A stretch of 64,000 bases of DNA, from NCBI GenBank assembly GCA_045661245.1, contig JAZRFH010000002.1, positions 655 to 64,654 of the forward strand, in the 5' to 3' direction. Positions 1 through 64,000 of the stretch are shown here, one piece after another (the stretch's first letter is position 1; each line of letters opens with the position of its first letter). The stretch is from Eubacteriales bacterium. GTDB taxonomy: Bacteria > Bacillota > Clostridia > Oscillospirales > CAG-272. Made by a program: the position numbers and the translations under genes. The notes under the pieces are model-generated. The model was not told where the DNA came from. It searched no databases and worked only from the letters and a program-made list of their open reading frames with translations.

Positions 1-337
1 GCTTTTATTATTCTTGGGGGCGCGGGTGCGCGTCTACACCTCTCGCGACAATACTCGACTTGAGCTATGCGAATACGGTGTTGCCTCGAGCATGAGCGCA
101 AGAGATGCTGATATATCGGATATTGATATTCTTATCAATACAGCACCTGCGGTTATTTTTGACACGGATAGTGACGAGCTTTCGAGGCTTAGGGTAATAG
201 ATTTGGCTTCGGGCAACAATTTCCCGTCGCTTAAAACTGTTGAGAGCTATCCATCAATACCCGCAAAAATGTTTCCGCGCACAGCAGGTACTTTGCTTGG
301 TGAATGTGCCGTACGCTATTTCGGTAATAAAAAGTAA
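1..337 (+). CDS. dpaA: Dipicolinate synthase subunit A, C-terminal fragment; the 5' end lies outside the window
   Basis: The reading frame is open from the window edge to the stop at 337. The sequence GARVRV...DILINTAP...VIDLAS...PAKMFPRTAG is collinear with the C-terminal half of SpoVFA. The gene lies directly upstream of dpaB. Confidence 0.75.
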   Translation, partial: LLLFLGARVRVYTSRDNTRLELCEYGVASSMSARDADISDIDILINTAPAVIFDTDSDELSRLRVIDLASGNNFPSLKTVESYPSIPAKMFPRTAGTLLGECAVRYFGNKK

Positions 338-340
338 AAC

Positions 341-366
341 GGAAAAGCATCGAAAGATGCTTTTCC
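341..366 (+). other. Perfect 11-bp hairpin between dpaA and dpaB
   Basis: The arms are ggaaaagcatc and gatgcttttcc, with a gaaa loop. No U-tract follows, so this is more likely an intercistronic processing or stability element than a terminator. Confidence 0.4.
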
Positions 367-388
367 TGACATAAAGAGAGGTAAAACT

Positions 389-955
389 ATGAAAATCGGT
401 TATTGCTTTACTGGCTCGTTTTGCACGCTTGCAAGCTCTTACGCAAGCTTAGAGGGGCTTGTAAAAGAGGGGTATGAGGTTGTGCCTATTATGAGCGAAA
501 ACGTGTATTATACAGATACGAGGTTTGCTCTGGCAGAGGAATTTTCACGCAAGGTAGAGACGCTTGTCGGCAGGGCTGTAATACATACGGTGGTTGATGC
601 TGAGCCGCTCGGACCTAAGGAGCCGCTTGATGCTCTCGTTGTAGCTCCTTGTACGGGCAATACGCTTGCAAAGAGTGCCCTCGGTATTACCGATACTGCC
701 GCTACGATGGCGATAAAGGCGCATCTGCGCTGTGACAGGCCCACAGTTATCGCCTTGGCCACAAATGACGCGCTTTCAGCCAATCTTGGTAACATTTGTA
801 CTATGCTAAAGCGAAAGTCGGTTTATTTTGTACCTATGAAGCAGGATGCACCGAGGCTCAAGCCTCATTCCCTGGTTGCTGATTTTGGATTGATTTCAGA
901 TGCTCTTAAGGCGGCGTTTGATGGTAAGGATTTGCGACCGTTATTTTTGGATTGA
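389..955 (+). CDS. dpaB: Dipicolinate synthase subunit B (flavoprotein family)
   Basis: 188 aa. The motifs GYCFTGSFCT...APCTGNTLAK are typical of SpoVFB. An RBS (agagagg) lies upstream. Confidence 0.9.
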   Translation: MKIGYCFTGSFCTLASSYASLEGLVKEGYEVVPIMSENVYYTDTRFALAEEFSRKVETLVGRAVIHTVVDAEPLGPKEPLDALVVAPCTGNTLAKSALGITDTAATMAIKAHLRCDRPTVIALATNDALSANLGNICTMLKRKSVYFVPMKQDAPRLKPHSLVADFGLISDALKAAFDGKDLRPLFLD

Positions 956-1007
956 CTTTTGCCCACTCTCGTGCTAAAATGAAATAAAAAGCAAACGGGA
1001 GAATAAA

Positions 1008-2219
1008 ATGAGGGCATACGAAAGATTTTTAAAATATGCGGCATACCCCACAATGTCAGACGAAACCACAGGCACAACTCCGTCGACGGAAAAGCAGCTT
1101 GTTCTTGCACGTGAGCTATGCTCAGAGCTTAAATTGCTTGGTCTTAATGCTGAGGTGGATAAATGGGGATACGTGTATGCCCACCTGCCGTCAAATACAG
1201 ATGGTAAATACCAAAAAATCGGCTTTATAGCGCATATGGACACCTCGAGCGAGGCCTCTGACGAAAACATAAAAACAAGGATAGTTGAATATGCGGGCGG
1301 TGATATTCTTCTAAACGAGGAGCGCGGCATCGTAATGAGGCGCGACACTTATCCCTACCTTGATAATTACGTGGGTGAGCATCTTATAGTTTCGGACGGT
1401 ACGACACTTATAGGTGCTGACGACAAGGCAGGTATTGCCGAGATTATGACTATGCTGGAAAAGCTGATTTCTGAGAATCTGCCCCACGGTGACATTTCGA
1501 TTGCCTTTACGCCCGACGAGGAGATAGGAGAGGGGGCAGACCACTTTGACGTTGCACGCTTTGCCGCAGACTATGCGTATACCGTTGACGGGGGTCCTGT
1601 CGGCGAGCTTGAATACGAGAACTTTAACGCCGCGTCCTGCAAGGTAACTGTGCACGGAGTATCAATACACCCCGGCTCTGCAAAGGGAATGATGAAAAAC
1701 GCCGCACGCATAGCAAGCGAGTTTGACGGCCTTTTGCCGAAAGACGAAATTCCCGAGAGGACCTCGGGCTACGAGGGCTTTCACCACCTGTTATCAATCT
1801 CCGGAGAATGTGAAAACGCAAGGCTCGTTTACATTATACGCGACCACTCAAGAGAGAAATTTGAAGAGAAAAAGCAGGTCTTTGTTGAGTGCGCGGCAAG
1901 GATAAACGAGATATACGGTGCGGGCACGCTTGAGATGGAGCTTACCGACAGCTATTACAATATGCGCGAGAAGATAGAGGAGCATATTTATATAGTGGAT
2001 AGAGCACGAAGCGCTATGCTGGAGCTTGGTATTGAACCCATTATAGTACCCATCAGGGGCGGTACTGACGGCTCAAGACTTTCCTTTATGGGTCTGCCTT
2101 GCCCGAATCTTTGCACGGGCGGTAACAATTTCCACTCAAGGTTTGAATTCATATCCTGCGAGGCTATGGATAAGGTCACGGATATACTTGTAAAAATCGC
2201 AACCAATATTGTAAAGTAA
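1008..2219 (+). CDS. pepT: Peptidase T (tripeptide aminopeptidase, M20B)
   Basis: 403 aa. The N-terminus YPTMSDE...STEKQL, the metal-site motif GFIAHMDT, and GADDKAGIAEI all match PepT. Confidence 0.9.
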   Translation: MRAYERFLKYAAYPTMSDETTGTTPSTEKQLVLARELCSELKLLGLNAEVDKWGYVYAHLPSNTDGKYQKIGFIAHMDTSSEASDENIKTRIVEYAGGDILLNEERGIVMRRDTYPYLDNYVGEHLIVSDGTTLIGADDKAGIAEIMTMLEKLISENLPHGDISIAFTPDEEIGEGADHFDVARFAADYAYTVDGGPVGELEYENFNAASCKVTVHGVSIHPGSAKGMMKNAARIASEFDGLLPKDEIPERTSGYEGFHHLLSISGECENARLVYIIRDHSREKFEEKKQVFVECAARINEIYGAGTLEMELTDSYYNMREKIEEHIYIVDRARSAMLELGIEPIIVPIRGGTDGSRLSFMGLPCPNLCTGGNNFHSRFEFISCEAMDKVTDILVKIATNIVK

Positions 2220-2233
2220 TATTTACAAAAAAT

Positions 2234-2268
2234 AAAGTGAGGCCAAGATAAACGAGGTCTCACTTTTT
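2234..2268. terminator. Bidirectional intrinsic terminator between convergent pepT and the M16 peptidase gene
   Basis: An 11-bp stem pairs aaagtgaggcc with ggtctcacttt (one G-U pair). It is flanked by an A-run upstream and a T-run downstream. Confidence 0.6.
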
Positions 2269-2270
2269 GT

Positions 2271-5141
2271 TTATATATCAAGAAGCTTAAGGTCAGCCAA
2301 TCCCTCGAGCAGCTTCTCCGGTGCTGTGATGCATACAGCTGAGGATTCAAGCGCTCTTTCAATAATATCACAGAGTATCATAAGTTCCTCTTTATCGGTC
2401 GCGAGCATTTCTTCTCTTACACGCTCCCTGTAGTCGCTGTCCAGGCCGTTAAGGAAGAGCACTGTAGCTGCAAGCGACGAGAAACGCGGGGTAGAAACAG
2501 TGTCGGTCGCTCCTATTGTACTGATAACGTATTTTGACAAATCAAGAGTTGGAATAATTTCACGAACGTCGGATACCAGCGATTTAAAATACTCGTAGGA
2601 TTTTACGGGCGAGGGGTCGCGGTAGGAATATGCGGTTATAATACCTGAGTTGCCTTTAACGGTAAAGCCGGTATCATACGCGCCGCCCTGTACTCTGATT
2701 TTGCCCCATAAGAGCTCGTATGATATAATTGCGCCAAGCACCGAAAGAGAGCCGCGGTATTTTTCGAGGCCTGCCGTCTTAAAGCTTGCGCTTAATGCCG
2801 AGTAGCCTACGGTGCTTTGCACGGCGATACCCTCGTTTTGTATCTTTGGTCTTGTAATATTCATATCCTGAGCTGATGTGCCACCCGCTTTGATAAGCGA
2901 TACAAGTCGGCTTGCATATTTTTTTGCGCCCTTAGCCGTAACGGCAAGAGTAAGTCTTGCGCGCCTCAGGTACTTTTCCCTGATTTCTGTAAACTTTGGT
3001 ATAAGCTTTTTTGAGGCGGCATCTGTATCTGTCACCAAATCCTTGAGATATTTGTGATAGCCGTAGCCGAATACTAGGTCGTTAAGATATGAAAGGTCGT
3101 CGAGTGACACTGCCGAGCGAGTAAGAGCGATAGATAATCCGTCTGCGGTAATCCCCTCGTGTGAGGACGTATAAAGCTGTGTGAGCTTTTGCTTGATTTT
3201 TGCGTGCGCGTCATATACCGTGCGATAGATATATTCGTCCAAAAGCTCGCACATCTTTTCAAACGAGCTGACAAGTGCAGAGCTTCTTACGGTAAGATAA
3301 AGCCTTGTCTTATCATTGTTTTTCTCGGCGGACAGGGATACCGAAAGGTCGCCGAGGGTGTGCTTCAGCTTAGCGCGGAATTTATCCGCGGCAGAATATT
3401 CGGTATCAAGCTCGGGCATTACAGAGGCAAAGACGCGCATAGCATGCATAGTATCTTCGTCGGCATCGGAAACGTCAAAGTACATATCTGTGTAAAGAAT
3501 TCCCGACGTTTCCATATCGTGTGCTATAACAGTGGCACCGTCAAGGGCAAATACCTCTGTGGGGGCTGTGGGCTCAGCCTTTCCAATATCCGCAATTTCA
3601 AGCGCGGGAATCGTTGCAAGTGCCTCGGGGCTGTCTTGCGCTGCTTGCCAAGCCTCGTATTCAGAAAGCTCACGGTCAAGCACTGCTTTTTGCTCCGCCG
3701 TCATTTCCTCTCTCAGCTTATCAAGTGACGCTCTTAGCTTGAGATCGGCTTTTTCCGATAAGTTCGAGTCCGGCTTTAACAGAACACTTACACGCTTGTT
3801 ATCAAGCACAGCATTAAAAAGCTTGTTAAAATAGTCGGTATCTAGCAGGAGTTTAAGCTCGTCAAAGGATTTATCGTAGGCAAAGGCGCACTCAGCGCTC
3901 TCACCGTAAAGTGCGTATTCCATAGCTGAGAGCATATATACCATTCCGCGCGGAAATGAGCCAAAATCAGCTTCGCGGGTTTTGAATTCTATGAGGTTAA
4001 TAGAGCCTTCGAGCCTTTCTCTGTCTATTCCGTCAGTGGCTATTTGCCGTGCCGTTTTATCAAAGAGGGATAAAAGCTCCTTTTCCTTGCCGTCCTTTAC
4101 TCCGAGAAACTGTACTGTAAGCGTGCTTTCAAGGCTTGATGCGTTATAGTAGATATACATATTCTCACAAAGGCCCGATTCAAGTATCTTGCTTTTTAAG
4201 GGTGATGAGTTGGTATCTGCTATAGAGTCAACGATTGCACTCATTGCAATATGCTCTTTGTAGTCAGAGTGAGAAAAGGCAGGGTAGGCTATTCCGAGCC
4301 TTGATTTATTTTCACTATTCTCGTTCTTTGATATCGGGTAATACTCGGTCACGGGCTCGGTATTTATTCTGCCCATATCAATATTGAACGACAAGCCGCT
4401 CCTATCATAGTCCTTAAGGTATGAATTAAGCAGAGCAAGAGTTTTATCAATATCAACCGAGCCGTCAAGGATAATAACCGAGTTATCGGGGTGGTAAAAG
4501 CGCTTGTGCGCTTCGAGAAATCTTTCGTATGTCAGGTTAGGTATAGCATCAGGATAACCGCCCGAGTCGTATGAGTAGGTGCCGCCCGTGTAAAGATTTT
4601 TGGATAGATAGTGCTCCATAAGCTCATCGGGCGATGCGTAGGCACCCTTCATTTCATTATAAACTATGCCGCCGATGTCAAGACTGCCGTCCTCGGTATA
4701 TTCAAGGTGGTGCCCCTCGGACATAAATATGCTTTTATTCTTAAGCACAAGCGGGTGAAGCACAGCGTCCATATAGACGTTAACGAGGTCTAAAAATGCC
4801 TTGTTGTTTTTGCTTGATACGGGGTAAATAGTTTTATCGGGGTAGGTAAAGGCATTAAGATAGGTGTAAAGCGAGCTTGAAAGCAGAGCTGTCATAGGGT
4901 CCTTAACAGGAAAATGCTCCGAGCCTGCAAGCACGGTGTGCTCAAGGATATGAAATACGCCGCTGTCGTCGGTCGGTGTGGTTTTAAAGCCTATAGCAAA
5001 GGTTTTGTTTTCGTCCTCTCTATCAATAAATATAAGCTTAGCACCGCTTCTTTTGTGGGTCATTTTAATAATATTCGCGGCTATTTCTTCGACACGGGTG
5101 GAGCTATCTATAATGAAACCGTGTAAAAATCCTTTATCCAT
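2271..5141 (-). CDS. M16C (PreP/insulinase-like) zinc metallopeptidase
   Basis: 956 aa. It carries the inverted zinc motif HILEHTVLAGSE (HxxEH) near the N-terminus. The length and layout fit the M16C presequence-protease-like family. Confidence 0.85.
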   Translation of the reverse strand: MDKGFLHGFIIDSSTRVEEIAANIIKMTHKRSGAKLIFIDREDENKTFAIGFKTTPTDDSGVFHILEHTVLAGSEHFPVKDPMTALLSSSLYTYLNAFTYPDKTIYPVSSKNNKAFLDLVNVYMDAVLHPLVLKNKSIFMSEGHHLEYTEDGSLDIGGIVYNEMKGAYASPDELMEHYLSKNLYTGGTYSYDSGGYPDAIPNLTYERFLEAHKRFYHPDNSVIILDGSVDIDKTLALLNSYLKDYDRSGLSFNIDMGRINTEPVTEYYPISKNENSENKSRLGIAYPAFSHSDYKEHIAMSAIVDSIADTNSSPLKSKILESGLCENMYIYYNASSLESTLTVQFLGVKDGKEKELLSLFDKTARQIATDGIDRERLEGSINLIEFKTREADFGSFPRGMVYMLSAMEYALYGESAECAFAYDKSFDELKLLLDTDYFNKLFNAVLDNKRVSVLLKPDSNLSEKADLKLRASLDKLREEMTAEQKAVLDRELSEYEAWQAAQDSPEALATIPALEIADIGKAEPTAPTEVFALDGATVIAHDMETSGILYTDMYFDVSDADEDTMHAMRVFASVMPELDTEYSAADKFRAKLKHTLGDLSVSLSAEKNNDKTRLYLTVRSSALVSSFEKMCELLDEYIYRTVYDAHAKIKQKLTQLYTSSHEGITADGLSIALTRSAVSLDDLSYLNDLVFGYGYHKYLKDLVTDTDAASKKLIPKFTEIREKYLRRARLTLAVTAKGAKKYASRLVSLIKAGGTSAQDMNITRPKIQNEGIAVQSTVGYSALSASFKTAGLEKYRGSLSVLGAIISYELLWGKIRVQGGAYDTGFTVKGNSGIITAYSYRDPSPVKSYEYFKSLVSDVREIIPTLDLSKYVISTIGATDTVSTPRFSSLAATVLFLNGLDSDYRERVREEMLATDKEELMILCDIIERALESSAVCITAPEKLLEGLADLKLLDI

Positions 5142-5142
5142 T

Positions 5143-6108
5143 TTATTTTAATTCCTCGAATTTGTATTTCAAATATTTTTCACCAAGCTCACGACAGAGC
5201 CTTTTGTATTTATCCGGGTCCTTTATGTAAGAAAGACCGTGGTCGGCACCGGGGAAGGTATCGTAAAGCATTATACCCGTATGCGCGGCAAAAATTTCGT
5301 CGGACATATATTTGGGTACAAAGCTATCAGCCTCACCGTGTATCAGCTGTATTGGTATTTTTGAGTTCCTTGCCGCCTCGGTAACAGAGGTCTTTTCGGG
5401 GTCAAAACGCGCAAAAATTATAGCTCCCAGTCTTATAAACGGCCAGACGAGAGATGGCAGCAGGTGCATTTTTCTGACGGTCAGGCAAATCTCGTCCTTA
5501 GCACTTGAATAAGGGCAGTCTGCAATAGCACATTTTACGGTTTTCGGCAGGTCAAGCGCGGAGGCGAGTATTACGGTAGCTGCACCCATAGAAATGCCCG
5601 TAAGCATAATTTCCGTATTCTCGCCAAAGCGCTCGGTAATGTATTCGCACCACAAAACGAGGTCGTGCTTTTCCTTCTCTCCAAAGGTAATTGAGCGCCC
5701 TTCACTTCTGCCGTGAGAGCGGTGATATACAAGCAAAAGATTGTGTCCTGCCTCAAAGCTGGTGCTTACACCGCCCGCAAAATCGTGTATCGGTGAGCTT
5801 CTGTAGCCGTGAAAAAGTATGTCTATAGGTGCACCGTCGTGGCGGTGATAATATCTTCCTACAAGCTTAAGTCCGTCGTGTGATTTTATGGTTATCTCTT
5901 CAAACGGCACTTTTCTTAATTCGTCGCCCATTCGCAAAATCTCGTCATAGCAGTCAAGTTTGATACCGAGGTCACGCTCGAGGTGTATCGGGCGGCGCCT
6001 GCGCTTAAAGGTTATAACATAGGTGATATAGGCAAAGGAGAGTAAAGAGGCAAGCACAAAAAGCACTGAAGAAACAGTAATAATAAGAGCGGTGTACTCA
6101 AAGTGCAT
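5143..6108 (-). CDS. Membrane-anchored alpha/beta hydrolase (serine hydrolase)
   Basis: 321 aa. It has an N-terminal TM helix, a nucleophile elbow GISMGAA, and C-terminal GEADSFV...DHG motifs. The stop is 1 nt from the M16 gene start. Confidence 0.7.
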   Translation of the reverse strand: MHFEYTALIITVSSVLFVLASLLSFAYITYVITFKRRRRPIHLERDLGIKLDCYDEILRMGDELRKVPFEEITIKSHDGLKLVGRYYHRHDGAPIDILFHGYRSSPIHDFAGGVSTSFEAGHNLLLVYHRSHGRSEGRSITFGEKEKHDLVLWCEYITERFGENTEIMLTGISMGAATVILASALDLPKTVKCAIADCPYSSAKDEICLTVRKMHLLPSLVWPFIRLGAIIFARFDPEKTSVTEAARNSKIPIQLIHGEADSFVPKYMSDEIFAAHTGIMLYDTFPGADHGLSYIKDPDKYKRLCRELGEKYLKYKFEELK

Positions 6109-6109
6109 A

Positions 6110-6715
6110 TTATTTTTCCTTTTCCTTGTGTGAAATTTTGATAGTGCCTAAAAGAATGATAATAGCTTGCAGTGGAAAGCCTATAATAAAGATAGACCAG
6201 ATGTTATCACTGTTTCTTATTAAAAGCTCGATGTAAATACTAAGGAGGATAAGCCATACAAAAAACGAGGAGCTGATAATTCTAAATATCTTGCTGTTAA
6301 AAAATACGTAGTTTGCAACAAAAAGAACGAGGGCCGTAGCAGGCATTGCCCATATAAAGAGTTGCCAGGGCTCTTTTTGCCACTGTACCGCGTAAAGGAC
6401 GGTTACTAAAAGCCAAACCGTCGAAACGGCAATAAGAGTTGTGATTATCTTACTTCCTATATTTTCTCTTTTAATATTCGGATTTTTAGCGGGGTTCTTT
6501 GGCTGCTCCTTTTGTAAAAGGTACTCGAACTTAACACCGTAAATGTCACAAACGCGGCAAAGAGTTTCAATATCCGGCAGCGTTTCGGCATGCTCCCAGC
6601 GCGATATCGCCTTATCGGTATAATTCAGCTTTTCAGCAAGTGCTTGTTGGGTCATTTTATGACTTTTTCTCAGCTCAACAAGGTTTTTTGCGATAATTTC
6701 CTTGATGTTTTCCAT
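6110..6715 (-). CDS. XRE-family HTH regulator with a C-terminal multi-pass membrane domain
   Basis: 201 aa. The N-terminal Cro/C1 HTH is LRKSHKMTQQALAEKLNYTDKAISRWE. About four hydrophobic helices follow. Confidence 0.75.
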   Translation of the reverse strand: MENIKEIIAKNLVELRKSHKMTQQALAEKLNYTDKAISRWEHAETLPDIETLCRVCDIYGVKFEYLLQKEQPKNPAKNPNIKRENIGSKIITTLIAVSTVWLLVTVLYAVQWQKEPWQLFIWAMPATALVLFVANYVFFNSKIFRIISSSFFVWLILLSIYIELLIRNSDNIWSIFIIGFPLQAIIILLGTIKISHKEKEK

Positions 6716-6931
6716 TCTCGTGGATTTCCTTTCTTGCGTTTTTATGACGGATTTTCTATAATGTAAATAAAAGTTTACTAAATTACGATACTACCGACTT
6801 AATTATACTATAAATGGAGGTTGTTGTCAATTGGAAATCGAAATTCTCAGTCTTGTGGAGTGATGTTGAACTGACAATTCAATTTTAAATAGAATTCCAC
6901 AATTAAAAGACAAGCTAATTTTTAAAAACAC

Positions 6932-6960
6932 TTGAAAATGATTTTTGCGTCTGATATAAT
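6932..6960 (+). promoter_or_regulatory. Sigma-A-type promoter for the acyltransferase-GT8-acyltransferase operon
   Basis: TTGAAA at 6932-6937, a 17-nt spacer, and TATAAT at 6955-6960, preceded by a TGa extended -10. Confidence 0.5.
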
Positions 6961-7061
6961 TACAAAGGTACCGAAATATGTATAAGAATTTGTATTTTTA
7001 TATTATTTTATGTGATTTGGTGCATTTTAATGTCGACTAACCATTTTGTTCGGTGATAAAT

Positions 7062-7835
7062 ATGAAAAAAGAAAAATATCCTAAAGGGGTAAGATATTAC
7101 GATAGCTTTGATAACGATTTTGAATCTGCGGCTAAAGCACCTGAGGATTTTAAAGAGAAATACGTATACTTAAAAAAGAAACCGCTATTTGGTTTTATTT
7201 CGTTTGTACTCCATAACCTAATAGGGCCGCCTCTAGCTTTCTTCTATTCACGTGTTATGCTACGCGAGAAGGTTATAGGTAAGAAAAAGCTGAAGATAAA
7301 GGGCGGTATGATAATTTACGCCAATCACACAGAGCCTGTGGGTGATGCCATTTGCCCGCATACTTACGTTTTTCCGAGAATGGCTTACACGGTTGTATCG
7401 CCCGATAATTTCGCTCTTCCGGGGCTAGGTAAGATAATCGGATATCTCGGTGCTGTGCCTACGCCTTGCGATATTAAGATGGCAAAAAGCTTTTCCGAAT
7501 GCTTGAAAACAAGGCTTGACTCCGGAAGTGCTGTCGTGGTTTTTCCCGAGGCGCATGTATGGCAGTACTATACGGGTATAAGACCTATGGATAAGGGGGC
7601 GTTTGCCTTTCCCGACAAGTTCTCAGTGCCTGCGTTTGCGGTAACGAGAGTATACAAAAGGTCGTGCCTTTTCGGCTTCAGACGTTTTATATACGTTGAC
7701 GGCCCGTTTTATGCAGATAAATCACTTTCGCGAGCTATGTCGTGTGAGACGCTTATGGACGAGGTGAGGTCGGCAATGCTAGAGCGTGCGGCCGAGTCTG
7801 ACGTAGAAATTATAAAGTACATAAGAAAGGATTGA
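7062..7835 (+). CDS. Lysophospholipid/glycerolipid acyltransferase family protein (PlsC-like, LPLAT)
   Basis: It has a hydrophobic segment near residue 45, an NHTEPVGD motif (variant of the HX4D block) and a FPEA block. ATG 7062 is preferred over GTG 7053. Confidence 0.65.
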   Translation: MKKEKYPKGVRYYDSFDNDFESAAKAPEDFKEKYVYLKKKPLFGFISFVLHNLIGPPLAFFYSRVMLREKVIGKKKLKIKGGMIIYANHTEPVGDAICPHTYVFPRMAYTVVSPDNFALPGLGKIIGYLGAVPTPCDIKMAKSFSECLKTRLDSGSAVVVFPEAHVWQYYTGIRPMDKGAFAFPDKFSVPAFAVTRVYKRSCLFGFRRFIYVDGPFYADKSLSRAMSCETLMDEVRSAMLERAAESDVEIIKYIRKD

Positions 7836-7837
7836 TT

Positions 7838-8782
7838 ATGTCAAGAAGAATCCCGATATTTTTTGCAGCAGACGATAATTATTTGCCTTATCTTGCGGTA
7901 ACCGTTCGGTCGATATCAGACCACGGCACTGACGGGAATATTTACGATATTAAAATTCTTACAAACGGCTTTTCCGAGGAGAATCTTGAAAAGCTCAAAT
8001 CAATGTCGCTTGAGCGTGTTGAGATAGAGGTTATTGATATAACGAAGGCGGTTGACGGCCATAGAAATCACCTGAGAGCAAGATTGCGCGACTATTACTC
8101 TGAGTCGATATTCTACCGCGTGTTTATAGGCTCGCTGTTTCCCTTGCTTGACCGTGCGATTTACATTGACTGCGACATCGTGCTTGTTGACGATATAGCA
8201 AAGCTTTACGACACCGATATAGGGGACTGTATTCTCGGTGCTGTCGCAGACGAGAGTATACCCGGCGTGCCTGAGTTCTGCACGTACGTTGATAAATGGG
8301 TCGGCGTGCCTGCGGATAAGTATATAAATTCAGGCGTTCTGCTTATGAACCTTACCGAGTTCCGCCGTGCAGGAATTGAAAAGAAAATTACACAGTATGC
8401 GTCAAAGTATAATTTTGATACCGTAGCGCCCGACCAGGATTACCTTAATTTTCTTTGCCGCGGCCGTATTCACTATCTTGATTACACATGGAACAAGCAG
8501 CCTAAGCGCGAGCTGGTGACCCCCGTATCAGAGTTGCACCTGATACATTACAATATGTTCAACAAGCCCTGGCATTACGAGGGCGTGCTGTACGAGGAGG
8601 AGTTCTGGCGCGTTGCTGACAAAACACCGTTTGCCGACTTCTTACACTCCGCACTCAGAGAATACAGTGACGAGCAGAGAGCCAAGGACGAGGCAGGCGC
8701 TGTAATGCTTGTATCAAACGCTGCGCGACTGACAAACGAGCCCGGCGGCTTTGCCGAAACACTCGGTGCTTTGTTAACTTAA
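7838..8782 (+). CDS. Glycosyltransferase family 8 (GspA/LPS alpha-1,3-glycosyltransferase-like)
   Basis: The motifs IPIFFAADDNYLPY, the DxD block YIDCDIVLVDD, and NSGVLLMNL all fit GT8. ATG 7838 has an aaagg RBS 7 nt upstream. The gene abuts the stop of the previous gene. Confidence 0.8.
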   Translation: MSRRIPIFFAADDNYLPYLAVTVRSISDHGTDGNIYDIKILTNGFSEENLEKLKSMSLERVEIEVIDITKAVDGHRNHLRARLRDYYSESIFYRVFIGSLFPLLDRAIYIDCDIVLVDDIAKLYDTDIGDCILGAVADESIPGVPEFCTYVDKWVGVPADKYINSGVLLMNLTEFRRAGIEKKITQYASKYNFDTVAPDQDYLNFLCRGRIHYLDYTWNKQPKRELVTPVSELHLIHYNMFNKPWHYEGVLYEEEFWRVADKTPFADFLHSALREYSDEQRAKDEAGAVMLVSNAARLTNEPGGFAETLGALLT

Positions 8783-8798
8783 ATAAGTGGAGAAGATT

Positions 8799-9674
8799 AT
8801 GACGTCAAGCTATCCCGAGATGGATGGGGGAAGGCTACAGGTTATAGAAAATATCCGTTTGGCAGTTGAAAGAGGCGACAGCTTTGCTAAGGTAGAGCTT
8901 GGCGACCCGAAAATAACCGAGGACGATATTAGGCGGGTTATATACCCGTTCGATAACCTGAGAAAAAAGCCTATAAATAAAATCAAGGCGTATATTGCGC
9001 GCAAGATTGCAGAGCGGGAAACGAAAAAGATAAATGTAAACACCGATATTATCGGCCTTGAAAACGCCCTCGGTATAAACGGCGGCGCGATTATCACCTG
9101 CAATCACTTTAATATTGTAGACAATACTATACCGAGAATTTTGGCGCAAAAGTGCGGCAGGGGCGCAAAATTTGATATTCTCATTCAAGAGAATAACGTT
9201 TTTATGGACGGTTTTTTCGGTTTTTTAATGAAAAACTGCAATACCTTGCCTATTTCTTCAAGCGTGCAGTACTCACTCAAAAACTTGAGGCCCGCGCTTG
9301 AAACGCTTCTCTCAAGAGGTGATTTCGTGTTAATATACCCTGAGCAGGAGATGTGGTTTAACTATAAAAAGCCGCGTACTCTTCGCGAGGGTGCGTATCA
9401 CTTTGCCTTTGATATGGGTGTGCCGATTATTCCGTGCTTCGTAGAGATGCGGGAGATTGACGGCTTTGACGCTCAGGGCTTTAGAAATATCAAGCATATT
9501 TTGCACGTAATGCTGCCTATTTACCCCGACAAGCAGCTTAGCGCAAGAGAGGGCAGGGCAAAAATGCGCGAAATCGACACCGCTTATAAAAAAGAGTGCT
9601 ACGAGCGCGTGTACGGAATCAAGCTTGACCCGGAATTTATTCCCGAGAGAGATATTGCGGGATACCACAAATAA
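8799..9674 (+). CDS. Second LPLAT-family acyltransferase
   Basis: It has a CNHFNIVDN (HX4D) block and a YPEQEMW block. ATG 8799 has a ggaga RBS upstream. Confidence 0.7.
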   Translation: MTSSYPEMDGGRLQVIENIRLAVERGDSFAKVELGDPKITEDDIRRVIYPFDNLRKKPINKIKAYIARKIAERETKKINVNTDIIGLENALGINGGAIITCNHFNIVDNTIPRILAQKCGRGAKFDILIQENNVFMDGFFGFLMKNCNTLPISSSVQYSLKNLRPALETLLSRGDFVLIYPEQEMWFNYKKPRTLREGAYHFAFDMGVPIIPCFVEMREIDGFDAQGFRNIKHILHVMLPIYPDKQLSAREGRAKMREIDTAYKKECYERVYGIKLDPEFIPERDIAGYHK

Positions 9675-9695
9675 AATCTTCATTATAATAGAAAG

Positions 9696-9724
9696 CGAGG
9701 TAGGGCTAACTTACCTCGTTTTTT
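9696..9724 (+). terminator. Intrinsic terminator after the acyltransferase operon
   Basis: The stem pairs cgaggta with tacctcg and is followed by TTTTTT. Confidence 0.7.
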
Positions 9725-9735
9725 AAAGACAAAAA

Positions 9736-9750
9736 TTAGAATAATTCTAA
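9736..9750 (+). promoter_or_regulatory. Fur-family (Per-box-like) operator 1
   Basis: TTAGAATAATTCTAA is a perfect 7-1-7 palindrome. It differs from the Bacillus Per box TTATAATNATTATAA by one symmetric position. Confidence 0.6.
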
Positions 9751-9767
9751 AAAAATTTAAAAACCTA

Positions 9768-9796
9768 TTGACAATATGATTTATTTCGTGTATAAT
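9768..9796 (+). promoter_or_regulatory. Sigma-A promoter of the perR-rbr unit
   Basis: TTGACA at 9768-9773, a 17-nt spacer, and TATAAT at 9791-9796. Confidence 0.6.
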
Positions 9797-9800
9797 AAAT

Positions 9801-9815
9801 TTAGAATGATTCTAA
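9801..9815 (+). promoter_or_regulatory. Fur-family (Per-box-like) operator 2
   Basis: TTAGAATGATTCTAA is a perfect 7-1-7 palindrome. It lies just downstream of the -10, over the expected transcription start. Confidence 0.6.
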
Positions 9816-9843
9816 ATCATTCAATAAAACGAAGGAGTTAACA

Positions 9844-10221
9844 GTGACAAGGCAGAGAGAGGCGATACTTGAGGTAATTCGCTCCGATTGTGCCCATCAC
9901 ACCGCAGAGGAGATTTTTCTCCTGGCAAAAGAGAGGCTGCCCGGAATTTCAAGGGCGACTGTCTACAACAATCTTAAGACACTTGAGAACATGAGGCTTA
10001 TTCGGCGTATAACGGGCGACGGTTTATGTGACAGATACGACAGCTCATATATTCCGCACGGTCATTTGCTTTGCGAGAGGTGTGGCAAAGTCTGGGACTT
10101 TACAATCGACGGATTTGATGCTATAATAAATGATGCAATAAAATGTGACTTTTCTTCGTATGAATTAAAGGTCAGGCGAATATGCAACGACTGTGCAAAA
10201 AAAGAGTCGGCATCTGTATAA
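9844..10221 (+). CDS. perR: Fur-family metalloregulator, probably peroxide-responsive (PerR-like)
   Basis: 125 aa with a GTG start and an aaggag RBS. It has a winged helix ([13 protein letters not shown]) and a CxxC...CxxC structural Zn site. The PerR assignment rests on the rubrerythrin gene downstream and the Per-like boxes upstream. Confidence 0.75.
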
Positions 10222-10273
10222 TTTAAATCACAAGAATATAATAATAAAACATATTACCAAAGGAGTTTACAAA

Positions 10274-10807
10274 ATGAATCTTAAGGGCACCAAAACAGAA
10301 CAGAATCTTATGACAGCTTTTGCGGGCGAGTCGCAGGCAAGAAACAAGTACACCTATTTTGCATCGGTAGCAAAGAAAGAGGGCTATGAGCAGATAGCCG
10401 CTATATTCCAGGAAACCGCAGACAACGAGAAGGAGCACGCAAAGCTTTGGTTCAAGGCTCTCGGCGGTCTTGGTGATACTGCAGCTAACCTTCTTGCAGC
10501 AGCAGAGGGCGAGAACTATGAGTGGACTGATATGTATGATACCTTTGCTAAGGAAGCAGAGGAAGAGGGCTTTAAAGCTCTTGCATTCCAGTTCAGAGCA
10601 GTAGCGGCAGTTGAGAAGGCTCACGAGGAGAGATACAGAAAGCTCCTTTCTAACGTTGAGCTTCAGCAGGTATTTGAGAAGGCTGAAATGACTATGTGGG
10701 AGTGCCGTAACTGCGGTCACCTCGTAATGGGCACCAAGGCTCCCGGCGTTTGCCCTGTTTGCGCACATCCTCAGGCTTATTTTGAAGTAAGAAAAGAAAA
10801 CTATTGA
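10274..10807 (+). CDS. rbr: Rubrerythrin
   Basis: The N-terminus [26 protein letters not shown] and the [12 protein letters not shown] di-iron motifs match rubrerythrin. The C-terminus has a rubredoxin-type CRNCGH...CPVC motif. ATG 10274 has an aaaggag RBS. Confidence 0.9.
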
Positions 10808-10863
10808 TTAAAGTTAAATAAATCTATTGAATAGAAATCAAAAATAGTTTATAATACCCATTG

Positions 10864-10894
10864 GGGCTGAGTCGTTTTGGCTCAGCCCTGTTTT
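10864..10894 (+). terminator. Intrinsic terminator after rbr
   Basis: The stem pairs gggctgag with ctcagccc and is followed by tgtttt. Confidence 0.65.
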
Positions 10895-10910
10895 GATGTC
10901 GGAGGGGATT

Positions 10911-11603
10911 ATGAGAATTCTTATAGTTGATGATGAGGCTGAAATCAGGCGTGTGCTTGAGCTTGTGCTTAAAAATTCAGGATATGAAACCGTTTCGGTT
11001 GGTGACGGCTCCTCTGCGGTTGAGGTGATGAAGGAATCGCCTGATTTTGACCTTTGTATTATGGATATAATGATGCCGAATATGTCGGGAGTTGAGGCTA
11101 CGCGCGCAATAAGAAAATTCTCCTCTGTGCCGATACTCTTTCTTACCGCAAAATCCTTGCCGCAGGATAAGGTTGAGGCATACAGCTCGGGCGGCGACGA
11201 TTATATTGTCAAGCCCTTTCCGATGGCAGACCTTTGCCTTAAGGTTGAGGCTATGACGCGTAGGTATAATCTCTATTCGGTAAAGGAAATACAGTCGAGC
11301 GAGGCTGTACGCTTGCCCTCGGGTATATCGGTTAATTTTGACGAGCGCGAGGTAATGAAAAACGGCCAGAGAATTGAAATGCGCGATAAGGAGATGGACG
11401 TGCTTTTGTACCTTGTGAAAAACAGGGGCAGATGCGTAAGCTCGGACGAGCTGTATGAAAACGTTTGGGGCGAGATGCCACTGCCGTCGTCGGGCAATAA
11501 TATAACGGTACACATATTGAATTTGCGCCGAAAGCTTGAAGAAAACTTTGCATCACCAAGACTTATAAGAACTGTGTGGGGAAAGGGTTATCAGATTGAT
11601 TGA
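10911..11603 (+). CDS. OmpR-family response regulator
   Basis: It has a receiver domain (RILIVDDE...DLCIMDIMMP...LTAK) and a winged-helix output domain (RTVWGKGYQ). ATG 10911 has a ggagggg RBS. Confidence 0.9.
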   Translation: MRILIVDDEAEIRRVLELVLKNSGYETVSVGDGSSAVEVMKESPDFDLCIMDIMMPNMSGVEATRAIRKFSSVPILFLTAKSLPQDKVEAYSSGGDDYIVKPFPMADLCLKVEAMTRRYNLYSVKEIQSSEAVRLPSGISVNFDEREVMKNGQRIEMRDKEMDVLLYLVKNRGRCVSSDELYENVWGEMPLPSSGNNITVHILNLRRKLEENFASPRLIRTVWGKGYQID

Positions 11604-13032
11604 TTATTTAAAGAAATTTATCTTTGCACGCTTTCGCTCGCTTAAGCTCTCTATGTTTTATACATTGTTTTTAGGACTTGCCGTTGGCGTAGCTATGTAT
11701 TTTGCTATCAACGGTATCTGCGAAAGCTACATAAATAATAAATATCTGTCAGAAGAGTCTAGACAGTCAAGAGAGGAAAGGTATCTTGAGGATTTACAGT
11801 CCTACGTTGACGAGTACGCACTTAAGAGCACGGATATAGATGCACTTTCCGGCTGGGTGCGTGATAAGGGGCATCTTTACGTTATGATTTACAAGGATAA
11901 CGAGCTTGTGCTCGACTCGGGCAGCGCAGAAAAGGAGCCCTCGGACTCCGAATCGGGCGAGAATGAGGGTGAGCTACCCGAGGAAAAAGACGACACGGGT
12001 ATTACCGTTACCTTTCCCACCAAAGAAGCCCTTATTGAATATGCAAAGTCAAAAGGCACGTATCCGATAGAGATGCAGGACGGTGTACCCCTTCTTGTTG
12101 CAATGGTTGATTATACTCAATACTTTTACTATGACATTGCAAATATTGCAAGTCTTTTTTTGGCGGCAATAGCATTGATGCTTGTTTTAATGATGTATTC
12201 AAGCAGAATTACAAGCAGAATTACAAAGCTGGCAAAGCAGGTACGCATCTGTGCATTGGGTGAGATGGACAGAAAAATAAAAAGTGACCTGAAAAACGGA
12301 CGTGACGAAATCACTGACCTCGCTGATAACGTTGAAAATATGAGATGCTCAATGCTTGAAAATATCGCAAAGGAAAGAGAGGCGATAAACTCGAATACAG
12401 AGCTTATAACCTCGGTGTCGCACGATATAAGAACGCCGCTTACGGTCCTGCTCGGATATATCGACATAATGAAGGGACATACGGCCGATGCCGCTATGCA
12501 GGAGTATTTAGATGCGTCAGAAAGATGTGCGCTCAGGCTGAAAACTATGTCCGACGATATGTTCAACTACTTCCTCGTCTTCGGTGCGGATGTTGGAGAA
12601 TGTAATTTTGAAGATTACGATGCAGCAACACTGTTTGAGCAAATACTCTCCGAGAAGATACTTCTATTGCGTGAGCAAGGGTACACTGTTGATATACCAA
12701 TGCTCGATAAGCTACACAGCAAGCTTGACGGAATAACTGTAAGCACAGATGCGCCAAAGCTTATGCGTATTGCTGAAAACGTATTTTCAAATATTACAAA
12801 ATACGCTGATAAATCACACCCCGTGTCAATTAAAAGCAAACTAAAGGGAAATGAAATAACAGTAGATATTGTAAATAAAACTTTACATAAATCGAATAAG
12901 ATTGAAAGCAATGGCATAGGTATACGCACCTGCACTAAGCTTGCAGAGCTGCTTAATATTGATTTTGCACACAAGAGAGATGGAGATTTGTTTCGTGTGA
13001 CTCTTGTATTTAAGGTGAAGGGGCGTAAATAA
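11596..13032 (+). CDS. Sensor histidine kinase with two TM helices and a ~140-aa extracytoplasmic loop
   Basis: It has the H-box SHDIRTPLT and N/G-box-like motifs in the C-terminal HATPase region. It overlaps the response-regulator stop by 8 nt. The TTG start is uncertain. Confidence 0.85.
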   Translation: MIDYLKKFIFARFRSLKLSMFYTLFLGLAVGVAMYFAINGICESYINNKYLSEESRQSREERYLEDLQSYVDEYALKSTDIDALSGWVRDKGHLYVMIYKDNELVLDSGSAEKEPSDSESGENEGELPEEKDDTGITVTFPTKEALIEYAKSKGTYPIEMQDGVPLLVAMVDYTQYFYYDIANIASLFLAAIALMLVLMMYSSRITSRITKLAKQVRICALGEMDRKIKSDLKNGRDEITDLADNVENMRCSMLENIAKEREAINSNTELITSVSHDIRTPLTVLLGYIDIMKGHTADAAMQEYLDASERCALRLKTMSDDMFNYFLVFGADVGECNFEDYDAATLFEQILSEKILLLREQGYTVDIPMLDKLHSKLDGITVSTDAPKLMRIAENVFSNITKYADKSHPVSIKSKLKGNEITVDIVNKTLHKSNKIESNGIGIRTCTKLAELLNIDFAHKRDGDLFRVTLVFKVKGRK

Positions 13033-13941
13033 ATGTCTGATTTATCATTTGCCGTCTTAACGGACGAGCTGAGAAATGAACTTGTTTTTAAAGGTGATGT
13101 ATATTCTGACGACCTAGCAATGATGCTGGATAGCTTTCTTGAGCTTTCCCGAGAGGGCATTGAAGCCGCGGTAGCAATTAAATGCGGTTGCCTTTTGGTA
13201 AGAATTTTTGCGGACGGAGAATATAGCTTTGTTTCTCCGATAGAGCTTGAAGACGGAGCTTCAGTTGCTGATGCGCTTATACTTGTTCGTGACTATGCTA
13301 TGCGCCAGATGCTGCCTCTTATATTTACCGACGTTCCGCGCGCTGATATTGAGTATTATCAAAACTTTTTTAAAATGCCGGAGGCACGCGTATATCCTGA
13401 TGAGGACGATACGTTTTTCGTCAGTGTTTTTAGCGAGTGCGACGGCGTTGATAAGCCACCTAGCTTATATACTGAAAGACTTATTCTGGGTGAGATTTCA
13501 GAAGAGCATGTGCCGTCTTATGCAAGACTTTGCAGGGATAAAGACGTCAACAGATACTGGGGATATGACGTGTCGGCAGATAATAAAGAGGATACCGACG
13601 AATTTTTTCTTGAGGTCGCGAGCCGCGAGCTTGACATTTCACAGGCTATAACGCTTGGAATATTTTTTGATGGGGCACTGATTGGCGAGGCTGTTATATA
13701 TGCCTTTGATTTTACAGGCGGCGCATCATTTGGTATTCGTCTTTTGCCCGAATATCACGGCAAGGGCTTTGGCACTGAAGCACTCGGTGCAGTTATCTCC
13801 TATTCGCGTGATATTGGGCTTGATTATCTATGTGCCGACGTTATGCCGGAAAATACGAAATCTATTAAAATGATGGACAAATATTTCGACACGGGTCGGG
13901 AAAAGTGCGGAAAAATGCATTTTAAACTAAAGCTTAACTAA
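13033..13941 (+). CDS. Two-domain protein: unknown N-terminal domain plus a RimJ/RimL-type (Acetyltransf_3) GNAT N-acetyltransferase
   Basis: The C-terminal half reads TERLILGEI...RYWGYD...EYHGKGFGTEA...ENTKSIKMMDK, which fits the RimJ/L GNAT pattern. The ATG immediately follows the kinase stop with a 0-nt gap. Confidence 0.7.
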   Translation: MSDLSFAVLTDELRNELVFKGDVYSDDLAMMLDSFLELSREGIEAAVAIKCGCLLVRIFADGEYSFVSPIELEDGASVADALILVRDYAMRQMLPLIFTDVPRADIEYYQNFFKMPEARVYPDEDDTFFVSVFSECDGVDKPPSLYTERLILGEISEEHVPSYARLCRDKDVNRYWGYDVSADNKEDTDEFFLEVASRELDISQAITLGIFFDGALIGEAVIYAFDFTGGASFGIRLLPEYHGKGFGTEALGAVISYSRDIGLDYLCADVMPENTKSIKMMDKYFDTGREKCGKMHFKLKLN

Positions 13942-13979
13942 GTATATTTAAACAAATCAAAAAAAAGGGGGGGAGTGGC

Positions 13980-16571
13980 TTGAAAAATATAGTAGTAGGC
14001 ATACTTGCGCACGTTGATGCGGGTAAAACTACGCTTTCCGAGGCGCTCCTTTATACCTCGGGGGCTATTGAAAGACTCGGCAGGGTCGATAAGCGAGATG
14101 CCTTTCTTGATACACATTCACTTGAGCGCGAGCGCGGAATAACCATATTCTCAAAGCAGGCGATAATTGATACTCAAAGCTCACACGTAACACTTGTTGA
14201 TACTCCCGGACACGTTGACTTCTCCTGCGAAACCGAGCGCGCTCTCTCTATACAGGATTATGCAATACTTGTGATAAGTGCAGAGGACGGTGTGCGCTCG
14301 CATACGAAAACACTGTGGCAGATGCTAAGGGCAAGAAAAATACCGACCTTTATTTTCGTAAACAAGTGCGATATATCGGATAGGAGCCGTGACGAGCTAA
14401 TGGCTGAAATAAAGACTACTCTAACCTCGTTTGCGGTTGATTTCTCAGCCCCAGGTACGGATAGCTTTTTTGAAAACGTTGCATCCTGTGACGAGAGGTT
14501 AATGCAGGAATTTTTCGACACGGGTGCGGTAAATAATGCTGATATTGCTGTGTCAGTCGCATCCTCGCGCCTCTTTCCGTGTTACTTTGGTTCGGCATTA
14601 AAGCTTACGGGAGTCCGTGAGCTGCTCTTGGGTATTGACAGATATACAATACAAAAAGAATACTCCAGCACTATATTTGGTGCGCGGGTATTTAAAATCA
14701 CCCGTGATAAGCTTGGGCGCAGGCTCTGCTTTGCAAAAATAACGGGCGGCACCCTTGCACCCAAGGACGGTATAACAGTAAGGCTCGCGGGCGGTGAGGA
14801 GATTATCGAGAAAATAGAGGAGTTAAGGGTTTTCTCCGGTGAAAAATCAAAGCCTCAAAAGTTAGCCGTGCCGGGCACGGTTGTGGCACTTATAGGCCCT
14901 CAAAGCATAAGTGCGGGTATGGGGCTTGGATTTGAGGCAAGTGACGAGCCCGTACTCAGCCCCGTTCTTGATTACAGAATTATTTTGCCCGAGGGAGTAA
15001 GTGCGCACGAGATGTATGCGCGCCTTTTGGTGATTGCAGAAGAGGACCCTGCTTTAAATCTCAAGTTTGACCCAAGGCTTAGCGAGATACGCGTGAGCCT
15101 TATGGGAGAAATTCAGCTTGAGGTGTTAAAAAGGCTTGTTTTAGAACGCACGGGTGTAGAAATCGAGTTTGACGAGGGCTCTATTCTATATCGCGAAACC
15201 ATAGATAAAACGGTATTCGGTGCAGGGCATTTTGAGCCGCTGCGCCATTACGCAGAGGTGCATTTACGTCTTGACCCGCTACCCGAGGGGTCGGGTGTTG
15301 TTGCTTCGTCTGAGCTTTCACGCGAGGTTCTATCGCTTAACTTCCAGCGTCTTGTTATGACACATATTGAAGAGCGCACACACAGAGGCATATTGCTTGG
15401 CGCACCTCTCACAGACGTTGAGATAACTCTCGTTGGCGGTAAAGCGCATCTTAAGCACACCGAGGGCGGGGATTTCAGACAGGCTACCTACAGAGCCGTA
15501 AGGCAGGCCTTGCGTAAGGGCGGTAGCGTGATACTTGAGCCGACCTTTAATTTTAAAATTGAGCTGCCCGGTGAAAACCTCGGCCGTGCGCTTACCGATA
15601 TTGCAAATATGCACGGCACCGTTGACTTTACGGATACAGTGGGCGGCATCGCAGTGCTTGAGGGCAATTGCCCGGTATATACTATGCGCTCATATCCCGC
15701 CGTGCTTCGTGCCTATACACGCGGCTACGGTAAAATTGCCTTGACGGTCGGAAAATACGTGCCGGCTCACAATTCTGACGAGCTGGTGGCAAAATTCGGT
15801 TATGACCCCGATACTGACGAGCGCAATCCTTCGGGCTCTGTTTTTTGCCGTGCAGGTGCGGGCTATACTGTTCCTTGGTATGAAGCAGATGCGCTTATGC
15901 ACACCGGGCCCCAGGGGCAAGATAAGGAAGAGGTCAGCGAAGACGTACGCATTCCAAAGCGCGCCGCGGCAAAGGTGTATGGCGGCACTGCCGAAGAGGA
16001 TAAGGAGCTTATGCGCATCTTCGAGGCAACCTACGGCAAGATAAAGCCGCGCAAAGTTACAGAAAAGTTTGAGAACAAGGCAAAAACCGAGCCGAAACGA
16101 CGCCCCGTGTCAAAAAAACAACATCAAAACGAGTATTTGGTGCTTGATGGTTATAACGTTATCTTCGGCTGGGAAGAGCTGAAAAAGCTGGCTTTATCGG
16201 ATTTTTCTCTTGCCAGAGACGCCCTTGTGCGTATTGCCTGTAATTATGCCGCGATACGCCGCGTGTCCGTTATTGTAGTTTTTGACGCGTATAAGCGTGC
16301 GGGCGGTGAGGGTAGTGTCGAGCACCTCGGCCCTGTGACGGTTGTTTACACAAAGGAAAAGCAAACCGCGGACAGCTATATTGAGCGCACAACTTACGAG
16401 CTGGCAGACGATAATTTCGTACGCGTCGTAACGGGCGACCTTGACGAGCAGTTTATAATTCTCGGCAACGGGGCGTATCGCGTCAGCATCGACGAGTTCA
16501 GGCTTGAATGCGAGAGTGTAACGGGCGAGATATCCGAGCTTGCCGAAAAATACGGAAAAAACAGAAAATAA
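13980..16571 (+). CDS. Tet(M)/EF-G-like translational GTPase fused to a C-terminal YacP/Rae1-type NYN ribonuclease domain
   Basis: 863 aa. The G motifs are AHVDAGKT, RGITI, DTPGH and NKCD, and the protein is collinear with ribosomal protection proteins for about 640 aa. A Lys/Glu-rich linker follows. The C-terminal ~160 aa carry LVLDGYNVI, VVFDAY, TADSYIE and VVTGD, as in B. subtilis YacP/Rae1. The TTG start follows a ggggggag RBS. Confidence 0.8.
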   Translation: MKNIVVGILAHVDAGKTTLSEALLYTSGAIERLGRVDKRDAFLDTHSLERERGITIFSKQAIIDTQSSHVTLVDTPGHVDFSCETERALSIQDYAILVISAEDGVRSHTKTLWQMLRARKIPTFIFVNKCDISDRSRDELMAEIKTTLTSFAVDFSAPGTDSFFENVASCDERLMQEFFDTGAVNNADIAVSVASSRLFPCYFGSALKLTGVRELLLGIDRYTIQKEYSSTIFGARVFKITRDKLGRRLCFAKITGGTLAPKDGITVRLAGGEEIIEKIEELRVFSGEKSKPQKLAVPGTVVALIGPQSISAGMGLGFEASDEPVLSPVLDYRIILPEGVSAHEMYARLLVIAEEDPALNLKFDPRLSEIRVSLMGEIQLEVLKRLVLERTGVEIEFDEGSILYRETIDKTVFGAGHFEPLRHYAEVHLRLDPLPEGSGVVASSELSREVLSLNFQRLVMTHIEERTHRGILLGAPLTDVEITLVGGKAHLKHTEGGDFRQATYRAVRQALRKGGSVILEPTFNFKIELPGENLGRALTDIANMHGTVDFTDTVGGIAVLEGNCPVYTMRSYPAVLRAYTRGYGKIALTVGKYVPAHNSDELVAKFGYDPDTDERNPSGSVFCRAGAGYTVPWYEADALMHTGPQGQDKEEVSEDVRIPKRAAAKVYGGTAEEDKELMRIFEATYGKIKPRKVTEKFENKAKTEPKRRPVSKKQHQNEYLVLDGYNVIFGWEELKKLALSDFSLARDALVRIACNYAAIRRVSVIVVFDAYKRAGGEGSVEHLGPVTVVYTKEKQTADSYIERTTYELADDNFVRVVTGDLDEQFIILGNGAYRVSIDEFRLECESVTGEISELAEKYGKNRK

Positions 16572-16574
16572 AAG

Positions 16575-16625
16575 CCCCGAGGGATACCGAAGCTCAGCGC
16601 CAAGGTTTCTCGGGGATTTGTTTTT
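16575..16625 (+). terminator. Probable terminator after the GTPase-NYN gene
   Basis: A 7-bp stem pairs ccccgag with ctcgggg. The loop is long (27 nt). The sequence atttgttttt follows. Confidence 0.45.
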
Positions 16626-16749
16626 ACGGCTATGTGCCGTTTTCAAGTGAATCATGAGTGTACCCTTTGTACGGGATATTTTATGGATTTTTTAATTTGA
16701 CAAATAAAAGGCCGCAATCACCCCATAATGAAGCTTTTGCGGCTCTTTA

Positions 16750-17451
16750 TTAAAGCGATTCTATCGCGTATATAATCTCAGGCAGCTTTTCAAGCTCGTG
16801 TGACATGACGTCTGGTGTAAGACCCGGCTTGCTGTAGGCGTGTACGTTTGCCTCAATGCCTACGTTGCCATCTTTACCGCTTCTGGGGCTTGTCACCTGC
16901 ATATCGGTGACGGGATAATTTTCCGAAAGATAATCAAGCACGCACCGAACCGATTCGCAGGAGTTAATTTCAATGTATATACCAAATCGGGAGTTTCTGC
17001 CGGTAAGCCTGTATTCAAGACGGTGAAGTATCGTTGTTACCAAAACCTCGGCGACAAACGTTACTATCGCACCCTCGTAAAATCCTATACCGAGAGCAAT
17101 ACCTATAGCCGCACCGCACCAAAGACCCGCCGCTGTGGTAAGACCTGTAATCTGAAAGCGACCTTTTATAAGGATAGTGCCGACGCCGAGAAAGCCTATT
17201 CCCGATATAACCTGCGCCGCAACTCTCAGTGGGTCGCCTGAAAAGCCGAGTACGCTATAAGCGTAAACGCCAGTCATTGCAGTAAGCGTTGCACCAAGGC
17301 ACACGAGAATGTGAGTGCGCATGCCTGCGGCTCTGCCGTGCTTTCGCCTTTCCATACCTATAACGCCGCCGATAACGATGGCAAGCGCGACCTTTAATAT
17401 CGCCCACCAAAGCTCCGAGAGCTCACAGAGAAAGCTCCAAAATTCACTCAT
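16750..17451 (-). CDS. mgtC: MgtC/SapB family membrane protein
   Basis: 233 aa with the MgtC signature GMERRKHGRAAGMRTHILVCLGATL and a C-terminal ACT-like soluble domain. Confidence 0.85.
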   Translation of the reverse strand: MSEFWSFLCELSELWWAILKVALAIVIGGVIGMERRKHGRAAGMRTHILVCLGATLTAMTGVYAYSVLGFSGDPLRVAAQVISGIGFLGVGTILIKGRFQITGLTTAAGLWCGAAIGIALGIGFYEGAIVTFVAEVLVTTILHRLEYRLTGRNSRFGIYIEINSCESVRCVLDYLSENYPVTDMQVTSPRSGKDGNVGIEANVHAYSKPGLTPDVMSHELEKLPEIIYAIESL

Positions 17452-17484
17452 TTATAATAAATCCTCCGATTTTTGTCTAATCAT

Positions 17485-17513
17485 ATTATATTACAAGCAT
17501 AAAAATATGTCAA
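17485..17513 (-). promoter_or_regulatory. Consensus sigma-A promoter for mgtC
   Basis: On the minus strand: TTGACA (17513-17508), a 17-nt spacer, and TATAAT (17490-17485). Confidence 0.55.
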
Positions 17514-17545
17514 TGTATTTTATAAAACCTTATGCAAAATAACAC

Positions 17546-17574
17546 TTGAAAAACGCGCGAAAGGGTTGTATAAT
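17546..17574 (+). promoter_or_regulatory. Sigma-A promoter for the HD / NaPi / metY / metA gene string
   Basis: TTGAAA at 17546-17551, a 17-nt spacer, and TATAAT at 17569-17574. Confidence 0.55.
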
Positions 17575-17615
17575 ATAATTGGGAAAAAATGAGCTAAACC
17601 GAACTTGGAGGTTTT

Positions 17616-18275
17616 ATGGTAACCTTAGAAACCTTGCTTTCGAGCGAAGAAATAAGAACCTATATTGAGGCACAGGATAAGTCGCTTCTTGCACTCGGGT
17701 ATACCGAGCACAGCTTTGCACACGTAAAGAAGGTGTCGGCCGATGCGGCAAAAATTCTTGAAATACTCGGCTACAGCGAGAGGGACAGAGAGCTTGCAGA
17801 AATTGCGGGGTATCTACACGATATAGGCAACCTCGTCAACCGCGTAAATCACTCTCAGTCGGGTGCTCTGATAGCCTTCCGTTTATTGGACAAGCTCGGC
17901 ATGCCGGCAGATGAGATAGCCACGGTCGTTACCGCTATAGGTAATCACGACGAGGGCACGGGCGTGCCTGTTTCACCCATCGCTGCGGCACTTATACTTG
18001 CAGATAAGGCAGACGTGCGCCGCTCAAGAGTGCGCAATCAAGATTTTGCCACTTTTGATATACACGACAGGGTTAATTACTCGGCCAAGGAGTCCTCGCT
18101 TGATATCTCAGAGGATAAACGCATTATACGCCTGTCGCTGACCGTTGATAAAGAGATAAGCACGGTTATGGATTATTTTGAGATTTTTCTTGAAAGAATG
18201 ATACTGTGCCGTAAGGCGGCCGAGGTGCTGGGCCTTAGCTTTAAGCTTGAAATTAACGGGCAGGAATTACTTTGA
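17616..18275 (+). CDS. HD-domain phosphohydrolase
   Basis: 219 aa with the HD signature H...HDIG...H...D, seen as HSFAHV, YLHDIGN and GNHDE. Confidence 0.75.
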   Translation: MVTLETLLSSEEIRTYIEAQDKSLLALGYTEHSFAHVKKVSADAAKILEILGYSERDRELAEIAGYLHDIGNLVNRVNHSQSGALIAFRLLDKLGMPADEIATVVTAIGNHDEGTGVPVSPIAAALILADKADVRRSRVRNQDFATFDIHDRVNYSAKESSLDISEDKRIIRLSLTVDKEISTVMDYFEIFLERMILCRKAAEVLGLSFKLEINGQELL

Positions 18276-18311
18276 TTATGATTTTTTAACATAAACTGAA
18301 AGGACTTTAAA

Positions 18312-20084
18312 ATGGAATTTGGAATTGGAAACATTTTAGGCTTGCTTTGCGGTCTTGCCCTCTTTCTTTACGGTATGGACGTTATGGGCGAGGGACTTAA
18401 AAAGAGCGCAGGAAACAGACTCAAAACAATTCTCGGTAAAATGACGTCAAACCCCATAAAGGGCTTCCTTCTAGGTCTTGTTGTAACTCTCGTAATTCAG
18501 TCGTCTAGTGCAACCACCGTTATGGTCGTCGGCTTCGTTAACTCGGGTGTTATGACGCTTATTCAGTCGGTCGGTGTTATTTTCGGTGCAAACGTAGGTA
18601 CGGCTATTACGGCTTGGCTTACAGCTCTTAACAGCCTTGGCGGTGAGAGCGGTGCAAGCCTTACGGGTGCGCTTTCGGTGCTTAAGCCTGACTCGTGGGT
18701 ACCCGTCGTTGCGCTTATCGGTATTTGCCTCGTAATGTTCGCGAAGAAAAACCGTAAGAAGGATATCGGCGCTATACTGCTCGGATTTGCAGTTCTTATG
18801 ACGGGTATGACGATGATGAGCGATGCGGTTGACCCTCTTAAAGAGAACGAGTCGTTTAAAAGCATACTCACTATGTTCGGCGATAATCCCTTCCTCGGTA
18901 TTATGGCAGGACTTATACTTACGGCAATAGTTCAGTCGTCATCTGCCTCGGTCGGTATACTTCAGGCTCTGACAATGACGGGTGTTATTACCTACGGTGC
19001 CGCAATTCCGATAGTAATGGGTCAAAATATAGGTACGTGCGTTACCGCTATGCTTTCATCTCTCGGCGCTAACAAAAACGGCAAGCGCGCGGCGGTTATA
19101 CATCTTTCATTCAACATAATAGGCGTTGGAGTAGTTTCGGTTTTATTCTATATACTTGATGCGTTTGTGAATTTTAAATTCCTCGACGGATATATTGACG
19201 CATGGGGCGTAGCAATAGTTCATACCTTATTTAAGCTTATATGCGTTGCTCTTATCGGTCCGTTCTATCGCCAGCTTGAAAAGCTCTCGTGCCTGATAAT
19301 ACGCGACAAGGCAAATTCCGAAGAGAGCACCAGCCTGCTTGACGAGCGTCTGCTTGACACCCCCGCAATCGCAGTAGACAGAGCAGCGCAGGTAACGCGT
19401 GATATGGCAGAGCTCTCATATACGGCTATGAAGGAAGCGTTTGCCCTGACGCGTGAGTTTGACAGCAAGCGTGCGTACTCAGTGCGTGAGCTTGAAGGAA
19501 AGGTTGACGGATATGAGGATGCGCTCGGCTCGTATCTTGTTAAGGTTTCGTCCTGCGCGCTTGACGATAAGAACTCGGCAGAGGTTACAAAGCTTTTGCA
19601 CATAATAGGCGACCTTGAGCGTATCTCCGACCATGCGGTAAATATCGTGGAGTCGGTTGAGGAGCTTAAGGAAAAGAAGATTGCTTTCTCTGAAGAGGCA
19701 AACCGTGAGATACAGGTTATGCTTTCTGCGGTAGAAGAAATACTCACTCTTACCTACGACGCGTTTATACACAACGACCTTGACAAGGCGCTTGATATCG
19801 AGCCGCTTGAGCAGGTTGTTGACAATTTGCGTGATGCTATAAAGCGCGGCCACATTTTAAGACTGCAAAAGAGCGAGTGTACTATAGAGCACGGCTTCGT
19901 GCTTTCCGACTTGCTTACAAACCTTGAGCGCGTTGCAGACCACTGCTCAAATATCGGCGGCTGTGTTATAGAGATTTCGGCTTACGACGCACTTGATATG
20001 CACAGATATCTTGCATCTGTAAAGCAGGGCAGTGAGAGATACGACGAAAAATACAAACAGTTTAGTGAAAAATACAGCGTTTAA
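18312..20084 (+). CDS. Na/Pi cotransporter family protein with a C-terminal PhoU-like domain
   Basis: 590 aa. The NaPi-II repeats contain QSSSATT and QSSSASV. The C-terminus has a duplicated PhoU-like helical region ending in ERI/VSDH and ERVADH. Confidence 0.85.
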   Translation: MEFGIGNILGLLCGLALFLYGMDVMGEGLKKSAGNRLKTILGKMTSNPIKGFLLGLVVTLVIQSSSATTVMVVGFVNSGVMTLIQSVGVIFGANVGTAITAWLTALNSLGGESGASLTGALSVLKPDSWVPVVALIGICLVMFAKKNRKKDIGAILLGFAVLMTGMTMMSDAVDPLKENESFKSILTMFGDNPFLGIMAGLILTAIVQSSSASVGILQALTMTGVITYGAAIPIVMGQNIGTCVTAMLSSLGANKNGKRAAVIHLSFNIIGVGVVSVLFYILDAFVNFKFLDGYIDAWGVAIVHTLFKLICVALIGPFYRQLEKLSCLIIRDKANSEESTSLLDERLLDTPAIAVDRAAQVTRDMAELSYTAMKEAFALTREFDSKRAYSVRELEGKVDGYEDALGSYLVKVSSCALDDKNSAEVTKLLHIIGDLERISDHAVNIVESVEELKEKKIAFSEEANREIQVMLSAVEEILTLTYDAFIHNDLDKALDIEPLEQVVDNLRDAIKRGHILRLQKSECTIEHGFVLSDLLTNLERVADHCSNIGGCVIEISAYDALDMHRYLASVKQGSERYDEKYKQFSEKYSV

Positions 20085-20111
20085 CTCAACGCTGGGTAGG
20101 GAGATATAAAA

Positions 20112-21398
20112 ATGGCTGATAAGCTTCATATAGAAACAAAATGCGTTCAGGGCGGCTACACCCCCGCAAACGGTGAGCCGAGGCAGATTCCGATTATCCA
20201 GAGCACAACGTTCAAATATGCGACGAGCGAGGATATGGGTAAGCTTTTTGACCTTGAGGCGTCGGGTTATTTCTATTCCAGACTTCAGAACCCAACATGC
20301 GATACGGTTGCAAGCCGTATTTGTGAGCTTGAGGGCGGTGCTGCGGCAATGCTGACGTCCTCGGGACAGGCGGCTAACTTCTTTGCAGTATTCAATATTG
20401 CATCAGAGGGCGACCACGTAGTGGCATCCAGTGCTATATACGGCGGTACTTACAACCTCTTTGCGGTTACTATGAAGCGTATGGGTATAGAATTTACCTT
20501 TGTTTCTCCCGACTCGACAAGAGAGGAGCTTGATGCCGCTTTCCGTCCAAACACCAAGGCGGTATTCGGTGAAACTATAGCCAACCCCGCACTCTCAGTG
20601 CTTGATATTGAGATGTTTGCAGAGGCGGCGCACGCACACGGCGTTCCGCTTATCGTAGACAACACCTTTGCAACACCCGTAAATTGCCGACCCTTTGAGT
20701 GGGGTGCAGATATTGTTACACACTCAACCACCAAGTATATGGACGGTCACGGCAGTGCGGTGGGCGGCTGTATAGTTGACAGCGGCAAATTTGACTGGAT
20801 GGCACACAAGGATAAGTTCCCCGGTCTTTGTACGCCCGACGATAGCTATCATGGAATTACTTATGCCGAAAAGTTTGGTAACGCGGGTGCGTTTATAACC
20901 AAGGCAACCGCACAGCTTATGCGTGACTTTGGTTGTACTCAGTCCCCCCAGAGCGCGTTTTACCTAGGCCTTGGCCTTGAAAGCCTGCATCTTCGTATGG
21001 CTCGCCACTGTGAAAACGGCCTTGCTGTTGCAAAGTTCTTAAAGTCACACAAAAACGTGACTTGGGTAACATATCCCGGCCTTGAGGGTGACAAATACTA
21101 CGAGCTTGCACAGAAATATATGCCGAATGGCACCTGTGGCGTTGTAAGCTTTGGCGTTAAGGGCGGCAGACGCGCGGCAGAGGCTATTATGAAGCAGCTT
21201 AAGCTCGGCGCTATCGAAACTCACGTGGCAGATGCACGTACCTGTTGCTTACACCCTGGTAGCGCAACTCACAGGCAAATGAATGACGAGGAGCTTGCGG
21301 CTGCGGGCGTATCGCCCGACCTTATCCGTTTTTCCTGCGGTATAGAAAACAAGGACGACCTTATAGCTGATTTGGAGCAAGCGCTTAATTCTATTTAA
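20112..21398 (+). CDS. metY: O-acetylhomoserine sulfhydrylase (aminocarboxypropyltransferase), PLP-dependent
   Basis: 428 aa. The PLP-lysine motif is HSTTKYMDGHG, and the layout fits the Cys/Met-metabolism PLP enzyme family. Confidence 0.9.
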   Translation: MADKLHIETKCVQGGYTPANGEPRQIPIIQSTTFKYATSEDMGKLFDLEASGYFYSRLQNPTCDTVASRICELEGGAAAMLTSSGQAANFFAVFNIASEGDHVVASSAIYGGTYNLFAVTMKRMGIEFTFVSPDSTREELDAAFRPNTKAVFGETIANPALSVLDIEMFAEAAHAHGVPLIVDNTFATPVNCRPFEWGADIVTHSTTKYMDGHGSAVGGCIVDSGKFDWMAHKDKFPGLCTPDDSYHGITYAEKFGNAGAFITKATAQLMRDFGCTQSPQSAFYLGLGLESLHLRMARHCENGLAVAKFLKSHKNVTWVTYPGLEGDKYYELAQKYMPNGTCGVVSFGVKGGRRAAEAIMKQLKLGAIETHVADARTCCLHPGSATHRQMNDEELAAAGVSPDLIRFSCGIENKDDLIADLEQALNSI

Positions 21399-21410
21399 AG
21401 GAGAAAAAGG

Positions 21411-22337
21411 ATGCCGATAAAAATTCCAAATGAGTTGCCCGCGGTCAAGGTTCTTGAAAAAGAGAACATCTTCGTTATGACAGAAAAAAGGGCAATTACT
21501 CAGGATATTCGACCCCTTAAAATACTGATACTTAATCTTATGCCGACGAAGATTGATACCGAAACTCAGCTTTCCCGTCTTCTCGGTAACACCCCTCTTC
21601 AGGTAGAGATTGAGCTGATACACACATCAACCCATAAATCCAAAAACACCTCAGAGGAGCACTTGCTCGCGTTTTACAAGGAGTTCGGAGATATTAAGCA
21701 CAACTATTACGACGGTATGATAATTACGGGCGCACCCGTTGAGAAGATGCCGTTTGAAGAGGTTGAGTATTGGGCCGAGCTTTGTGAGATAATGGATTGG
21801 ACGCGTACGCACGTGCACAGCACGCTTCATATTTGCTGGGGCGCGCAGGCGGGTCTTTACCATCACTACGGTATAAATAAATATATGATGGAAGAAAAGC
21901 TATCTGGAGTTTACGCACACACCGTGGATTACAAGCGCTCGATTCTTTTCCGCGGCTTTGACGAGGTGTTTTACGTTCCTCACTCTCGCTATACCACCGT
22001 TTTGCGAGAGGATATAGAGAGGGTAGAGGGCTTGCGCGTGCTTGCATCAAGCGAGAAGGCAGGTGTGTACGCGGTAATTACCCCCGGCGGCAAGCAGGTG
22101 TTTCTTACAGGCCACTCCGAGTATGATGCCGATACGCTTGAGAGGGAATATTTGCGCGATAAAGCACTCGGTATTTCACCGTCCGTGCCCGAGAACTATT
22201 ATCCTAATGACGACGATACTAAGCGCCCGATGCTTACCTGGCGCGCACACGCAACACTGCTCTTTACCAACTGGCTTAACTACTTCGTATATCAGACAAC
22301 GCCTTACGAGATTGATAAGATTAAGGAGCAGGGGTAG
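21411..22337 (+). CDS. metA: Homoserine O-acyltransferase (MetA family)
   Basis: 308 aa. The N-terminus [11 protein letters not shown]...ILNLMP and the HICWGAQA catalytic Cys region match MetA. Confidence 0.9.
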
Positions 22338-22801
22338 GCCTTTCGCCAATGCGCAGTTAAATTCGGCTTTATAATGAAGCCTTACACATTTATAAAAGAG
22401 AGAATAATCGGTAAATGCCGTTTTGTTTTCTCTTTTTTTATAAGTTGGAGCTTGATTTTGAAGTAATTAAACAAAAGGTGATAACAGTGATAAAAAGTAA
22501 CTTTGGACATGATTTTTCGCGTTTTTATGCCGTCCGTTTTTTTGTCTTTTATACAACAAATTGCCAAATTAAACTAACAAATTATCATTGTTATTAAGTG
22601 GCCTTTATGCTATCATAGGGGTACAAATATGAATTGGTATGTTTGCATTAAACAATATTTACATATTATTTATTAGGGCATTGTTAAACATGCACAATTT
22701 AACTGCTGTGTTGCTATATAAACACAGCAAGGGGCGGCAGCTGCTCTTTTTGCCACCTGAAAAACTACAAAAGAGCAAAAAACAAAACGCGAGGTAGAAA
22801 A

Positions 22802-25800
22802 ATGAAAACATCAATCAAAAAATCGCGCAGAATCGTTATGAAAGGACTGGTGGTTGTTATGGCACTCTCACTCCTGATACAGCCGTTTTTAATCTTCGGC
22901 TCCGCCTCTGACAATGAGCAGTCTTATTCTACCGAAATTATGTCGGTAAAGGGCGGCAAGGACGCAATAGCTACCTTTACTGTTGACGACGGCTACAATC
23001 CCAACGACTTGGCCGTGTCTGCGCTTTTTGGTCAGTACGGCATGCCCGTATCACTTATGGTAGTGCCCGAGAGGGTTCTCGATACAGGCAAGTATGCTAA
23101 CTTCTCTACGGTAGAACAGCTGCGTGAGCTTGCGGCATCGGGCCTTATAGACATACAGAGCCATTCATACACTCACATGTATATGGCTGCGCCCGGGCAC
23201 GCAGATTATAAGGAAGGCAACAGCAACGAGGTAAACAGATACCGTGAAATCGTGCAGTCAAAGCAGTTTATTCTTGAAAACTTCCCGAATATAGACCCTG
23301 TAGCATTTGCCGTTCCCGGCGGGTCTTACGACGAGCCCTCGTTTGAGCTTGTTATGAAAACCTATTATGCAAGCCGTGCCGAATCGGGTATTGCCACGGG
23401 CACTTATCAGGTTCTTACTCCTGCCGACACTGCAGAGGCTGGCGGTTGGTATAATCTGCGCACACTGTGGCTCAGAAACGACGTTAATGAAATAAAGTCA
23501 TATCTTGATATCTGTGTTGCAAACGGCGGCTGGTTCTTAGCAGGCACGCACAGCATCATAGAGGGCGGCCCCAACTACGATATTACGTCAGAGAATCTTG
23601 CACTCGTGCTTGACAGTGTTAAGGAATATTCAGACGAGGGTAAGCTCTGGGTTGCATCGTTTGCCGATGCGGTTAAGTATCTGCGTGAGGTAGAAAATTC
23701 TACAGTTAAGCAGTACACCACCGATTTCGGTATGTACGTTGAGGTAAATATGGCCGATGCTACAGAGGGCGGTCTTCCTCTCTCGCGCGACATATTCGAT
23801 ATGCCCCTTACAGTTAAGGTAGAGATACCCGAGGGCTGGTCGAAGGTAAGATTCAGCCAGAAGGGCGTGCATACAACTGCAGATACATTTACAGAGGGCG
23901 GCAAGACCTTTGCGTATGCAGAGATTGTACCCAACAGCGGTGCTGTTCTTGTAACCGACGTAAACGACGAGCTTTCGCTTCGCACGGCAAACGCCACTCT
24001 TACCGATGCTCCCAACGGTGCTACGGCTATAGCAACGCTTACCTTTGACGACGGACTTGTACAGACGGCAACAAAGCTTAACGAGCTTTGCGCTGAGTAC
24101 GGCGTTAAGGCGTCGCTTATGCTTATATCTCAAAACGATAGAACTACAGCTAACGTTGATTTTTGGAATGCCCTTTTGGCAGACGGCAATCTTTCTGCAG
24201 AGGGTCACGGCAGATACCACGATTACATAGGCGGCAACCCGAATTATTACCCGGGTTATCAGGGCGGTTACAGACCCGAGGACGAAACAATCGAGAATAT
24301 AAACGACGAGATTTTGGGCTCTCTTGCAGATTTGCGCGAGATGTTCCCGACACAGGACGTTCTTGGATATACGGTTCCTTCGTCAAATTACATCGCAAAT
24401 GCATATAAGGTGCTTTATCAGAACTATTATGCGGCTCTTGGCGGTGAGTGCGTGCTTACAATTCCCGGCAACGAGGGCAGAAGGCAGCTGCTTGACCCCT
24501 ATACGAGTGACCCAACGACCGGTAGCTATAAAGCGGGCAGCTGGCATCAGCTTTATTACGTAAGGCTCCAGCCCGAGGCTCCGCGTAATAATCCTGCGGC
24601 ATACCCTCAGCTTACAATGGAAAATATTATAGGCTATCTTGACCAATGTGTAAATGAGGGCGGTTGGTTTATAACCAGCGCTCACGGTATGTATGAGGAC
24701 GGTTACATAGATTACACAGAGGAAGACCTTCGACAGTTAATGTCAAGAATAAGTGAGCATCAGAATGGCGGTAAGCTCTGGTCTGCTACCTTCTCCGACG
24801 CTACAAAGTATATAAGAGAGCGTCAGAATTCAACCATCGCTGTAACCACCTACGGTGACGGCATTTACTACGCAAACCTTACTATGGCAGATAAGACTGC
24901 AGAGGGTCTGCCCCTTAACGTTCTTGTTGATATGCCCGACGGCTCAAAGCGCCAGATATTCGATATGCCCCTGACAGTTAAGGTTGAGGTACCTACCGGC
25001 TGGTCTAAGATAGCTTACTCACAGGCAGGCGGTGACGAGCAGCTTGCAGATACGTTTACGGTAGGCGACAAGACCTACGCATACATCAATCTTGTTCCTA
25101 ACGGCGGCGAGGCTGTCTTCTATGCGGCTGTCGGTGGCTCGCTTGAGGGCGCAGTTCCCGAGGCACCCGCAGGCTCATATACTCAGCCTAAGGGCACGTT
25201 TGTTCCTACAGACGTAAACGTTACTTATGCCGCATGGGCAAACGAGAAGAGCTTCCTTGACGGCAACGCTCCTCTTAAGCAGTTCACAAGCACAACGCTT
25301 CTCAACACAGATATAGCCGGATACGGATATATTCACGTATACCGTGACCTTGAGTCCAGCGATAAGATTTATCCCACGGTAAATCTTGTTATAAACCTTG
25401 GCGGCAAGTCTATTACCACTCCTACAGGTAACAAAATAGAAAACGGTCTTACACTTACCATCAAGAACGGTACTTGGTTTAACGGTACGGGTAATCCGAA
25501 TGAGACGGGCCAGATACAGATAAGGCCTAACTGTAGCCATATAATTGAAAACGTTCACCTTATCAACAGAGGTCAGTGGGTAGGCTACGGAACAAAGTCT
25601 AACCTGTTCTTATTCAAGGATTCAAAGCTTGAGATAAACGGTCAGAACAGCTATTTCCATCTTGTAGCAAATGACGTATCAGACGTAGTCAGTGAGCTTA
25701 AGTTTATAAACACGGATATCATTGTTGGCGGCAGCATAAGTAAGGACGAAGGTCTTTTCTCTATCAAAAAGTCAGCAGGTACCGCAAAATGGAAGATAAC

Positions 25801-28800
25801 GCTTGACCGCAATTCTACCCTTCAGGGCAAGGTTGATAACTGGGTTAGCTGCTCAGAGTCGGCAGGCCAGGCATTCAGATACCAGCAGCAGATATTTATA
25901 GAAGAGGGCTTTACCTGCTCGGCAGATGCTAAGCCTACGTTCACCTACATAAAGACTACACTTAACAGTGATAATCAGACTACAACAACAAATAATTCTG
26001 CACCCGCAAACGACGCGATACTTAAGATGTCGGTTGTTTATCCCGGCACAGAGTACGCCCTTCTCGGCGAGCTCACCTACACCGATATCGGCGGTATGTA
26101 CACACTTACAGTTCCCGATGGTGCGATTGACGCTCCCGTCGGTTATTACATCACTCCCGAGGGCGCATGGACTCCTAAGGGCACGGGTGTAACATACGCT
26201 ATCTGGGATAAGGAGAGCGATTATCTTGCAGGCAAGGCACCGAGGGCGCAGTTTACCTCAACAACACTTGACTGCGAGGCACTTAAGGCGGGCGGATACG
26301 TGCATCTGTTTGCAAGCGTAACGGCAAATGACAAGGTGCTCTCGCCTGGTGGCGTAATGCTTACCGTAAACCTTGCAGGCCACACGCTTACGGCAAACAA
26401 CGGTTTTGGTACAGACTACTCCTCGTTTGGTCTTACTGTATGTAACGGTATCGTTTACAACGGCGGCCAGACCAACCTTAAGGACGGCAACGTTCTGTTT
26501 GACAATCTGCATATTTATCAGAATAAGTACGATTTGTCCTGGGGCGCTGTTGCAGACACCTGGACCTACCGCGACTGTATTCTTGAGATAAACTCACACG
26601 ACTCATACTACTTGCTCGGCGGTAATGAGCTTAGTCAGAATTCTTGCTTGAAGTTTGAGAATACCGACATTAAGGTAAACGGCTCTATAAGCAGCCAGTT
26701 CGGACTGTTTGCGATAACTCCCGAGTATCGGGGCATTTATAATTACACGATTATTTTTGACGGCAAATCTTCAATTATCGGTAACGTGCCGGTTCTGGTT
26801 TCCTGCCTTGGTGAAGACGGGAAGTTCGCCGGTGTGCAGACTGTGATAATTGAAGAGGGCTTTACGGCAAGCCAGGGCGCTGTTCCTAACTTCAAGTACA
26901 TCAAGGCTCCTATGCGTGATTATACTGCAGGTACTGAGAGCGTGCTTGATGCAAACGACACGCTTTGCAATATGTTCGTTTCGGCACGCGGTGAGGTAAC
27001 ACCTACACAAAAGGAATATTCGTTTGTTAAGAACGGCGAGCTTTATACGCTTACCCTCGCTACTGACGAGCCCGACGAGCCCGACGAGCCTGTAAATCCC
27101 GGTGCTTGGGCGCCCGCGGCTAACACTACCTATGCGGTTTGGCCGAGCCTTGAGGCATTTGAGCGCGGTGACGCACCCACCGCAGAGTACACAGGCAACA
27201 TAAGCGTTGCAAATCTTAAATCGGCAGGCGTCGGCTACGTACAGGTTTACAAAAACATCGCGTCTGCTGACTGGTGGCATATAGAAACAGGCGATAAGAT
27301 TATTATCGACCTTGGCGGCACTACATTTACAAGCACTCACGGTATTGAGATATACGGCGGAACCGAGCTTACGATACAGAACGGTAACTTAAATCACGAA
27401 GACGGTCAGATTTACTTTAATACTGTAAGCAAAATGACCTACCGTAACCTTGTAATTAACGTAACCTACGGTCAGACTATAACTTATGGCTACGGTTGCA
27501 CCGAGCTTGTATATGACGGATGTACAGTAACACTGAACAAATCCAATAACTATTTCCAGCTTGGCTCAACCAGCAATTCTTCTCCCTGCAGCTTGAAGAT
27601 TTTCGGCACGCAGTTCATTGTAAATACAAATCTTTCCGATTATTTCTTCAAATTTTCAGAAAACGGATATGACAACATAGACGCAAACTGGGAGATAATT
27701 ATAGACGGTGCTTCGTCTATCACAGGCACAGGCTCGATGCCCGGTCTTGTAGGACTTTATGAGTATTATGCTTATAACGGCGGCGACCGCTACGGTAAGT
27801 TTGAAAACACCCAGGTAATACGCATAGGCGAGGGCTTTAAAATTAGTAAGAATCTCGTTGCTTCTGTTGCAGTTTACACAGTAATTGAGGTTGATTACGA
27901 GGCATCAAGTGCTGCACATTCTGCAATATTCAAGAATGCTTCAACACTCTTGGCTAACGACGACAGATGTAAGATTTACATCGGTGATACTCTTGCAAGC
28001 GGTGCACCCCTTTACGCAAATCCCGACGCGAGCAGCGAGCTTTACAGCTTCAGTTATTCTATGGATAAAGAGAACGTAAGCTGGTACAGAGTTAACGCAG
28101 AGGGTCTGTATGTAGGTACACGTGCTAAAAAGAACGCAAACGGGGTTGCCGAGTTTAGTGCTCAAGACTTTAATACGTTCAATAAGGGTGAAACGATTTA
28201 TTTTGCTCAGGACGTAATAACGGTTGATAAGATTGAAACGAGCAATAAGAACAGAACAGATATTACATTTGACCTTGGCGGCAATAAGCTGATAATCGAG
28301 GGCGGCCGTATTACATTTGCTCTTTATTCAGCTCAAACCCTTCAGTACGAGTATCTCAGCTACACCTTCAAGAACGGTACTATTGATGCTAATATCAAGC
28401 AGTCCTTCTACGGCTCTGGTCATAAAGATGCTGTATTCACATTTGATAATATCACATTGAATTATAATTACGACGGCGGCGAATCCAATGCTCGTTTGCT
28501 TGACGTCTATGCGGGTACGTTCGTAATTAAAAATTCTACCGTAAATGCAACTCAGGGATGTGCAACCTTCTTCCAGCTTGGTAATAATTATCACGCAGTA
28601 AAGATTGAAAACTCTACTATCAACGCGCAGTACGCAATAGGTATGTATCAGAATGCACAGATGCGCCTTGATTACGATAACTTCTATATCAAGAATTCCG
28701 TGCTTAACTGTGAGGTGGCAGTGCTTCTTGTCGAGAACGATGCTTCTACTCAGGATAGCTTTATGAACCTTGATATTGTAGGCTCGAAAATCAATGCACC

Positions 28801-29788
28801 TGCAGTTCTGTACGTAGATTCGAATGCACCGCTCGGTAAGGCAAACGTTCGTCTTTCCGACTGTTATCTCACAAACGCGCCGAAAATTTCGTTTAGTAAC
28901 ACTATCGGCGACAATACGGCACAGTTTGCGGTTATTGCTAACACTAAGGAAAGAGTGATGCAAGTCGAGGGTGTTGAAGCTTACAGCTACTACGTAGGCA
29001 AGGCACCTATAGAGGACGGAGATTTCGAGGCTAACCTTACGCTGTTTACAGACTTTAACCTTAACTTCTTTGCAAAGCCCGGTGTTATTACTGCGGTATA
29101 TATGAACGGCTCTCCTATGACTGCACAAGAGTATATGGGACTTAATAAGTACTCGGTCACCGGTATTGCACCTAACGCAGCGGCAGAGGCTATAGAGTTT
29201 ACTGTATGGGTAGTAAAGGACGGTGTTACCTACAAGGTACCGCTTACCTACTCTGTATACGAATACGCAAAGCAGGTAATAAATGATGCTGCACTTTCGT
29301 CGTCACATCAGCTTGTGCTTTCGGCAGTTAAGTATATACAGGCAGCATACGAATATTGCGGCAAGGCTGTACCCGAGTTTGACAGCAACGGAGTAAGCAT
29401 AGTGCCTCAAGATACAACTGCAGAAGCGGTAACATCGCTTACAGCGGCAGTTCGCTCGGTACAGCTTAACCTTAAGGAGAGTGCGTATATCAGATTCAAC
29501 CTGAAGTCCGAGTATACAGGTACTCTTAAGATAAACGGCGTAAGCTATAACGTAAAGGCAGGTCTGGTAGGCGAGCTTGATTACGTAGAGGTGAAGATAC
29601 GTGCATCGGCACTTACCGACAGTATAATCGTTGAGGCGGACGGTGTTCCTGTAAAATATGACCTTAAGAATTACAGAAACAGTGAGAAAGTGCTTGCTGA
29701 TGAAAATCTTGGTAACCTTGTAGATGCGCTTTACACCTACGGCTACTATGCAAAGCAGTACAAGCAAAACAATTCTACCAATGACTGA
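22802..29788 (+). CDS. Giant secreted multidomain protein (2328 aa): signal peptide, two polysaccharide-deacetylase (CE4/NodB-like)+beta-sandwich modules, four ~310-325-aa repeats, and a C-terminal domain
   Basis: The frame is continuous and a gaggtag RBS lies upstream. The N-terminus is KKSRRIVMKGLVVVMALSLLIQPFLIFGSASD. The deacetylase motifs are TFTVDDG...HSYTH and TLTFDDG. The element TYAxW...LGG...NG recurs four times. Confidence 0.8.
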   Translation: MKTSIKKSRRIVMKGLVVVMALSLLIQPFLIFGSASDNEQSYSTEIMSVKGGKDAIATFTVDDGYNPNDLAVSALFGQYGMPVSLMVVPERVLDTGKYANFSTVEQLRELAASGLIDIQSHSYTHMYMAAPGHADYKEGNSNEVNRYREIVQSKQFILENFPNIDPVAFAVPGGSYDEPSFELVMKTYYASRAESGIATGTYQVLTPADTAEAGGWYNLRTLWLRNDVNEIKSYLDICVANGGWFLAGTHSIIEGGPNYDITSENLALVLDSVKEYSDEGKLWVASFADAVKYLREVENSTVKQYTTDFGMYVEVNMADATEGGLPLSRDIFDMPLTVKVEIPEGWSKVRFSQKGVHTTADTFTEGGKTFAYAEIVPNSGAVLVTDVNDELSLRTANATLTDAPNGATAIATLTFDDGLVQTATKLNELCAEYGVKASLMLISQNDRTTANVDFWNALLADGNLSAEGHGRYHDYIGGNPNYYPGYQGGYRPEDETIENINDEILGSLADLREMFPTQDVLGYTVPSSNYIANAYKVLYQNYYAALGGECVLTIPGNEGRRQLLDPYTSDPTTGSYKAGSWHQLYYVRLQPEAPRNNPAAYPQLTMENIIGYLDQCVNEGGWFITSAHGMYEDGYIDYTEEDLRQLMSRISEHQNGGKLWSATFSDATKYIRERQNSTIAVTTYGDGIYYANLTMADKTAEGLPLNVLVDMPDGSKRQIFDMPLTVKVEVPTGWSKIAYSQAGGDEQLADTFTVGDKTYAYINLVPNGGEAVFYAAVGGSLEGAVPEAPAGSYTQPKGTFVPTDVNVTYAAWANEKSFLDGNAPLKQFTSTTLLNTDIAGYGYIHVYRDLESSDKIYPTVNLVINLGGKSITTPTGNKIENGLTLTIKNGTWFNGTGNPNETGQIQIRPNCSHIIENVHLINRGQWVGYGTKSNLFLFKDSKLEINGQNSYFHLVANDVSDVVSELKFINTDIIVGGSISKDEGLFSIKKSAGTAKWKITLDRNSTLQGKVDNWVSCSESAGQAFRYQQQIFIEEGFTCSADAKPTFTYIKTTLNSDNQTTTTNNSAPANDAILKMSVVYPGTEYALLGELTYTDIGGMYTLTVPDGAIDAPVGYYITPEGAWTPKGTGVTYAIWDKESDYLAGKAPRAQFTSTTLDCEALKAGGYVHLFASVTANDKVLSPGGVMLTVNLAGHTLTANNGFGTDYSSFGLTVCNGIVYNGGQTNLKDGNVLFDNLHIYQNKYDLSWGAVADTWTYRDCILEINSHDSYYLLGGNELSQNSCLKFENTDIKVNGSISSQFGLFAITPEYRGIYNYTIIFDGKSSIIGNVPVLVSCLGEDGKFAGVQTVIIEEGFTASQGAVPNFKYIKAPMRDYTAGTESVLDANDTLCNMFVSARGEVTPTQKEYSFVKNGELYTLTLATDEPDEPDEPVNPGAWAPAANTTYAVWPSLEAFERGDAPTAEYTGNISVANLKSAGVGYVQVYKNIASADWWHIETGDKIIIDLGGTTFTSTHGIEIYGGTELTIQNGNLNHEDGQIYFNTVSKMTYRNLVINVTYGQTITYGYGCTELVYDGCTVTLNKSNNYFQLGSTSNSSPCSLKIFGTQFIVNTNLSDYFFKFSENGYDNIDANWEIIIDGASSITGTGSMPGLVGLYEYYAYNGGDRYGKFENTQVIRIGEGFKISKNLVASVAVYTVIEVDYEASSAAHSAIFKNASTLLANDDRCKIYIGDTLASGAPLYANPDASSELYSFSYSMDKENVSWYRVNAEGLYVGTRAKKNANGVAEFSAQDFNTFNKGETIYFAQDVITVDKIETSNKNRTDITFDLGGNKLIIEGGRITFALYSAQTLQYEYLSYTFKNGTIDANIKQSFYGSGHKDAVFTFDNITLNYNYDGGESNARLLDVYAGTFVIKNSTVNATQGCATFFQLGNNYHAVKIENSTINAQYAIGMYQNAQMRLDYDNFYIKNSVLNCEVAVLLVENDASTQDSFMNLDIVGSKINAPAVLYVDSNAPLGKANVRLSDCYLTNAPKISFSNTIGDNTAQFAVIANTKERVMQVEGVEAYSYYVGKAPIEDGDFEANLTLFTDFNLNFFAKPGVITAVYMNGSPMTAQEYMGLNKYSVTGIAPNAAAEAIEFTVWVVKDGVTYKVPLTYSVYEYAKQVINDAALSSSHQLVLSAVKYIQAAYEYCGKAVPEFDSNGVSIVPQDTTAEAVTSLTAAVRSVQLNLKESAYIRFNLKSEYTGTLKINGVSYNVKAGLVGELDYVEVKIRASALTDSIIVEADGVPVKYDLKNYRNSEKVLADENLGNLVDALYTYGYYAKQYKQNNSTND
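22970..25110 (+). repeat. Internal duplication: two [NodB-like deacetylase + beta-sandwich] modules
   Basis: ATFTVDDG starts at about 22970 and ATLTFDDG at about 24032. FDMPLTVKVEIPEGWSK (23795) and FDMPLTVKVEVPTGWSK (24959) are also alike at the nucleotide level over about 50 nt. Confidence 0.7.
25223..29000 (+). repeat. Four tandem ~310-325-aa protein repeats (possibly beta-helix-like)
   Basis: Repeat starts are TYAAWANEKSF (25223), TYAIWDKESDY (26192) and TYAVWPSLEAF (27128). A degenerate fourth copy begins near 28090. The conserved (N/D)LGG/NLAG element lies at about 25394, 26369, 27307 and 28270. Confidence 0.65.
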
Positions 29789-29802
29789 AAAGGAGAAAAG
29801 TT

Positions 29803-29913
29803 ATGAAAAATGAATATACAAGGCCTATGATACTCCTCATTCAGACAGAGGACGAGGATATAATATCCACAAGCGACGGTGACACCGGAAAGGTTAATCC
29901 GTTTGATTGGTAA
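29803..29913 (+). CDS. Unannotated 36-codon ORF: MKNEYTRPMILLIQTEDEDIISTSDGDTGKVNPFDW
   Basis: The ATG lies 14 nt after the stop of the giant gene. A strong RBS (aaaggaga) sits 6-7 nt upstream. The ORF is followed within 15 nt by a 10-bp GC-rich hairpin. It is too short for the supplied ORF track. Confidence 0.45.
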   Translation: MKNEYTRPMILLIQTEDEDIISTSDGDTGKVNPFDW

Positions 29914-29928
29914 GTTAATAAAAGAAAG

Positions 29929-29953
29929 AGCGAGGCGCCAAAAGCGCCTCGCT
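29929..29953. terminator. Hairpin terminator shared by the giant-gene/small-ORF unit and the convergent EamA gene
   Basis: A 10-bp stem pairs agcgaggcgc with gcgcctcgct, with a caaaa loop. A T-rich tract is present on the minus-strand side. The plus-strand side has only a weak tail. Confidence 0.65.
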
Positions 29954-29957
29954 TAAA

Positions 29958-30896
29958 TTATGTCCGAGAGTTGTTTTTTCTTTGGTTTATATAGTTGATA
30001 ATTCCTTTTACGTCAAGCTCTGCAAGTATCACTGCAAATAAGACTATCCCACAGCCTACGTATTCGCGCACCTCTAATACAGTACCGAACACTACCGCGG
30101 TGCCGATAACACCGAAAACGCTTTCGAGCGACAAAAGAATTGAGGCGGCCGCAGGGTTTGCACCGCGTTGGCCGATAATCTGCAGGGTGTATGCTATACC
30201 GCTTGACGCTATGCCAAGGTAAGCTATAGGCAGGGCGGCGTCCTTTATTGCCGCGGTGTCAATAGGACGCTCAAAAATAAGTGCTACGGCGGTATTTATA
30301 ATCGCCGCTGTAAAAAACTGTATGCAGGACATACGCACCCCGTCACATTTTGGGGCAAAGCGGTCTATTGTAAGAATATGTATAGGGAAAATCAGCGATG
30401 CGGCAAGCACCAATAGGTCTGAGCGGGCAATGCTGAAATCGTTTTTAATGCAAAGAAGATAAAATCCGACAACTGAAACGCCTACCGCAAGCCACACATT
30501 CAAGGGTGCGCGCCGCTTAAGCACAAGCGCGTAGATTGGTACGAGTACAACGTATAAAGCCGTGATAAATGCGGCCTTACCGCCGTCGGTCTCGCCGTTT
30601 ATACCAATCTGCTGAAAAGCAGATGCAGTGGCAAGCACAGTACCGCAAATAGCGCCGCCTATAAGCTCATAGCGGTTAAAGTCAAGCCCCTTTTTCGATA
30701 TAAGGCGCCGCTTGGTTTTAAGTACCTTATCAAGTATTATTATAACAACGGTAAGAAAGACACCGCCGAGTATGCTCCTTATTGCACCGAGGGTAAATGC
30801 GGGAATTTGCGAGGCACTCTCCTGCGCCGCAAAGGCAAAGCCCCAAAGAATTGCCGCAAGCAAAAGCAGTGTGGGTGATAAAAGCTTTTTAGACAT
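29958..30896 (-). CDS. DMT superfamily (EamA-type) transporter
   Basis: 312 aa with ten predicted hydrophobic helices arranged as two EamA-like halves. Confidence 0.8.
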   Translation of the reverse strand: MSKKLLSPTLLLLAAILWGFAFAAQESASQIPAFTLGAIRSILGGVFLTVVIIILDKVLKTKRRLISKKGLDFNRYELIGGAICGTVLATASAFQQIGINGETDGGKAAFITALYVVLVPIYALVLKRRAPLNVWLAVGVSVVGFYLLCIKNDFSIARSDLLVLAASLIFPIHILTIDRFAPKCDGVRMSCIQFFTAAIINTAVALIFERPIDTAAIKDAALPIAYLGIASSGIAYTLQIIGQRGANPAAASILLSLESVFGVIGTAVVFGTVLEVREYVGCGIVLFAVILAELDVKGIINYINQRKNNSRT

Positions 30897-31141
30897 AAAA
30901 TTCTCCTCTTGTTTGCATAGATTATATCAAAATTTTTATTCTTTTTCAACCTGTAGAGGTGAGATATTATTAGAAAATTTTTGTGTATTTTTGTCGATAT
31001 TTAACAATGCTTGGCAACGGAATAAATCACTCTGCCACAAAATATCTTAAAGTCCCAAAAGTCAAGATAAAAAGTGTACAAAAATTCAGTGTTTTTCTTG
31101 TTCAAAACTGTGTTACAGACAAATGCTCTGGTGTGTGTTAA

Positions 31142-31157
31142 ACACAATATATTGTGA
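31142..31157 (+). promoter_or_regulatory. NrdR box 1
   Basis: ACACAATATATTGTGA contains the perfect 14-bp palindrome cacaatatattgtg. It matches the NrdR consensus acaCwAtATaTwGtgt. Confidence 0.6.
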
Positions 31158-31165
31158 TTTTACCC

Positions 31166-31194
31166 TTGACAAAACACTAGATATGGTGTATAAT
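31166..31194 (+). promoter_or_regulatory. Sigma-A promoter of nrdD
   Basis: TTGACA at 31166-31171, a 17-nt spacer, and TATAAT at 31189-31194. Confidence 0.6.
31174..31189 (+). promoter_or_regulatory. NrdR box 2
   Basis: ACACTAGATATGGTGT lies 32 bp (about three helical turns) from box 1 and overlaps the promoter spacer and -10. Confidence 0.55.
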
Positions 31195-31238
31195 TGGAGC
31201 ACTCACGCATTTTAAGAATAAAAGACGAGGATATAAAA

Positions 31239-33413
31239 ATGAAACTTATTAAGAGAAACGGCGCAGAGGTTATCTTTGACAGAGAGAAGATTGCGGCAGC
31301 CGTTAAAAAGGCAAATACAGCCGTTGACGAAATGGATAGACTGCCAAACGGGGATATAGACGATATTGCTCTTACCGTTGAGAAGATTTGCTTTGATTTT
31401 TCCCGCTCGGTAGGTGTTGAAGAGGTGCAGGACTTAGTTGAGCGCGAAATAATGAAGCGAGGCGCATTTAACCTTGCAAAGGCGTATATCACCTATAGAT
31501 ATAAGAGAGAGCTTATCAGAAAATCAAATACAACCGACGAGAAGATTATGTCGCTTATCGAGTGCAATAACGAGGAGGTTAAGCAGGAGAATGCTAACAA
31601 GAACCCCACAGTTAACAGCGTTCAGCGCGACTATATGGCAGGCGAGGTATCTAAGGATATAACCAAGCGCTTGCTGTTACCCGAGGCTATCGTTAAGGCG
31701 CATGAGGAAGGTATTTTACATTTCCATGACTCAGACTATTTCGCACAGCATATGCACAACTGCGACCTTGTAAACCTTGAGGATATGCTGCAAAACGGTA
31801 CTGTTATCAGCGGCACTATGATTGAAAAGCCCCACAGCTTCTCCACCGCTTGTAACATCGCAACACAGATTATCGCCCAGGTTGCGTCAAACCAGTACGG
31901 CGGCCAGTCTATAAGCCTTACGCATCTTGCTCCCTTCGTTCAGGTGAGCCGCGAAAAGATACGTCTTCAGGTAAAGGACGAGCTTGCAGGCGTTGGCGTT
32001 ACCGACGAGGATGCAATCAACAGAATTACAGAGAAAAGACTGCGCGAGGAGGTACGCAAGGGCGTACAGTGTATACAGTACCAGGTTGTAACACTGCTTA
32101 CCACAAACGGCCAGGCTCCCTTTATTACCGTGTTTATGTATCTTGGCGAGGCTAAGAACGAGCAGGAGAGGGCAGACCTCGCTATGATTATTGAGGAAAC
32201 TCTTATACAGAGATACCAGGGCGTTAAGAACGAGGCGGGCGTTTACATTACACCTGCTTTCCCGAAGCTTATTTACGTGCTTGAAGAGGATAACGTAAAG
32301 CGCGGCTCAAAGTATTTCTATCTTACCGAGCTTGCGGCAAAATGCACTGCAAAGCGTATGGTGCCTGACTATATCTCGGAAAAGATTATGCTTGAGAGCA
32401 AGATTGATAAAAACGGCGAGGGTCACTGCTATACCTGTATGGGCTGCCGCTCATTCCTTACTCCGTATATCGACGAGGACGGTAAGCCTAAGTATTACGG
32501 CAGATTTAATCAGGGCGTTGTAACCGTTAACCTTGTAGACATAGCACTCTCCGCAAAGGGAGATATGGACAAGTTCTGGCAGGTGTTTGACGAGCGTATG
32601 GAGCTTTGCCACAGGGCGCTTCAGTGCCGTCACGAAAGACTTTCGGGAACTCTCTCCGATGCCGCACCCATTCTTTGGCAGTACGGCGCGCTTACGAGAA
32701 TTAAGAAGGGCGAAACCATTGACAAGTATCTGCACGGCGGATATTCGACACTTTCTCTCGGTTATGCGGGACTTTGGGAGTGCGTATACGCGCTTAACGG
32801 CAAAAAGCTTACCGAGCCCGAGGGCGAGGAGCTTGGCCTTGTTATAATGAAAAAGCTCAACGAGTACACCGCAAAGTGGAAGGCGGCTGAGAACATCGAC
32901 TACTCGCTTTACGGCACGCCGCTTGAGAGCACGACCTATAAGTTTGCTAAATGCCTGCAGAACCGCTTTGGCATAGTTAAGGGTGTTACCGACAAGAACT
33001 ATATCACAAATTCCTACCACGTTCACGTAACCGAGCCTATTGATGCATTTGCTAAGCTTGAGCTTGAGGCGAAATTCCAGAAGCTCTCGCCCGGCGGCGC
33101 TATCTCTTACATAGAGGTGCCCGATATGCAGAACAATATTGAGGCAGTTCTTGGCGTTATGGAGTATATTTACGACAACATTATGTATGCCGAGCTCAAC
33201 ACCAAGAGCGACTTCTGTCAGGAGTGCGGCTACGACGGAGAAATTCAGATTGCCGAGGATGCTGACGGTAAGCTCGTTTGGGAGTGCCCCGTTTGCCACA
33301 ACCGCGACCAGTCTAAAATGAACGTTGCACGCAGAACCTGCGGTTATATAGGTACACAGTACTGGAACCAGGGTCGTACTCAGGAGATAAAGGAGCGCGT
33401 GCTCCATCTATAA
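31239..33413 (+). CDS. nrdD: Anaerobic ribonucleoside-triphosphate reductase (class III)
   Basis: It has an N-terminal ATP-cone (KLIKRNGAEVIFDREKI), a C-terminal Zn ribbon (CQECGY...CPVCHN) and the glycyl-radical motif RRTCGYIG. ATG 31239 is preferred. Confidence 0.9.
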   Translation: MKLIKRNGAEVIFDREKIAAAVKKANTAVDEMDRLPNGDIDDIALTVEKICFDFSRSVGVEEVQDLVEREIMKRGAFNLAKAYITYRYKRELIRKSNTTDEKIMSLIECNNEEVKQENANKNPTVNSVQRDYMAGEVSKDITKRLLLPEAIVKAHEEGILHFHDSDYFAQHMHNCDLVNLEDMLQNGTVISGTMIEKPHSFSTACNIATQIIAQVASNQYGGQSISLTHLAPFVQVSREKIRLQVKDELAGVGVTDEDAINRITEKRLREEVRKGVQCIQYQVVTLLTTNGQAPFITVFMYLGEAKNEQERADLAMIIEETLIQRYQGVKNEAGVYITPAFPKLIYVLEEDNVKRGSKYFYLTELAAKCTAKRMVPDYISEKIMLESKIDKNGEGHCYTCMGCRSFLTPYIDEDGKPKYYGRFNQGVVTVNLVDIALSAKGDMDKFWQVFDERMELCHRALQCRHERLSGTLSDAAPILWQYGALTRIKKGETIDKYLHGGYSTLSLGYAGLWECVYALNGKKLTEPEGEELGLVIMKKLNEYTAKWKAAENIDYSLYGTPLESTTYKFAKCLQNRFGIVKGVTDKNYITNSYHVHVTEPIDAFAKLELEAKFQKLSPGGAISYIEVPDMQNNIEAVLGVMEYIYDNIMYAELNTKSDFCQECGYDGEIQIAEDADGKLVWECPVCHNRDQSKMNVARRTCGYIGTQYWNQGRTQEIKERVLHL

Positions 33414-33420
33414 GAATATT

Positions 33421-33449
33421 TGCCGAGCGATTTTGTCGCTCGGCATTTC
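33421..33449 (+). terminator. Hairpin after nrdD (weak terminator)
   Basis: A 10-bp stem pairs tgccgagcga with tcgctcggca. Only a short TTT tail follows. Confidence 0.45.
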
Positions 33450-33463
33450 TAGAATGAGGGGTT

Positions 33464-34438
33464 ATGAATTTAAAGGAGAAGTTTAAGCACGCCTTGGCGC
33501 TTGCCCCGCTTGCGGGATATTCAAACAGTGCTATGCGTACGCTTTGCCACCGCGAGGGCGCAGAGTGGAGCGTTACAGAGATGGTCAGCGCAAAGGCCAT
33601 TACCTACGGTGACAAAAAGACGGTTAGCCTTGCTAAAATAGGTGAGGGAGAGGGCCCTGTGGCGTTGCAGATATTCGGCAGTGAGCACGACGTTATGGCA
33701 AAGGGCACGGAGCTGTTATTAAATGAGCTTGTCGCACTTGGCAGTGCTATGCCGTTTGCGATAGATATAAATATGGGTTGCCCCGTTAAGAAGATTTTCT
33801 CAAACGGTGAGGGCTCGGCTCTTATGCGCGACCCCGAGCTTATATATAAAATAGTTCGTTCGGTAAAGGGCTCGTGTGATTTACCTGTAACGGTAAAGCT
33901 ACGCGCAGGGGTAGACGGTGAGAATATAAACGCACCTGAATGCGCTATGGCGGCAGAGTCGGGCGGCGCTGAGCTTATAACCGTGCACGGGCGTACCCGT
34001 GTGCAAATGTACGGGGGTACTGTAGACCGCGAGGTTATCAAAAACGTAAAGAAAAGTGTAGATATACCCGTTATTGCAAACGGTGATATTAAGTCGGGCA
34101 AGGATGCAATTTCTATGCTTGCAGATACAGGGGCAGACGGTATTGCAGTCGGGCGCGCCGCTGTTGGAAACCCCTTTATATTCAGTGAGATTTTAGCCGC
34201 TCTTGATGGCAGGGAATATCAGATGCCAACACTTGAAAGGCGCAAAGAGGCGGCAATTGAGCATATAACTCTTGCCGTCAGTGAAAAGGGCGAGCGGGTG
34301 GCTATACCCGAGTCACGCGGTGCGATTGCGTCCTATTTCACGTCCTTCCACGGCGCTGCAAGGATACGTGCGGATATTAACCGCGCTATGACCCTAAATG
34401 AGGTTATTCATATAATTAAAGAAACGGAGAATTCGTAA
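33464..34438 (+). CDS. dus: tRNA-dihydrouridine synthase
   Basis: 324 aa. The motifs LAPLAGYSN...VTEMVSAKA and the catalytic NMGCPVKK match the Dus family. Confidence 0.85.
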   Translation: MNLKEKFKHALALAPLAGYSNSAMRTLCHREGAEWSVTEMVSAKAITYGDKKTVSLAKIGEGEGPVALQIFGSEHDVMAKGTELLLNELVALGSAMPFAIDINMGCPVKKIFSNGEGSALMRDPELIYKIVRSVKGSCDLPVTVKLRAGVDGENINAPECAMAAESGGAELITVHGRTRVQMYGGTVDREVIKNVKKSVDIPVIANGDIKSGKDAISMLADTGADGIAVGRAAVGNPFIFSEILAALDGREYQMPTLERRKEAAIEHITLAVSEKGERVAIPESRGAIASYFTSFHGAARIRADINRAMTLNEVIHIIKETENS

Positions 34439-34543
34439 AAGACTTTACTTTTTTCGTAATTTATGCTAAAATAAGCTTATCGGGTATATTACGCCCGAGT
34501 GGTGAAAAAACTTTTTTAAGCACGGCTGTGCTTGGGGGTAAAG

Positions 34544-35317
34544 ATGGGAATAGCAATAATAACAGGTGCGTCAAGCGGTCTTGGCAGTCAATTTGCGCGT
34601 GAGCTGCACTACAGATACGGTATAAACGATTTCTGGTTTGTAGCAAGACGTGCTGACAGAATGCAGGCGCTTGCAGACGAGCTTTCGGTAAATGCAAAAA
34701 TTATAACGGCAGACCTTACGACAGACGAGGGCATAGAAAAAATACGCACGGCTCTTACAGAAGAAAAGCCCGAGGTTGAGTTTCTTATCAATGCGGCAGG
34801 CTTTGGCAGCTTTGGCAGGTTTGACGAGGTGCCCGAGGGAGAGCTTATAAAAATGATTGACCTTAACGTTAAGGCTCTCGTTATGATTACACACTTTACA
34901 GTACCCTATATGAAAAGGGGCGGCAGTATAATAGAGCTTGGCAGCGGCTCGTGCTTTACACCCTTGCCTAACTTTAACGTTTATGCGGCAAGTAAGTCGT
35001 TCGTTTTGCATTATACAAAGGCCCTGCGCTTTGAGCTGAAGAAATACGGCGTCAAGGCAACCTGCTTTTGCCCCGGCTGGGTAGATACCGAGTTTATCGG
35101 TAAGGCAGATGCACGCACGGGTGTTTCTGGTCCTGCAAAAATGTTCCCGCTCTTAAAGGCAGACAGAGTTGTACGCGGTGCTGTGCGCGCGGCGGTGCGC
35201 GGCCGTGCTATGTACGTTACCAACTGGTTTACTAAGATGCAGCACGTGCTTTTTAAGCTTGTACCCGACGGAATTTTGACACGGGCATGGCTTTTACTGC
35301 AGAAAAAGGAGAAATGA
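34544..35317 (+). CDS. Short-chain dehydrogenase/reductase (SDR)
   Basis: It has the TGASSGLG Rossmann motif, NAAG, and YAASK (YxxxK). Confidence 0.8.
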   Translation: MGIAIITGASSGLGSQFARELHYRYGINDFWFVARRADRMQALADELSVNAKIITADLTTDEGIEKIRTALTEEKPEVEFLINAAGFGSFGRFDEVPEGELIKMIDLNVKALVMITHFTVPYMKRGGSIIELGSGSCFTPLPNFNVYAASKSFVLHYTKALRFELKKYGVKATCFCPGWVDTEFIGKADARTGVSGPAKMFPLLKADRVVRGAVRAAVRGRAMYVTNWFTKMQHVLFKLVPDGILTRAWLLLQKKEK

Positions 35318-35318
35318 T

Positions 35319-36005
35319 ATGGCAAGGCGTCATTTAAATGCCGGTACGCTTACGGCTCCTCTGCCACCTGTTTTGGCAACGGTAGGTGTAGGCGAAATGG
35401 CTAATATTATAACTATAGGCTGGACGGGGATTTTGTCAAGCCAGCCGCCGAGAACGTATATATCGGTAAGACCGGAGCGCCACTCTCATAAGCTGCTTAT
35501 GGAAAGGGGCGAATTTGTAATAAACCTTACAACACGGGATATGGCGTGGGCGGTTGACTACGCGGGAATTTACACGGGTGCTAAGGTTGATAAATGGGAG
35601 AAATGCTCGCTCACCAAAGTGGAGAGTAAAGAGGTCGCAGTACCCACGATTGCAGAGTCACCCCTCTCGCTTGAGTGCAAGGTTTACAAGGTTGAGAGCA
35701 TGGGCACGCACGACGTGTTTTTTGCCGATATAGTCAGCGTTTCTGCCGACGAGAGAATACTTGACGAAAAGGGCAGGCTGATGCTTGACAGGGCAGACCT
35801 GTTGGCTTATGCGCACGGAGAGTATTTTGCACTTGGCGAGAAGCTTGGCAGATTTGGTTTTTCAACCGATAAGGGGGCGAAAAAAGCGGCACAGGTAAAT
35901 AAAAGTGCACAAAAAGACACCAAAACCCATAAAAATAAAAAAGAGGGTGACAAGCCGTTCTATCTGACGGCACCTCGCGGTAAGGGGGGCAAGAGGCGTA
36001 AATGA
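35319..36005 (+). CDS. Flavin reductase-like domain protein with a Lys-rich C-terminal tail
   Basis: The sequence NIITIGWTG...VINL... resembles a flavin reductase-like fold. The last ~50 aa are highly basic. Confidence 0.6.
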   Translation: MARRHLNAGTLTAPLPPVLATVGVGEMANIITIGWTGILSSQPPRTYISVRPERHSHKLLMERGEFVINLTTRDMAWAVDYAGIYTGAKVDKWEKCSLTKVESKEVAVPTIAESPLSLECKVYKVESMGTHDVFFADIVSVSADERILDEKGRLMLDRADLLAYAHGEYFALGEKLGRFGFSTDKGAKKAAQVNKSAQKDTKTHKNKKEGDKPFYLTAPRGKGGKRRK

Positions 36006-36418
36006 AAAACGAGGCTACCGAGAAAATAAGAGAAAGAGTGCTCGGCCTTATCGAGTCCGAGAGCGAGAGCGACGCGGCCTTTGAGCGCGAGTTCGGCTTG
36101 CCAGAAAAAACTATAAACAATTGGCGCCGCGGCAGAAGCTCGTCGTTTATGAAGATACTTCCCGAGCTTTCCGAAAAATTCAAAATGAACGTCGGCGAGC
36201 TTATGGATATTCCGCTAAAGGGCGACAGCTCCGAGCTTTCAGAGGAAGAGCTTGCACTTTTGCACCTATACAGAAAGACCAGAACTATGCCCGAAAAAAT
36301 GAGGGCTTCACTGAGAACCACTCTTGATAACACAATAAATATGTACATAGCGGCAAATCAGGAGCTGAAGCGCCGTGAACGCAAGTACAGGCAAAGAGAA
36401 AAGGGCGAGAAAAATTAA
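36002..36418 (+). CDS. Small HTH (XRE-like) protein with a basic C-terminus
   Basis: 138 aa with a Cro/C1-like HTH segment FEREFGLPEKTINNWRRGRSS. The start forms an ATGA overlap with the upstream gene. Confidence 0.5.
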   Translation: MKNEATEKIRERVLGLIESESESDAAFEREFGLPEKTINNWRRGRSSSFMKILPELSEKFKMNVGELMDIPLKGDSSELSEEELALLHLYRKTRTMPEKMRASLRTTLDNTINMYIAANQELKRRERKYRQREKGEKN

Positions 36419-36434
36419 AATCCCTAATAAAAAG

Positions 36435-36468
36435 AGGACAGAGAACGCAAAGATTTTCTGTCCTTTTC
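36435..36468. terminator. Bidirectional terminator between convergent genes
   Basis: The stem pairs aggacaga with tctgtcct, with an A-run upstream and a T-run downstream. Confidence 0.5.
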
Positions 36469-36478
36469 TATTTAACCT

Positions 36479-37375
36479 TTAATTGTTACCGTAGTTAGAG
36501 CCTTGAGCCTCACCCTTATTCTTTAAAATCTCCGTTATCCTAGCGAGCACCGCGTTTTTGCCATTGTTCCACTCGGGCGCTATAAGTAAATTCCTCGGGC
36601 AGTCACCCGTTAATCTGTGTATCACAATGTCGGGTCTGAGCCTTGCCACACACTCCGCGCATAGCTCGGTATATTCTTCAAAGGTGGGGGGCGTGTAGAG
36701 GTTTTGCAGGTATAAATCGGCAAGCCGCGTGCCCTGCATTACATAAATCGAGTGTATTTTAATTCCGAATGCACCTGAGGAGTTAATAGTATCAAGCGTT
36801 GATAGCACATTACGCCTATCCTCACCGGGCAGACCTATTATCATATGTACGACAAATGGGATTTCATGCCTTTTAAGTATCTCGGTGGCTGTCCTGAACA
36901 CCTCGGTTTTATAGCCGCGGCCGATAAGCTCTGCCGTCTTGTCCGACGCGCACTGAAGACCAAGCTCTACCCATACGTCAACTCTGTCCTTGTACGACGA
37001 AATCAGAGCCGCAATTTCCTCGTCTATACAGTCGGGGCGCGTGCCGATAGCAAGAGCAACAATCCTTTCGTCAAAAAGGGCGGCATCGTATTTTTCTTTT
37101 AACTCCTTTATCGGAGCATAGGTGTTTGTAAAATTCTGAAAATATGCGATATACCCGTCACTTTTACCGTGAGAAAGGCCTGATAGCACCTGCTCGCGTA
37201 TGCTTGCCGTGGGGTCAATATGCTCGCCCGCGCCTCGCTCACCGCAGTATATACAGCCGTGTGTGCCGCATCTGCCGTCACGGTTGGGGCAGGTAAAGCC
37301 GCCGTCAATACATATCTTGCCGATTTTTTTATTGTATTTTGACTTAAGGTAGCCTGCAAGGTTGTTGTAAAGCAT
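36479..37375 (-). CDS. Radical SAM protein, TIGR01212-like family
   Basis: It has the CPNRDGRCGTHGCIYC cluster motif and is about 300 aa. The ATG at 37375 has a ggggg RBS. Confidence 0.75.
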   Translation of the reverse strand: MLYNNLAGYLKSKYNKKIGKICIDGGFTCPNRDGRCGTHGCIYCGERGAGEHIDPTASIREQVLSGLSHGKSDGYIAYFQNFTNTYAPIKELKEKYDAALFDERIVALAIGTRPDCIDEEIAALISSYKDRVDVWVELGLQCASDKTAELIGRGYKTEVFRTATEILKRHEIPFVVHMIIGLPGEDRRNVLSTLDTINSSGAFGIKIHSIYVMQGTRLADLYLQNLYTPPTFEEYTELCAECVARLRPDIVIHRLTGDCPRNLLIAPEWNNGKNAVLARITEILKNKGEAQGSNYGNN

Positions 37376-37455
37376 TTTCGCCCCCAAAACTGTTTTAATT
37401 AGGTTTAAAAAAGGAGAAAGAGCAAAAATCTCAATCTCCCTTTTTATTTAAGTAA

Positions 37456-38139
37456 TTATCTGTTAAGAATGAGCTTGGTAAGCTCTACGGGGTCAACTAT
37501 CACGCCGTCTTTATATACGCGCATATTGCCCGATGCAATCTCGTCGATAAGTATAACCTCGTCACCGTTGTAGCCGAACTCAAACTTGATATCCCAAAGG
37601 TCAAGGCCGATAGACTTAAGGTCGTCTGCAACGATTTTGGTAATCTTAAGTGTCTGCTTCTTCATGCTCTCAAACATCTCGTAAGACATAACACCGAGAG
37701 CAACAAGACCCTCGCCTGTAACAAGCGGGTCGCCCTTTGCGTCATTTTTGAACGTGCACTCAACGTATCCGCCATCAAGCACTGTGCCGTCAGCGATATA
37801 CTCGCCGTATCTTCTGATAAAGCTGCCTGTTGCAACAAGGCGGCAGATTACCTCAAGGCCGTGGCCGAATACCTTACCGGGCAAAACCTCCATAGTAGTA
37901 TTATCAAGGTCGGCACTTACGTAATGAGTCTTAATGCCGTTTTTCTTAAGGAGCTCAAAATAGTAAATTGAGGTTTCAAGATTTGCCCTGCCGATACCGT
38001 CAATGGTAAGACCTACACTGTTCTCACCCGGGTCAAACTTGCCGTCTTTACCTGTACAATCGTCCTTGAACTTAAGGCATACGTTGCCGTTATCAAGTGC
38101 GTAAACGTCCTTTGTTTTGCCTGCATAAAGCTTTTTCAT
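37456..38139 (-). CDS. purC: Phosphoribosylaminoimidazole-succinocarboxamide synthase
   Basis: [13 protein letters not shown]...LIDEI... matches the SAICAR synthase pattern. The choice between ATG 38139 and GTG 38148 is uncertain. Confidence 0.9.
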
Positions 38140-38329
38140 TACTTTCACCGTCCTAAATAAAGTTTTTTGAATTCTCTAAAACCTATTCTATCACAAGTTA
38201 AGTGATTTGTACACCGATTTTTTCAAAAAAATGCAAAAAATATTTACTTTCGTCAGCTTGACAAAAAGAGCAGTATTCCAAACGGTAAAATTTTAGTGAT
38301 ACAGACGAGCAAAACATACGCGTTTGCTC

Positions 38330-38359
38330 TTGACAAATATGACGTGTGCGTGTTATAAT
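38330..38359 (+). promoter_or_regulatory. Sigma-A promoter of the pyr operon
   Basis: TTGACA at 38330-38335, an 18-nt spacer, and an extended -10 TGtTATAAT at 38351-38359. Confidence 0.6.
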
Positions 38360-38382
38360 AAGTAGAAAAATAAATCTTTAAT

Positions 38383-38490
38383 TCGGTACAGAGATGCCGA
38401 CAAGATTTTGCAAATTGCGGCGCCTCACTTTCTGAGGGGCACTGTTGCTTTACAATCCTGTCGCAAGACGGGCTTTTGTTTTATTTAGAG
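38383..38490 (+). promoter_or_regulatory. pyr leader with hairpins and a terminator-like stem plus U-tract (possible PyrR-type attenuator)
   Basis: The hairpin tcggTACAGAGAtgccga partly resembles the PyrR-binding loop (..CAGAGAGG..). A second stem pairs gcgcctca with tgaggggc. A third stem pairs cctgtc with gacggg and is followed by cttttgttttattt, just before the pyrC RBS. Confidence 0.35.
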
Positions 38491-38502
38491 GAAGGAGCAA
38501 TT

Positions 38503-39759
38503 ATGAAGGTATTACTTAAGGGAGCCACCTCTTATCTTAACGGCGCAAAGGTTGAAGCGGATATGCTTCTTGACGGCGCTGTTCTTTCCGCTTTTACGGG
38601 TGACGTTTCCTCTCTTTCTTGCCCCATAATTCATAACGTATCTGTTTTTCCCGGTTTCTGTGACGTGCACGTTCACCTCAGAGAGCCGGGTTTTTCTTAT
38701 AAGGAGACTATTGAGAGCGGCACTATCGCCTCTGCGGCGGGCGGTTACACGGCTGTGTGCCCGATGCCAAACCTCTCTCCCGCACCCGACAGTGTGGAGA
38801 ATATCGAAATTGAGCTTGATGCTATACAGAGGGGCGCTTGTATCGGTGTTTACCCTTACGCGACGATAACGCGCGGGCAGAGGGGTGAGGAGCTTTCGGA
38901 TATGGCAGAGCTTGCACCCTTATCCGTAGCCTTCTCCGACGACGGGCGGGGCGTGCAGAGTGGGAAAATGATGGAGAGCGCAATGGTAAAGGCTCGCTCG
39001 CTCGGTAAAATAATAGCCGCGCACTGTGAGGATAATTCGCTCTTGTACGGCGGTTATATACACGACGGCGAGTATGCAAGGCTGCACGGCCACAAGGGCA
39101 TCTCGTCCGAGAGTGAGTGGCGGCAGATAGAAAGAGATTTGCACTTAGCAGAAAAGACGGGCTGCGCCTACCACGTTTGTCATATATCCACCAAGGAGAG
39201 CGTCGCGCTTATAAGAGATGCAAAGCAAAGGGGCGTTAACGTCACCTGCGAAACTGCACCGCATTACCTGACGCTTACCGATATGGATTTAGAGGAGGAC
39301 GGCAGATTTAAAATGAATCCGCCATTAAGGTCGGCCGAGGACAGAGCCGCGCTTATAGAAGGAATCAAGGACGGCACTATAGATATGATTGCCACCGACC
39401 ACGCGCCGCATAGCTTTGAAGAAAAGTCGCGCGGGCTTGCGGGGAGTCTAATGGGTGTTGTGGGTATAGAAACCGCATTCCCCGTACTTTATACAAGCCT
39501 TGTTCGGACGGGTATTATTACACTTGAGAGGCTCATTGAGCTTTTGTGCCATAGTCCGCGAGAGAGGTTCGGTATAGATGGGGACGCGGGCTTTACGCTC
39601 TTTGCCCTTGACGATAGATACAAAATAGACCCCGACAGCTTTTTGTCAAAGGGCAGAAGCACGCCCTTTGAAGGGCACGAGGTCTATGGCAGATGCTTGC
39701 TTACCGTGTACGGCGGTAAGGTTGCTTACGTAAATGATAAAATGCTTGGGAGGATATAA
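38503..39759 (+). CDS. pyrC: Dihydroorotase
   Basis: The motifs DVHVHLREPG...AHCED...ATDHAPH match dihydroorotase. ATG 38503 follows a gaggaaggag RBS. Confidence 0.9.
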   Translation: MKVLLKGATSYLNGAKVEADMLLDGAVLSAFTGDVSSLSCPIIHNVSVFPGFCDVHVHLREPGFSYKETIESGTIASAAGGYTAVCPMPNLSPAPDSVENIEIELDAIQRGACIGVYPYATITRGQRGEELSDMAELAPLSVAFSDDGRGVQSGKMMESAMVKARSLGKIIAAHCEDNSLLYGGYIHDGEYARLHGHKGISSESEWRQIERDLHLAEKTGCAYHVCHISTKESVALIRDAKQRGVNVTCETAPHYLTLTDMDLEEDGRFKMNPPLRSAEDRAALIEGIKDGTIDMIATDHAPHSFEEKSRGLAGSLMGVVGIETAFPVLYTSLVRTGIITLERLIELLCHSPRERFGIDGDAGFTLFALDDRYKIDPDSFLSKGRSTPFEGHEVYGRCLLTVYGGKVAYVNDKMLGRI

Positions 39760-39761
39760 AA

Positions 39762-42700
39762 ATGGCAAAAAGACAGGACCTTAAAAGAATAATGATTATA
39801 GGCTCGGGCCCTATAGTTATCGGTCAGGCGGCAGAGTTTGACTATGCGGGCACACAGGCGTGCTTGGCGCTGAAGGAGGAGGGATACGAGGTTATACTTG
39901 TAAACTCCAACCCCGCTACCATTATGACCGACACGACTATCGCGGATAAGGTTTATATGGAGCCCCTGACGCTTGAATATATCGCAAAGATTATCAGATA
40001 CGAGCGCCCCGATGCAATAGTGCCGGGTATAGGCGGTCAGACCGGTCTTAATATGGCTATGCTCCTTGAGCGTAAGGGAATTCTTGCCGAGAGCCAGGTT
40101 GAGCTTCTCGGTACTTCCAGCGCCAGCATTGAGAGGGCAGAGGACAGAGAGCTCTTCAAGGAGCTTTGCGAGTCCATCGGTGAGCCGGTTATACCGTCGG
40201 ATATTGCAAACACTCTTGACGAGGCGGTTGCCGCGGCAGAGAAAATCGGCTACCCCGTAGTGCTTCGCCCTGCGTTTACCCTTGGCGGCACGGGCGGCGG
40301 CTTTGCGTATAACGAGGAAGAGCTTCGTGAGCTTGCGGTAGGTGCGCTTGCGGCGTCCCCTGTAAATCAGGTGCTCGTTGAAAAAAGCGTGCGCGGATTT
40401 AAGGAAATTGAGTTTGAGGTTATGCGCGACAGTGCCGACAACGCCATTACTATATGCGGTATGGAGAACATCGACCCCGTTGGCGTTCATACGGGTGACA
40501 GTATGGTTGTTGCTCCCATTCTCACACTTTCCGACGAGCACAGAAAAATGCTTAACGACTCTGCAATCAAGCTTATACGCGAGCTTAAAATAGAGGGCGG
40601 CTGTAACGTTCAGTTTGCGCTTAACCCTAATTCGTCCGAGTATTATCTTATAGAGGTTAACCCGAGAGTTTCTCGCTCCTCGGCGCTTGCATCAAAGGCT
40701 TCGGGCTACCCGATAGCAAGGGTAACCGCAAAGATTGCGGTGGGTATGACGCTTGACGAAATTAACGTAGCGGGTACTACCGCAGAGTTTGAGCCTGCCC
40801 TTGATTATATTGTTGCAAAATTCCCACGCTTCCCGTTTGATAAGTTTACGTCAGTGCCCAACAAGCTCGGCACGCAAATGAAGGCTACGGGTGAGTGCAT
40901 GGGCATCGGCTCAAATCTTGAAGAGTGCATACTCAAATCCGTGCGCTCGCTTGAAACGGGTGTTTACCACCTCTATATGCCTAAGTTTGATAACAAAACA
41001 GACGGTGAGATGCTTGAGTATCTTCGCGAGTTCCACGACGACAATGCGTTTGCTATCGCAGAGCTTCTGCGCCGCGGCCATGGGGTAGACGAGCTTCACA
41101 AAATCACTATGATTACCCCGTATTTCCTTGAGAGCTTTAAGAAAATCACCGATATGGAGCGTGAGCTTTCGGGTGCTAAGGGCTCGGTCGAGGTGCTTAC
41201 CCGTGCTAAGAAAATGGGCTTCTCGGATAAATTTATCGCAAGGCTCTGGGGCACGAGCGAGCTTGAGGTTTACGCTAAGAGAAAGGAATGCTCTCTGACA
41301 CCCGCATTCCGTATGGTTGACACTGCACACGTGGGTGCGTATATTCCGTATTTCTATTCCTCGTATGAGGGTGAAAATCAGTCGATACACACGGACAGAA
41401 AGAAGATTATCGTTCTCGGCGCAGGTCCTATCCGTATAGGTCAGGGCGTTGAGTTTGACTATTCCACCGTGCACGCGGTAAACACTATCCGTAACTGCGG
41501 CTACGAGGCTATTATAATTAACAACAACCCAGAAACCGTTTCCACCGATTACACCTGCTCGGATAAGCTCTATTTCGAGCCTCTGACGGTTGAGGACGTT
41601 ATGGCGGTTATAGAGTATGAAAAGCCCGAGGGCGTTATTGCATCTCTCGGCGGTCAGACGGCTATAAACCTTGCAGCCCCCTTGGCAGAGCGCGGAGTTA
41701 AAATTATCGGTACCGACTGCGAGGCTATAGACAGGGCAGAGAACCGCGATACCTTTGAAAAGATACTTGAGAGCCTGAATATTCCCCAGCCCAAGGGTCA
41801 GGCGGTAACTAAAATTGAGGACGGTGTGAGAGTTGCCGAAAAGATAGGCTATCCCGTTCTTGTCCGTCCGAGCTTCGTTCTCGGCGGCAGGGCAATGCAG
41901 CTTGTCGGTAACGAGGAGCAGCTACGCAATTACCTTAAGACCGCGGTTGAAATTGACGAGGACAAGCCCGTGCTCGTAGACCACTACATTCAGGGTAAAG
42001 AGGTAGAGGTTGACGCTATCTGTGACGGACGCGACGTGTTCGTTGCGGGTATTATGGAGCTCGTTGAGCGTACGGGCGTGCACTCGGGTGACTCTATAAG
42101 CGTTTATCCCGCCTTCTCAATCTCGGACAAGGTAAAGGGTAAAATTCTCTCCTACTCCAAAAAGCTAGGCCTCGGCATAGGCATTGTAGGTCTTTTCAAC
42201 ATTCAGTTTATAGTTGACGCAAACGAGGACGTTTATATAATCGAGGTTAACCCCCGTTCCTCGCGTACGGTGCCCTTCCTTTCAAAGGCTACCGGCTATT
42301 CTCTTGCGGATATTGCAACAGAGGTAATCCTCGGCAAGTCGCTTAAGGAGCTCGGTATATTCGACCTTTATCCCGAGGAGAAAAAGCGCTGGTATTGCAA
42401 GGTGCCCGTATTCTCGTTTAAGAAAATCAACGGCATTGACGCGTACCTCTCGCCCGAAATGAAGTCAACGGGTGAGGCTATAGGCTATGACGACGACCTT
42501 TACCGTGCGTTCTATAAGGCACTGCAGGCGTCGGGTATGAACGTGCAGAACTACGGCACGGTGCTTGTAACCATTGCCGATGCTGATAAGCAAGAGGCTC
42601 TGCCGCTGATACGCCGCTTCTACAACCTCGGCTTTAATATTGAGGCAACGCACGGCACGGCAATGTTCTTAAAGCAGCACGGTATCAGAACCCGTGTAAA

Positions 42701-42935
42701 GAAAAAGATAAGCGAGGGAAGTCTAGATATTCCGAGCGCAATAAGAGCCGGCCACGTGGCTTACGTTATTAACACATCTGACGTTAATTCGACCGATACC
42801 CAAAAGGACGGCCACGAGATTAGAAGCCTTGCGGTTGAAACCAATACCACAATGTTTACTTCTCTTGACACGGTAAAGGTATTACTTGACGTGCTTGAGG
42901 ATATTACCATCACTATTTCAACAATTGACAGCTAA
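39762..42935 (+). CDS. carB: Carbamoyl-phosphate synthase large subunit
   Basis: 1057 aa. It has duplicated ATP-grasp halves (IMIIGSGPIVIGQAAEFDYAGTQA and IIVLGAGPIRIGQGVEFDY) and a C-terminal MGS-like domain. Confidence 0.95.
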   Translation: MAKRQDLKRIMIIGSGPIVIGQAAEFDYAGTQACLALKEEGYEVILVNSNPATIMTDTTIADKVYMEPLTLEYIAKIIRYERPDAIVPGIGGQTGLNMAMLLERKGILAESQVELLGTSSASIERAEDRELFKELCESIGEPVIPSDIANTLDEAVAAAEKIGYPVVLRPAFTLGGTGGGFAYNEEELRELAVGALAASPVNQVLVEKSVRGFKEIEFEVMRDSADNAITICGMENIDPVGVHTGDSMVVAPILTLSDEHRKMLNDSAIKLIRELKIEGGCNVQFALNPNSSEYYLIEVNPRVSRSSALASKASGYPIARVTAKIAVGMTLDEINVAGTTAEFEPALDYIVAKFPRFPFDKFTSVPNKLGTQMKATGECMGIGSNLEECILKSVRSLETGVYHLYMPKFDNKTDGEMLEYLREFHDDNAFAIAELLRRGHGVDELHKITMITPYFLESFKKITDMERELSGAKGSVEVLTRAKKMGFSDKFIARLWGTSELEVYAKRKECSLTPAFRMVDTAHVGAYIPYFYSSYEGENQSIHTDRKKIIVLGAGPIRIGQGVEFDYSTVHAVNTIRNCGYEAIIINNNPETVSTDYTCSDKLYFEPLTVEDVMAVIEYEKPEGVIASLGGQTAINLAAPLAERGVKIIGTDCEAIDRAENRDTFEKILESLNIPQPKGQAVTKIEDGVRVAEKIGYPVLVRPSFVLGGRAMQLVGNEEQLRNYLKTAVEIDEDKPVLVDHYIQGKEVEVDAICDGRDVFVAGIMELVERTGVHSGDSISVYPAFSISDKVKGKILSYSKKLGLGIGIVGLFNIQFIVDANEDVYIIEVNPRSSRTVPFLSKATGYSLADIATEVILGKSLKELGIFDLYPEEKKRWYCKVPVFSFKKINGIDAYLSPEMKSTGEAIGYDDDLYRAFYKALQASGMNVQNYGTVLVTIADADKQEALPLIRRFYNLGFNIEATHGTAMFLKQHGIRTRVKKKISEGSLDIPSAIRAGHVAYVINTSDVNSTDTQKDGHEIRSLAVETNTTMFTSLDTVKVLLDVLEDITITISTIDS

Positions 42936-42946
42936 GTGAGGTTGTA

Positions 42947-43678
42947 ATGAAGGATACTAATCTTACACTCGTATCAAACAGACTTATAGCCAAGAACACC
43001 TATGAGGCGCGCCTTGAGGGTGACACGTCGGATATTACTCGCGCAGGGCAGTTTGTGAATATAAAGCTTGACGGCTTTTACCTGCGCAGACCCATATCCG
43101 TGTGCGATGTTTTGAATGATACGTTAACTATTATTTACAAGGTTGTGGGCGAGGGAACAGATGTACTGTCAAAGCTGGCTGTCGGCACAGAGCTTGCGGT
43201 GCTTACGGGCCTTGGCAACGGATATGACCTGAGTAAGTCGGGCGCTTGCCCCTTGCTTATCGGCGGCGGTGCGGGCGTGCCGCCTATGTACCTGCTTTGT
43301 AAAAGGCTGATAGCGGCTGGCAAGACGCCCACTGTAATACTCGGCTTTGGCTCGCGCGACGAGGTGTTTTACGAGGACGAGTTCCGCGCCCTTGGTGCGA
43401 GGGTAATTGTAACGACTGCTGACGGCTCTTACGGCATACGCGGCTTTGTAACAGATGCCCTTGACGGTATAGATTACACCTATTTTTATACCTGCGGCCC
43501 TGAGCCTATGCTGCGTGCGGTATACAACGCCACCAAAACATCGGGTCAGTTCAGCTTTGAAGAGCGCATGGGCTGCGGCTTTGGCGCGTGCATGGGCTGC
43601 AGCTGTAAAACCAAGTACGGTAATAAGCGAATATGCCGTGACGGCCCCGTTCTTGAAAAGGAGGAGATAATATGGTAA
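42947..43678 (+). CDS. pyrK: Dihydroorotate dehydrogenase (class 1B) electron-transfer subunit
   Basis: 243 aa. It has an FAD/NAD-binding fold and a C-terminal 2Fe-2S Cys cluster, CGFGACMGCSC...C. Confidence 0.9.
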   Translation: MKDTNLTLVSNRLIAKNTYEARLEGDTSDITRAGQFVNIKLDGFYLRRPISVCDVLNDTLTIIYKVVGEGTDVLSKLAVGTELAVLTGLGNGYDLSKSGACPLLIGGGAGVPPMYLLCKRLIAAGKTPTVILGFGSRDEVFYEDEFRALGARVIVTTADGSYGIRGFVTDALDGIDYTYFYTCGPEPMLRAVYNATKTSGQFSFEERMGCGFGACMGCSCKTKYGNKRICRDGPVLEKEEIIW

Positions 43679-44589
43679 ACACTAAGGTTTCTCTTTGCGG
43701 TATTACTCTTGACAATCCTGTGATACCTGCGAGCGGTACGTTCGGCTTCGGATATGAGTTTGCCGAGCTTTACGACATAAATATTCTCGGCTCTCTTTCC
43801 TTTAAGGGCACTACCTTAGAGCCAAGATTCGGCAACCCCACACCGAGAATTGCCGAGTGTAAGTCGGGTATGCTTAACGCAGTAGGCTTACAGAACCCCG
43901 GAGTTGACAGGGTTATAAGCGAGGAATTACCAAAGCTTGCCCGTGTATTTCATAAGCCCAGTATGGCAAACGTATCCGGCTTTTCGCTTGACGAGTACGT
44001 AAAAACGGTAGAAAAGTTTGACACGGTAGAGGGTATCGGCTGGTTTGAGGTCAATATCTCCTGCCCGAACGTTCACGGCGGCGGTATGAGCTTCGGCACG
44101 TCGCCCGAGATGGCGGAGGAAGTGACAAAGGCGGTAAGGCGTGTTACGAAAAAGCCGATAATTATTAAGCTCTCCCCCAACGTTACAGACATCGTGTCGA
44201 TTGCCAAGGCGTGCGAGGCAGGCGGTGCTGACGGCGTGAGCCTTATAAATACCCTTATGGGTATGCGCATTGATTTGAGAAAGCGTCGCCCCGTGCTGGC
44301 AAACAAAACGGGCGGCTTTTCGGGTCCTGCAATTAAGCCGGTTGCTGTAAGAATGGTTTATCAGGTTTTTGAGGCTGTGAAAATTCCAATCGTAGGTATG
44401 GGCGGCATCTCAACCGCAGAGGACGTAATTGAATTTATGCTCGCAGGTGCTACGGCGGTAGAGGTCGGTGCTGAAAACCTCGTTAACCCCTTTGCCTGCC
44501 GCGACATTATAAACGGCTTGCCCGAGGCTATGGAAAAATACGGAATAAATAATTTAAGTGATATTATAGGAGGCGCACATGGGTCGTGA
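43672..44589 (+). CDS. pyrD: Dihydroorotate dehydrogenase 1B catalytic subunit
   Basis: 305 aa. The motifs [11 protein letters not shown]...NISCPN...GGI match the catalytic subunit. It overlaps pyrK by 7 nt. Confidence 0.9.
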
Positions 44590-45277
44590 CGTTATTATTG
44601 CTTGCGATTTTGCAAGCCGTGAAGAAACACTTAATTTTCTTGATAAGTTTGAGGGCAAAAAGCCCTTTGTTAAAATCGGTATGGAGCTCTTCTATGCAGA
44701 GGGCCCCGAAATCGTACGCGAGATAAAAGCAAGGGGTCACAAAATATTCCTTGACCTTAAGCTGCACGATATTCCGAACACTGTAAAAAAGGCTATGGCA
44801 GTGCTCTCGCGCCTTGACGTTGATATGACGAATCTGCACGCCGCAGGTACTGTCAGCATGATGCAGGCGGCGCTTGAGGGCCTTACAAGACCCGTCGGCA
44901 CAAGACCTTTGCTTATCGCGGTAACCCAGCTTACCTCTACGAGTGAAGAGAGAATGAAGTCGGATTTACTTATAAACGAGCCGATTGACAAGGTTGTAAT
45001 GCACTACGCGGGCTGTGCCAAGACTGCGGGCCTTGACGGTATCGTATGCTCACCGCTTGAGGCAGAAAAGGTGCATAATACGTGCGGTAAGGATTTTATA
45101 ACCGTAACCCCCGGCGTCAGATTCAGTGACGGTGAGAAGGGCGACCAGGTAAGAGTTATGACCCCTGCCGAGGCAAAGCGCATAGGCTCGGATTACATTG
45201 TAGTCGGCAGACCCATAACTGCGGCGGCTGACCCCGTTTTGGCTTATGAGAGATGCGTAAGAGAATTTGTTGGATAG
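44579..45277 (+). CDS. pyrF: Orotidine-5'-phosphate decarboxylase
   Basis: 232 aa with IIACDF...[12 protein letters not shown]...VVGRPI. Confidence 0.9.
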
Positions 45278-45288
45278 GAGATAGAAAA

Positions 45289-45945
45289 ATGGAGAGCTAC
45301 AAAAGAGAGTTTATACAGTTTCTTGAGAGCGCGGGCGTTCTTAAGTTTGGTGACTTTACCGCAAAAAGCGGCAGAAAAATACCCTATTTCATAAACGCGG
45401 GCGAGATAAAAACGGGCGACCAGATTGCAAAGCTCGGCGAATTCTACGCGAAGAGCTATATTGATAAGCTCGGCAAAGAAAAGAGCGTGCTTTACGGACC
45501 TGCATACAAGGGTATCTCAATCGCAGTATCCTCGTCTATTGCATTATCTAAGTGCGGCCTTGACCTGCCGTTCTTCTTTAACAGAAAGGAAGCTAAGGAC
45601 CACGGCGAGGCCCCTGTTTTCGTAGGATACGTGCCTAAGGATGGCGAGAAAATCGTTATAGTTGAGGACGTTATTACCGCGGGCACTGCAATCCGTGAGA
45701 GTATGGAAATTCTTTCGGGTCTAAAGGGTACATCTGTTGCTGCCGTATTCGTTATGGTTGACAGAAAGGAAAAGGGCAAGACCGATATGTCTGCTATGGC
45801 AGAGGTCGGCTTGGAGTTCGGCTTCCCCGTATACTCGGTCGTTGACGTGTACGATATTATTGAGTATCTTGAAGAAAAGCCCGAGAACAAAGAGAACGTC
45901 GAGCGCATAAGAAAATACCTTGAGGTATGGGGCGCAAAGGCTTAA
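45289..45945 (+). CDS. pyrE: Orotate phosphoribosyltransferase
   Basis: It has the PRPP-binding motif VIVEDVITAGTA. ATG 45289 follows a ggagatag RBS. Confidence 0.9.
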   Translation: MESYKREFIQFLESAGVLKFGDFTAKSGRKIPYFINAGEIKTGDQIAKLGEFYAKSYIDKLGKEKSVLYGPAYKGISIAVSSSIALSKCGLDLPFFFNRKEAKDHGEAPVFVGYVPKDGEKIVIVEDVITAGTAIRESMEILSGLKGTSVAAVFVMVDRKEKGKTDMSAMAEVGLEFGFPVYSVVDVYDIIEYLEEKPENKENVERIRKYLEVWGAKA

Positions 45946-45967
45946 ACTAAATTTACAGGAGATAAAA

Positions 45968-47023
45968 ATGAGAAATCTCGTAAATATACTTGATTTATCA
46001 AAAGAGGAGATTGACGCTCTTATTGCAACCGCCTCGGATATGATGCACAACCCCGAGAGGTATGCCGAGAGGGCAAAGGGTAAAATTATGGGTGCGCTCT
46101 TTTTTGAGCCGTCGACCCGTACGCGCCTGTCGTTTACCTCTGCTATGATGTCGCTCGGCGGCTCGGTTCTGGGCTTTGACCAGGCTACCAGCACCTCGGT
46201 ATCAAAGGGTGAAACGCTTTCGGATACCATTCGTATGGTTTCTGCTTACTCGGATATTATAGTTATGCGCCACCCTAAAGAGGGTGCACCCGTTGTTGCC
46301 TCGGCTGTAGCCTCTGTTCCTGTTATTAACGCGGGCGACGGCGGACATTTTCACCCGACACAGACGCTTACCGACCTCTTTACGATTAAGGAAAAGCTCG
46401 GCAGGTTTGAGGGGCTGACAGTAGGTATTTGCGGTGACCTTAAATACGGCAGAACGGTACACTCGCTAATCTCGGCACTGTCAAGATACGAAGGCATAAG
46501 GTTCGTGCTTATATCCCCCGCGGAGCTGCGCATACCCGACTATATAAAAGAGGAGTTTCTTGAAGGGCGCGAGTATACCGAATGCCGTGACCTTGAGGGC
46601 GCGATACCCGAGCTCGATATTCTCTATATGACGAGAATACAACAGGAGAGATTTGATAACCGCGAGGAGTATGAAAGACTGCGCGACGTTTATATTCTGA
46701 ATAGTGAAAAGCTAAAGAATGCAAAGCCAACCCTCTCGGTGCTTCACCCACTGCCCAGAGTTAACGAAATTGACGTTGACGTTGACACCGACCCCCGTGC
46801 ACACTACTTCGACCAGGCGGCAATGGGCAGATATATACGTATGGCACTTATTCTAAAGCTGCTTGACACAAAGGGAGTTTCGGATAGGCGCGACGTAGGC
46901 TTGCCTGACGAGGGGCTTGTATGCACAAATCCGCACTGTATCACGGGCTGTGAGCGCGGAATAAAGAAGCTCTATCACGAGGGTAAATGCATTTATTGCG
47001 ACCAGACGGCAAGGAAAAAATAA
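45968..47023 (+). CDS. pyrB: Aspartate carbamoyltransferase catalytic chain with a C-terminal PyrI-type Zn-knuckle extension
   Basis: The PyrB motifs are FFEPSTRTR, HPTQ and HPLPR. A ~45-aa tail then carries VCTNPHCIT...GKCIYC (CX4C...CX2C), as in the Zn domain of the regulatory chain PyrI. Confidence 0.85.
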   Translation: MRNLVNILDLSKEEIDALIATASDMMHNPERYAERAKGKIMGALFFEPSTRTRLSFTSAMMSLGGSVLGFDQATSTSVSKGETLSDTIRMVSAYSDIIVMRHPKEGAPVVASAVASVPVINAGDGGHFHPTQTLTDLFTIKEKLGRFEGLTVGICGDLKYGRTVHSLISALSRYEGIRFVLISPAELRIPDYIKEEFLEGREYTECRDLEGAIPELDILYMTRIQQERFDNREEYERLRDVYILNSEKLKNAKPTLSVLHPLPRVNEIDVDVDTDPRAHYFDQAAMGRYIRMALILKLLDTKGVSDRRDVGLPDEGLVCTNPHCITGCERGIKKLYHEGKCIYCDQTARKK

Positions 47024-47027
47024 CATA

Positions 47028-47080
47028 AAAAAAGACGGCTGCTCGATACCGCTAGGGTAAAGAACAACCGTTTTTTGTTT
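47028..47080. terminator. Bidirectional terminator between pyrB and the convergent membrane-protein gene
   Basis: An imperfect stem pairs aaaaagacggctg with caaccgtttttt. It has an A-run on the 5' side and a T-run on the 3' side. Confidence 0.45.
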
Positions 47081-47085
47081 TTATT

Positions 47086-48723
47086 TTACTGAAGCTCGGG
47101 CAAGCCCTCGGGTAACTCGTCGGGTACTTCACCCTTTGCAAGTGCATCTGCATAAGCGCTGTAGTATGAGAGAATAGCTCTGTTTATATCCTCGTCGCTA
47201 ATCTCGCTTACGTCTGCGTAATTGTCTGCAATATAGTTCGACATGTTGTTGAGAGTTTCCTCGTCGATTTCTATATTGTTTTCCTTAAGCGTAGCATCAA
47301 GATTCTCCGAAACCGCATTCACGTATTCCTCGTGTGTTTCGTAGTCGCTTGCATTAAGGGCAAGTATCTCGTTGACACCGCTCTTAACGTTATCGTAAAC
47401 CTCAAGCACGTCCTCGGAAAGACCCATATCGCACATTACCTTTATCGATATTTCGGTAAGCGCGCCTACTATATGAGAGGTACGGGGGTTAACGTAAAGC
47501 TCGTCAACAACGTAGTCGATAACCGTCTTGCCGTCAGAGTGCTTGGTAAGCAATACGTCACGCAAAACCGTAGGGTCGTCTTCAAGCGCTGTCAGCACCT
47601 CGTAATCTCCGAGAATGAAATACACGTGTAAAACAGTACCGAGGTCGTCTGCAACGTTGTCCTTATTACTGTCGCTGAATACCTTGAAAATCGAGTCTAC
47701 AAGAGAGGCAAAGGGCTCTTCACCGATAATTACGAGCGTATCGTTTTCTATTGCCGTATTCACTCCGCGCATAACGCCTGCTACAAGAGTTGCGGCATAT
47801 TCGTCACCGTCAACGATTTCAAGTATTCTTTCAAGCGCTGCCTCAGCTTCAGGCGAGGGAGCCTTCCAGTCAAAGTCTGAGAGCACGTCAGCCTCGCAGT
47901 AGATGGCCGCAACCGTCTTTACCTCATTTGTAGCACTCTCTGCCTTTTTGCCGTTTACCGTCATACGGGTAAGATTTTTGAAGATGTAATCGCCGCCGCA
48001 GGTATTTATTGCATCAATGACGTAGTTTTCGCTGATATCGTCAATATAGTCCGCGTAAAATTTCTCCGTATCGTTTCTGCTTTCCTCCGCTACCGTTTCT
48101 GCGGTGAGCACGGGCTTGATTTCTTCTGCAACGGTAGCAAAGCCTGCAACGGGTAAAAGCACAGCCGCCGCTATAATGGCACCCTCAACCACGCCCATAA
48201 GCGCACCGAGTGAGCGGGAGAGCCAGCGTGTACGGCGCTTGGAAAGGCCGAGCACTGCGCACATAAGCCAATATACAAGCCAGCTGAGCAGCTTGAATAC
48301 GTAGAAGATTATAGCAAATGCTATCGGAATTAAGATAAGAGCTGTAACGAGAGATACAAGCTGAGCGGCTACCTCAGCGTCAAATGAGCCGAGAAGAGCG
48401 CGCATATCCTCGCTTAAGAGATTGCCGGCATCGGGATAGTATGAAGAGAGGGCGGCCGCTATATCGTCGAATATATCAATAAGCGTCATTCCCTCGGTTT
48501 TCTCGTAAACCACACCGCCGATAGCCGCCGCGGCATAATAAGAGGCTACAGCCGCAAGAGCGATTGAGATGGTTCTTATAACGCTGCGGTAAAAGCCGCG
48601 CTTAAAGCCGAACAAAATACCGCTAAGCACAGCTACGGCAAGCACGCCCCATATAGAGAGAGAAACGTACGCACCTATCGTGCCCGCTCCGGTTAAATTT
48701 TCAAAATAAGCTACAAGGTTCAT
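47086..48723 (-). CDS. CvpA-like membrane protein with a large acidic C-terminal extension
   Basis: 545 aa. The N-terminal TM bundle contains GFKRGFYRSVIRTISI (CvpA-like). About 350 further residues have no recognisable motif. Confidence 0.5.
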   Translation of the reverse strand: MNLVAYFENLTGAGTIGAYVSLSIWGVLAVAVLSGILFGFKRGFYRSVIRTISIALAAVASYYAAAAIGGVVYEKTEGMTLIDIFDDIAAALSSYYPDAGNLLSEDMRALLGSFDAEVAAQLVSLVTALILIPIAFAIIFYVFKLLSWLVYWLMCAVLGLSKRRTRWLSRSLGALMGVVEGAIIAAAVLLPVAGFATVAEEIKPVLTAETVAEESRNDTEKFYADYIDDISENYVIDAINTCGGDYIFKNLTRMTVNGKKAESATNEVKTVAAIYCEADVLSDFDWKAPSPEAEAALERILEIVDGDEYAATLVAGVMRGVNTAIENDTLVIIGEEPFASLVDSIFKVFSDSNKDNVADDLGTVLHVYFILGDYEVLTALEDDPTVLRDVLLTKHSDGKTVIDYVVDELYVNPRTSHIVGALTEISIKVMCDMGLSEDVLEVYDNVKSGVNEILALNASDYETHEEYVNAVSENLDATLKENNIEIDEETLNNMSNYIADNYADVSEISDEDINRAILSYYSAYADALAKGEVPDELPEGLPELQ

Positions 48724-49064
48724 ATTAACCCCCTTCGTTATCGAAAGTATTTATATATTCTTTATTCTACTATACCGCATTTTAGAGCTTTTGTCAATAA
48801 CTAATCGGGTATCCATTTTTTGTATTATTGTTTCCGTATGCGACCATCGCTACGCGTTTTTTTGTTTTTTGTTTTTCACTTTTTATAAGCGTTTGGGATT
48901 ATTTTTCAAAAAACTAAAAAAAAAGCTCTTTTTTACATTTAAAATGTCGCATTTATCCATTTACTTTTCGCGCGTTACTTGCTACAATAGCATTGATATG
49001 TACACTTAAAGCACGCAATTTAATTTTACTAAACATTATATTGTTCCCAAAGGAGTTTTTTGAA

Positions 49065-49955
49065 ATGGCAGATTTAAAGGCAGGCTTTTATACAGCCCTT
49101 GGTACACCCCTAGACAAAAACGGTGACGTAGTAGAGGCATCTCTTCGCCGACAGATTGACATGCAGATTGAGGCAGGTGCATCAGGCCTTCTTCTTCTCG
49201 GCTCTATGGGTATCCAGGCAGCAGTAAAGACAAGCGCATGGGCAAAGGCAACAGAGATTGCAGCTGACCAGGTAAACGGCAGAGTAGCACTCTTCGTAGG
49301 CGCTATGGACTGCTCCGGCTGGAGAGTAAAGGAAAGACTTGCTATGCTCAAGGGTCTTAACATAGACGGTGTTGTTCTTACAGCGCCTTACTATTCACCC
49401 GTTAGCCCTGCCGGTCTTTATAAGTATTTCAGCGAGGCGGCTGATGCTACAGAGCATCCTCTTTACCTCTATGACCTTCCCAGCGTAGCACAGGTGAGCC
49501 TTGGTTTTCCGCTCGTTTCACAGCTTATAGATGCGGGTAAAATCAAGGGTATCAAGTCAGGCAATATCGTTCTTGCCCGTCAGATTCACTTTGAGTATCC
49601 GGATTTTGATGTTCTTTTCAGTAACATTGACGCTTTCGACGTTGCTCTTTCATTTAGAGGTACCAACAAGGTTCTTGACGGAATGTTCGCGTGCACACCT
49701 AAGAATGCAAAGCTTTTTGTTGAGGCTTACAAGGCAGGCGATATTGAGTCTGCAGGAAAATACCTCAATAAAATTCTTTGGTTCAGAGATCAGCTGATTG
49801 GCGGTCACCCCGGCACAAATCTTTTGTATGTATTTACGGTTGCTATGAACCTTCTCGGTATGGACGGCATATATTGCCCTGACTATTTCTATACTCCCGA
49901 GGTTGATATTACTGCTAAGGTAAGAGAACAGCTTGAGTCTATAGGCGAGCTTTAA
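49065..49955 (+). CDS. DapA/N-acetylneuraminate-lyase family class I aldolase
   Basis: It has a GSMG motif, APYYSP (Tyr motif) and a candidate Schiff-base Lys in IKGIKSG. ATG 49065 follows an aaaggag RBS. Confidence 0.75.
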   Translation: MADLKAGFYTALGTPLDKNGDVVEASLRRQIDMQIEAGASGLLLLGSMGIQAAVKTSAWAKATEIAADQVNGRVALFVGAMDCSGWRVKERLAMLKGLNIDGVVLTAPYYSPVSPAGLYKYFSEAADATEHPLYLYDLPSVAQVSLGFPLVSQLIDAGKIKGIKSGNIVLARQIHFEYPDFDVLFSNIDAFDVALSFRGTNKVLDGMFACTPKNAKLFVEAYKAGDIESAGKYLNKILWFRDQLIGGHPGTNLLYVFTVAMNLLGMDGIYCPDYFYTPEVDITAKVREQLESIGEL

Positions 49956-49969
49956 TAGGAGATAATTAT

Positions 49970-51322
49970 ATGAATAAGATGTTCACCGGCTTTGGCCGTG
50001 TTTGTATTACTCCGCTACTCGGAACACCAATTGTTGGATATTTTTATGAAAGGCGTACAGAGGGTGTGCTTGACGATTTGTATACCGCTGCGGTTTCTTT
50101 TTCATTAGGGAACACAAAGGCGCTCGTTATTTCTGTTGAGATATGCGAGATGTCAACTGCACAGTGTAATGCCTTCAGACTTGAGATAGCAAAAGCCACA
50201 GGAGTTGATAAGGACGCTATATTTATCAACTGCTCGCACACTCACACGGGTGCACAGGCGGGCACGGTATGCGATTTGGGCACGGGTACGTCTTGCCCCG
50301 AGTATGAGGAGTTCTTGCTCGGTGCGATGGTTGAGGCGGCAAAGCTGGCCATTCTCGACCTTAAGCCTACCTGTATTTCATATGCAAAGGGTGAGGCCAA
50401 GGGCATATCCTTCGTGCGCCGCTTCAGAATGAAGGACGGCGGTGTACAGACCAACCCCGGCGTAGATAACCCCGATATAGACCACGCTCTTGGCGAGCCG
50501 ACAGAATCTGCACAGCTTATTCTTCTTGAGCGAGAGGGGGCTGACGATATATACATCGTTTGCTACGGCACTCACGCAGATACCGTTGGCGGTAATTACA
50601 TAAGCGGTGACTGGCCGGGCTTTGTAGTAAGAACCGTAGAGGGCGCGATACCCGACTCAAAATGCCTGTTCCTTACGGGCTCTCAGGGTAACGTTAACCA
50701 TATCAATCCAAAGCCAACAAAGGCAGACAGACGCGGTCTTGATTATAATACGTTTGACGGTGTACCCCGCGGATACGCACATGCAAAGCACATGGGCCGT
50801 GTAGTGGCGAGTGCTATACTTGCAATAGCAGGTAAAACTGTAGATATTGAGCCGTCAGAGATAAAATTCGGCATAAAAGAAATAAGCATACCCTCGCACA
50901 GAGAAAATCACAGAGAGGCCGAGGCGCGCCGTATTCTAGAGCTTTACAACAGCGGCAAGCAGGAAGAGCTGCCCTACAAGGGTATGGAGCTTACCACCGT
51001 TGTTGCAGAGGCAAACAGAATAGTAAGCCTGCTAAGCGGGCCTGACAGCTTCGAGTTTGTGCTCAGCGCAATTTCAATCGGTGATATGGTTATTCTCGGT
51101 GTGCCCGGTGAGCTGTTCGTTGAAATTGGCAGAAAATGCGAGGCACAGTCGGAGTTTCCCGCAACGCTTGTTTGCTGCTTAACTAACGGCGGCGATGCAT
51201 ATTTTCCGACCGAGGCTGCATACGACGAGGGTGGATATGAGGCAAGAAGCTCTTGCCTTGACAGAAGCGTTGAGAAAATAGTTCTTGACGGTGTGAGAGA
51301 GCTCTTTTCAGAGCTTAAATAA
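49970..51322 (+). CDS. Neutral/alkaline ceramidase-like (N-terminal domain family) hydrolase
   Basis: 450 aa. The motifs ITPLLGTPIVGY...DDLYTAAV...CSHTHTGA resemble neutral ceramidase family motifs. This call rests on weak by-eye similarity only. Confidence 0.5.
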   Translation: MNKMFTGFGRVCITPLLGTPIVGYFYERRTEGVLDDLYTAAVSFSLGNTKALVISVEICEMSTAQCNAFRLEIAKATGVDKDAIFINCSHTHTGAQAGTVCDLGTGTSCPEYEEFLLGAMVEAAKLAILDLKPTCISYAKGEAKGISFVRRFRMKDGGVQTNPGVDNPDIDHALGEPTESAQLILLEREGADDIYIVCYGTHADTVGGNYISGDWPGFVVRTVEGAIPDSKCLFLTGSQGNVNHINPKPTKADRRGLDYNTFDGVPRGYAHAKHMGRVVASAILAIAGKTVDIEPSEIKFGIKEISIPSHRENHREAEARRILELYNSGKQEELPYKGMELTTVVAEANRIVSLLSGPDSFEFVLSAISIGDMVILGVPGELFVEIGRKCEAQSEFPATLVCCLTNGGDAYFPTEAAYDEGGYEARSSCLDRSVEKIVLDGVRELFSELK

Positions 51323-51341
51323 AATCTAATGAGGAAAAACA

Positions 51342-52298
51342 ATGATTTCTTGTACGGAATTTATACCGCTTTACAGCGAGTTTTTTAAGTATCTTGAAAA
51401 AAACTGTGGCGGTGAACAGGCAGTAACGGATTATTGGATTCACCTTTCTGATACCTCTATAGGCGATAAATCAAACCCTAACTCGCTTGCGGCTAAGTGC
51501 GAGCTTTTAGGTGGATACGAGGGCTCCCGTGCATATTGGGGGCATACCCTAACCGAAGAGGCGTGCGACTTATATGAGATTTGTAACCCTAAAGAGCAGT
51601 ATACGTATTCTGTTATGAGGTACTGCCCGTCAAGAGGCATGCTTAATTCTCTTGAGCACGTTGAGCCTTATCACGATTATTGCAAGCACTGCAAGGTTAT
51701 TTACTCACGCGTTCTTGAAAAGTACGGTATAGTTTACGAGCGCGACCACTCGGAGATTAATAAAGCAAGATGTAAGTCTATACTTTACAGAAAGGGTCAC
51801 AAGCCCGATTTTGACTACACTGTTCCCACACCCGACTGTGTCGTAAACGACCTTAAGCGCGAGGGGGCAAAATATCTTCACCGCGACTTTCATCTTCTTG
51901 GCGATAACGCGCTAAGCTACTGCGCGGATAAGTTTGGCAGGGATGGCGTACGGGGATTCCTTCGTGATTACGCAAAATACTACTACGCACCCAAAATTGC
52001 TAAGTTCCAGAGTGAGGGACTGCCCGCTGTAAAGGCGTGGCTTGAAAGGCTTTACGAGGTTGAAGAGGCTTCGGAGGTTTTGCATATCACACTTACGGGT
52101 AATGAGCTATCTGTTGTTATCGACAAATCTCCCGTTATTGAGTATATGCACTCACTTGGTAAAGAGCCGAGCGAGTATTATATTGAGCAAACGCGCACCC
52201 TCTACGCCGCTATGGCAGAGGAAGCAGGTCTTGGCTTCTCGCTTGACAAGTACGACGAGAAAACAGGTGCGGCTGAATATAGGTTTTATTTAATTTAA
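51342..52298 (+). CDS. Hypothetical Cys-containing protein
   Basis: 318 aa. An RBS (gaggaaaaac) lies upstream. It carries a YCPSRG...HDYCKHC...RC cysteine pattern. The family could not be confidently recognised. Confidence 0.5.
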   Translation: MISCTEFIPLYSEFFKYLEKNCGGEQAVTDYWIHLSDTSIGDKSNPNSLAAKCELLGGYEGSRAYWGHTLTEEACDLYEICNPKEQYTYSVMRYCPSRGMLNSLEHVEPYHDYCKHCKVIYSRVLEKYGIVYERDHSEINKARCKSILYRKGHKPDFDYTVPTPDCVVNDLKREGAKYLHRDFHLLGDNALSYCADKFGRDGVRGFLRDYAKYYYAPKIAKFQSEGLPAVKAWLERLYEVEEASEVLHITLTGNELSVVIDKSPVIEYMHSLGKEPSEYYIEQTRTLYAAMAEEAGLGFSLDKYDEKTGAAEYRFYLI

Positions 52299-52342
52299 AG
52301 GTAAAAAAAGGGGGAGCGCTAGCTCCCCTAAAACACGAAACA

Positions 52343-53665
52343 ATGAAAACACATGACATAAATCACCAAATACATGTTGAGCGAGATATAAATATTCACC
52401 TTGAAAACAAAAAGGTCAGCATACATTTCTTCTGGTTTATTTGGATTCTTTACGCTGTAGTGTCAATGACTAAAAACTGCTTTAGCGCTGCTATGGCAGA
52501 TATAGTTGCCGAAGGCTTTATGCTTAAGTCGCAAACGGAGCTTATAACCTCAATGTTTTACATAGTTTATACACCTATGCAGATTGTCGGCGGTATAGCA
52601 GCAGATAAAATCAGTCCGGAAAGACTTATAAAGATAGGTCTTATCGGTGCTGCAATTTCCAACACGGTTATATTTTTCTTTAACACAAGCTATCCGATTA
52701 TGATAGCTGCTTGGATATTCAATGCGGTTGCGCAGTTTGGTATATGGCCGTCAGTATTTAAGATTGTTTCTTCTCAGTGTATACGCAGTGACAGACCTAA
52801 AATGTTTTTTCTTATCAATCTGAGCTTCAATGCAGGTCTGGTTTTAAGCTATGGAGTAGGTGCTATTCTTACCGATTGGCGTATGAATTTCTCCATCTCC
52901 GCAGTAGCGCTTTTGATTTGCGCCGTTGCACTGCATTTTTATGACAGGCATGTTGACAAATATATGCTTTGGGATAAAGTAATAGAAGCTAAGCCAATAG
53001 ATAAATGTGATAATACCGGCAAAAATATTAGCACTTTGGGCCTGTTCTGCTCAAGCGGATTTTTTCTTCTTCTCGTAGTTGTGTTCCTGCGAGATTCGTT
53101 CAGCTCAATAGTAAAGCGTATTTCCGCAACAATGCTTGACGAAACCTTCGGTGTCGGACCGTCGTTAGGCACGTTTATGAGCACACTGATTATTGTGTCG
53201 ATTCTCTTAGGTATAATCGCTGTAAGCGCTATGATATCACATAGTCTGATAAAAAATTACGTAATGGGCACACTCATAGGCCTTATTGTTTCTACCGTGC
53301 TTGCGCTATTGTTTGTTTTTGCACCGAGTGTTGCTACGAACGTTATTTTGATGTGCCTTATGGCTGGATTCTCAAACGGTATAGCTGTGTTTACGACGTT
53401 TATAAATTCTTCCTTTACAAAATACGGCAAAAACGCTACTGCGGCAGGTATCTCCAACGCCGCCAGCGCGTGCGGATTTGTAGCACCGCTTATTGCTGTG
53501 CTGATACAGGAGAATAGCGGTTGGAGTGCAGTAAAGATACTGCTCGTTGTTATCGGTGCTCTCAGTGTAATATTATCACTTATTCTTCTTCCGATTTACA
53601 ATAGATTTAAAAAGCGCGAGGCAGAAGAGGAAAGGGCAAAAGAGAAAAGCATAAGCGCCGTTTAA
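52343..53665 (+). CDS. MFS transporter
   Basis: 440 aa with about 12 hydrophobic helices in two six-helix halves. Confidence 0.8.
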   Translation: MKTHDINHQIHVERDINIHLENKKVSIHFFWFIWILYAVVSMTKNCFSAAMADIVAEGFMLKSQTELITSMFYIVYTPMQIVGGIAADKISPERLIKIGLIGAAISNTVIFFFNTSYPIMIAAWIFNAVAQFGIWPSVFKIVSSQCIRSDRPKMFFLINLSFNAGLVLSYGVGAILTDWRMNFSISAVALLICAVALHFYDRHVDKYMLWDKVIEAKPIDKCDNTGKNISTLGLFCSSGFFLLLVVVFLRDSFSSIVKRISATMLDETFGVGPSLGTFMSTLIIVSILLGIIAVSAMISHSLIKNYVMGTLIGLIVSTVLALLFVFAPSVATNVILMCLMAGFSNGIAVFTTFINSSFTKYGKNATAAGISNAASACGFVAPLIAVLIQENSGWSAVKILLVVIGALSVILSLILLPIYNRFKKREAEEERAKEKSISAV

Positions 53666-53688
53666 CGAAACTTATAAAAATAAAATAT

Positions 53689-53737
53689 AAGCTATGCGGC
53701 AAGGGATATCCCGAGATACGCATAGCTTTTTATTTTT
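53689..53737 (+). terminator. Intrinsic terminator after the MFS gene
   Basis: A 10-bp stem pairs aagctatgcg with cgcatagctt and is followed by tttttattttt. Confidence 0.75.
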
Positions 53738-53906
53738 GTGCGAATTAAACAAAAAAACAGGACGCCTAAAGCCGCCCTACAAGAATAATTCTATCATAAA
53801 AGAATTTAGCTGTCAAGTTTTTTCTCATAATTCGATATAATTAGGCTATAATTTTTACACTTTGTACATAACTTACAAAAATAGATGTAAAAATTCAGAA
53901 AATATG

Positions 53907-53935
53907 TTTACAACCACCAAGTTTTATGCTATAAT
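53907..53935 (+). promoter_or_regulatory. Sigma-A promoter of hpf
   Basis: TTTACA at 53907-53912, a 17-nt spacer, and an extended -10 TGcTATAAT at 53927-53935. Confidence 0.55.
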
Positions 53936-54027
53936 AATAGTGCGGAGAGGGTGAAGCGCCACGCTCTCGCCCCATCCGAATTCTAGCGAAAGGCGCGCCC
54001 GTGCAAACGGGCAGACGGTATGGCGGT

Positions 54028-54549
54028 ATGAAAATTTCGATTTACGGCAAGCAAATGACAGTGCGTGAGAGCCTTAAGAGTGCGGTAGAGAAAAAGCTAT
54101 CAAAGTTTGATAAATTCTTCGGCTCAGATACCGAGGCGTTCGTAACCTGTAAGGTACGTAAAGGAGTTAAGATAATCGAAATTACCGTAAATTACGGCGG
54201 AACAACCTTCCGCTGTGAAGAGGAAAGTGACACGTTCTTGAATGCACTTGATAGAGCTATAGAGGGTCTTGAAAGACAGATGCGCAAGAACAAAACCAGA
54301 ATTGAAAAGACAGTTAGACGCGGCGCGTTCGTTCTTGCAGAGGATGATGACGACGAGTATATCGAAGAGGGTGAGTTTGAGATAAGGGTGAAGACGTTCC
54401 CCTTTAAGCCTATGACTCCGGAGGAGGCAGTATTGCAAATGAACCTTCTTGGGCACAGCTTTTACGCATTCAACGATGCTGATACGGGCAAAACCGCAGT
54501 CGTATACAAACGCAAAGAGGGTAGCTACGGAATGATTGCGCCCGAATAA
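54028..54549 (+). CDS. hpf: Ribosome hibernation promoting factor (long form)
   Basis: The N-terminus MKISIYGKQMTV...LEKKLSKFDKFF matches HPF. The C-terminal dimerisation domain reads KPMTPEEAVLQMNLLGHSFYAFN. Confidence 0.9.
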   Translation: MKISIYGKQMTVRESLKSAVEKKLSKFDKFFGSDTEAFVTCKVRKGVKIIEITVNYGGTTFRCEEESDTFLNALDRAIEGLERQMRKNKTRIEKTVRRGAFVLAEDDDDEYIEEGEFEIRVKTFPFKPMTPEEAVLQMNLLGHSFYAFNDADTGKTAVVYKRKEGSYGMIAPE

Positions 54550-54920
54550 TGGGCACGGGACGGGAGTTTCCCCGAGAAAGTGAGAAAGGACCAATGCAGA
54601 ATTAAGCTTATCGGCTAATAAGAACGCAAAGCCCTCGTGAATATATATTTTTCACGTTCTTATCCACCAAAGGCTAAAAGGCGCGGGCGATACAGGCGTA
54701 TATAAGAAGTATCACAGCGGGAGCTTGTGTGCCGTGTTATATAGTTAGCGTGTACCGTGATACACCGCGGAAGAGGTAAATAAACAAAGCCCTGTAGGGC
54801 GTGACTTAAAGGTATAAGCCAATGTACTAAGGTAATTTAAATTGAACGAAACTTGTGAACAGTCAGAATTTTTACAATTGAATAATTTTGTTAAGATAGT
54901 CTTTCCAAAGATTATAAAAA

Positions 54921-54965
54921 CCCCGTAAGGCTCGCCAAAGAATAAGGCAAAGGGTGCTTACGGGG
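54921..54965 (-). terminator. Intrinsic terminator of the RNase III-like gene
   Basis: A 9-bp stem pairs ccccgtaag with cttacgggg, starting 6 nt after the stop. TTTTTA follows on the minus strand. Confidence 0.65.
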
Positions 54966-54971
54966 TATATT

Positions 54972-56066
54972 TTATTTTTTATTTGATTTTGCTTTAAGCT
55001 CTTTGATTACAAGAAGTGCTGACATCTCGCGTGCCAGCTTGCGGTCGGGTGCCGTGCCTGTTGCTTTAATGCCGAGATAGCTGCATTCAACGCGGTATTC
55101 GGTAACGCCTTTTTGAAGTTCAGCTTCACCGAGGTCGCGAAAGCGGGGCAATGGTGCCTTAGCAGAAAGGGCAATATCCTTTAGTTTTTTTGCTGAGCCG
55201 GTAGGGTCGGGCAGTGGGTTATCCGCTTTTTTTGCCTGTGCTTTATGTTGTGTATTTTTTGCGGTAGGTGCTACCCGTGTTGCGTTTTTGTTGGATATTT
55301 GCGGCTTATCCTCGCGTTTTTTTAATATTTCTAGTGCTGCTCTAGCACACTCGGTGTCTGCCGCCTTTAAGTTCTTGCCGCTGCCCTCGGCTATTTTCTC
55401 ACCGCCAATATATACTGCTCTGTGATATACCTTTTTATGGTCGGGGCCTGACTCTGAGAGGGTTTTGTATTCGGGGGCGGGTAGCCTGCGCTTTTTATCC
55501 GCACACCATTCCTGCAGCTCACCCTTGGCGCTTCCCGTAGCTCTGCCCTCGCTCTTATATACGCTCATATCAAGCATTTTTCCGACAGCGCCCATAACCT
55601 TAGCCATATCAAGGCCCGAGTCAATATAGATAGCACCTATAATACTCTCAAAAAGGTCTTCCATAACAGAGGGTTCTTTGGCTATACCGAGCTTTGAGTC
55701 ACCCTCGCCCATAATAAGATACCTCTCAAGACCCAGCGCGGCAGTGCTTATTGACAAATTACGCTTGTCGGAAAGCTTAGATTTAATATTTGAAAAATCA
55801 CCCTCGCCAAGCTCTGTTTTGATACCGTACTCATACCTCTCGGTTAGGTCGGAGAGCAGGCTCGTTATAATGCTAATTGATAAAACTCCGTCACCGATAA
55901 ACTCAAGTACCTCGTTTGATTGTGGGGACGGACCCCTTTTGCTCTTATGCTCGTTGCAAAAGCTTGTGCGTGTAAAGCTTTGTGTCAGCAGGGATTTATC
56001 CTTAAATACGTAGCCTATTTTACCTTCAATTTCTGAAATATGACGTGAAAAATTTTTAATATTCAT
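54972..56066 (-). CDS. Ribonuclease III family protein with one canonical dsRBD and a second dsRBD-like domain
   Basis: 364 aa. It has the RNase III signature NEVLEFIGDGVL and the catalytic block MEDLFESIIGA. dsRBD1 (aa 179-249) carries SGPDHKKVY and GSGKNLKAADTECARAAL. A Lys-rich linker follows. The second domain (aa 291-357) reads TEYRVECSYLGIKATGTAPDRKLAREMSALL. Confidence 0.8.
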   Translation of the reverse strand: MNIKNFSRHISEIEGKIGYVFKDKSLLTQSFTRTSFCNEHKSKRGPSPQSNEVLEFIGDGVLSISIITSLLSDLTERYEYGIKTELGEGDFSNIKSKLSDKRNLSISTAALGLERYLIMGEGDSKLGIAKEPSVMEDLFESIIGAIYIDSGLDMAKVMGAVGKMLDMSVYKSEGRATGSAKGELQEWCADKKRRLPAPEYKTLSESGPDHKKVYHRAVYIGGEKIAEGSGKNLKAADTECARAALEILKKREDKPQISNKNATRVAPTAKNTQHKAQAKKADNPLPDPTGSAKKLKDIALSAKAPLPRFRDLGEAELQKGVTEYRVECSYLGIKATGTAPDRKLAREMSALLVIKELKAKSNKK

Positions 56067-56402
56067 ATTAACTCCCCGTCGGGTAGTCTATATTCTGCAT
56101 ATAAAAAGCCTTATGCGGAATATGGAATATCCGACTAAATTTTATACAAGATAATTATACCATTCATTTAAGCTATTTGTCAAGTACGCATATTTCCTTC
56201 TCCGCTTTTTGAACTTTACCATCAGAATTTGAGTCAAATAGCTTAAAAATGTAAATAATAGTAGTCAAAAACTAATTAAAATAAACCAATCTTGATGTTA
56301 AAACAAGAGCTTAGAGAGCGGCATCTTCACATTGCTCCTTTAAATCCACGACCTTAAATCGGATTTTGAGGAAGCTTTATGAGTGCAAGTGTCTGCCAAG
56401 AG

Positions 56403-56431
56403 TTGACAAAATAACAAAATAATGTTATTAT
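56403..56431 (+). promoter_or_regulatory. Sigma-A promoter of the glycan gene pair
   Basis: TTGACA at 56403-56408, a 17-nt spacer, and an extended -10 TGtTATTAT at 56423-56431. This placement argues that the ORF-track ATG at 56422 is not the real start. Confidence 0.5.
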
Positions 56432-56505
56432 ATACTTTAGCGCTCGCGTACACGCATATGCGTTTTGAGCTCTATACGCTCTCTTCTTTTGTTTTTGGAG
56501 TTTTT

Positions 56506-59076
56506 ATGTACAGAGCTAAGGGCGCACAGCTTTTTGTGATACTGCAATTTGTCAGCGACGTTTTTATAAGCTTTATATCGGCACTTGCCTCGTATATTAT
56601 TACCCTTGCCGCAGTTGGCGAGGGCGGCGCGCCGGCAATTGAGTCGTCTAAGCTGATGCTCGGCATTTTTACAGCGGTGCTTATGCAATCCTTTTTATTT
56701 ATGGCGGCAAGCGGCTACCTTAATATACGGGGCGGCGCACACAGATATTTACGCACGCTTTCGCTGAATCTGCCGTTTTTTATGCTTGCAACCCTCGGGG
56801 CTTATATAGTGTCTGATGGCGGCAGTATGCGATTTATATACTTTTGGATTATTGCGTCATTTATCGTAAGCTCTGCGATGCTGCTTTTGAAAATGGCAGT
56901 AACGTCAAAGCTTATGGCTGCTATTGATAGGTACGCATACAGCCTCTCTCGGGTTATTATAGTCGGTGATAATAGGGAGAGTGCAGGCAAGCTTGCAAAA
57001 GAGATTGCGCGCAGCGCCTCTTCAAGTATGATGCTTATAGGTTGTGTCAGCAAAAATCCTTTAGACGTTGTTGGGTGTGAGAGGCTTGGCAATCCCTCGG
57101 ATTTAGAGAATATACTTGATAAGCATAGACCGACTCACGTGGTTTTTGCACCTGATTCGTTTGACAGAAAAGAAATTATCGGTCTTGTCAATCTATGCAC
57201 AGACAGGTGCGTTAAGGTGTATTTTTTACCTGTTATATACGATTATTTCAGGTCTGTCAGGCAAATTGAGCAAATCGGTAGTATACCGCTTATAAACGCG
57301 CACGCAAACCCGCTTGACGATAGATTAAGTGCGGCAGTAAAGCGCCTTTTTGACCTTTTCGGCTCGCTAATTCTGATATTCGTTACCTTGCCCTTGATGT
57401 TATTTGTTGCGGTTGGCGTTTATCTATCCTCACCCGGCCCTATTCTCTTTCGTCAAAAGCGTGTAGGTAAAATGGGTAAGGAGTTTACTATGCTCAAATT
57501 TCGCTCAATGAGGGTAAACTCTAAGTCAGACAGTGCCTGGTCAAATAGCAGTGACGACAGAAAAACAAAATTCGGTGCATTTATAAGGCGCACCTCACTT
57601 GACGAGCTGCCACAGCTTTTCAACGTGCTGGCAGGGCAGATGTCACTTGTCGGTCCGCGCCCTGAGATACCATATTTAGTTGATTATTTCAAAGACAGAA
57701 TACCGCTTTATATGGTAAAGCATTACGTAAAGCCGGGTGTTACGGGTCTGTCGCAGGTCAGGGGCTTGCGCGGTGATACCTCTGTTGAAAAGAGGATTAA
57801 CACCGATATCGAATATATTGAAAATTGGTCGCTTTGGCTTGACCTGACTATACTTTTATATACGCCGATAAGGTTGCTTAATAAGCAGGAGCGGTACGTT
57901 AAGCCAAGTCATAAGGATATAGAAAACGTCACACGGAGAGCATCTTTTAGAGGTAGTGGCGCAAAGGCAGAGCATAGGCTTGACACAGAGCATATACGGG
58001 GGAGAATTCTTTACGTAGCCTCTACCGTGTCGCATATAAACAGCTTTCACACCGAGTATATAGAGGCCTTAAGGTGTGATGGATATGACGTTTATACTCT
58101 TGCGCGCGGTGACGGTGCGGATTATAATATTCCGTTCGATAAAAGTATGCTTTCTGCACAAAACAGAGCCTGCCGTGCCGAGATTAAAAAGATTATACGC
58201 CAAGGTGGCTTTGACGCTATGGTGCTCAATACCTCACTTGCCGCCTTTCATACAAGGCTTGCTCTATCAAAAAAAGGTAGACCGAGGGTTGTAAATATAG
58301 TACATGGGTACCTTTTTTCGCCGGTAGTGCCTCTTTTTCGCCGAATACTCCTCTTGTGTGCTGAGAGGCTTGTAGCTTCACGCACAGACTGTATAGTAGT
58401 TATGAATGAAGAGGATAGAAAAGCAGCAATCAAATATAAGCTCACGCGCGGCAGGGTGATAATGTGCCGCGGTATGGGTGCTAAGGCGCGCCCGATTTTA
58501 ACAAGCCCCGAGAGGATAAGACTTGACACGGGGGCAGAGAATAAGTTCGTTATGGCGTTTGTCGGTGAGCTTTCCGAGAGAAAAAATCAGCGTTTTCTTA
58601 TCTATGCTATGAACGAAATCAAGGAAAAAATACCCGAGGCCGAGCTTTGGCTGATAGGTGACGGGCCGCGTGAAAATGAGCTGCGCGAGCTTGCGCGCTC
58701 TGTTGACCTTACCGGCTCTGTAAAGTTCTTTGGCAGGCGAGAGGATGCGTGCGATTTTATGCGTGCGTGTGACCTATACGTAAGTGCCGCTACTGTAGAG
58801 GGCATGCCGTTTAATATAATCGAGGCTATGGGGTGCGGCAAAACCGTGCTTGCCTCGGCAGTTAAAGGCCACACGGATATAATCGAAGAGGGCAAATCGG
58901 GCTTTCTTTTTAAGTACGGTGACACCCGTGAATTTGTAGATAAGGCAGTTGCTATTTACAAGGGTGAAGAGAGGCTCTCTGTATCCGATATTTACGCAAG
59001 ATACCTTGACTATAGCCGTGAAAGGGTGTTCCCCGAAACCTATCGTTTGATAAAGGAAGCGATAGAGAATGATTAA
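56506..59076 (+). CDS. Fusion of a polyprenyl-phosphate glycosylphosphotransferase (WcaJ/EpsL-like, large PGT) to a GT4 (group 1) glycosyltransferase
   Basis: The N-terminus has TM helices, then the bacterial sugar transferase domain KRLFDLFGS...FRQKRVGK...LKFRSM...DELPQLFNVLAGQMSLVGPRPE. From about 58000 a GT4-like domain follows with FVGELSERKN...EGMPFNIIEAMGCGK. ATG 56506 follows a ggag RBS. Confidence 0.8.
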   Translation: MYRAKGAQLFVILQFVSDVFISFISALASYIITLAAVGEGGAPAIESSKLMLGIFTAVLMQSFLFMAASGYLNIRGGAHRYLRTLSLNLPFFMLATLGAYIVSDGGSMRFIYFWIIASFIVSSAMLLLKMAVTSKLMAAIDRYAYSLSRVIIVGDNRESAGKLAKEIARSASSSMMLIGCVSKNPLDVVGCERLGNPSDLENILDKHRPTHVVFAPDSFDRKEIIGLVNLCTDRCVKVYFLPVIYDYFRSVRQIEQIGSIPLINAHANPLDDRLSAAVKRLFDLFGSLILIFVTLPLMLFVAVGVYLSSPGPILFRQKRVGKMGKEFTMLKFRSMRVNSKSDSAWSNSSDDRKTKFGAFIRRTSLDELPQLFNVLAGQMSLVGPRPEIPYLVDYFKDRIPLYMVKHYVKPGVTGLSQVRGLRGDTSVEKRINTDIEYIENWSLWLDLTILLYTPIRLLNKQERYVKPSHKDIENVTRRASFRGSGAKAEHRLDTEHIRGRILYVASTVSHINSFHTEYIEALRCDGYDVYTLARGDGADYNIPFDKSMLSAQNRACRAEIKKIIRQGGFDAMVLNTSLAAFHTRLALSKKGRPRVVNIVHGYLFSPVVPLFRRILLLCAERLVASRTDCIVVMNEEDRKAAIKYKLTRGRVIMCRGMGAKARPILTSPERIRLDTGAENKFVMAFVGELSERKNQRFLIYAMNEIKEKIPEAELWLIGDGPRENELRELARSVDLTGSVKFFGRREDACDFMRACDLYVSAATVEGMPFNIIEAMGCGKTVLASAVKGHTDIIEEGKSGFLFKYGDTREFVDKAVAIYKGEERLSVSDIYARYLDYSRERVFPETYRLIKEAIEND

Positions 59077-60430
59077 AGAGAAATTTATTTTACCCGTAAG
59101 GGATATAATATCACGCCTTTATCTTAGTGCTTATTACCCTGTGCTTGTGGGTGCGCTCGTCTTTTTTGCGCACGCGTTTGGCATAGAGCTTTACCTTGGC
59201 TGTATAAATATCGTATTAACCTCTTTGGGGCTTTTGTTTACGGGCAGGGCGCGGCCGCTTATATTTTTCACCGTCAGCTTTGCATATCAGATTTCGCGCA
59301 CAAATTCTCCCGGTATACCAAATCCGAGTGACTATTATTTCAGCTCGTGGCGCTTACCCGTCTTTATTGCGCTTGTTGCACTTTTTCTTATATCGGTTTC
59401 GGTTTATTCTGTGCGGGCGCGTCTTTTTGAGAATGCTCGGCTTTTAACACCGCTATTGTTGCCTATATCTTTACTTTCTTCGGCTTTTATTTTGAACGGC
59501 GCATTTTCGGATAGGTGGAGTGCTAAGAGCCTTGTTTTCGGCATCTTAGAGGTGCTTTGCTTCTCTGTAATTTTTATCTTTTTCTATCTCGCCTTGCTTC
59601 GCGAAAAAGAGGGGCTTGTAGATTATTTGACTTATTGCCTTGCCGCCGTGGCTGTCGTTATTTGCCTTGAGGTCCTGTGGTGCTATCTTGTCACAGATAA
59701 CCCCGCAAAGGAAAATATCGTTTTCGGCTGGGGCATATGGAATACCGCGGGTGCGTCGCTCACCATACTGCTCCCGGCTCTGCTTTACGGCTTTGCCGTT
59801 CGTGACCGCCGTTATTTGCCGGTTTTTACTCTCACCTTTTTATGCGCGATGCTCACACAGTCGCGTAATGCTCAGCTTTTCGGCATCTTAATAACCGTGC
59901 TATGTCTTTTTGTATTTGTGCTTTACGGAAAAAAGCGAGCCTTTGCGTGTTTTTCTTTAGTATTAGCGGCTTTTGCGGCTGTTTTAATATTTTTGGCTCT
60001 CGGGGATTTGGCAGCGGAATTTTTAACTCGGTTTTTTGACGACAACGGCAGAATAAAGCTCTGGCGTATGGGTATTGATAATTTTCTCTCTGCACCCATA
60101 TTCGGCGTCGGATTTTTCGGTGCGGATTTCGGCACCTTCTTTACCGCTGACTTTTTGCCTACGATGGCGCATAACACCTTTATCCAGCTGCTCTCTTCTA
60201 TGGGGCTATACGGGCTTTTTGCATATCTTTTTTACAGGGGTGCGACGCTCGTGCCGTTTATAAAAAAGCATTCGTTCTCAAAAACGATGCTCGGTCTATG
60301 CTGTCTTGTATTTTTACTTGAAAGCTTGCTTGACAATTTTGTATTCTTCTTTTTGCCGACTCTGCAATACACCGTTATTCTGGCATCAATTTATGCTACA
60401 GACACAGCGGGGCGGAAAAATTATCTTTGA
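59069..60430 (+). CDS. O-antigen ligase/polymerase (Wzy_C) family membrane protein
   Basis: 453 aa with about 10-12 TM helices and the Wzy_C-type motif TMAHNTFIQLLSSMGLYG. It overlaps the upstream stop by 8 nt. Confidence 0.7.
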   Translation: MIKEKFILPVRDIISRLYLSAYYPVLVGALVFFAHAFGIELYLGCINIVLTSLGLLFTGRARPLIFFTVSFAYQISRTNSPGIPNPSDYYFSSWRLPVFIALVALFLISVSVYSVRARLFENARLLTPLLLPISLLSSAFILNGAFSDRWSAKSLVFGILEVLCFSVIFIFFYLALLREKEGLVDYLTYCLAAVAVVICLEVLWCYLVTDNPAKENIVFGWGIWNTAGASLTILLPALLYGFAVRDRRYLPVFTLTFLCAMLTQSRNAQLFGILITVLCLFVFVLYGKKRAFACFSLVLAAFAAVLIFLALGDLAAEFLTRFFDDNGRIKLWRMGIDNFLSAPIFGVGFFGADFGTFFTADFLPTMAHNTFIQLLSSMGLYGLFAYLFYRGATLVPFIKKHSFSKTMLGLCCLVFLLESLLDNFVFFFLPTLQYTVILASIYATDTAGRKNYL

Positions 60431-60441
60431 AAGGAATAGGT

Positions 60442-62049
60442 ATGTCCGATTTAATCACTTCTATGCACAACGAAATAAAAAGGAGGCGCACCTTTGCGAT
60501 AATCTCGCACCCCGACGCAGGTAAAACAACGCTTACAGAGAAATTCCTGCTCTACGGCGGTGCTATTCAAAGTGCGGGCTCTGTAAAGGGTAAGCAGTCT
60601 GATAAGCACGCGGTTTCCGACTGGATGGATATTGAAAAGCAAAGAGGTATCTCTATCACCTCGTCTGTTATGCAGTTTGAGTATAACGGCTACTGCATCA
60701 ATATTCTTGACACGCCCGGCCACCAGGACTTCTCTGAGGATACCTACAGAACGCTTATGGCGGCTGACAGCGCGGTAATGGTTATAGACGCCGCAAAGGG
60801 TATTGAGCCGCAGACTCGTAAGCTCTTTAAGGTCTGCGCTATGCGCGATATTCCTATTTTTACCTTTATAAACAAGCTTGACCGTGAGGCTAAGGACCCG
60901 TTTGATTTGCTTGACGAACTCGAGAGCGAGTTCGGTATCGGCACCTATCCTATGAACTGGCCAATCGGCTGCGGTCAGAAGTTCCGCGGAGTTTATGACA
61001 GAAACGAAAGGCAAATACTTTTCTTTGACGACGCGCACAGGGGCCGTGAGCTTATACACGGAGTAAAGTGCGATATTACCGAAACAGAAAAGCTTGACGG
61101 GCTTATCGGTGAGAATATGCGCGAGGAGCTTGTTGAACAGATTGAGCTGCTTGACGGTGCGTCGTTTGACTTTGACCTTGAAAAGGTAAGGCACGGTAAG
61201 CTCTCGCCTGTATTCTTCGGCTCGGCTCTTAATAACTTCGGAATAGAGCCATTCCTTGAGCATTTCCTTGAAATGACTACCTCGCCACTGCCGAGATTTG
61301 CAGAGGGTGAGCTTATAGACCCGTTTGACGATAAATTCACTGCATTCGTATTCAAGATACAGGCGAATATGAATAAGGCGCACAGAGATAGAATTGCATT
61401 TATGCGTATCTGCTCGGGCAAGTTTGAGCGCGGGCGCGACTACTACCACGTTCAGGGTGCAAAATCCTTCCGCCTCTCCCAGCCTCAGCAAATGATGGCA
61501 GATGCCCGTGAGGTTATAGACGAGGCGTATGCGGGAGATATAATCGGCGTATTTGACCCCGGTATTTTCTCTATAGGCGACACTGTGTGCGAGAAGGGTG
61601 AAAAAACGCGCTTTGAGGGTATACCCACCTTTGCGCCCGAGCACTTTGCTATGGTAGAGCAGGTGGACTCTATGAAGCGTAAGCAGTTTGCCAAGGGTAT
61701 GAACCAGATAGCACAAGAGGGTGCGATACAGATATTCTTTGAGCCGAACTCGGGTCTTGAAAGAGTAATCGTCGGTGTTGTAGGCGTATTGCAGTTCGAG
61801 GTGCTTGAGCACAGACTCAAGAGTGAGTACGGCTGTGACCTCAGGCGCACGAATCTTAACTATCAGCAAATACGCTGGATTGATAACGAGGGGCTTGACC
61901 CCAAAACGCTTAAGCTCTCGCACGATACGAAATGGGTGCAGGACTTCAGAGGTAAAAATCTGCTTATTTTCACCAGTGAGTGGAGTATTCGCTGGGTGCT
62001 TGAGGATAACCCCGAGCTTAAGCTTTCCGAATTCAGTAAGAATGATTGA
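60442..62049 (+). CDS. prfC: Peptide chain release factor 3
   Basis: The motifs RRTFAIISHPDAGKTTLTEK, DTPGHQDF and NKLD, and the overall RF3 length, all fit. ATG 60442 follows an aaggaa RBS. Confidence 0.95.
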   Translation: MSDLITSMHNEIKRRRTFAIISHPDAGKTTLTEKFLLYGGAIQSAGSVKGKQSDKHAVSDWMDIEKQRGISITSSVMQFEYNGYCINILDTPGHQDFSEDTYRTLMAADSAVMVIDAAKGIEPQTRKLFKVCAMRDIPIFTFINKLDREAKDPFDLLDELESEFGIGTYPMNWPIGCGQKFRGVYDRNERQILFFDDAHRGRELIHGVKCDITETEKLDGLIGENMREELVEQIELLDGASFDFDLEKVRHGKLSPVFFGSALNNFGIEPFLEHFLEMTTSPLPRFAEGELIDPFDDKFTAFVFKIQANMNKAHRDRIAFMRICSGKFERGRDYYHVQGAKSFRLSQPQQMMADAREVIDEAYAGDIIGVFDPGIFSIGDTVCEKGEKTRFEGIPTFAPEHFAMVEQVDSMKRKQFAKGMNQIAQEGAIQIFFEPNSGLERVIVGVVGVLQFEVLEHRLKSEYGCDLRRTNLNYQQIRWIDNEGLDPKTLKLSHDTKWVQDFRGKNLLIFTSEWSIRWVLEDNPELKLSEFSKND

Positions 62050-62058
62050 GTGACAGAT

Positions 62059-62775
62059 ATGAGAATGAGAAAAAAGAAGCACGGTATGGAAAGACTGCAA
62101 GAGTGCCGTGAATATATTTATACACACACGGGTGAGCCGCTTTCTGACCCTGCAGGCGAGGTTTTCGGTGTAACAGACCGCCCCGTGTATCTTGAAATAG
62201 GCGCTGGCAAGGGCGGCTTTGCAACGGGTATGGTAAAGCAAAATCCCGACGTTTGCTACTTTGCTATGGAGAGAGTTACAGACTGTGTCGTTCTTGCTTC
62301 CGAGAGGGCGCAGGCCGAGGGTGCATCAGGCTCGCTCCGGTTTATTATCGATACGGCAGATAATCTCACTAAGATTTTTGCCCCCGGCACCGTTGACCGA
62401 ATATTCCTAAATTTCTCCGACCCGTGGAGCAAAAAGGGTTACGCAAAGCGCCGCCTCACCCACAGAAGGTACCTTGCGGTTTATATGAATTTACTTAAAG
62501 AGGGCGGCAAGCTGACCTTCAAGACCGATAACGTTGGCCTTTTTGATTTTACGCTTGAGGAGCTTTCGGCGTGCTCTATACCGCTTGATAAGCTGACACG
62601 GGATTTACACGCCTCAGAATGGAACGAGGGTAACGTTGTTACCGAATACGAGGCAAGCTTTTCCTCTCAGGGTGTGCCAATCAATATGCTTGAGGTTACA
62701 AGACCTGATAAGGTAGAGCTTGAAATTGCGCCCGAGCTTTCGCGCGACAGAGTAGTTTACAAAAGGCAGGAATAA
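62059..62775 (+). CDS. trmB: tRNA (guanine46-N7)-methyltransferase
   Basis: It has the SAM motif LEIGAGKGGF and the TrmB motif FSDPWSKKGYAKRRL. Confidence 0.9.
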   Translation: MRMRKKKHGMERLQECREYIYTHTGEPLSDPAGEVFGVTDRPVYLEIGAGKGGFATGMVKQNPDVCYFAMERVTDCVVLASERAQAEGASGSLRFIIDTADNLTKIFAPGTVDRIFLNFSDPWSKKGYAKRRLTHRRYLAVYMNLLKEGGKLTFKTDNVGLFDFTLEELSACSIPLDKLTRDLHASEWNEGNVVTEYEASFSSQGVPINMLEVTRPDKVELEIAPELSRDRVVYKRQE

Positions 62776-62781
62776 TTTCTT

Positions 62782-63540
62782 ATGAACGAAGACTCCTTGA
62801 TACATCAGGGTCACAGGTCGCGTATGCGTGACAAGCTCTCCCTACACGGTGCAAGGATTTTTGACACCTACGAGCTGCTTGAAATGCTCCTATATCTGGC
62901 AATACCCTGTAAGGATACAAACCCGATAGCAAAGCGCCTGCTCAAAAAATTCGGCTCGCTTGAAGGAGTGCTTAGTGCCGATGCGTGTGAAATTATGACG
63001 GTTGAAGGCGTCGGTAAGCGTGCATCAGAGCTGCTTTCGGTTGTGGGTCGATACAAAGAGGCGCTTGAATACACAAAGGAAAATAAAGGCGGCCTTACCT
63101 TTGACAATTTTCATAAGGCAGGCAAATACATAGTCGATTACTTCGGGGCGAATGAGAGTGAAACGGTTGCCGTTCTGCTCCTTGACAACGGTATGCGTAT
63201 GCTATCGCTTGAAACTATAAAATGCAAGCATTTCGGCACTGCCGCAGTTAAGCCGAGATTCTTTCTTGACGCGGTGGCGCGCACGGGTGCCGGTAACGTT
63301 ATAATTGCCTGCAACCACAAATACGGCGCGCTCTTTATGACCGACTCGGAGCTTGCAAGCTATAAAAGTGTAAAAATGGCGCTTGACGACATAAAGGTGC
63401 CCGTTGCGGCAAGCTATATAGTGTCCGGTAACCGATATACACGTATAGGCTCCGACCTGCGCGCGACCTTCTCGGCACCGAGTGCGGAGTATGAGAGCTT
63501 TGTCGGCAGTATAAGAGAGGGGGTATTTACCGTTGAATAA
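62782..63540 (+). CDS. RadC-like (UPF0758) protein with a degenerate JAMM/MPN motif
   Basis: The N-terminal helix-hairpin-helix part reads KRLLKKFGSLEGVL...VEGVGKRASELL. The C-terminal MPN fold reads ACNHKYG where HNHPSG is expected. Confidence 0.7.
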   Translation: MNEDSLIHQGHRSRMRDKLSLHGARIFDTYELLEMLLYLAIPCKDTNPIAKRLLKKFGSLEGVLSADACEIMTVEGVGKRASELLSVVGRYKEALEYTKENKGGLTFDNFHKAGKYIVDYFGANESETVAVLLLDNGMRMLSLETIKCKHFGTAAVKPRFFLDAVARTGAGNVIIACNHKYGALFMTDSELASYKSVKMALDDIKVPVAASYIVSGNRYTRIGSDLRATFSAPSAEYESFVGSIREGVFTVE

Positions 63541-64000
63541 CGAGCTTGCCGCTTTTCTTGCAGACTACCTTAAATTTACTCTCGGACAGGATGCGGCCGT
63601 ACGTGCCGCAGAGGGGCTTAGCGAAAAATACGGCTCACTTGGCGTTATCGCATCGTCTGCTACTCGCGAGCTTGCGGCGAGTGTGGGTATGACGGATGCC
63701 GCGGCACTCTCACTCAAGCTTTTGGCCTATGTTCATTCTCGCAGTATAACCGACAAATTTCAAAGACCCGAGAGGTATAGCGAAGAGGAGCTTAGGGAAT
63801 ATATCACAGCCCTCTTTCACGGCCTGTCGGTTGAAACGGTTTATTGCCTGCTGCTTGATAAGAATATGAGGCTGATAGGCACCGAGCATCTCGGTGAGGG
63901 TACGGTTAACTCCTCGGAGATTTATCCGCGCAGAATACTTGAATGCGCGTGCAGAAGAGGTGCTGCCGGCGTAATTATAGCGCATAACCACCCTAAGGGC
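63533..64000 (+). CDS. radC: RadC (JAB/MPN domain) protein, 3'-truncated by the window edge
   Basis: The frame is open from TTG 63533 to the window end and overlaps the upstream stop by 8 nt. It has the helix-hairpin-helix segment KYGSLGVIASS and the canonical JAMM motif IIAHNHPKG at the very end of the window. Confidence 0.8.
   Translation, partial: MNNELAAFLADYLKFTLGQDAAVRAAEGLSEKYGSLGVIASSATRELAASVGMTDAAALSLKLLAYVHSRSITDKFQRPERYSEEELREYITALFHGLSVETVYCLLLDKNMRLIGTEHLGEGTVNSSEIYPRRILECACRRGAAGVIIAHNHPKG

Follow-up and report, generated by a model that had tools for sequence, protein, structure and literature searches.

The window, i.e., the whole stretch of 64,000 nucleotides of DNA that was analysed, contains four genes arranged head to tail on the plus strand, which encode a response regulator (RR), a histidine kinase (HK), an acetyltransferase (GNAT) and a GTPase-nuclease fusion (FUS). 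The four open reading frames were found at the coordinates given below, together with the surrounding features.

10827..10855, plus strand: promoter-like site TTGAAT-17-TATAAT, 5' of RR (consensus scan, 10/12 matches; putative function)
10862..10890, plus strand: G+C-rich hairpin of 13 bp followed by TGTTTTGATG, downstream of the promoter-like site
10911..11603, plus strand: RR, OmpR/PhoB-family response regulator, 230 aa (Response_reg PF00072, 101 bits; Trans_reg_C PF00486, 81 bits)
11596..13032, plus strand: HK, membrane sensor histidine kinase, 478 aa (HisKA, 45.9 bits)
13033..13941, plus strand: GNAT, two-domain acetyltransferase, 302 aa (Acetyltransf_3 PF13302, 70 bits, residues 149-283)
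13921..13948: weak promoter-like site TTTAAA-16-TATATT, overlapping the GNAT stop (consensus scan, 9/12 matches)
13942..13979, plus strand: GNAT-FUS spacer, 38 nt, A-rich, with the ribosome-binding site GGGGGGAG and no hairpin
13980..16571, plus strand: FUS, Tet/EF-G-like GTPase plus Rae1/YacP nuclease, 863 aa, with a TTG start behind GGGGGGAG
13980..15773, plus strand: GTPase part of FUS, residues 1-598, G domain and domains II-V (Pfam)
15774..16136, plus strand: FUS linker of about 120 aa, residues 599-719, second half Lys/Glu-rich, without Pfam match
16137..16571, plus strand: Rae1/YacP-type NYN endoribonuclease domain of FUS, residues 720-860, plus stop codon (PF05991)
16572..16595, strand not assigned: hairpin directly 3' of the FUS stop codon, whose T-run lies on the minus strand and faces MgtC
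16750-17451, minus strand: MgtC gene, convergent to FUS

The sequence confirmed the layout reported in the preliminary description of this DNA, namely four plus-strand genes, an overlap of 8 nt between RR and HK, a kinase stop (TAA) abutting the ATG of the acetyltransferase, and a hairpin-free gap of 38 nt before FUS; Pfam and the open reading frame coordinates also bear out the assigned domains and an operon-like arrangement in the window genome. An identical RR-HK overlap is found in three relatives (L098, L099 and L100), abutting or overlapping HK-GNAT codons are conserved in relatives, and in those with head-to-tail order the GNAT-FUS spacers are likewise short and free of hairpins. Relatives also display a site comparable to the candidate promoter (TTGAAA/TTGACA...TATAAT/TATACT), 40-70 nt ahead of the RR start. 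Terminators had been placed on both sides of the group, and hairpins are present at both ends, but the upstream one may be an mRNA stem-loop and the T-run of the downstream one (16572-16595) lies exclusively on the minus strand. As the upstream hairpin (10862-10890) stands 3' of the promoter-like site, it may serve as the rubrerythrin terminator, form a stem-loop at the 5' end of the operon mRNA, or do both; in the genomes G425 and G482 the terminator precedes the promoter, while in the window the promoter-like site precedes the hairpin. Co-transcription of RR, HK, GNAT and FUS in the window genome is plausible from the layout of the genes, and the weak promoter-like site over the GNAT stop makes an internal start for FUS possible. 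A leader RNA was rejected, as an Rfam scan of 9600-17700 matched no family, the sole hit being a chance snoRNA match (E 0.66).

The regulatory pair resembles VanRS and other Firmicutes OmpR/HisKA systems in combining a receiver and winged-helix regulator with a two-TM HisKA kinase encoded by an overlapping gene. The best NCBIfam match of RR was indeed the VanR-type model; the scores of RR and HK against the VanR- and VanS-type models, however, fell far under the cut-offs (204 bits vs. 350, and 76.5 bits vs. 400, respectively), and the ATPase domain of HK is divergent (HATPase_c, 15.2 bits, cut-off 26.4). The kinase bears a weak HAMP domain (14.6 bits), two predicted transmembrane segments flanking a loop of about 135 aa, and an H-box, SHDIRTPL, which begins at residue 275 and places the HisKA histidine at His276. 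RR orthologues within the genus share 55-67% identity. Unlike VanRS-type operons, that of the window has GNAT as its third gene, with no resistance ligase or ABC transporter at that place.

The acetyltransferase consists of a C-terminal Acetyltransf_3 domain, which bears RLLPEYHGKGFG, and of about 145 N-terminal residues with a GNAT-like order of secondary structures and no acetyl-CoA motif. Its AlphaFold model (mean pLDDT 92.3) matched GNATs of a generic kind as well as VipF and BlmB, which are tandem GNATs, and was as close to SpeG, MccE, PA3944 and the lasso-peptide and bleomycin acetyltransferases as to RimJ/RimL. The family is small, with 27 clusters in 5.8 billion proteins; it was found in none of 16 genomes of the order's other genera and is confined to the genus of the window among the genomes searched. 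RimL acetylates the L7/L12 stalk, and the preliminary description had reasoned from Acetyltransf_3 to an enzyme acting on ribosomes like RimJ/RimL. This step proved weak, since at E <= 0.01 no RimJ, RimL or RimI model of NCBIfam matched GNAT (weak matches to unrelated models only) and its fold matches are generic; RimJ/RimL orthology was rejected. The likeness to RimJ/RimL lies in the C-terminal PF13302 domain and in superposition TM-scores of about 0.6-0.74 (normalised to target length), while GNAT has an extra N-terminal pseudo-GNAT-like domain, and its gene is coupled to that of a histidine kinase, a setting in which rimJ and rimL are not known.

In FUS, Pfam identified GTP_EFTU, EF-G domains 2, III, IV and C, and NYN_YacP, and the G motifs are intact (G1 AHVDAGKT, G3 DTPGH, G4 NKCD). 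The nearest solved structures are TetO and TetM (about 245 bits), and the alignment to these covers the G domain and domains II-V in full (E ~1e-71); FUS shares the five-domain EF-G-like architecture of Tet(M)/Tet(O) and adds to it 265 C-terminal residues of linker and nuclease. The domain IV loop III motif YSPVST contacts the tetracycline site (PMC4342817); residues 490-499 of FUS read HLKHTEGGDF where TetM/TetO carry YSPVSTPADF. This replacement of YSPVST by HLKHTE, together with sub-cut-off scores against the tetracycline-protection models (tet_protect, NF012153, 400 bits vs. a cut-off of 775; NF033148, 288 bits vs. 1100), led us to reject a tetracycline-protection protein. The NYN domain scored 135.8 bits against PF05991 (cut-off 24.6) and aligned with YacP/Rae1 of Bacillus subtilis (5MQ8, 5MQ9; E 5e-19). 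The YacP-type NYN is recognised by its four conserved Asp and by a GYN motif that follows the first of them (PMC5499597), and FUS has both, its D723-G-Y-N, D769, D798 and D820 (in LDGYN, VFDA, TAD and TGD) being aligned to those of B. subtilis YacP. Rae1 of B. subtilis cleaves mRNA at stalled or collided ribosomes (PMC12407103, PMC13622287), and a like action of FUS, on mRNA within ribosomes, would be expected. The gltX-cysS-yacO-yacP operon encodes Rae1/YacP as a separate protein of about 170-180 aa (PMC5499597), whereas in FUS the same domain forms the C-terminus of an 863-aa GTPase. A replacement of stand-alone Rae1 by FUS was considered and rejected: no stand-alone YacP occurs among 41 related genomes searched, with or without FUS, and there is thus no complementary pattern.

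Fusions of a TetM-like protein with NYN_YacP in Clostridia were already noted in 2015 (Atkinson, PMC4342817) and 2017 (Matelska et al., PMC5499597); FUS has the same architecture and comes from the same taxon, and the protein itself does not differ from them. Hundreds of full-length homologues share 45-65% identity with it. The RR-HK-tandem GNAT neighbourhood of the window's genus is described in neither paper, Matelska et al. mentioning only a possible co-expression with HTH-protein genes (PMC5499597). The earlier statement that no such system had been described is therefore fair for the set of four genes, but not for the fusion, which was already published (PMC4342817, PMC5499597). No experimental work on the GTPase-NYN_YacP fusion was found in the literature.

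The distribution of the genes was compared in about 160 related genomes, including 101 genomes of the genus with 53 FUS loci. Of 401 genomes of the order, roughly 105 carry FUS, and it occurs in 18 of 30 families. Around 62 FUS loci outside the genus, drawn from many families of the same order and taken with 7-kb flanks, no neighbour cluster occurred in more than six loci; within 7 kb of FUS, a GNAT was found once (1/62) and a response regulator three times (3/62). The linkage survey that the preliminary description had set as its test thus revealed no consistent linkage of FUS to GNAT or two-component genes in these loci. Within the genus, 45 of the 101 genomes hold both FUS and GNAT, eight FUS only, seven GNAT only and 41 neither, as raw counts over kin genomes. 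GNAT adjoins FUS in 34 of the 53 loci, i.e., in 34 of the 45 genomes holding both; its orientation is head-to-tail in 17 loci and convergent in 17, and it is not nearby in 19. Linkage within the genus thus held as adjacency, but 17 of these 34 loci are convergent. In five convergent genomes, a terminator hairpin and then a promoter-like TTGACT-N17-TATACT directly precede FUS. No regulator box shared by RR and FUS emerged in the convergent genomes, where upstream 8-mers in common numbered 1.7 within a genome vs. 1.5 across genomes, in highly diverged sequences. A fused ABC-FtsX transporter gene flanks FUS in several convergent loci. An invertible element behind the flips of FUS was rejected, the inverted repeats being weak (at most 70-83% complementary) and none bracketing the gene.

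GNAT has been deleted from between HK and FUS in G425, G442, G440 and G451, and in four genomes RR-HK still stands beside FUS after the loss of GNAT. The two-component system is gone and GNAT kept in nine genomes (G436, G457, G012, G013, G427, G472, G453, G489 and G450), both are gone in G483, where Rbr faces FUS, and RR-HK-GNAT or a lone GNAT occurs with no FUS nearby in six (G424, G461, G469, G489, L100 and L101). GNAT, the two-component system and FUS have each been lost separately several times. Among genomes without GNAT and FUS, G010 carries unrelated genes after Fur-Rbr; in four others lacking both, no Fur orthologue was found at E 1e-20, and there the difference seems to extend over a longer stretch.

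In the FUS tree, the genus is monophyletic (support 100), and the adjacency of GNAT and FUS is placed late. In the earliest-branching clade, Fur-Rbr-RR-HK-GNAT lies directly upstream of rpsL-rpsG-fusA-tuf, and FUS is unlinked, elsewhere. The head-to-tail loci of the window and G448 branch as a pair from within relatives whose order is convergent, and the head-to-tail order with a short hairpin-free spacer is seen at two separate positions of the tree. The adjacency has outlasted at least two orientation changes and several gene replacements on the far side of FUS, and the older adjacency to the Rbr module is retained less often (20/42).

A system of four genes, as initially proposed, therefore mostly fails: FUS is unlinked outside the genus, convergent in half of the adjacent loci inside it, and each component has been lost independently. 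Because the approximately 160 related genomes show neighbours within the genus only, the four genes are not a conserved four-gene machine, and FUS is normally free-standing. What they probably represent is two separate units that became neighbours by descent in one genus of small-genome uncultured Clostridia. The retained adjacency and the association fit common descent plus physical linkage, and would also be expected of a functional link. Such a link has been considered in the form of a genus-specific module, in which the two-component system would sense a stress and drive the tandem GNAT and FUS, with acetylation gating the recruitment of the nuclease to ribosomes; the acetylated target could be a ribosomal protein (e.g., the L7/L12 stalk), a translation factor or FUS itself. 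We regard this module as unlikely. It would account for the strong association of presence and absence in the 101 genomes (45/8/7/41), for an adjacency kept in 34 of 45 genomes despite inversions and far-flank changes, for the 17 head-to-tail species with short hairpin-free spacers, and for RR-HK remaining adjacent to FUS once GNAT is lost; RimJ and RimL are moreover among the fold matches of GNAT, and in the earliest-branching clade RR-HK-GNAT lies beside the str operon, another translation locus. However, the association counts ignore shared ancestry and the joint deletion of adjacent genes, the 62 loci outside the genus lack the linkage, and the convergent half of the adjacent loci includes five with their own FUS promoter and no motif common to the RR upstream region. 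Moreover, GNAT was lost at least four to five times independently with FUS kept, the two-component system at least four times with GNAT kept, decent assemblies such as G461 keep RR-HK-GNAT without FUS, and no Rim-family model matches GNAT. The position of the module beside rpsL-rpsG-fusA-tuf in the earliest clade and beside FUS in derived clades, through at least two inversions, is also compatible with a genus-specific tie of a sensor-controlled tandem GNAT to translational GTPases, which would put a ribosome-bound mRNA nuclease under an envelope signal. The target of GNAT could then be either the GTPase or a ribosomal protein located where translation factors bind. We consider such a tie quite improbable.

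An antibiotic-defence cluster is very improbable in our view, although several likenesses point to it: a VanRS-like pair would induce a drug or peptide acetyltransferase, with a Tet-like rescue factor nearby, the genes being co-selected with no mutual action. RR and HK have VanR and VanS as their nearest NCBIfam types, MccE (which confers microcin C immunity), PA3944 and acetyltransferases acting on bleomycin and lasso peptides are among the fold matches of GNAT, TetO and TetM are the closest solved relatives of FUS, the content of the locus varies across the genus, and the ABC-FtsX gene mentioned above lies beside FUS in several convergent loci. Against this, the VanR, VanS and tet_protect scores are all far under curated cut-offs, and FUS does not conserve the loop III motif that displaces tetracycline; it is a widespread chromosomal gene, monophyletic within the genus, unlike a mobile resistance gene, and the flanks of the loci inspected showed no genes of mobile elements. 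A known anti-phage defence system was rejected as well, the sole PADLOC match among the four products being a fragment of the receiver domain (E 3e-4), with none for HK, GNAT or FUS.

As to the two separate units, the gene identities, intact motifs, distribution, orientations and independent losses described above are observed, while the following scheme adds what we infer about biochemistry, signal, regulon and co-transcription. RR, HK and the tandem GNAT would constitute a first, translationally coupled operon, in which an envelope-sensing kinase would phosphorylate the OmpR-type regulator, and the latter would presumably switch on the operon and hence the acetyltransferase. The second unit would be FUS, a widespread gene that stands alone and joins a Tet/EF-G-like GTPase to a Rae1-type nuclease: when bound to GTP, its product most likely occupies the factor-binding site of the ribosome, and the tethered NYN nuclease would cleave the mRNA of ribosomes that have stalled or collided. 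In the window lineage, FUS has come to stand 38 nt behind GNAT, head to tail, and is probably also read through from the two-component promoter in this genome.

If the four genes did cooperate, they would be the first signal-transduction system controlling a ribosome-docking nuclease, and would offer a way into the regulation of Rae1-type enzymes. The comparative evidence indicates instead that FUS works without these partners almost everywhere, so that studies of this protein need not carry its neighbours along. The survey constitutes a map of one variable locus over about 50 species, and defines a small, genus-restricted family in which a tandem GNAT is translationally coupled to a histidine kinase.

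The locus is made of already known kinds of genes, and the four-gene layout proposed for it in the preliminary description was correct, the ORF list and the junction sequences being in agreement. The genes, with domains assigned by Pfam and NCBIfam, are as follows:

10911-11603, plus strand: OmpR-type response regulator (Response_reg, Trans_reg_C)
11596-13032, plus strand: histidine kinase (HisKA), overlapping the regulator gene by 8 nt
13033-13941, plus strand: two-domain acetyltransferase (GNAT), its ATG abutting the kinase TAA; Acetyltransf_3 at residues 149-283
13980-16571, plus strand: fusion of a Tet/EF-G-like GTPase (GTP_EFTU, EF-G domains 2, III, IV and C) with a Rae1/YacP-type nuclease (NYN_YacP), hereafter the fusion

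The 38 nt between the GNAT stop and the TTG start codon of the fusion, which is preceded by GGGGGGAG, are free of hairpins. Terminators had been placed only at the ends of the cluster, and hairpins do flank it, but the 5' one (13 bp, strong, 10862-10890) lies 3' of a promoter-like site (TTGAAT-17-TATAAT, 10827-10855), the one 3' of the fusion has its T-run on the minus strand only, and the GNAT stop codon lies within a weak promoter-like site. The terminator argument for a single unit is softer than was initially stated. From 10827 to 10910 the order is thus promoter-like site, hairpin and regulator ribosome-binding site, unlike the usual order upstream of the regulator in relatives, where a terminator precedes the promoter. 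The hairpin at 10862-10890 could have two roles: terminating rubrerythrin transcription and, as a 5' stem-loop, protecting or attenuating the operon mRNA.

The kinase, with two predicted transmembrane segments, a ~135-aa loop and His276, and the regulator, with its receiver aspartates, most likely form an ordinary envelope-sensing pair, which presumably autoregulates from a promoter near 10827-10855. The ATP-binding domain of the kinase is strongly divergent (HATPase_c, 15 bits only in Pfam), its G1 (DxGxG) box being unrecognisable while the N box and GIGI box remain; in the precomputed Pfam hits of the relatives' kinases, HATPase_c is likewise "faint" or absent.

The family of two-domain GNATs to which the window protein belongs is very small, with 27 clusters, each of ~300 aa, among 5.8 billion proteins, and it was not found in 16 genomes from other genera of the order. 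In metagenome contigs and genomes of the genus (uncultured Clostridia), the recurring unit is regulator-kinase-GNAT, in which kinase and GNAT abut or overlap. The AlphaFold model has high confidence (mean pLDDT 92.3) and displays the GNAT-type order of helices and strands in both halves, the acetyl-CoA-type loop YHGKGFG occurring in the C-terminal half only. A RimJ/RimL-type enzyme had been proposed; the Acetyltransf_3 domain and the presence of RimJ and RimL among the Foldseek matches stand, but these matches are generic GNATs at 14-20% identity that also include SpeG, MccE, PA3944, a lasso-peptide acetyltransferase and the tandem GNATs VipF and BlmB, and no Rim-family NCBIfam model matches the protein. 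These generic fold matches and the lack of a Rim-family match give no support to assigning it to a family of ribosomal acetyltransferases. The product is most likely an acetyltransferase that depends on acetyl-CoA and has a pseudo-GNAT domain as partner.

The fusion has thousands of full-length homologues of identical architecture, which had already been noted (Atkinson, 2015, PMC4342817; Matelska et al., 2017, PMC5499597); our literature search found no experimental study of it. It is present in full length in about 105 of 401 genomes of the order, across 18 of 30 families, and a search of 41 related genomes found the NYN_YacP domain in no protein other than the fusion, and no stand-alone Rae1. 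A second gene of the EF-G family of translational GTPases lies at 60475-61956 in the window (27% identity to EF-G over 535 aa). The G1, G3 and G4 motifs of the fusion and its four NYN aspartates are intact. It differs from TetM/TetO in reading HLKHTEGGDF where these have YSPVSTPADF, and its tet_protect score is half of the cut-off. Since mRNA cleavage by Rae1 of B. subtilis takes place on ribosomes that have stalled or collided (PMC12407103, PMC13622287), the fusion, by analogy, would most likely dock GTP-dependently at the ribosomal factor site, where its tethered NYN nuclease would cut mRNA.

Outside the genus, we compared 62 fusion loci of the order with 7-kb flanks, in which ORFs were called crudely and all neighbours clustered. 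No neighbour cluster was common to more than six loci and, with the window proteins as phmmer queries, a GNAT was found in one locus, at a distance of four genes from the fusion, and response regulators were found in three. The fusion gene thus stands on its own in other genera, with no consistent linkage to the GNAT or two-component genes, the outcome that had been named beforehand as refuting the four-gene proposal.

Within the genus (100 species genomes and the window genome), fusion and GNAT occurred together in 45 genomes, the fusion only in 8, the GNAT only in 7 and neither in 41, as raw counts that ignore kinship. All fusion loci and unlinked GNAT loci were compared (G, related genomes; L, their loci). 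The GNAT is head to tail with the fusion, as in the window, in 17 of 53 fusion loci, convergent in 17 (gap 0.9-1.8 kb in two) and missing from 19. It has been deleted in G425, G442, G440 and G451, where the fusion directly follows the kinase; in G483 the two-component genes are gone too, and rubrerythrin faces the fusion. The GNAT is kept without two-component genes in G436, G457, G012, G013, G427, G472, G453, G489 and G450, and no fusion lies within 6 kb of regulator-kinase-GNAT, or of the GNAT alone, in G424, G461, G469, G489, L100 and L101. In head-to-tail species the GNAT-fusion spacer is short and hairpin-free, and co-transcription of the two genes is plausible there and in the window. 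In five convergent genomes, a terminator hairpin followed by a predicted promoter (TTGACT-N17-TATACT) lies upstream of the fusion, and this region shares no more 8-mers with the genome's own regulator upstream region than with those of others. Several convergent loci carry, just 5' of the fusion and co-directional with it, a fused ABC_tran-FtsX (MacB/BceAB-like) gene of ~888 aa (L095, 11700-14366; also L015 and L016, cluster c12). In G020, G456, G460 and G475, the fusion apparently follows its upstream gene at a gap too small for a promoter.

In a maximum-likelihood tree of 51 genus fusions and 11 outgroups, the genus fusions formed one clade (support 100). In its earliest-branching clade (G450, G492, G482, G434, G454, G439), fusion and GNAT are on different contigs, and Fur-rubrerythrin-regulator-kinase-GNAT immediately precedes, in the same orientation, the str operon rpsL-rpsG-fusA-tuf (L155 of G439, 6363-11714; likewise L156, L154 and L158). 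GNAT-fusion adjacency arises in the ancestor of the other three clades. All 16 species of one clade have the head-to-tail arrangement, which is seen again in the window genome and G448, a pair that sits within a group of convergent relatives. The locus must have undergone at least two or three inversions; at the window locus, the fusion is not bracketed by inverted repeats. The genes that flank the fusion on its far side vary between clades. For comparison, in 20 of 42 loci the Fur-rubrerythrin pair is found upstream of the module in the same orientation, at a distance of at most 2.6 kb. The whole 15-kb neighbourhood has been repeatedly reshuffled within the genus, since the hydrolase and M16-peptidase genes that the window has upstream, on the minus strand (2271-6715), are found directly downstream of the fusion in G012 (L021) and G013 (L091). 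In derived clades the fusion, an EF-G paralogue, adjoins the GNAT where the earliest-branching clade has the str operon; this swap could have occurred by recombination between paralogous GTPase genes.

A true genus-specific functional module would be favoured by the strong presence/absence association of fusion and GNAT and by an adjacency that persists despite inversions and the replacement of flanking genes, as well as by head-to-tail juxtaposition in two places on the tree, by the two-component genes staying beside the fusion after GNAT loss, and by the str operon adjoining regulator-kinase-GNAT in the earliest-branching clade, all of these being read with kinship and joint deletion of neighbours ignored. 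Against a four-gene system, however, the fusion lacks such partners in other genera, convergent arrangements make up half of the adjacent cases, with a predicted promoter of the fusion's own in five genomes, every part persists without the others, the GNAT has no Rim identity, and the four genes matched no known defence system; we consider such a module unlikely. A cluster co-selected for antibiotic defence appears less likely still. The genes and their layout were confirmed, and their reading as a four-gene system was partly supported: the four genes are probably neighbours by descent, co-transcribed in the window by read-through.

Follow-up and report, generated by a model that had tools for sequence, protein, structure and literature searches.

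Standalone Rae1, the sole characterised member of the NYN_YacP family (PF05991), is a translation-dependent endonuclease that cuts mRNA and not rRNA (PMC10351889, PMC13622287). The model in which it cleaves in the ribosomal A site, taken as established in the earlier note on this DNA, has been withdrawn by its own authors in favor of a 'tail-end/collision' model (2025), and in the work of 2025-26 cleavage is mapped 12 nt upstream, on ribosomes that have stalled or collided. Current thinking puts the cut on the side of the stalled ribosome where the mRNA exits; once its mRNA has been cut, the ribosome becomes a substrate for trans-translation. Rae1 has been linked to the ribosome-targeting antibiotics erythromycin and chloramphenicol (PMC10351889), and a 2026 preprint reports no ribosome-bound Rae1 structure, its binding being transient (PMC13622287). 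NYN_YacP was first tied to rRNA and tRNA processing through the mrnC and rlmB neighborhood (Matelska 2017, PMC5499597), and the adjacency of rlmB and rae1 is visible among the database records that we examined.

Fusions of this domain to a translational GTPase (trGTPase) have been described in Clostridia as 'Tet-NYN_YacP' in two papers, Atkinson 2015 (BMC Genomics, PMC4342817, Additional file 8) and Matelska 2017 (NAR, PMC5499597). The published carriers include the cultured R. albus, E. rectale and C. thermocellum. Both papers give the architecture and only guesses as to its role (antibiotic resistance via RNase activity; 'unclear'). The novelty of the architecture was accordingly overestimated in the earlier note; neither paper offers a functional characterization. 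In the literature searched, with Leroy 2017 (EMBO J) and Condon 2018 (RNA Biol) outside it, we found no functional study of any family member.

Cleavage of mRNA at stalled or collided ribosomes is carried out by SmrB in E. coli and by Cue2 and NONU-1 in eukaryotes, whose SMR fold is unrelated to NYN, and decay via a translational-GTPase-like protein, as with Hbs1-Dom34, Ski7 and GTPBP1, is akin in concept to the role proposed for the fusion. In all of these systems GTPase and nuclease are distinct polypeptides; the fusion joins them in one. This comparison draws on the discussion of PMC13622287, on PMC6120710 and on general background.

A five-domain GTPase and a Rae1-type domain in one protein

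The window, i.e. the whole 64,000-nucleotide stretch of DNA analyzed, contains a single intact open reading frame of 863 codons at 13980-16571 on the plus strand, with a TTG start and a TAA stop. Pfam places five trGTPase domains and NYN_YacP, all over their gathering thresholds, in this one frame, which confirms the single-frame GTPase-NYN fusion that had been proposed from the letters alone. The encoded 863-aa protein combines a complete EF-G/Tet-type translational GTPase (aa 1-598) with a C-terminal Rae1-type domain. The N-terminus, MKNIVVGILAHVDAGKT, agrees with that of homologues. The features of the gene, all on the plus strand, are as follows.

13969..13975, +, Shine-Dalgarno-like GGGGGAG, 4 nt 5' of the TTG (direct sequence reading)
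13980..14648, +, G domain, aa 1-223 (Pfam GTP_EFTU aa 4-223, E=5.5e-50)
14682..14918, +, domain II, aa 235-313 (Pfam EF-G_D2, 28.6 bits vs cut-off 27)
14961..15170, +, domain III, aa 328-397 (Pfam EFG_III, 29.2 bits vs cut-off 27)
15180..15521, +, domain IV, aa 401-514 (Pfam EFG_IV, E=7.1e-19)
15531..15773, +, domain V, aa 518-598 (Pfam EFG_C, E=1.5e-13)
15795..15902, +, conserved post-domain-V module, aa 606-641 (sequence conservation)
15903..15959, +, variable acidic spacer, aa 642-660 (conservation profile)
15960..16055, +, conserved helix module, aa 661-692 (conservation; AF2 helix 671-685)
16056..16133, +, variable basic tether, aa 693-718, net charge +4 (conservation profile)
16134..16568, +, NYN_YacP/Rae1-type endoribonuclease domain, aa 719-863 (Pfam PF05991 aa 720-860, E=1.9e-39)
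16575..16625, +, candidate terminator, inverted repeat CCCCGAG...CTCGGGG followed by ATTTGTTTTT (direct reading)

The G domain carries G1 AHVDAGKT, G2 RGITI, G3 DTPGH with the catalytic His78, G4 NKCD and G5 GSALK. These motifs, G5 apart, had been claimed beforehand together with LVLDGYNVI, VVFDAY, TADSYIE and VVTGD of the nuclease, and all of them are present. For domain II, AF2 gives a confident beta-barrel, and the PF05991 match (135.8 bits) lies far over its gathering cut-off of 24.6. The terminator assignment is tentative as its loop is long, and the only flag raised by a terminator scan near the gene end was a minus-strand hairpin at 16595-16572.

Invariance was counted in 132 full-length family ORFs. 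GTPase residues K16, T55, D74, H78 and D131 and NYN residues D723, N726, D769, D798, E802 and D820 are invariant (132/132), and the catalytic residues of both halves reach at least 95% conservation among 76 representatives sharing only 39-56% identity with the query. Both halves, together with the tether modules described below, are under strong purifying selection.

The region between the two halves had been read as a Lys/Glu-rich linker (640-715). Its variable parts are limited to the acidic spacer 642-660 (conservation falling from 0.41 in the close set to 0.09 in the deep set, length variable) and the basic tether 693-718, whose length varies widely in distant members. It is not uniform, as two family-specific modules, 606-641 and 661-692, are among the best-conserved stretches of the whole fusion and have no homologue in Pfam or PDB. 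The post-domain-V module (consensus GYDPxxDxxNPxxSVFCxxGAGxxVPWxExxxxMH) has a conservation of 0.77-0.87 in 122 sequences and persists in 76 deep representatives, with C623 and W633 invariant in the 132 family ORFs. The helix module has the core EEDKELMRIFEATYGK and a conservation of 0.80-0.85; its core ELxxIFExTYG is retained in the deep set, and E676, F681 and Y685 are nearly invariant in the 132 ORFs. AF2 predicts a helix at 671-685 with low pLDDT and gives pLDDT below 50 at 614-631 of the first module. The full-length model (pTM 0.45; residues 614-715 mostly at pLDDT <50) defines no placement of the NYN domain relative to the GTPase body.

A possible internal start within the helix module (AAGGAG-CTT-ATG at M678), which would yield a free NYN product, was rejected as a family feature. 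Although the AAGGAG hexamer is enriched in the query's clade, just 3 nt separate it from the M678 ATG, and 42/123 members lack the Lys and Met of the site.

Distribution and genomic context of the family

The fusion is common in gut Clostridia. The family spans at least 101 GTDB species and, in metagenomes, at least 600 contigs; clustering at 50% identity gives about 240 clusters. Every one of the nearest genomes is a MAG assigned to Clostridia, Eubacteriales or Oscillospiraceae. The gene is a single ORF of 855-888 aa in 77/80 GTDB species loci, and both halves are found in 76/80 metagenome loci (76/78 where the contig reaches far enough to tell). Such recurrence shows that the fusion is no artefact of assembly. 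The trGTPase-linker-NYN_YacP architecture was found in all 120 homologues among the matches listed and is constant in 10/10 distant representatives despite a variable linker (about 120 to 240 aa in total). One MAG carries two diverged fusion copies. Two relatives that share the GTPase signature (L096 and L111) lack the NYN domain and keep the post-domain-V module, which suggests that the GTPase module is able to function without the nuclease.

An exact look-up of the query protein among contigs returned no record. Compared with the published fusions, it has the same architecture and lineage: the R. albus 7 protein YP_004106010 is 49% identical over its full length (865 columns), those of E. 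rectale, C. thermocellum and D. hafniense have all signature motifs in common with it, and the signatures GHFEPLRHYAEVHL and KHTEGGDFRQATYRA are found in published fusion sequences. There is no substantive difference; the query adds a member to the family, encoded in the genome of an uncultured member of the Clostridia. Short NYN-matching proteins of 165-275 aa were considered as close standalone Rae1s and rejected, since most keep pieces of the tether motifs; P0234 and P0261 apart, they look like gene fragments.

Three genes lie directly upstream of the fusion.

10893-11603, +, OmpR-type response regulator (Pfam)
11596-13032, +, histidine kinase (Pfam)
13033-13941, +, 302-aa GNAT (Acetyltransf_3) protein (Pfam)

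In this organism the fusion is probably transcribed together with this tightly packed block (10893..13941), whose two-component system is VanRS-like in the query's clade. The block adjoins the fusion in 54-57/79 GTDB loci, where it occurs in two orientations and thus survives inversion, and was found near the fusion in only 3/80 more distant loci. We therefore rejected it as a family-wide functional partner: the association is clade-specific and the GNAT protein is generic. Across the loci compared, no gene neighbor is family-wide, whether smpB/ssrA, RQC genes or an immunity or antitoxin gene. Similarly, no conserved linkage to rRNA operons or maturation genes was detected, and no rlmB lies near the fusion. 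Scans of the window for tRNA, tmRNA and Rfam families gave no matches; the window holds no second NYN gene, and its only other trGTPase is RF3. PADLOC matched neither the fusion nor the GNAT or MgtC proteins. The HD protein two genes downstream gave only weak Cas3-HD matches (best E=1.2e-05, 23.6 bits), and none of the proteins tested gave another match of Cas type.

The family is chromosomal and is not borne by phages or mobilizable plasmids. Two 'Bacteriophage sp.' records with the fusion are unverified scaffolds from viromes, packed with housekeeping genes of bacteria, the only full-coverage plasmid matches are large records typed as non-mobilizable, and no genes of Tn916-like or other mobile elements turned up among the fusion neighbors. 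Synteny is conserved within the query's clade.

Comparison with Tet proteins, EF-G and Rae1

TetM and TetO are the nearest full-length sequence matches of the fusion (best PDB matches TetO 4v6v, 1.1e-71, and TetM 3j9y). They share with it the five-domain trGTPase build, a short G' region, intact G motifs and a similar loop I length. Its structural neighbors are ribosome-bound EF-G and TetM, with a Foldseek E of about 1e-49 for the EF-G fold. Nevertheless, the scores remain below every NCBIfam cut-off for tetracycline ribosomal protection that we compared: NF012153 tet_protect (400.1 bits vs 775, about half), TetM/W (287.8 vs 1100), Tet(M) (242.5 vs 1420), Tet(Q) (240.2 vs 1425) and Otr(A) (298 vs 900). 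The EF-G model TIGR00484 is also below its cut-off (243.2 bits vs 659), as are the other EF-G models. For domains IV-V alone, the EF-G score is higher than the Tet score. Beyond domain V, Tet proteins have a C-terminal extension of about 26 residues, in contrast to about 265 residues (conserved modules and NYN) in the fusion.

Domain IV bears two family signatures, GAGHFEPLRHYAEVHL in the loop I region and GGKAHLKHTEGGDFRQATYRA, which is loop III, and its residues H417, H423, H490, K492 and H493 are invariant (132 family ORFs). In the TetO alignment the loop I length and the 'DFR' framework are Tet-like, whereas Tet Y506-Y507-S508-P509 of loop III stands opposite A489-H490-L491-K492 of the fusion. 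H490 aligns with His573 of T. thermophilus EF-G at the tip of loop III; in the same alignment the GGRGQ segment of EF-G loop I meets a 4-residue gap, with GHFEPLRHYAEV in its place. Tet loop III (Y506-P509) reportedly contacts or reaches the tetracycline site (Donhofer 2012, Li 2013, Arenz 2015). A tip that keeps the EF-G His and not the Tet Y-S-P is consistent with contact to tRNA-mRNA or the decoding region, and not with drug displacement. The fold, the tip His and the G motifs are thus common to EF-G and the fusion, and the nuclease is found only in the fusion. Judged by score and loop III, the fusion is outside the Tet resistance protein family, and it probably confers no tetracycline resistance. 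That this is no simple acquired tet determinant, as the earlier note judged likely, is supported by its chromosomal location, its scores, its loop III and its absence from mobilizable plasmids and genuine phages.

Against the NYN part, B. subtilis YacP/Rae1 (5MQ8/5MQ9) scores 72.8 bits (E=3.5e-19), at moderate identity. The fold and all catalytic acidic residues are common to both: D723 (Rae1 D7), D769, D798 (Rae1 D81) and D820, which had been claimed intact, are indeed in place in the alignment. A D7N D81N double mutant of Rae1 is catalytically dead (PMC10351889). Rae1 is a free protein (the 5MQ8/5MQ9 chains have 181 residues) that binds ribosomes transiently and whose gene usually lies beside rlmB, whereas in the fusion the Rae1-type domain forms the C-terminus of an 863-aa GTPase encoded in other genomic surroundings. 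For both, ribosome-dependent action on RNA is expected.

Candidate functions

GTPase-delivered cleavage of mRNA on stalled or collided ribosomes is in our view the most likely function of the fusion, and we give it about an even chance. For ribosome binding, the ribosome state recognized, the RNA target and the coupling to GTP hydrolysis, we infer the following. In its GTP form the five-domain body would dock at the ribosomal factor-binding site (sarcin-ricin loop, stalk base, A site), like EF-G and TetM, with domain IV extending to the decoding region. Docking would take place on ribosomes unable to proceed, either stalled with an accessible A site or, in a collided pair, the rotated trailing ribosome. 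The NYN domain, held on a tether of about 120 residues with two conserved modules that may contact the ribosome or RNA, would cut mRNA at the ribosome edge or between collided ribosomes. GTP hydrolysis would then free the factor, and the ribosome on the truncated mRNA would enter trans-translation, as with standalone Rae1. Counting against this reading, the factor site is on the A-site/mRNA-entry side while Rae1 is now believed to cut on the mRNA-exit side, so that it could work only if the tether reaches round or the factor occupies the trailing ribosome. The undefined NYN position in the AF2 model, the NYN-less relatives and the lack of rescue genes as family-wide neighbors also weigh against it.

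A rotated, translocation-blocked ribosome is the natural substrate state of EF-G. In a more specific version, which we regard as speculative and somewhat unlikely as a whole, the EF-G-like body would be a GTP-gated sensor of collision or stalling on such a trailing ribosome, swinging the Rae1 domain onto the inter-ribosome mRNA. This would be the first nuclease access directly controlled by a trGTPase and a one-polypeptide bacterial counterpart of Hbs1/Ski7/GTPBP-coupled decay, perhaps constituting the sole Rae1 activity in some Clostridia.

Among the alternatives, an rRNA nuclease, put forward by Atkinson 2015 (PMC4342817), fares best, although we consider it improbable. Here the GTPase would dock and the NYN domain would cut 16S or 23S rRNA, either for maturation or for inactivation and turnover of damaged or surplus ribosomes. 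From the GTPase center, rRNA (SRL, H69, h44) is much nearer than the mRNA exit, the basic tether could bind rRNA, and the mrnC and rlmB neighborhood history of NYN_YacP points to rRNA and tRNA processing. However, the one characterized PF05991 member cuts mRNA and not rRNA, and the fusion lacks conserved linkage to rRNA operons or maturation genes. As to rRNA versus mRNA, direct evidence favors neither.

We put still less weight on a genuine ribosomal protection protein against tetracycline or other A-site antibiotics, in which the NYN domain would play an accessory part, such as removing mRNAs from ribosomes stalled by the drug. The Tet-leaning full-length matches (NF012153, TetO/TetM at about 1e-71), the Tet-like loop I length and 'DFR' framework, the RefSeq names of many members ('TetM/TetW/TetO/TetS family...'), the link of Rae1 biology to ribosome-targeting antibiotics and, in the query's clade, the position of the gene behind a VanRS-like two-component system would all fit such a protein. 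They are opposed by the sub-threshold Tet scores, the replaced loop III, the better EF-G match of domains IV-V and a chromosomal setting with conserved synteny in the query's clade, off mobilizable plasmids and with no mobile-element genes seen among the neighbors.

Finally, ribosome-dependent RNases of the RelE type are common toxins, and the two diverged copies in one MAG would suit an effector whose triggered RNA cleavage on ribosomes halts translation. A 2026 preprint (PMC13622287) also speculates on Rae1 action against phage mRNAs, but this toxin or abortive-infection option of the earlier note is very improbable given the PADLOC result, ordinary chromosomal neighbors with stable synteny within clades, a wide distribution in Clostridia, no conserved adjacent small antitoxin-candidate gene or partner gene as immunity protein across the family, and apparent phage records that are bacterial DNA.

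A GTPase-delivered ribosome nuclease, as suggested in the earlier note, thus still appears the most reasonable reading of the fusion. Such a protein might be locked on the ribosome with GDPNP or a His78 mutation, as for EF-G and TetM, which would allow a direct view of a Rae1-type domain on its substrate and would reveal which site the nuclease reaches, be it the A site, the mRNA entry or a neighboring ribosome. The family is present in the culturable C. thermocellum and R. cellulolyticum, as well as in E. rectale, and genetic tools exist for the first two. Tetracycline-resistance names in RefSeq, given to many members that fail the family criteria, could inflate resistome counts of the gut. 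Similarly, the 2026 Rae1 survey, which used an HMM at E<=1e-10 without a length filter, probably counts fusions as ordinary Rae1.

Architecture, active sites and precedents of the fusion

Positions 13980-16571 (+) of the window hold one uninterrupted open reading frame of 863 codons, with a TTG start and a TAA stop. Its product, hereafter the fusion, carries six Pfam domains, each above its gathering score, listed here after a Shine-Dalgarno-like element:

4 nt 5' of the TTG start, + strand: Shine-Dalgarno-like GGGGGAG
aa 4-223: GTP_EFTU (5.5e-50)
aa 235-313: EF-G_D2
aa 328-397: EFG_III
aa 401-514: EFG_IV
aa 518-598: EFG_C
aa 720-860: NYN_YacP (1.9e-39)

Among solved structures, the top sequence matches were TetO and TetM (~1e-71) with EF-G next, and the C-terminal 154 residues matched Bacillus subtilis YacP/Rae1 (5MQ8/5MQ9) at 3.5e-19. 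The earlier note, made from sequence alone, had described a Tet(M)/EF-G-like GTPase fused in frame to a Rae1/YacP NYN domain; the observation is real, the description is accurate and every motif it quoted was found. No hidden stop or frameshift splits the frame, and the same single ORF (855-888 aa) was present in 77 of 80 loci from GTDB species. The three shorter matches were at loci L037 and L062, both cut at a locus start, and L067. At L067, tblastn aligned residues 1-858 in one frame despite the ORF caller giving a split copy (433-aa C-terminal ORF, ~9480), and a lone in-frame stop or an error in the sequence of that MAG may account for the split. Both halves were likewise found in 76/80 metagenome loci.

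Both active sites are strictly conserved. Across 132 full-length ORFs of the family, drawn from both genomes and metagenomes, the GTPase residues (P-loop Lys16, G2 Thr55, G3 Asp74/His78, G4 Asp131) and the NYN residues (D723, N726, D769, D798, E802, D820) were invariant, so the acidic residues expected by the earlier note are indeed present. Both sets were still conserved to 95% or more among 76 cluster representatives that share just 39-56% identity with the query. Counted through the alignment to 5MQ8/5MQ9, D723 and D798 fall on D7 and D81 of Rae1, whose D7N D81N double mutant has been published as catalytically dead (PMC10351889).

The architecture is not new. Tet-NYN_YacP proteins are listed in Additional file 8 of Atkinson 2015 (PMC4342817) for R. 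albus 7, E. eligens, E. rectale, B. proteoclasticus, C. cellulolyticum, C. lentocellum, L. phytofermentans, C. thermocellum and D. hafniense (two strains), and a full-length comparison of our query with the R. albus protein gives 49% identity. Matelska 2017 (PMC5499597) also recorded a TetM-NYN_YacP fusion, in "some Clostridia", whose role it described as unclear. In the full-text literature searched, no functional study of the fusion was found, which makes it a known, uncharacterised architecture. A 2026 survey placed Rae1 in >87% of Firmicutes, using hmmsearch at E<=1e-10 and no length filter for Rae1 (PMC13622287, Methods 'Gene detection'); 860-aa fusions would therefore count as ordinary Rae1 in that figure.

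Position of the GTPase relative to Tet proteins and EF-G

The closest HMM to the fusion is NCBIfam tet_protect, which it matches with 400 bits where the curated cut-off is 775, and it falls far under the cut-off of all Tet subfamily and EF-G models. In a residue-level alignment, Y506-Y507-S508-P509 of TetO loop III, which we take from TetM/TetO cryo-EM work to be the residues reaching the tetracycline pocket, are replaced by A489-H490-L491-K492. Domains IV-V alone matched Thermus thermophilus EF-G (2.9e-20) better than TetM/O (~1e-16), and H490 aligned with His573, the conserved tip histidine of EF-G. Loop I is of Tet-like length and lacks the GGRGQ segment of EF-G loop I. Foldseek ranked EF-G structures first (~1e-49) and TetM at rank 45. 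The family also has invariant signatures of its own, GHFEPLRHYAEVHL and KHTEGGDFRQATYRA. The HMM scores, domain IV alignments and Foldseek ranking together indicate that the GTPase forms a subfamily of its own within the EF-G/Tet lineage, with a domain IV combining EF-G-like and family-specific features.

Judged by these scores and alignments, the fusion is not a qualifying member of the tetracycline resistance family, contrary to many RefSeq names, and the earlier view that it is unlikely to be a simple acquired tet determinant is borne out. RefSeq names the family either 'TetM/TetW/TetO/TetS family tetracycline resistance ribosomal protection protein' or 'translation factor GTPase family protein' (examples are MBQ7363349.1 and, in PLSDB, NZ_CP143948.1 of A. 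rectalis and NZ_OY725736.1 of Monoglobus). The former name is unjustified by NCBIfam's own cut-offs and could yield false resistance-gene calls, and the family probably contributes false annotations of tetracycline resistance.

The tether and the proposed activity

The stretch between the two halves had been described as a Lys/Glu-rich linker. It is not a simple one, since two segments of it are conserved to the level of the catalytic domains, and variation is confined to the other two:

aa 606-641: conserved post-domain-V module, GYDPxxDxxNPxxSVFCxxGAGxxVPWxExxxxMH (C623 and W633 invariant)
aa 642-660: variable acidic stretch
aa 661-692: second conserved module, core EEDKELMRIFEATYGK (E676, F681 and Y685 nearly invariant)
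aa 693-718: variable basic stretch, net +4

Searches of the conserved pieces against Pfam and PDB gave no match. In the AF2 model (pTM 0.45), pLDDT was mostly 70-90 in both the GTPase body and NYN domain and mostly <50 over 614-715, except for short helices at 633-639 and 671-685. Conservation in the absence of an intramolecular fold is as expected of contact motifs for a partner, which may be the ribosome or RNA. The conserved helix motif also contains an in-frame AAGGAG-CTT-ATG at Met678 (window ~16002-16013, codons 675-678). The hexamer occurs in 67/76 Lys-containing copies, versus ~46% expected by codon usage; just 3 nt separate it from the ATG, and 42/123 members lack the Lys and Met.

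Standalone Rae1 cuts mRNA endonucleolytically and depends on translation to do so. The earlier note had proposed GTPase-controlled delivery of such a nuclease to translating or stalled ribosomes; this is reasonable, but it was attached to an architecture that is not new and rested partly on Rae1 cleavage in the A site, a model withdrawn by Rae1's own authors. Rae1 generates tmRNA substrates on collided ribosomes, and a ribosome-bound Rae1 structure is nonexistent owing to transient binding (PMC13622287). In the fusion, the EF-G/Tet-like body would supply stable, GTP-controlled docking at the ribosomal factor-binding site, and the NYN domain would then cut RNA on the docked ribosome or its neighbour. 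Both halves and the tether modules are under strong constraint, and docking plus cutting is the simplest reading. That the target is mRNA on stalled or collided ribosomes is plausible, and we give it about an even chance. The geometry does not match directly, as the factor site lies on the A-site/mRNA-entry side and Rae1 cuts about 12 nt upstream of the stalled A site, towards the ribosome's mRNA exit. Were the fusion to bind the trailing, rotated ribosome of a disome, a state that EF-G normally recognises, the mRNA entry of that ribosome would face the cleavage point, which might resolve the mismatch.

We consider cleavage directed at rRNA unlikely. Genuine antibiotic protection with an accessory nuclease is a little less likely still. 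A toxin or defence role is very improbable, and a PADLOC scan at the locus found nothing.

The value of the finding lies in the GTPase's separation from Tet proteins, its domain IV features, the two tether modules, and the family's abundance in gut Clostridia and occurrence in culturable species. Together with the 2025-26 Rae1 work, this makes the fusion a good entry point for experiments on ribosome engagement by Rae1-type nucleases.

Distribution and genomic context

A genome scan with two stringent family-specific peptide patterns found the fusion in at least 101 GTDB species, of which the best 80 were without exception MAGs of Clostridia, Eubacteriales or Oscillospiraceae, mostly from ruminant gut. 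Scanning with two domain IV signatures gave at least 600 metagenome matches, many on human-gut contigs, and HMMER with residues 596-863 over 1.84 billion cluster representatives returned 2445 matches at E<=1e-3 (243 at E<=1e-30). Lengths among the top 150 representatives were mostly 820-1156 aa, and domain order was identical in 10/10 distant or long ones, with linkers of ~120-240 aa. Within gut Clostridia the family is abundant, and some of its hosts can be cultured. Two NYN-less relatives of ~700-750 aa (L096, QZLN01000057.1, 8690-10801; L111, 4412-6664) share the GTPase signature motifs and post-domain-V module and end before any NYN domain; no NYN ORF was seen within either locus. One MAG, JAZOMD01, carries two full-length copies (L020 and L079, 67% identical), reflecting either true paralogy or a mixed bin.

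In the window, the following features lie upstream of the fusion:

9844-10890: Fur/PerR-like regulator and rubrerythrin, then a terminator-like hairpin
10862-10890: that hairpin, strong, with a 13-bp stem, separating the pair from the next block
10893-13941: OmpR-type response regulator, histidine kinase and 302-aa GNAT (Acetyltransf_3), packed directly upstream of the fusion

The N-terminal 145 aa of the GNAT have no domain assignment. In 54-57 of 79 GTDB loci the three-gene block accompanies the fusion, in co-directional and convergent orientations, and in 19-33 related loci the Fur/rubrerythrin pair comes with the block. Only 3/80 more distant loci have the block, so the linkage is clade-specific, and no family-wide conserved neighbour was found in the loci compared. 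In this organism the arrangement probably gives inducible expression.

Apparent carriage by phages was rejected. The two INPHARED 'Bacteriophage sp.' records (L161, MT835563.1; L162, MT835514.1) are UNVERIFIED virome scaffolds of bacterial chromosomal DNA, with genes for AddAB-like proteins, FeoB, GltX, GlpK, GreA, PurL and DapF. On MT835514 the fusion directly precedes gltX, which in B. subtilis opens the gltX...yacP operon. Among 'plasmid' records, full coverage of the fusion was confined to large ones that are typed non-mobilizable. PLSDB 'plasmid' records of C. difficile and B. subtilis (e.g. NZ_CP149721.1, NZ_AP028965.1) carry the housekeeping rlmB-rae1 pair and resemble pieces of chromosome submitted under a plasmid label. 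The window also encodes peptide chain release factor RF3 at 60334-62046 (+) (RF3_C, 4.2e-45), a second translational GTPase that is unrelated to the fusion.
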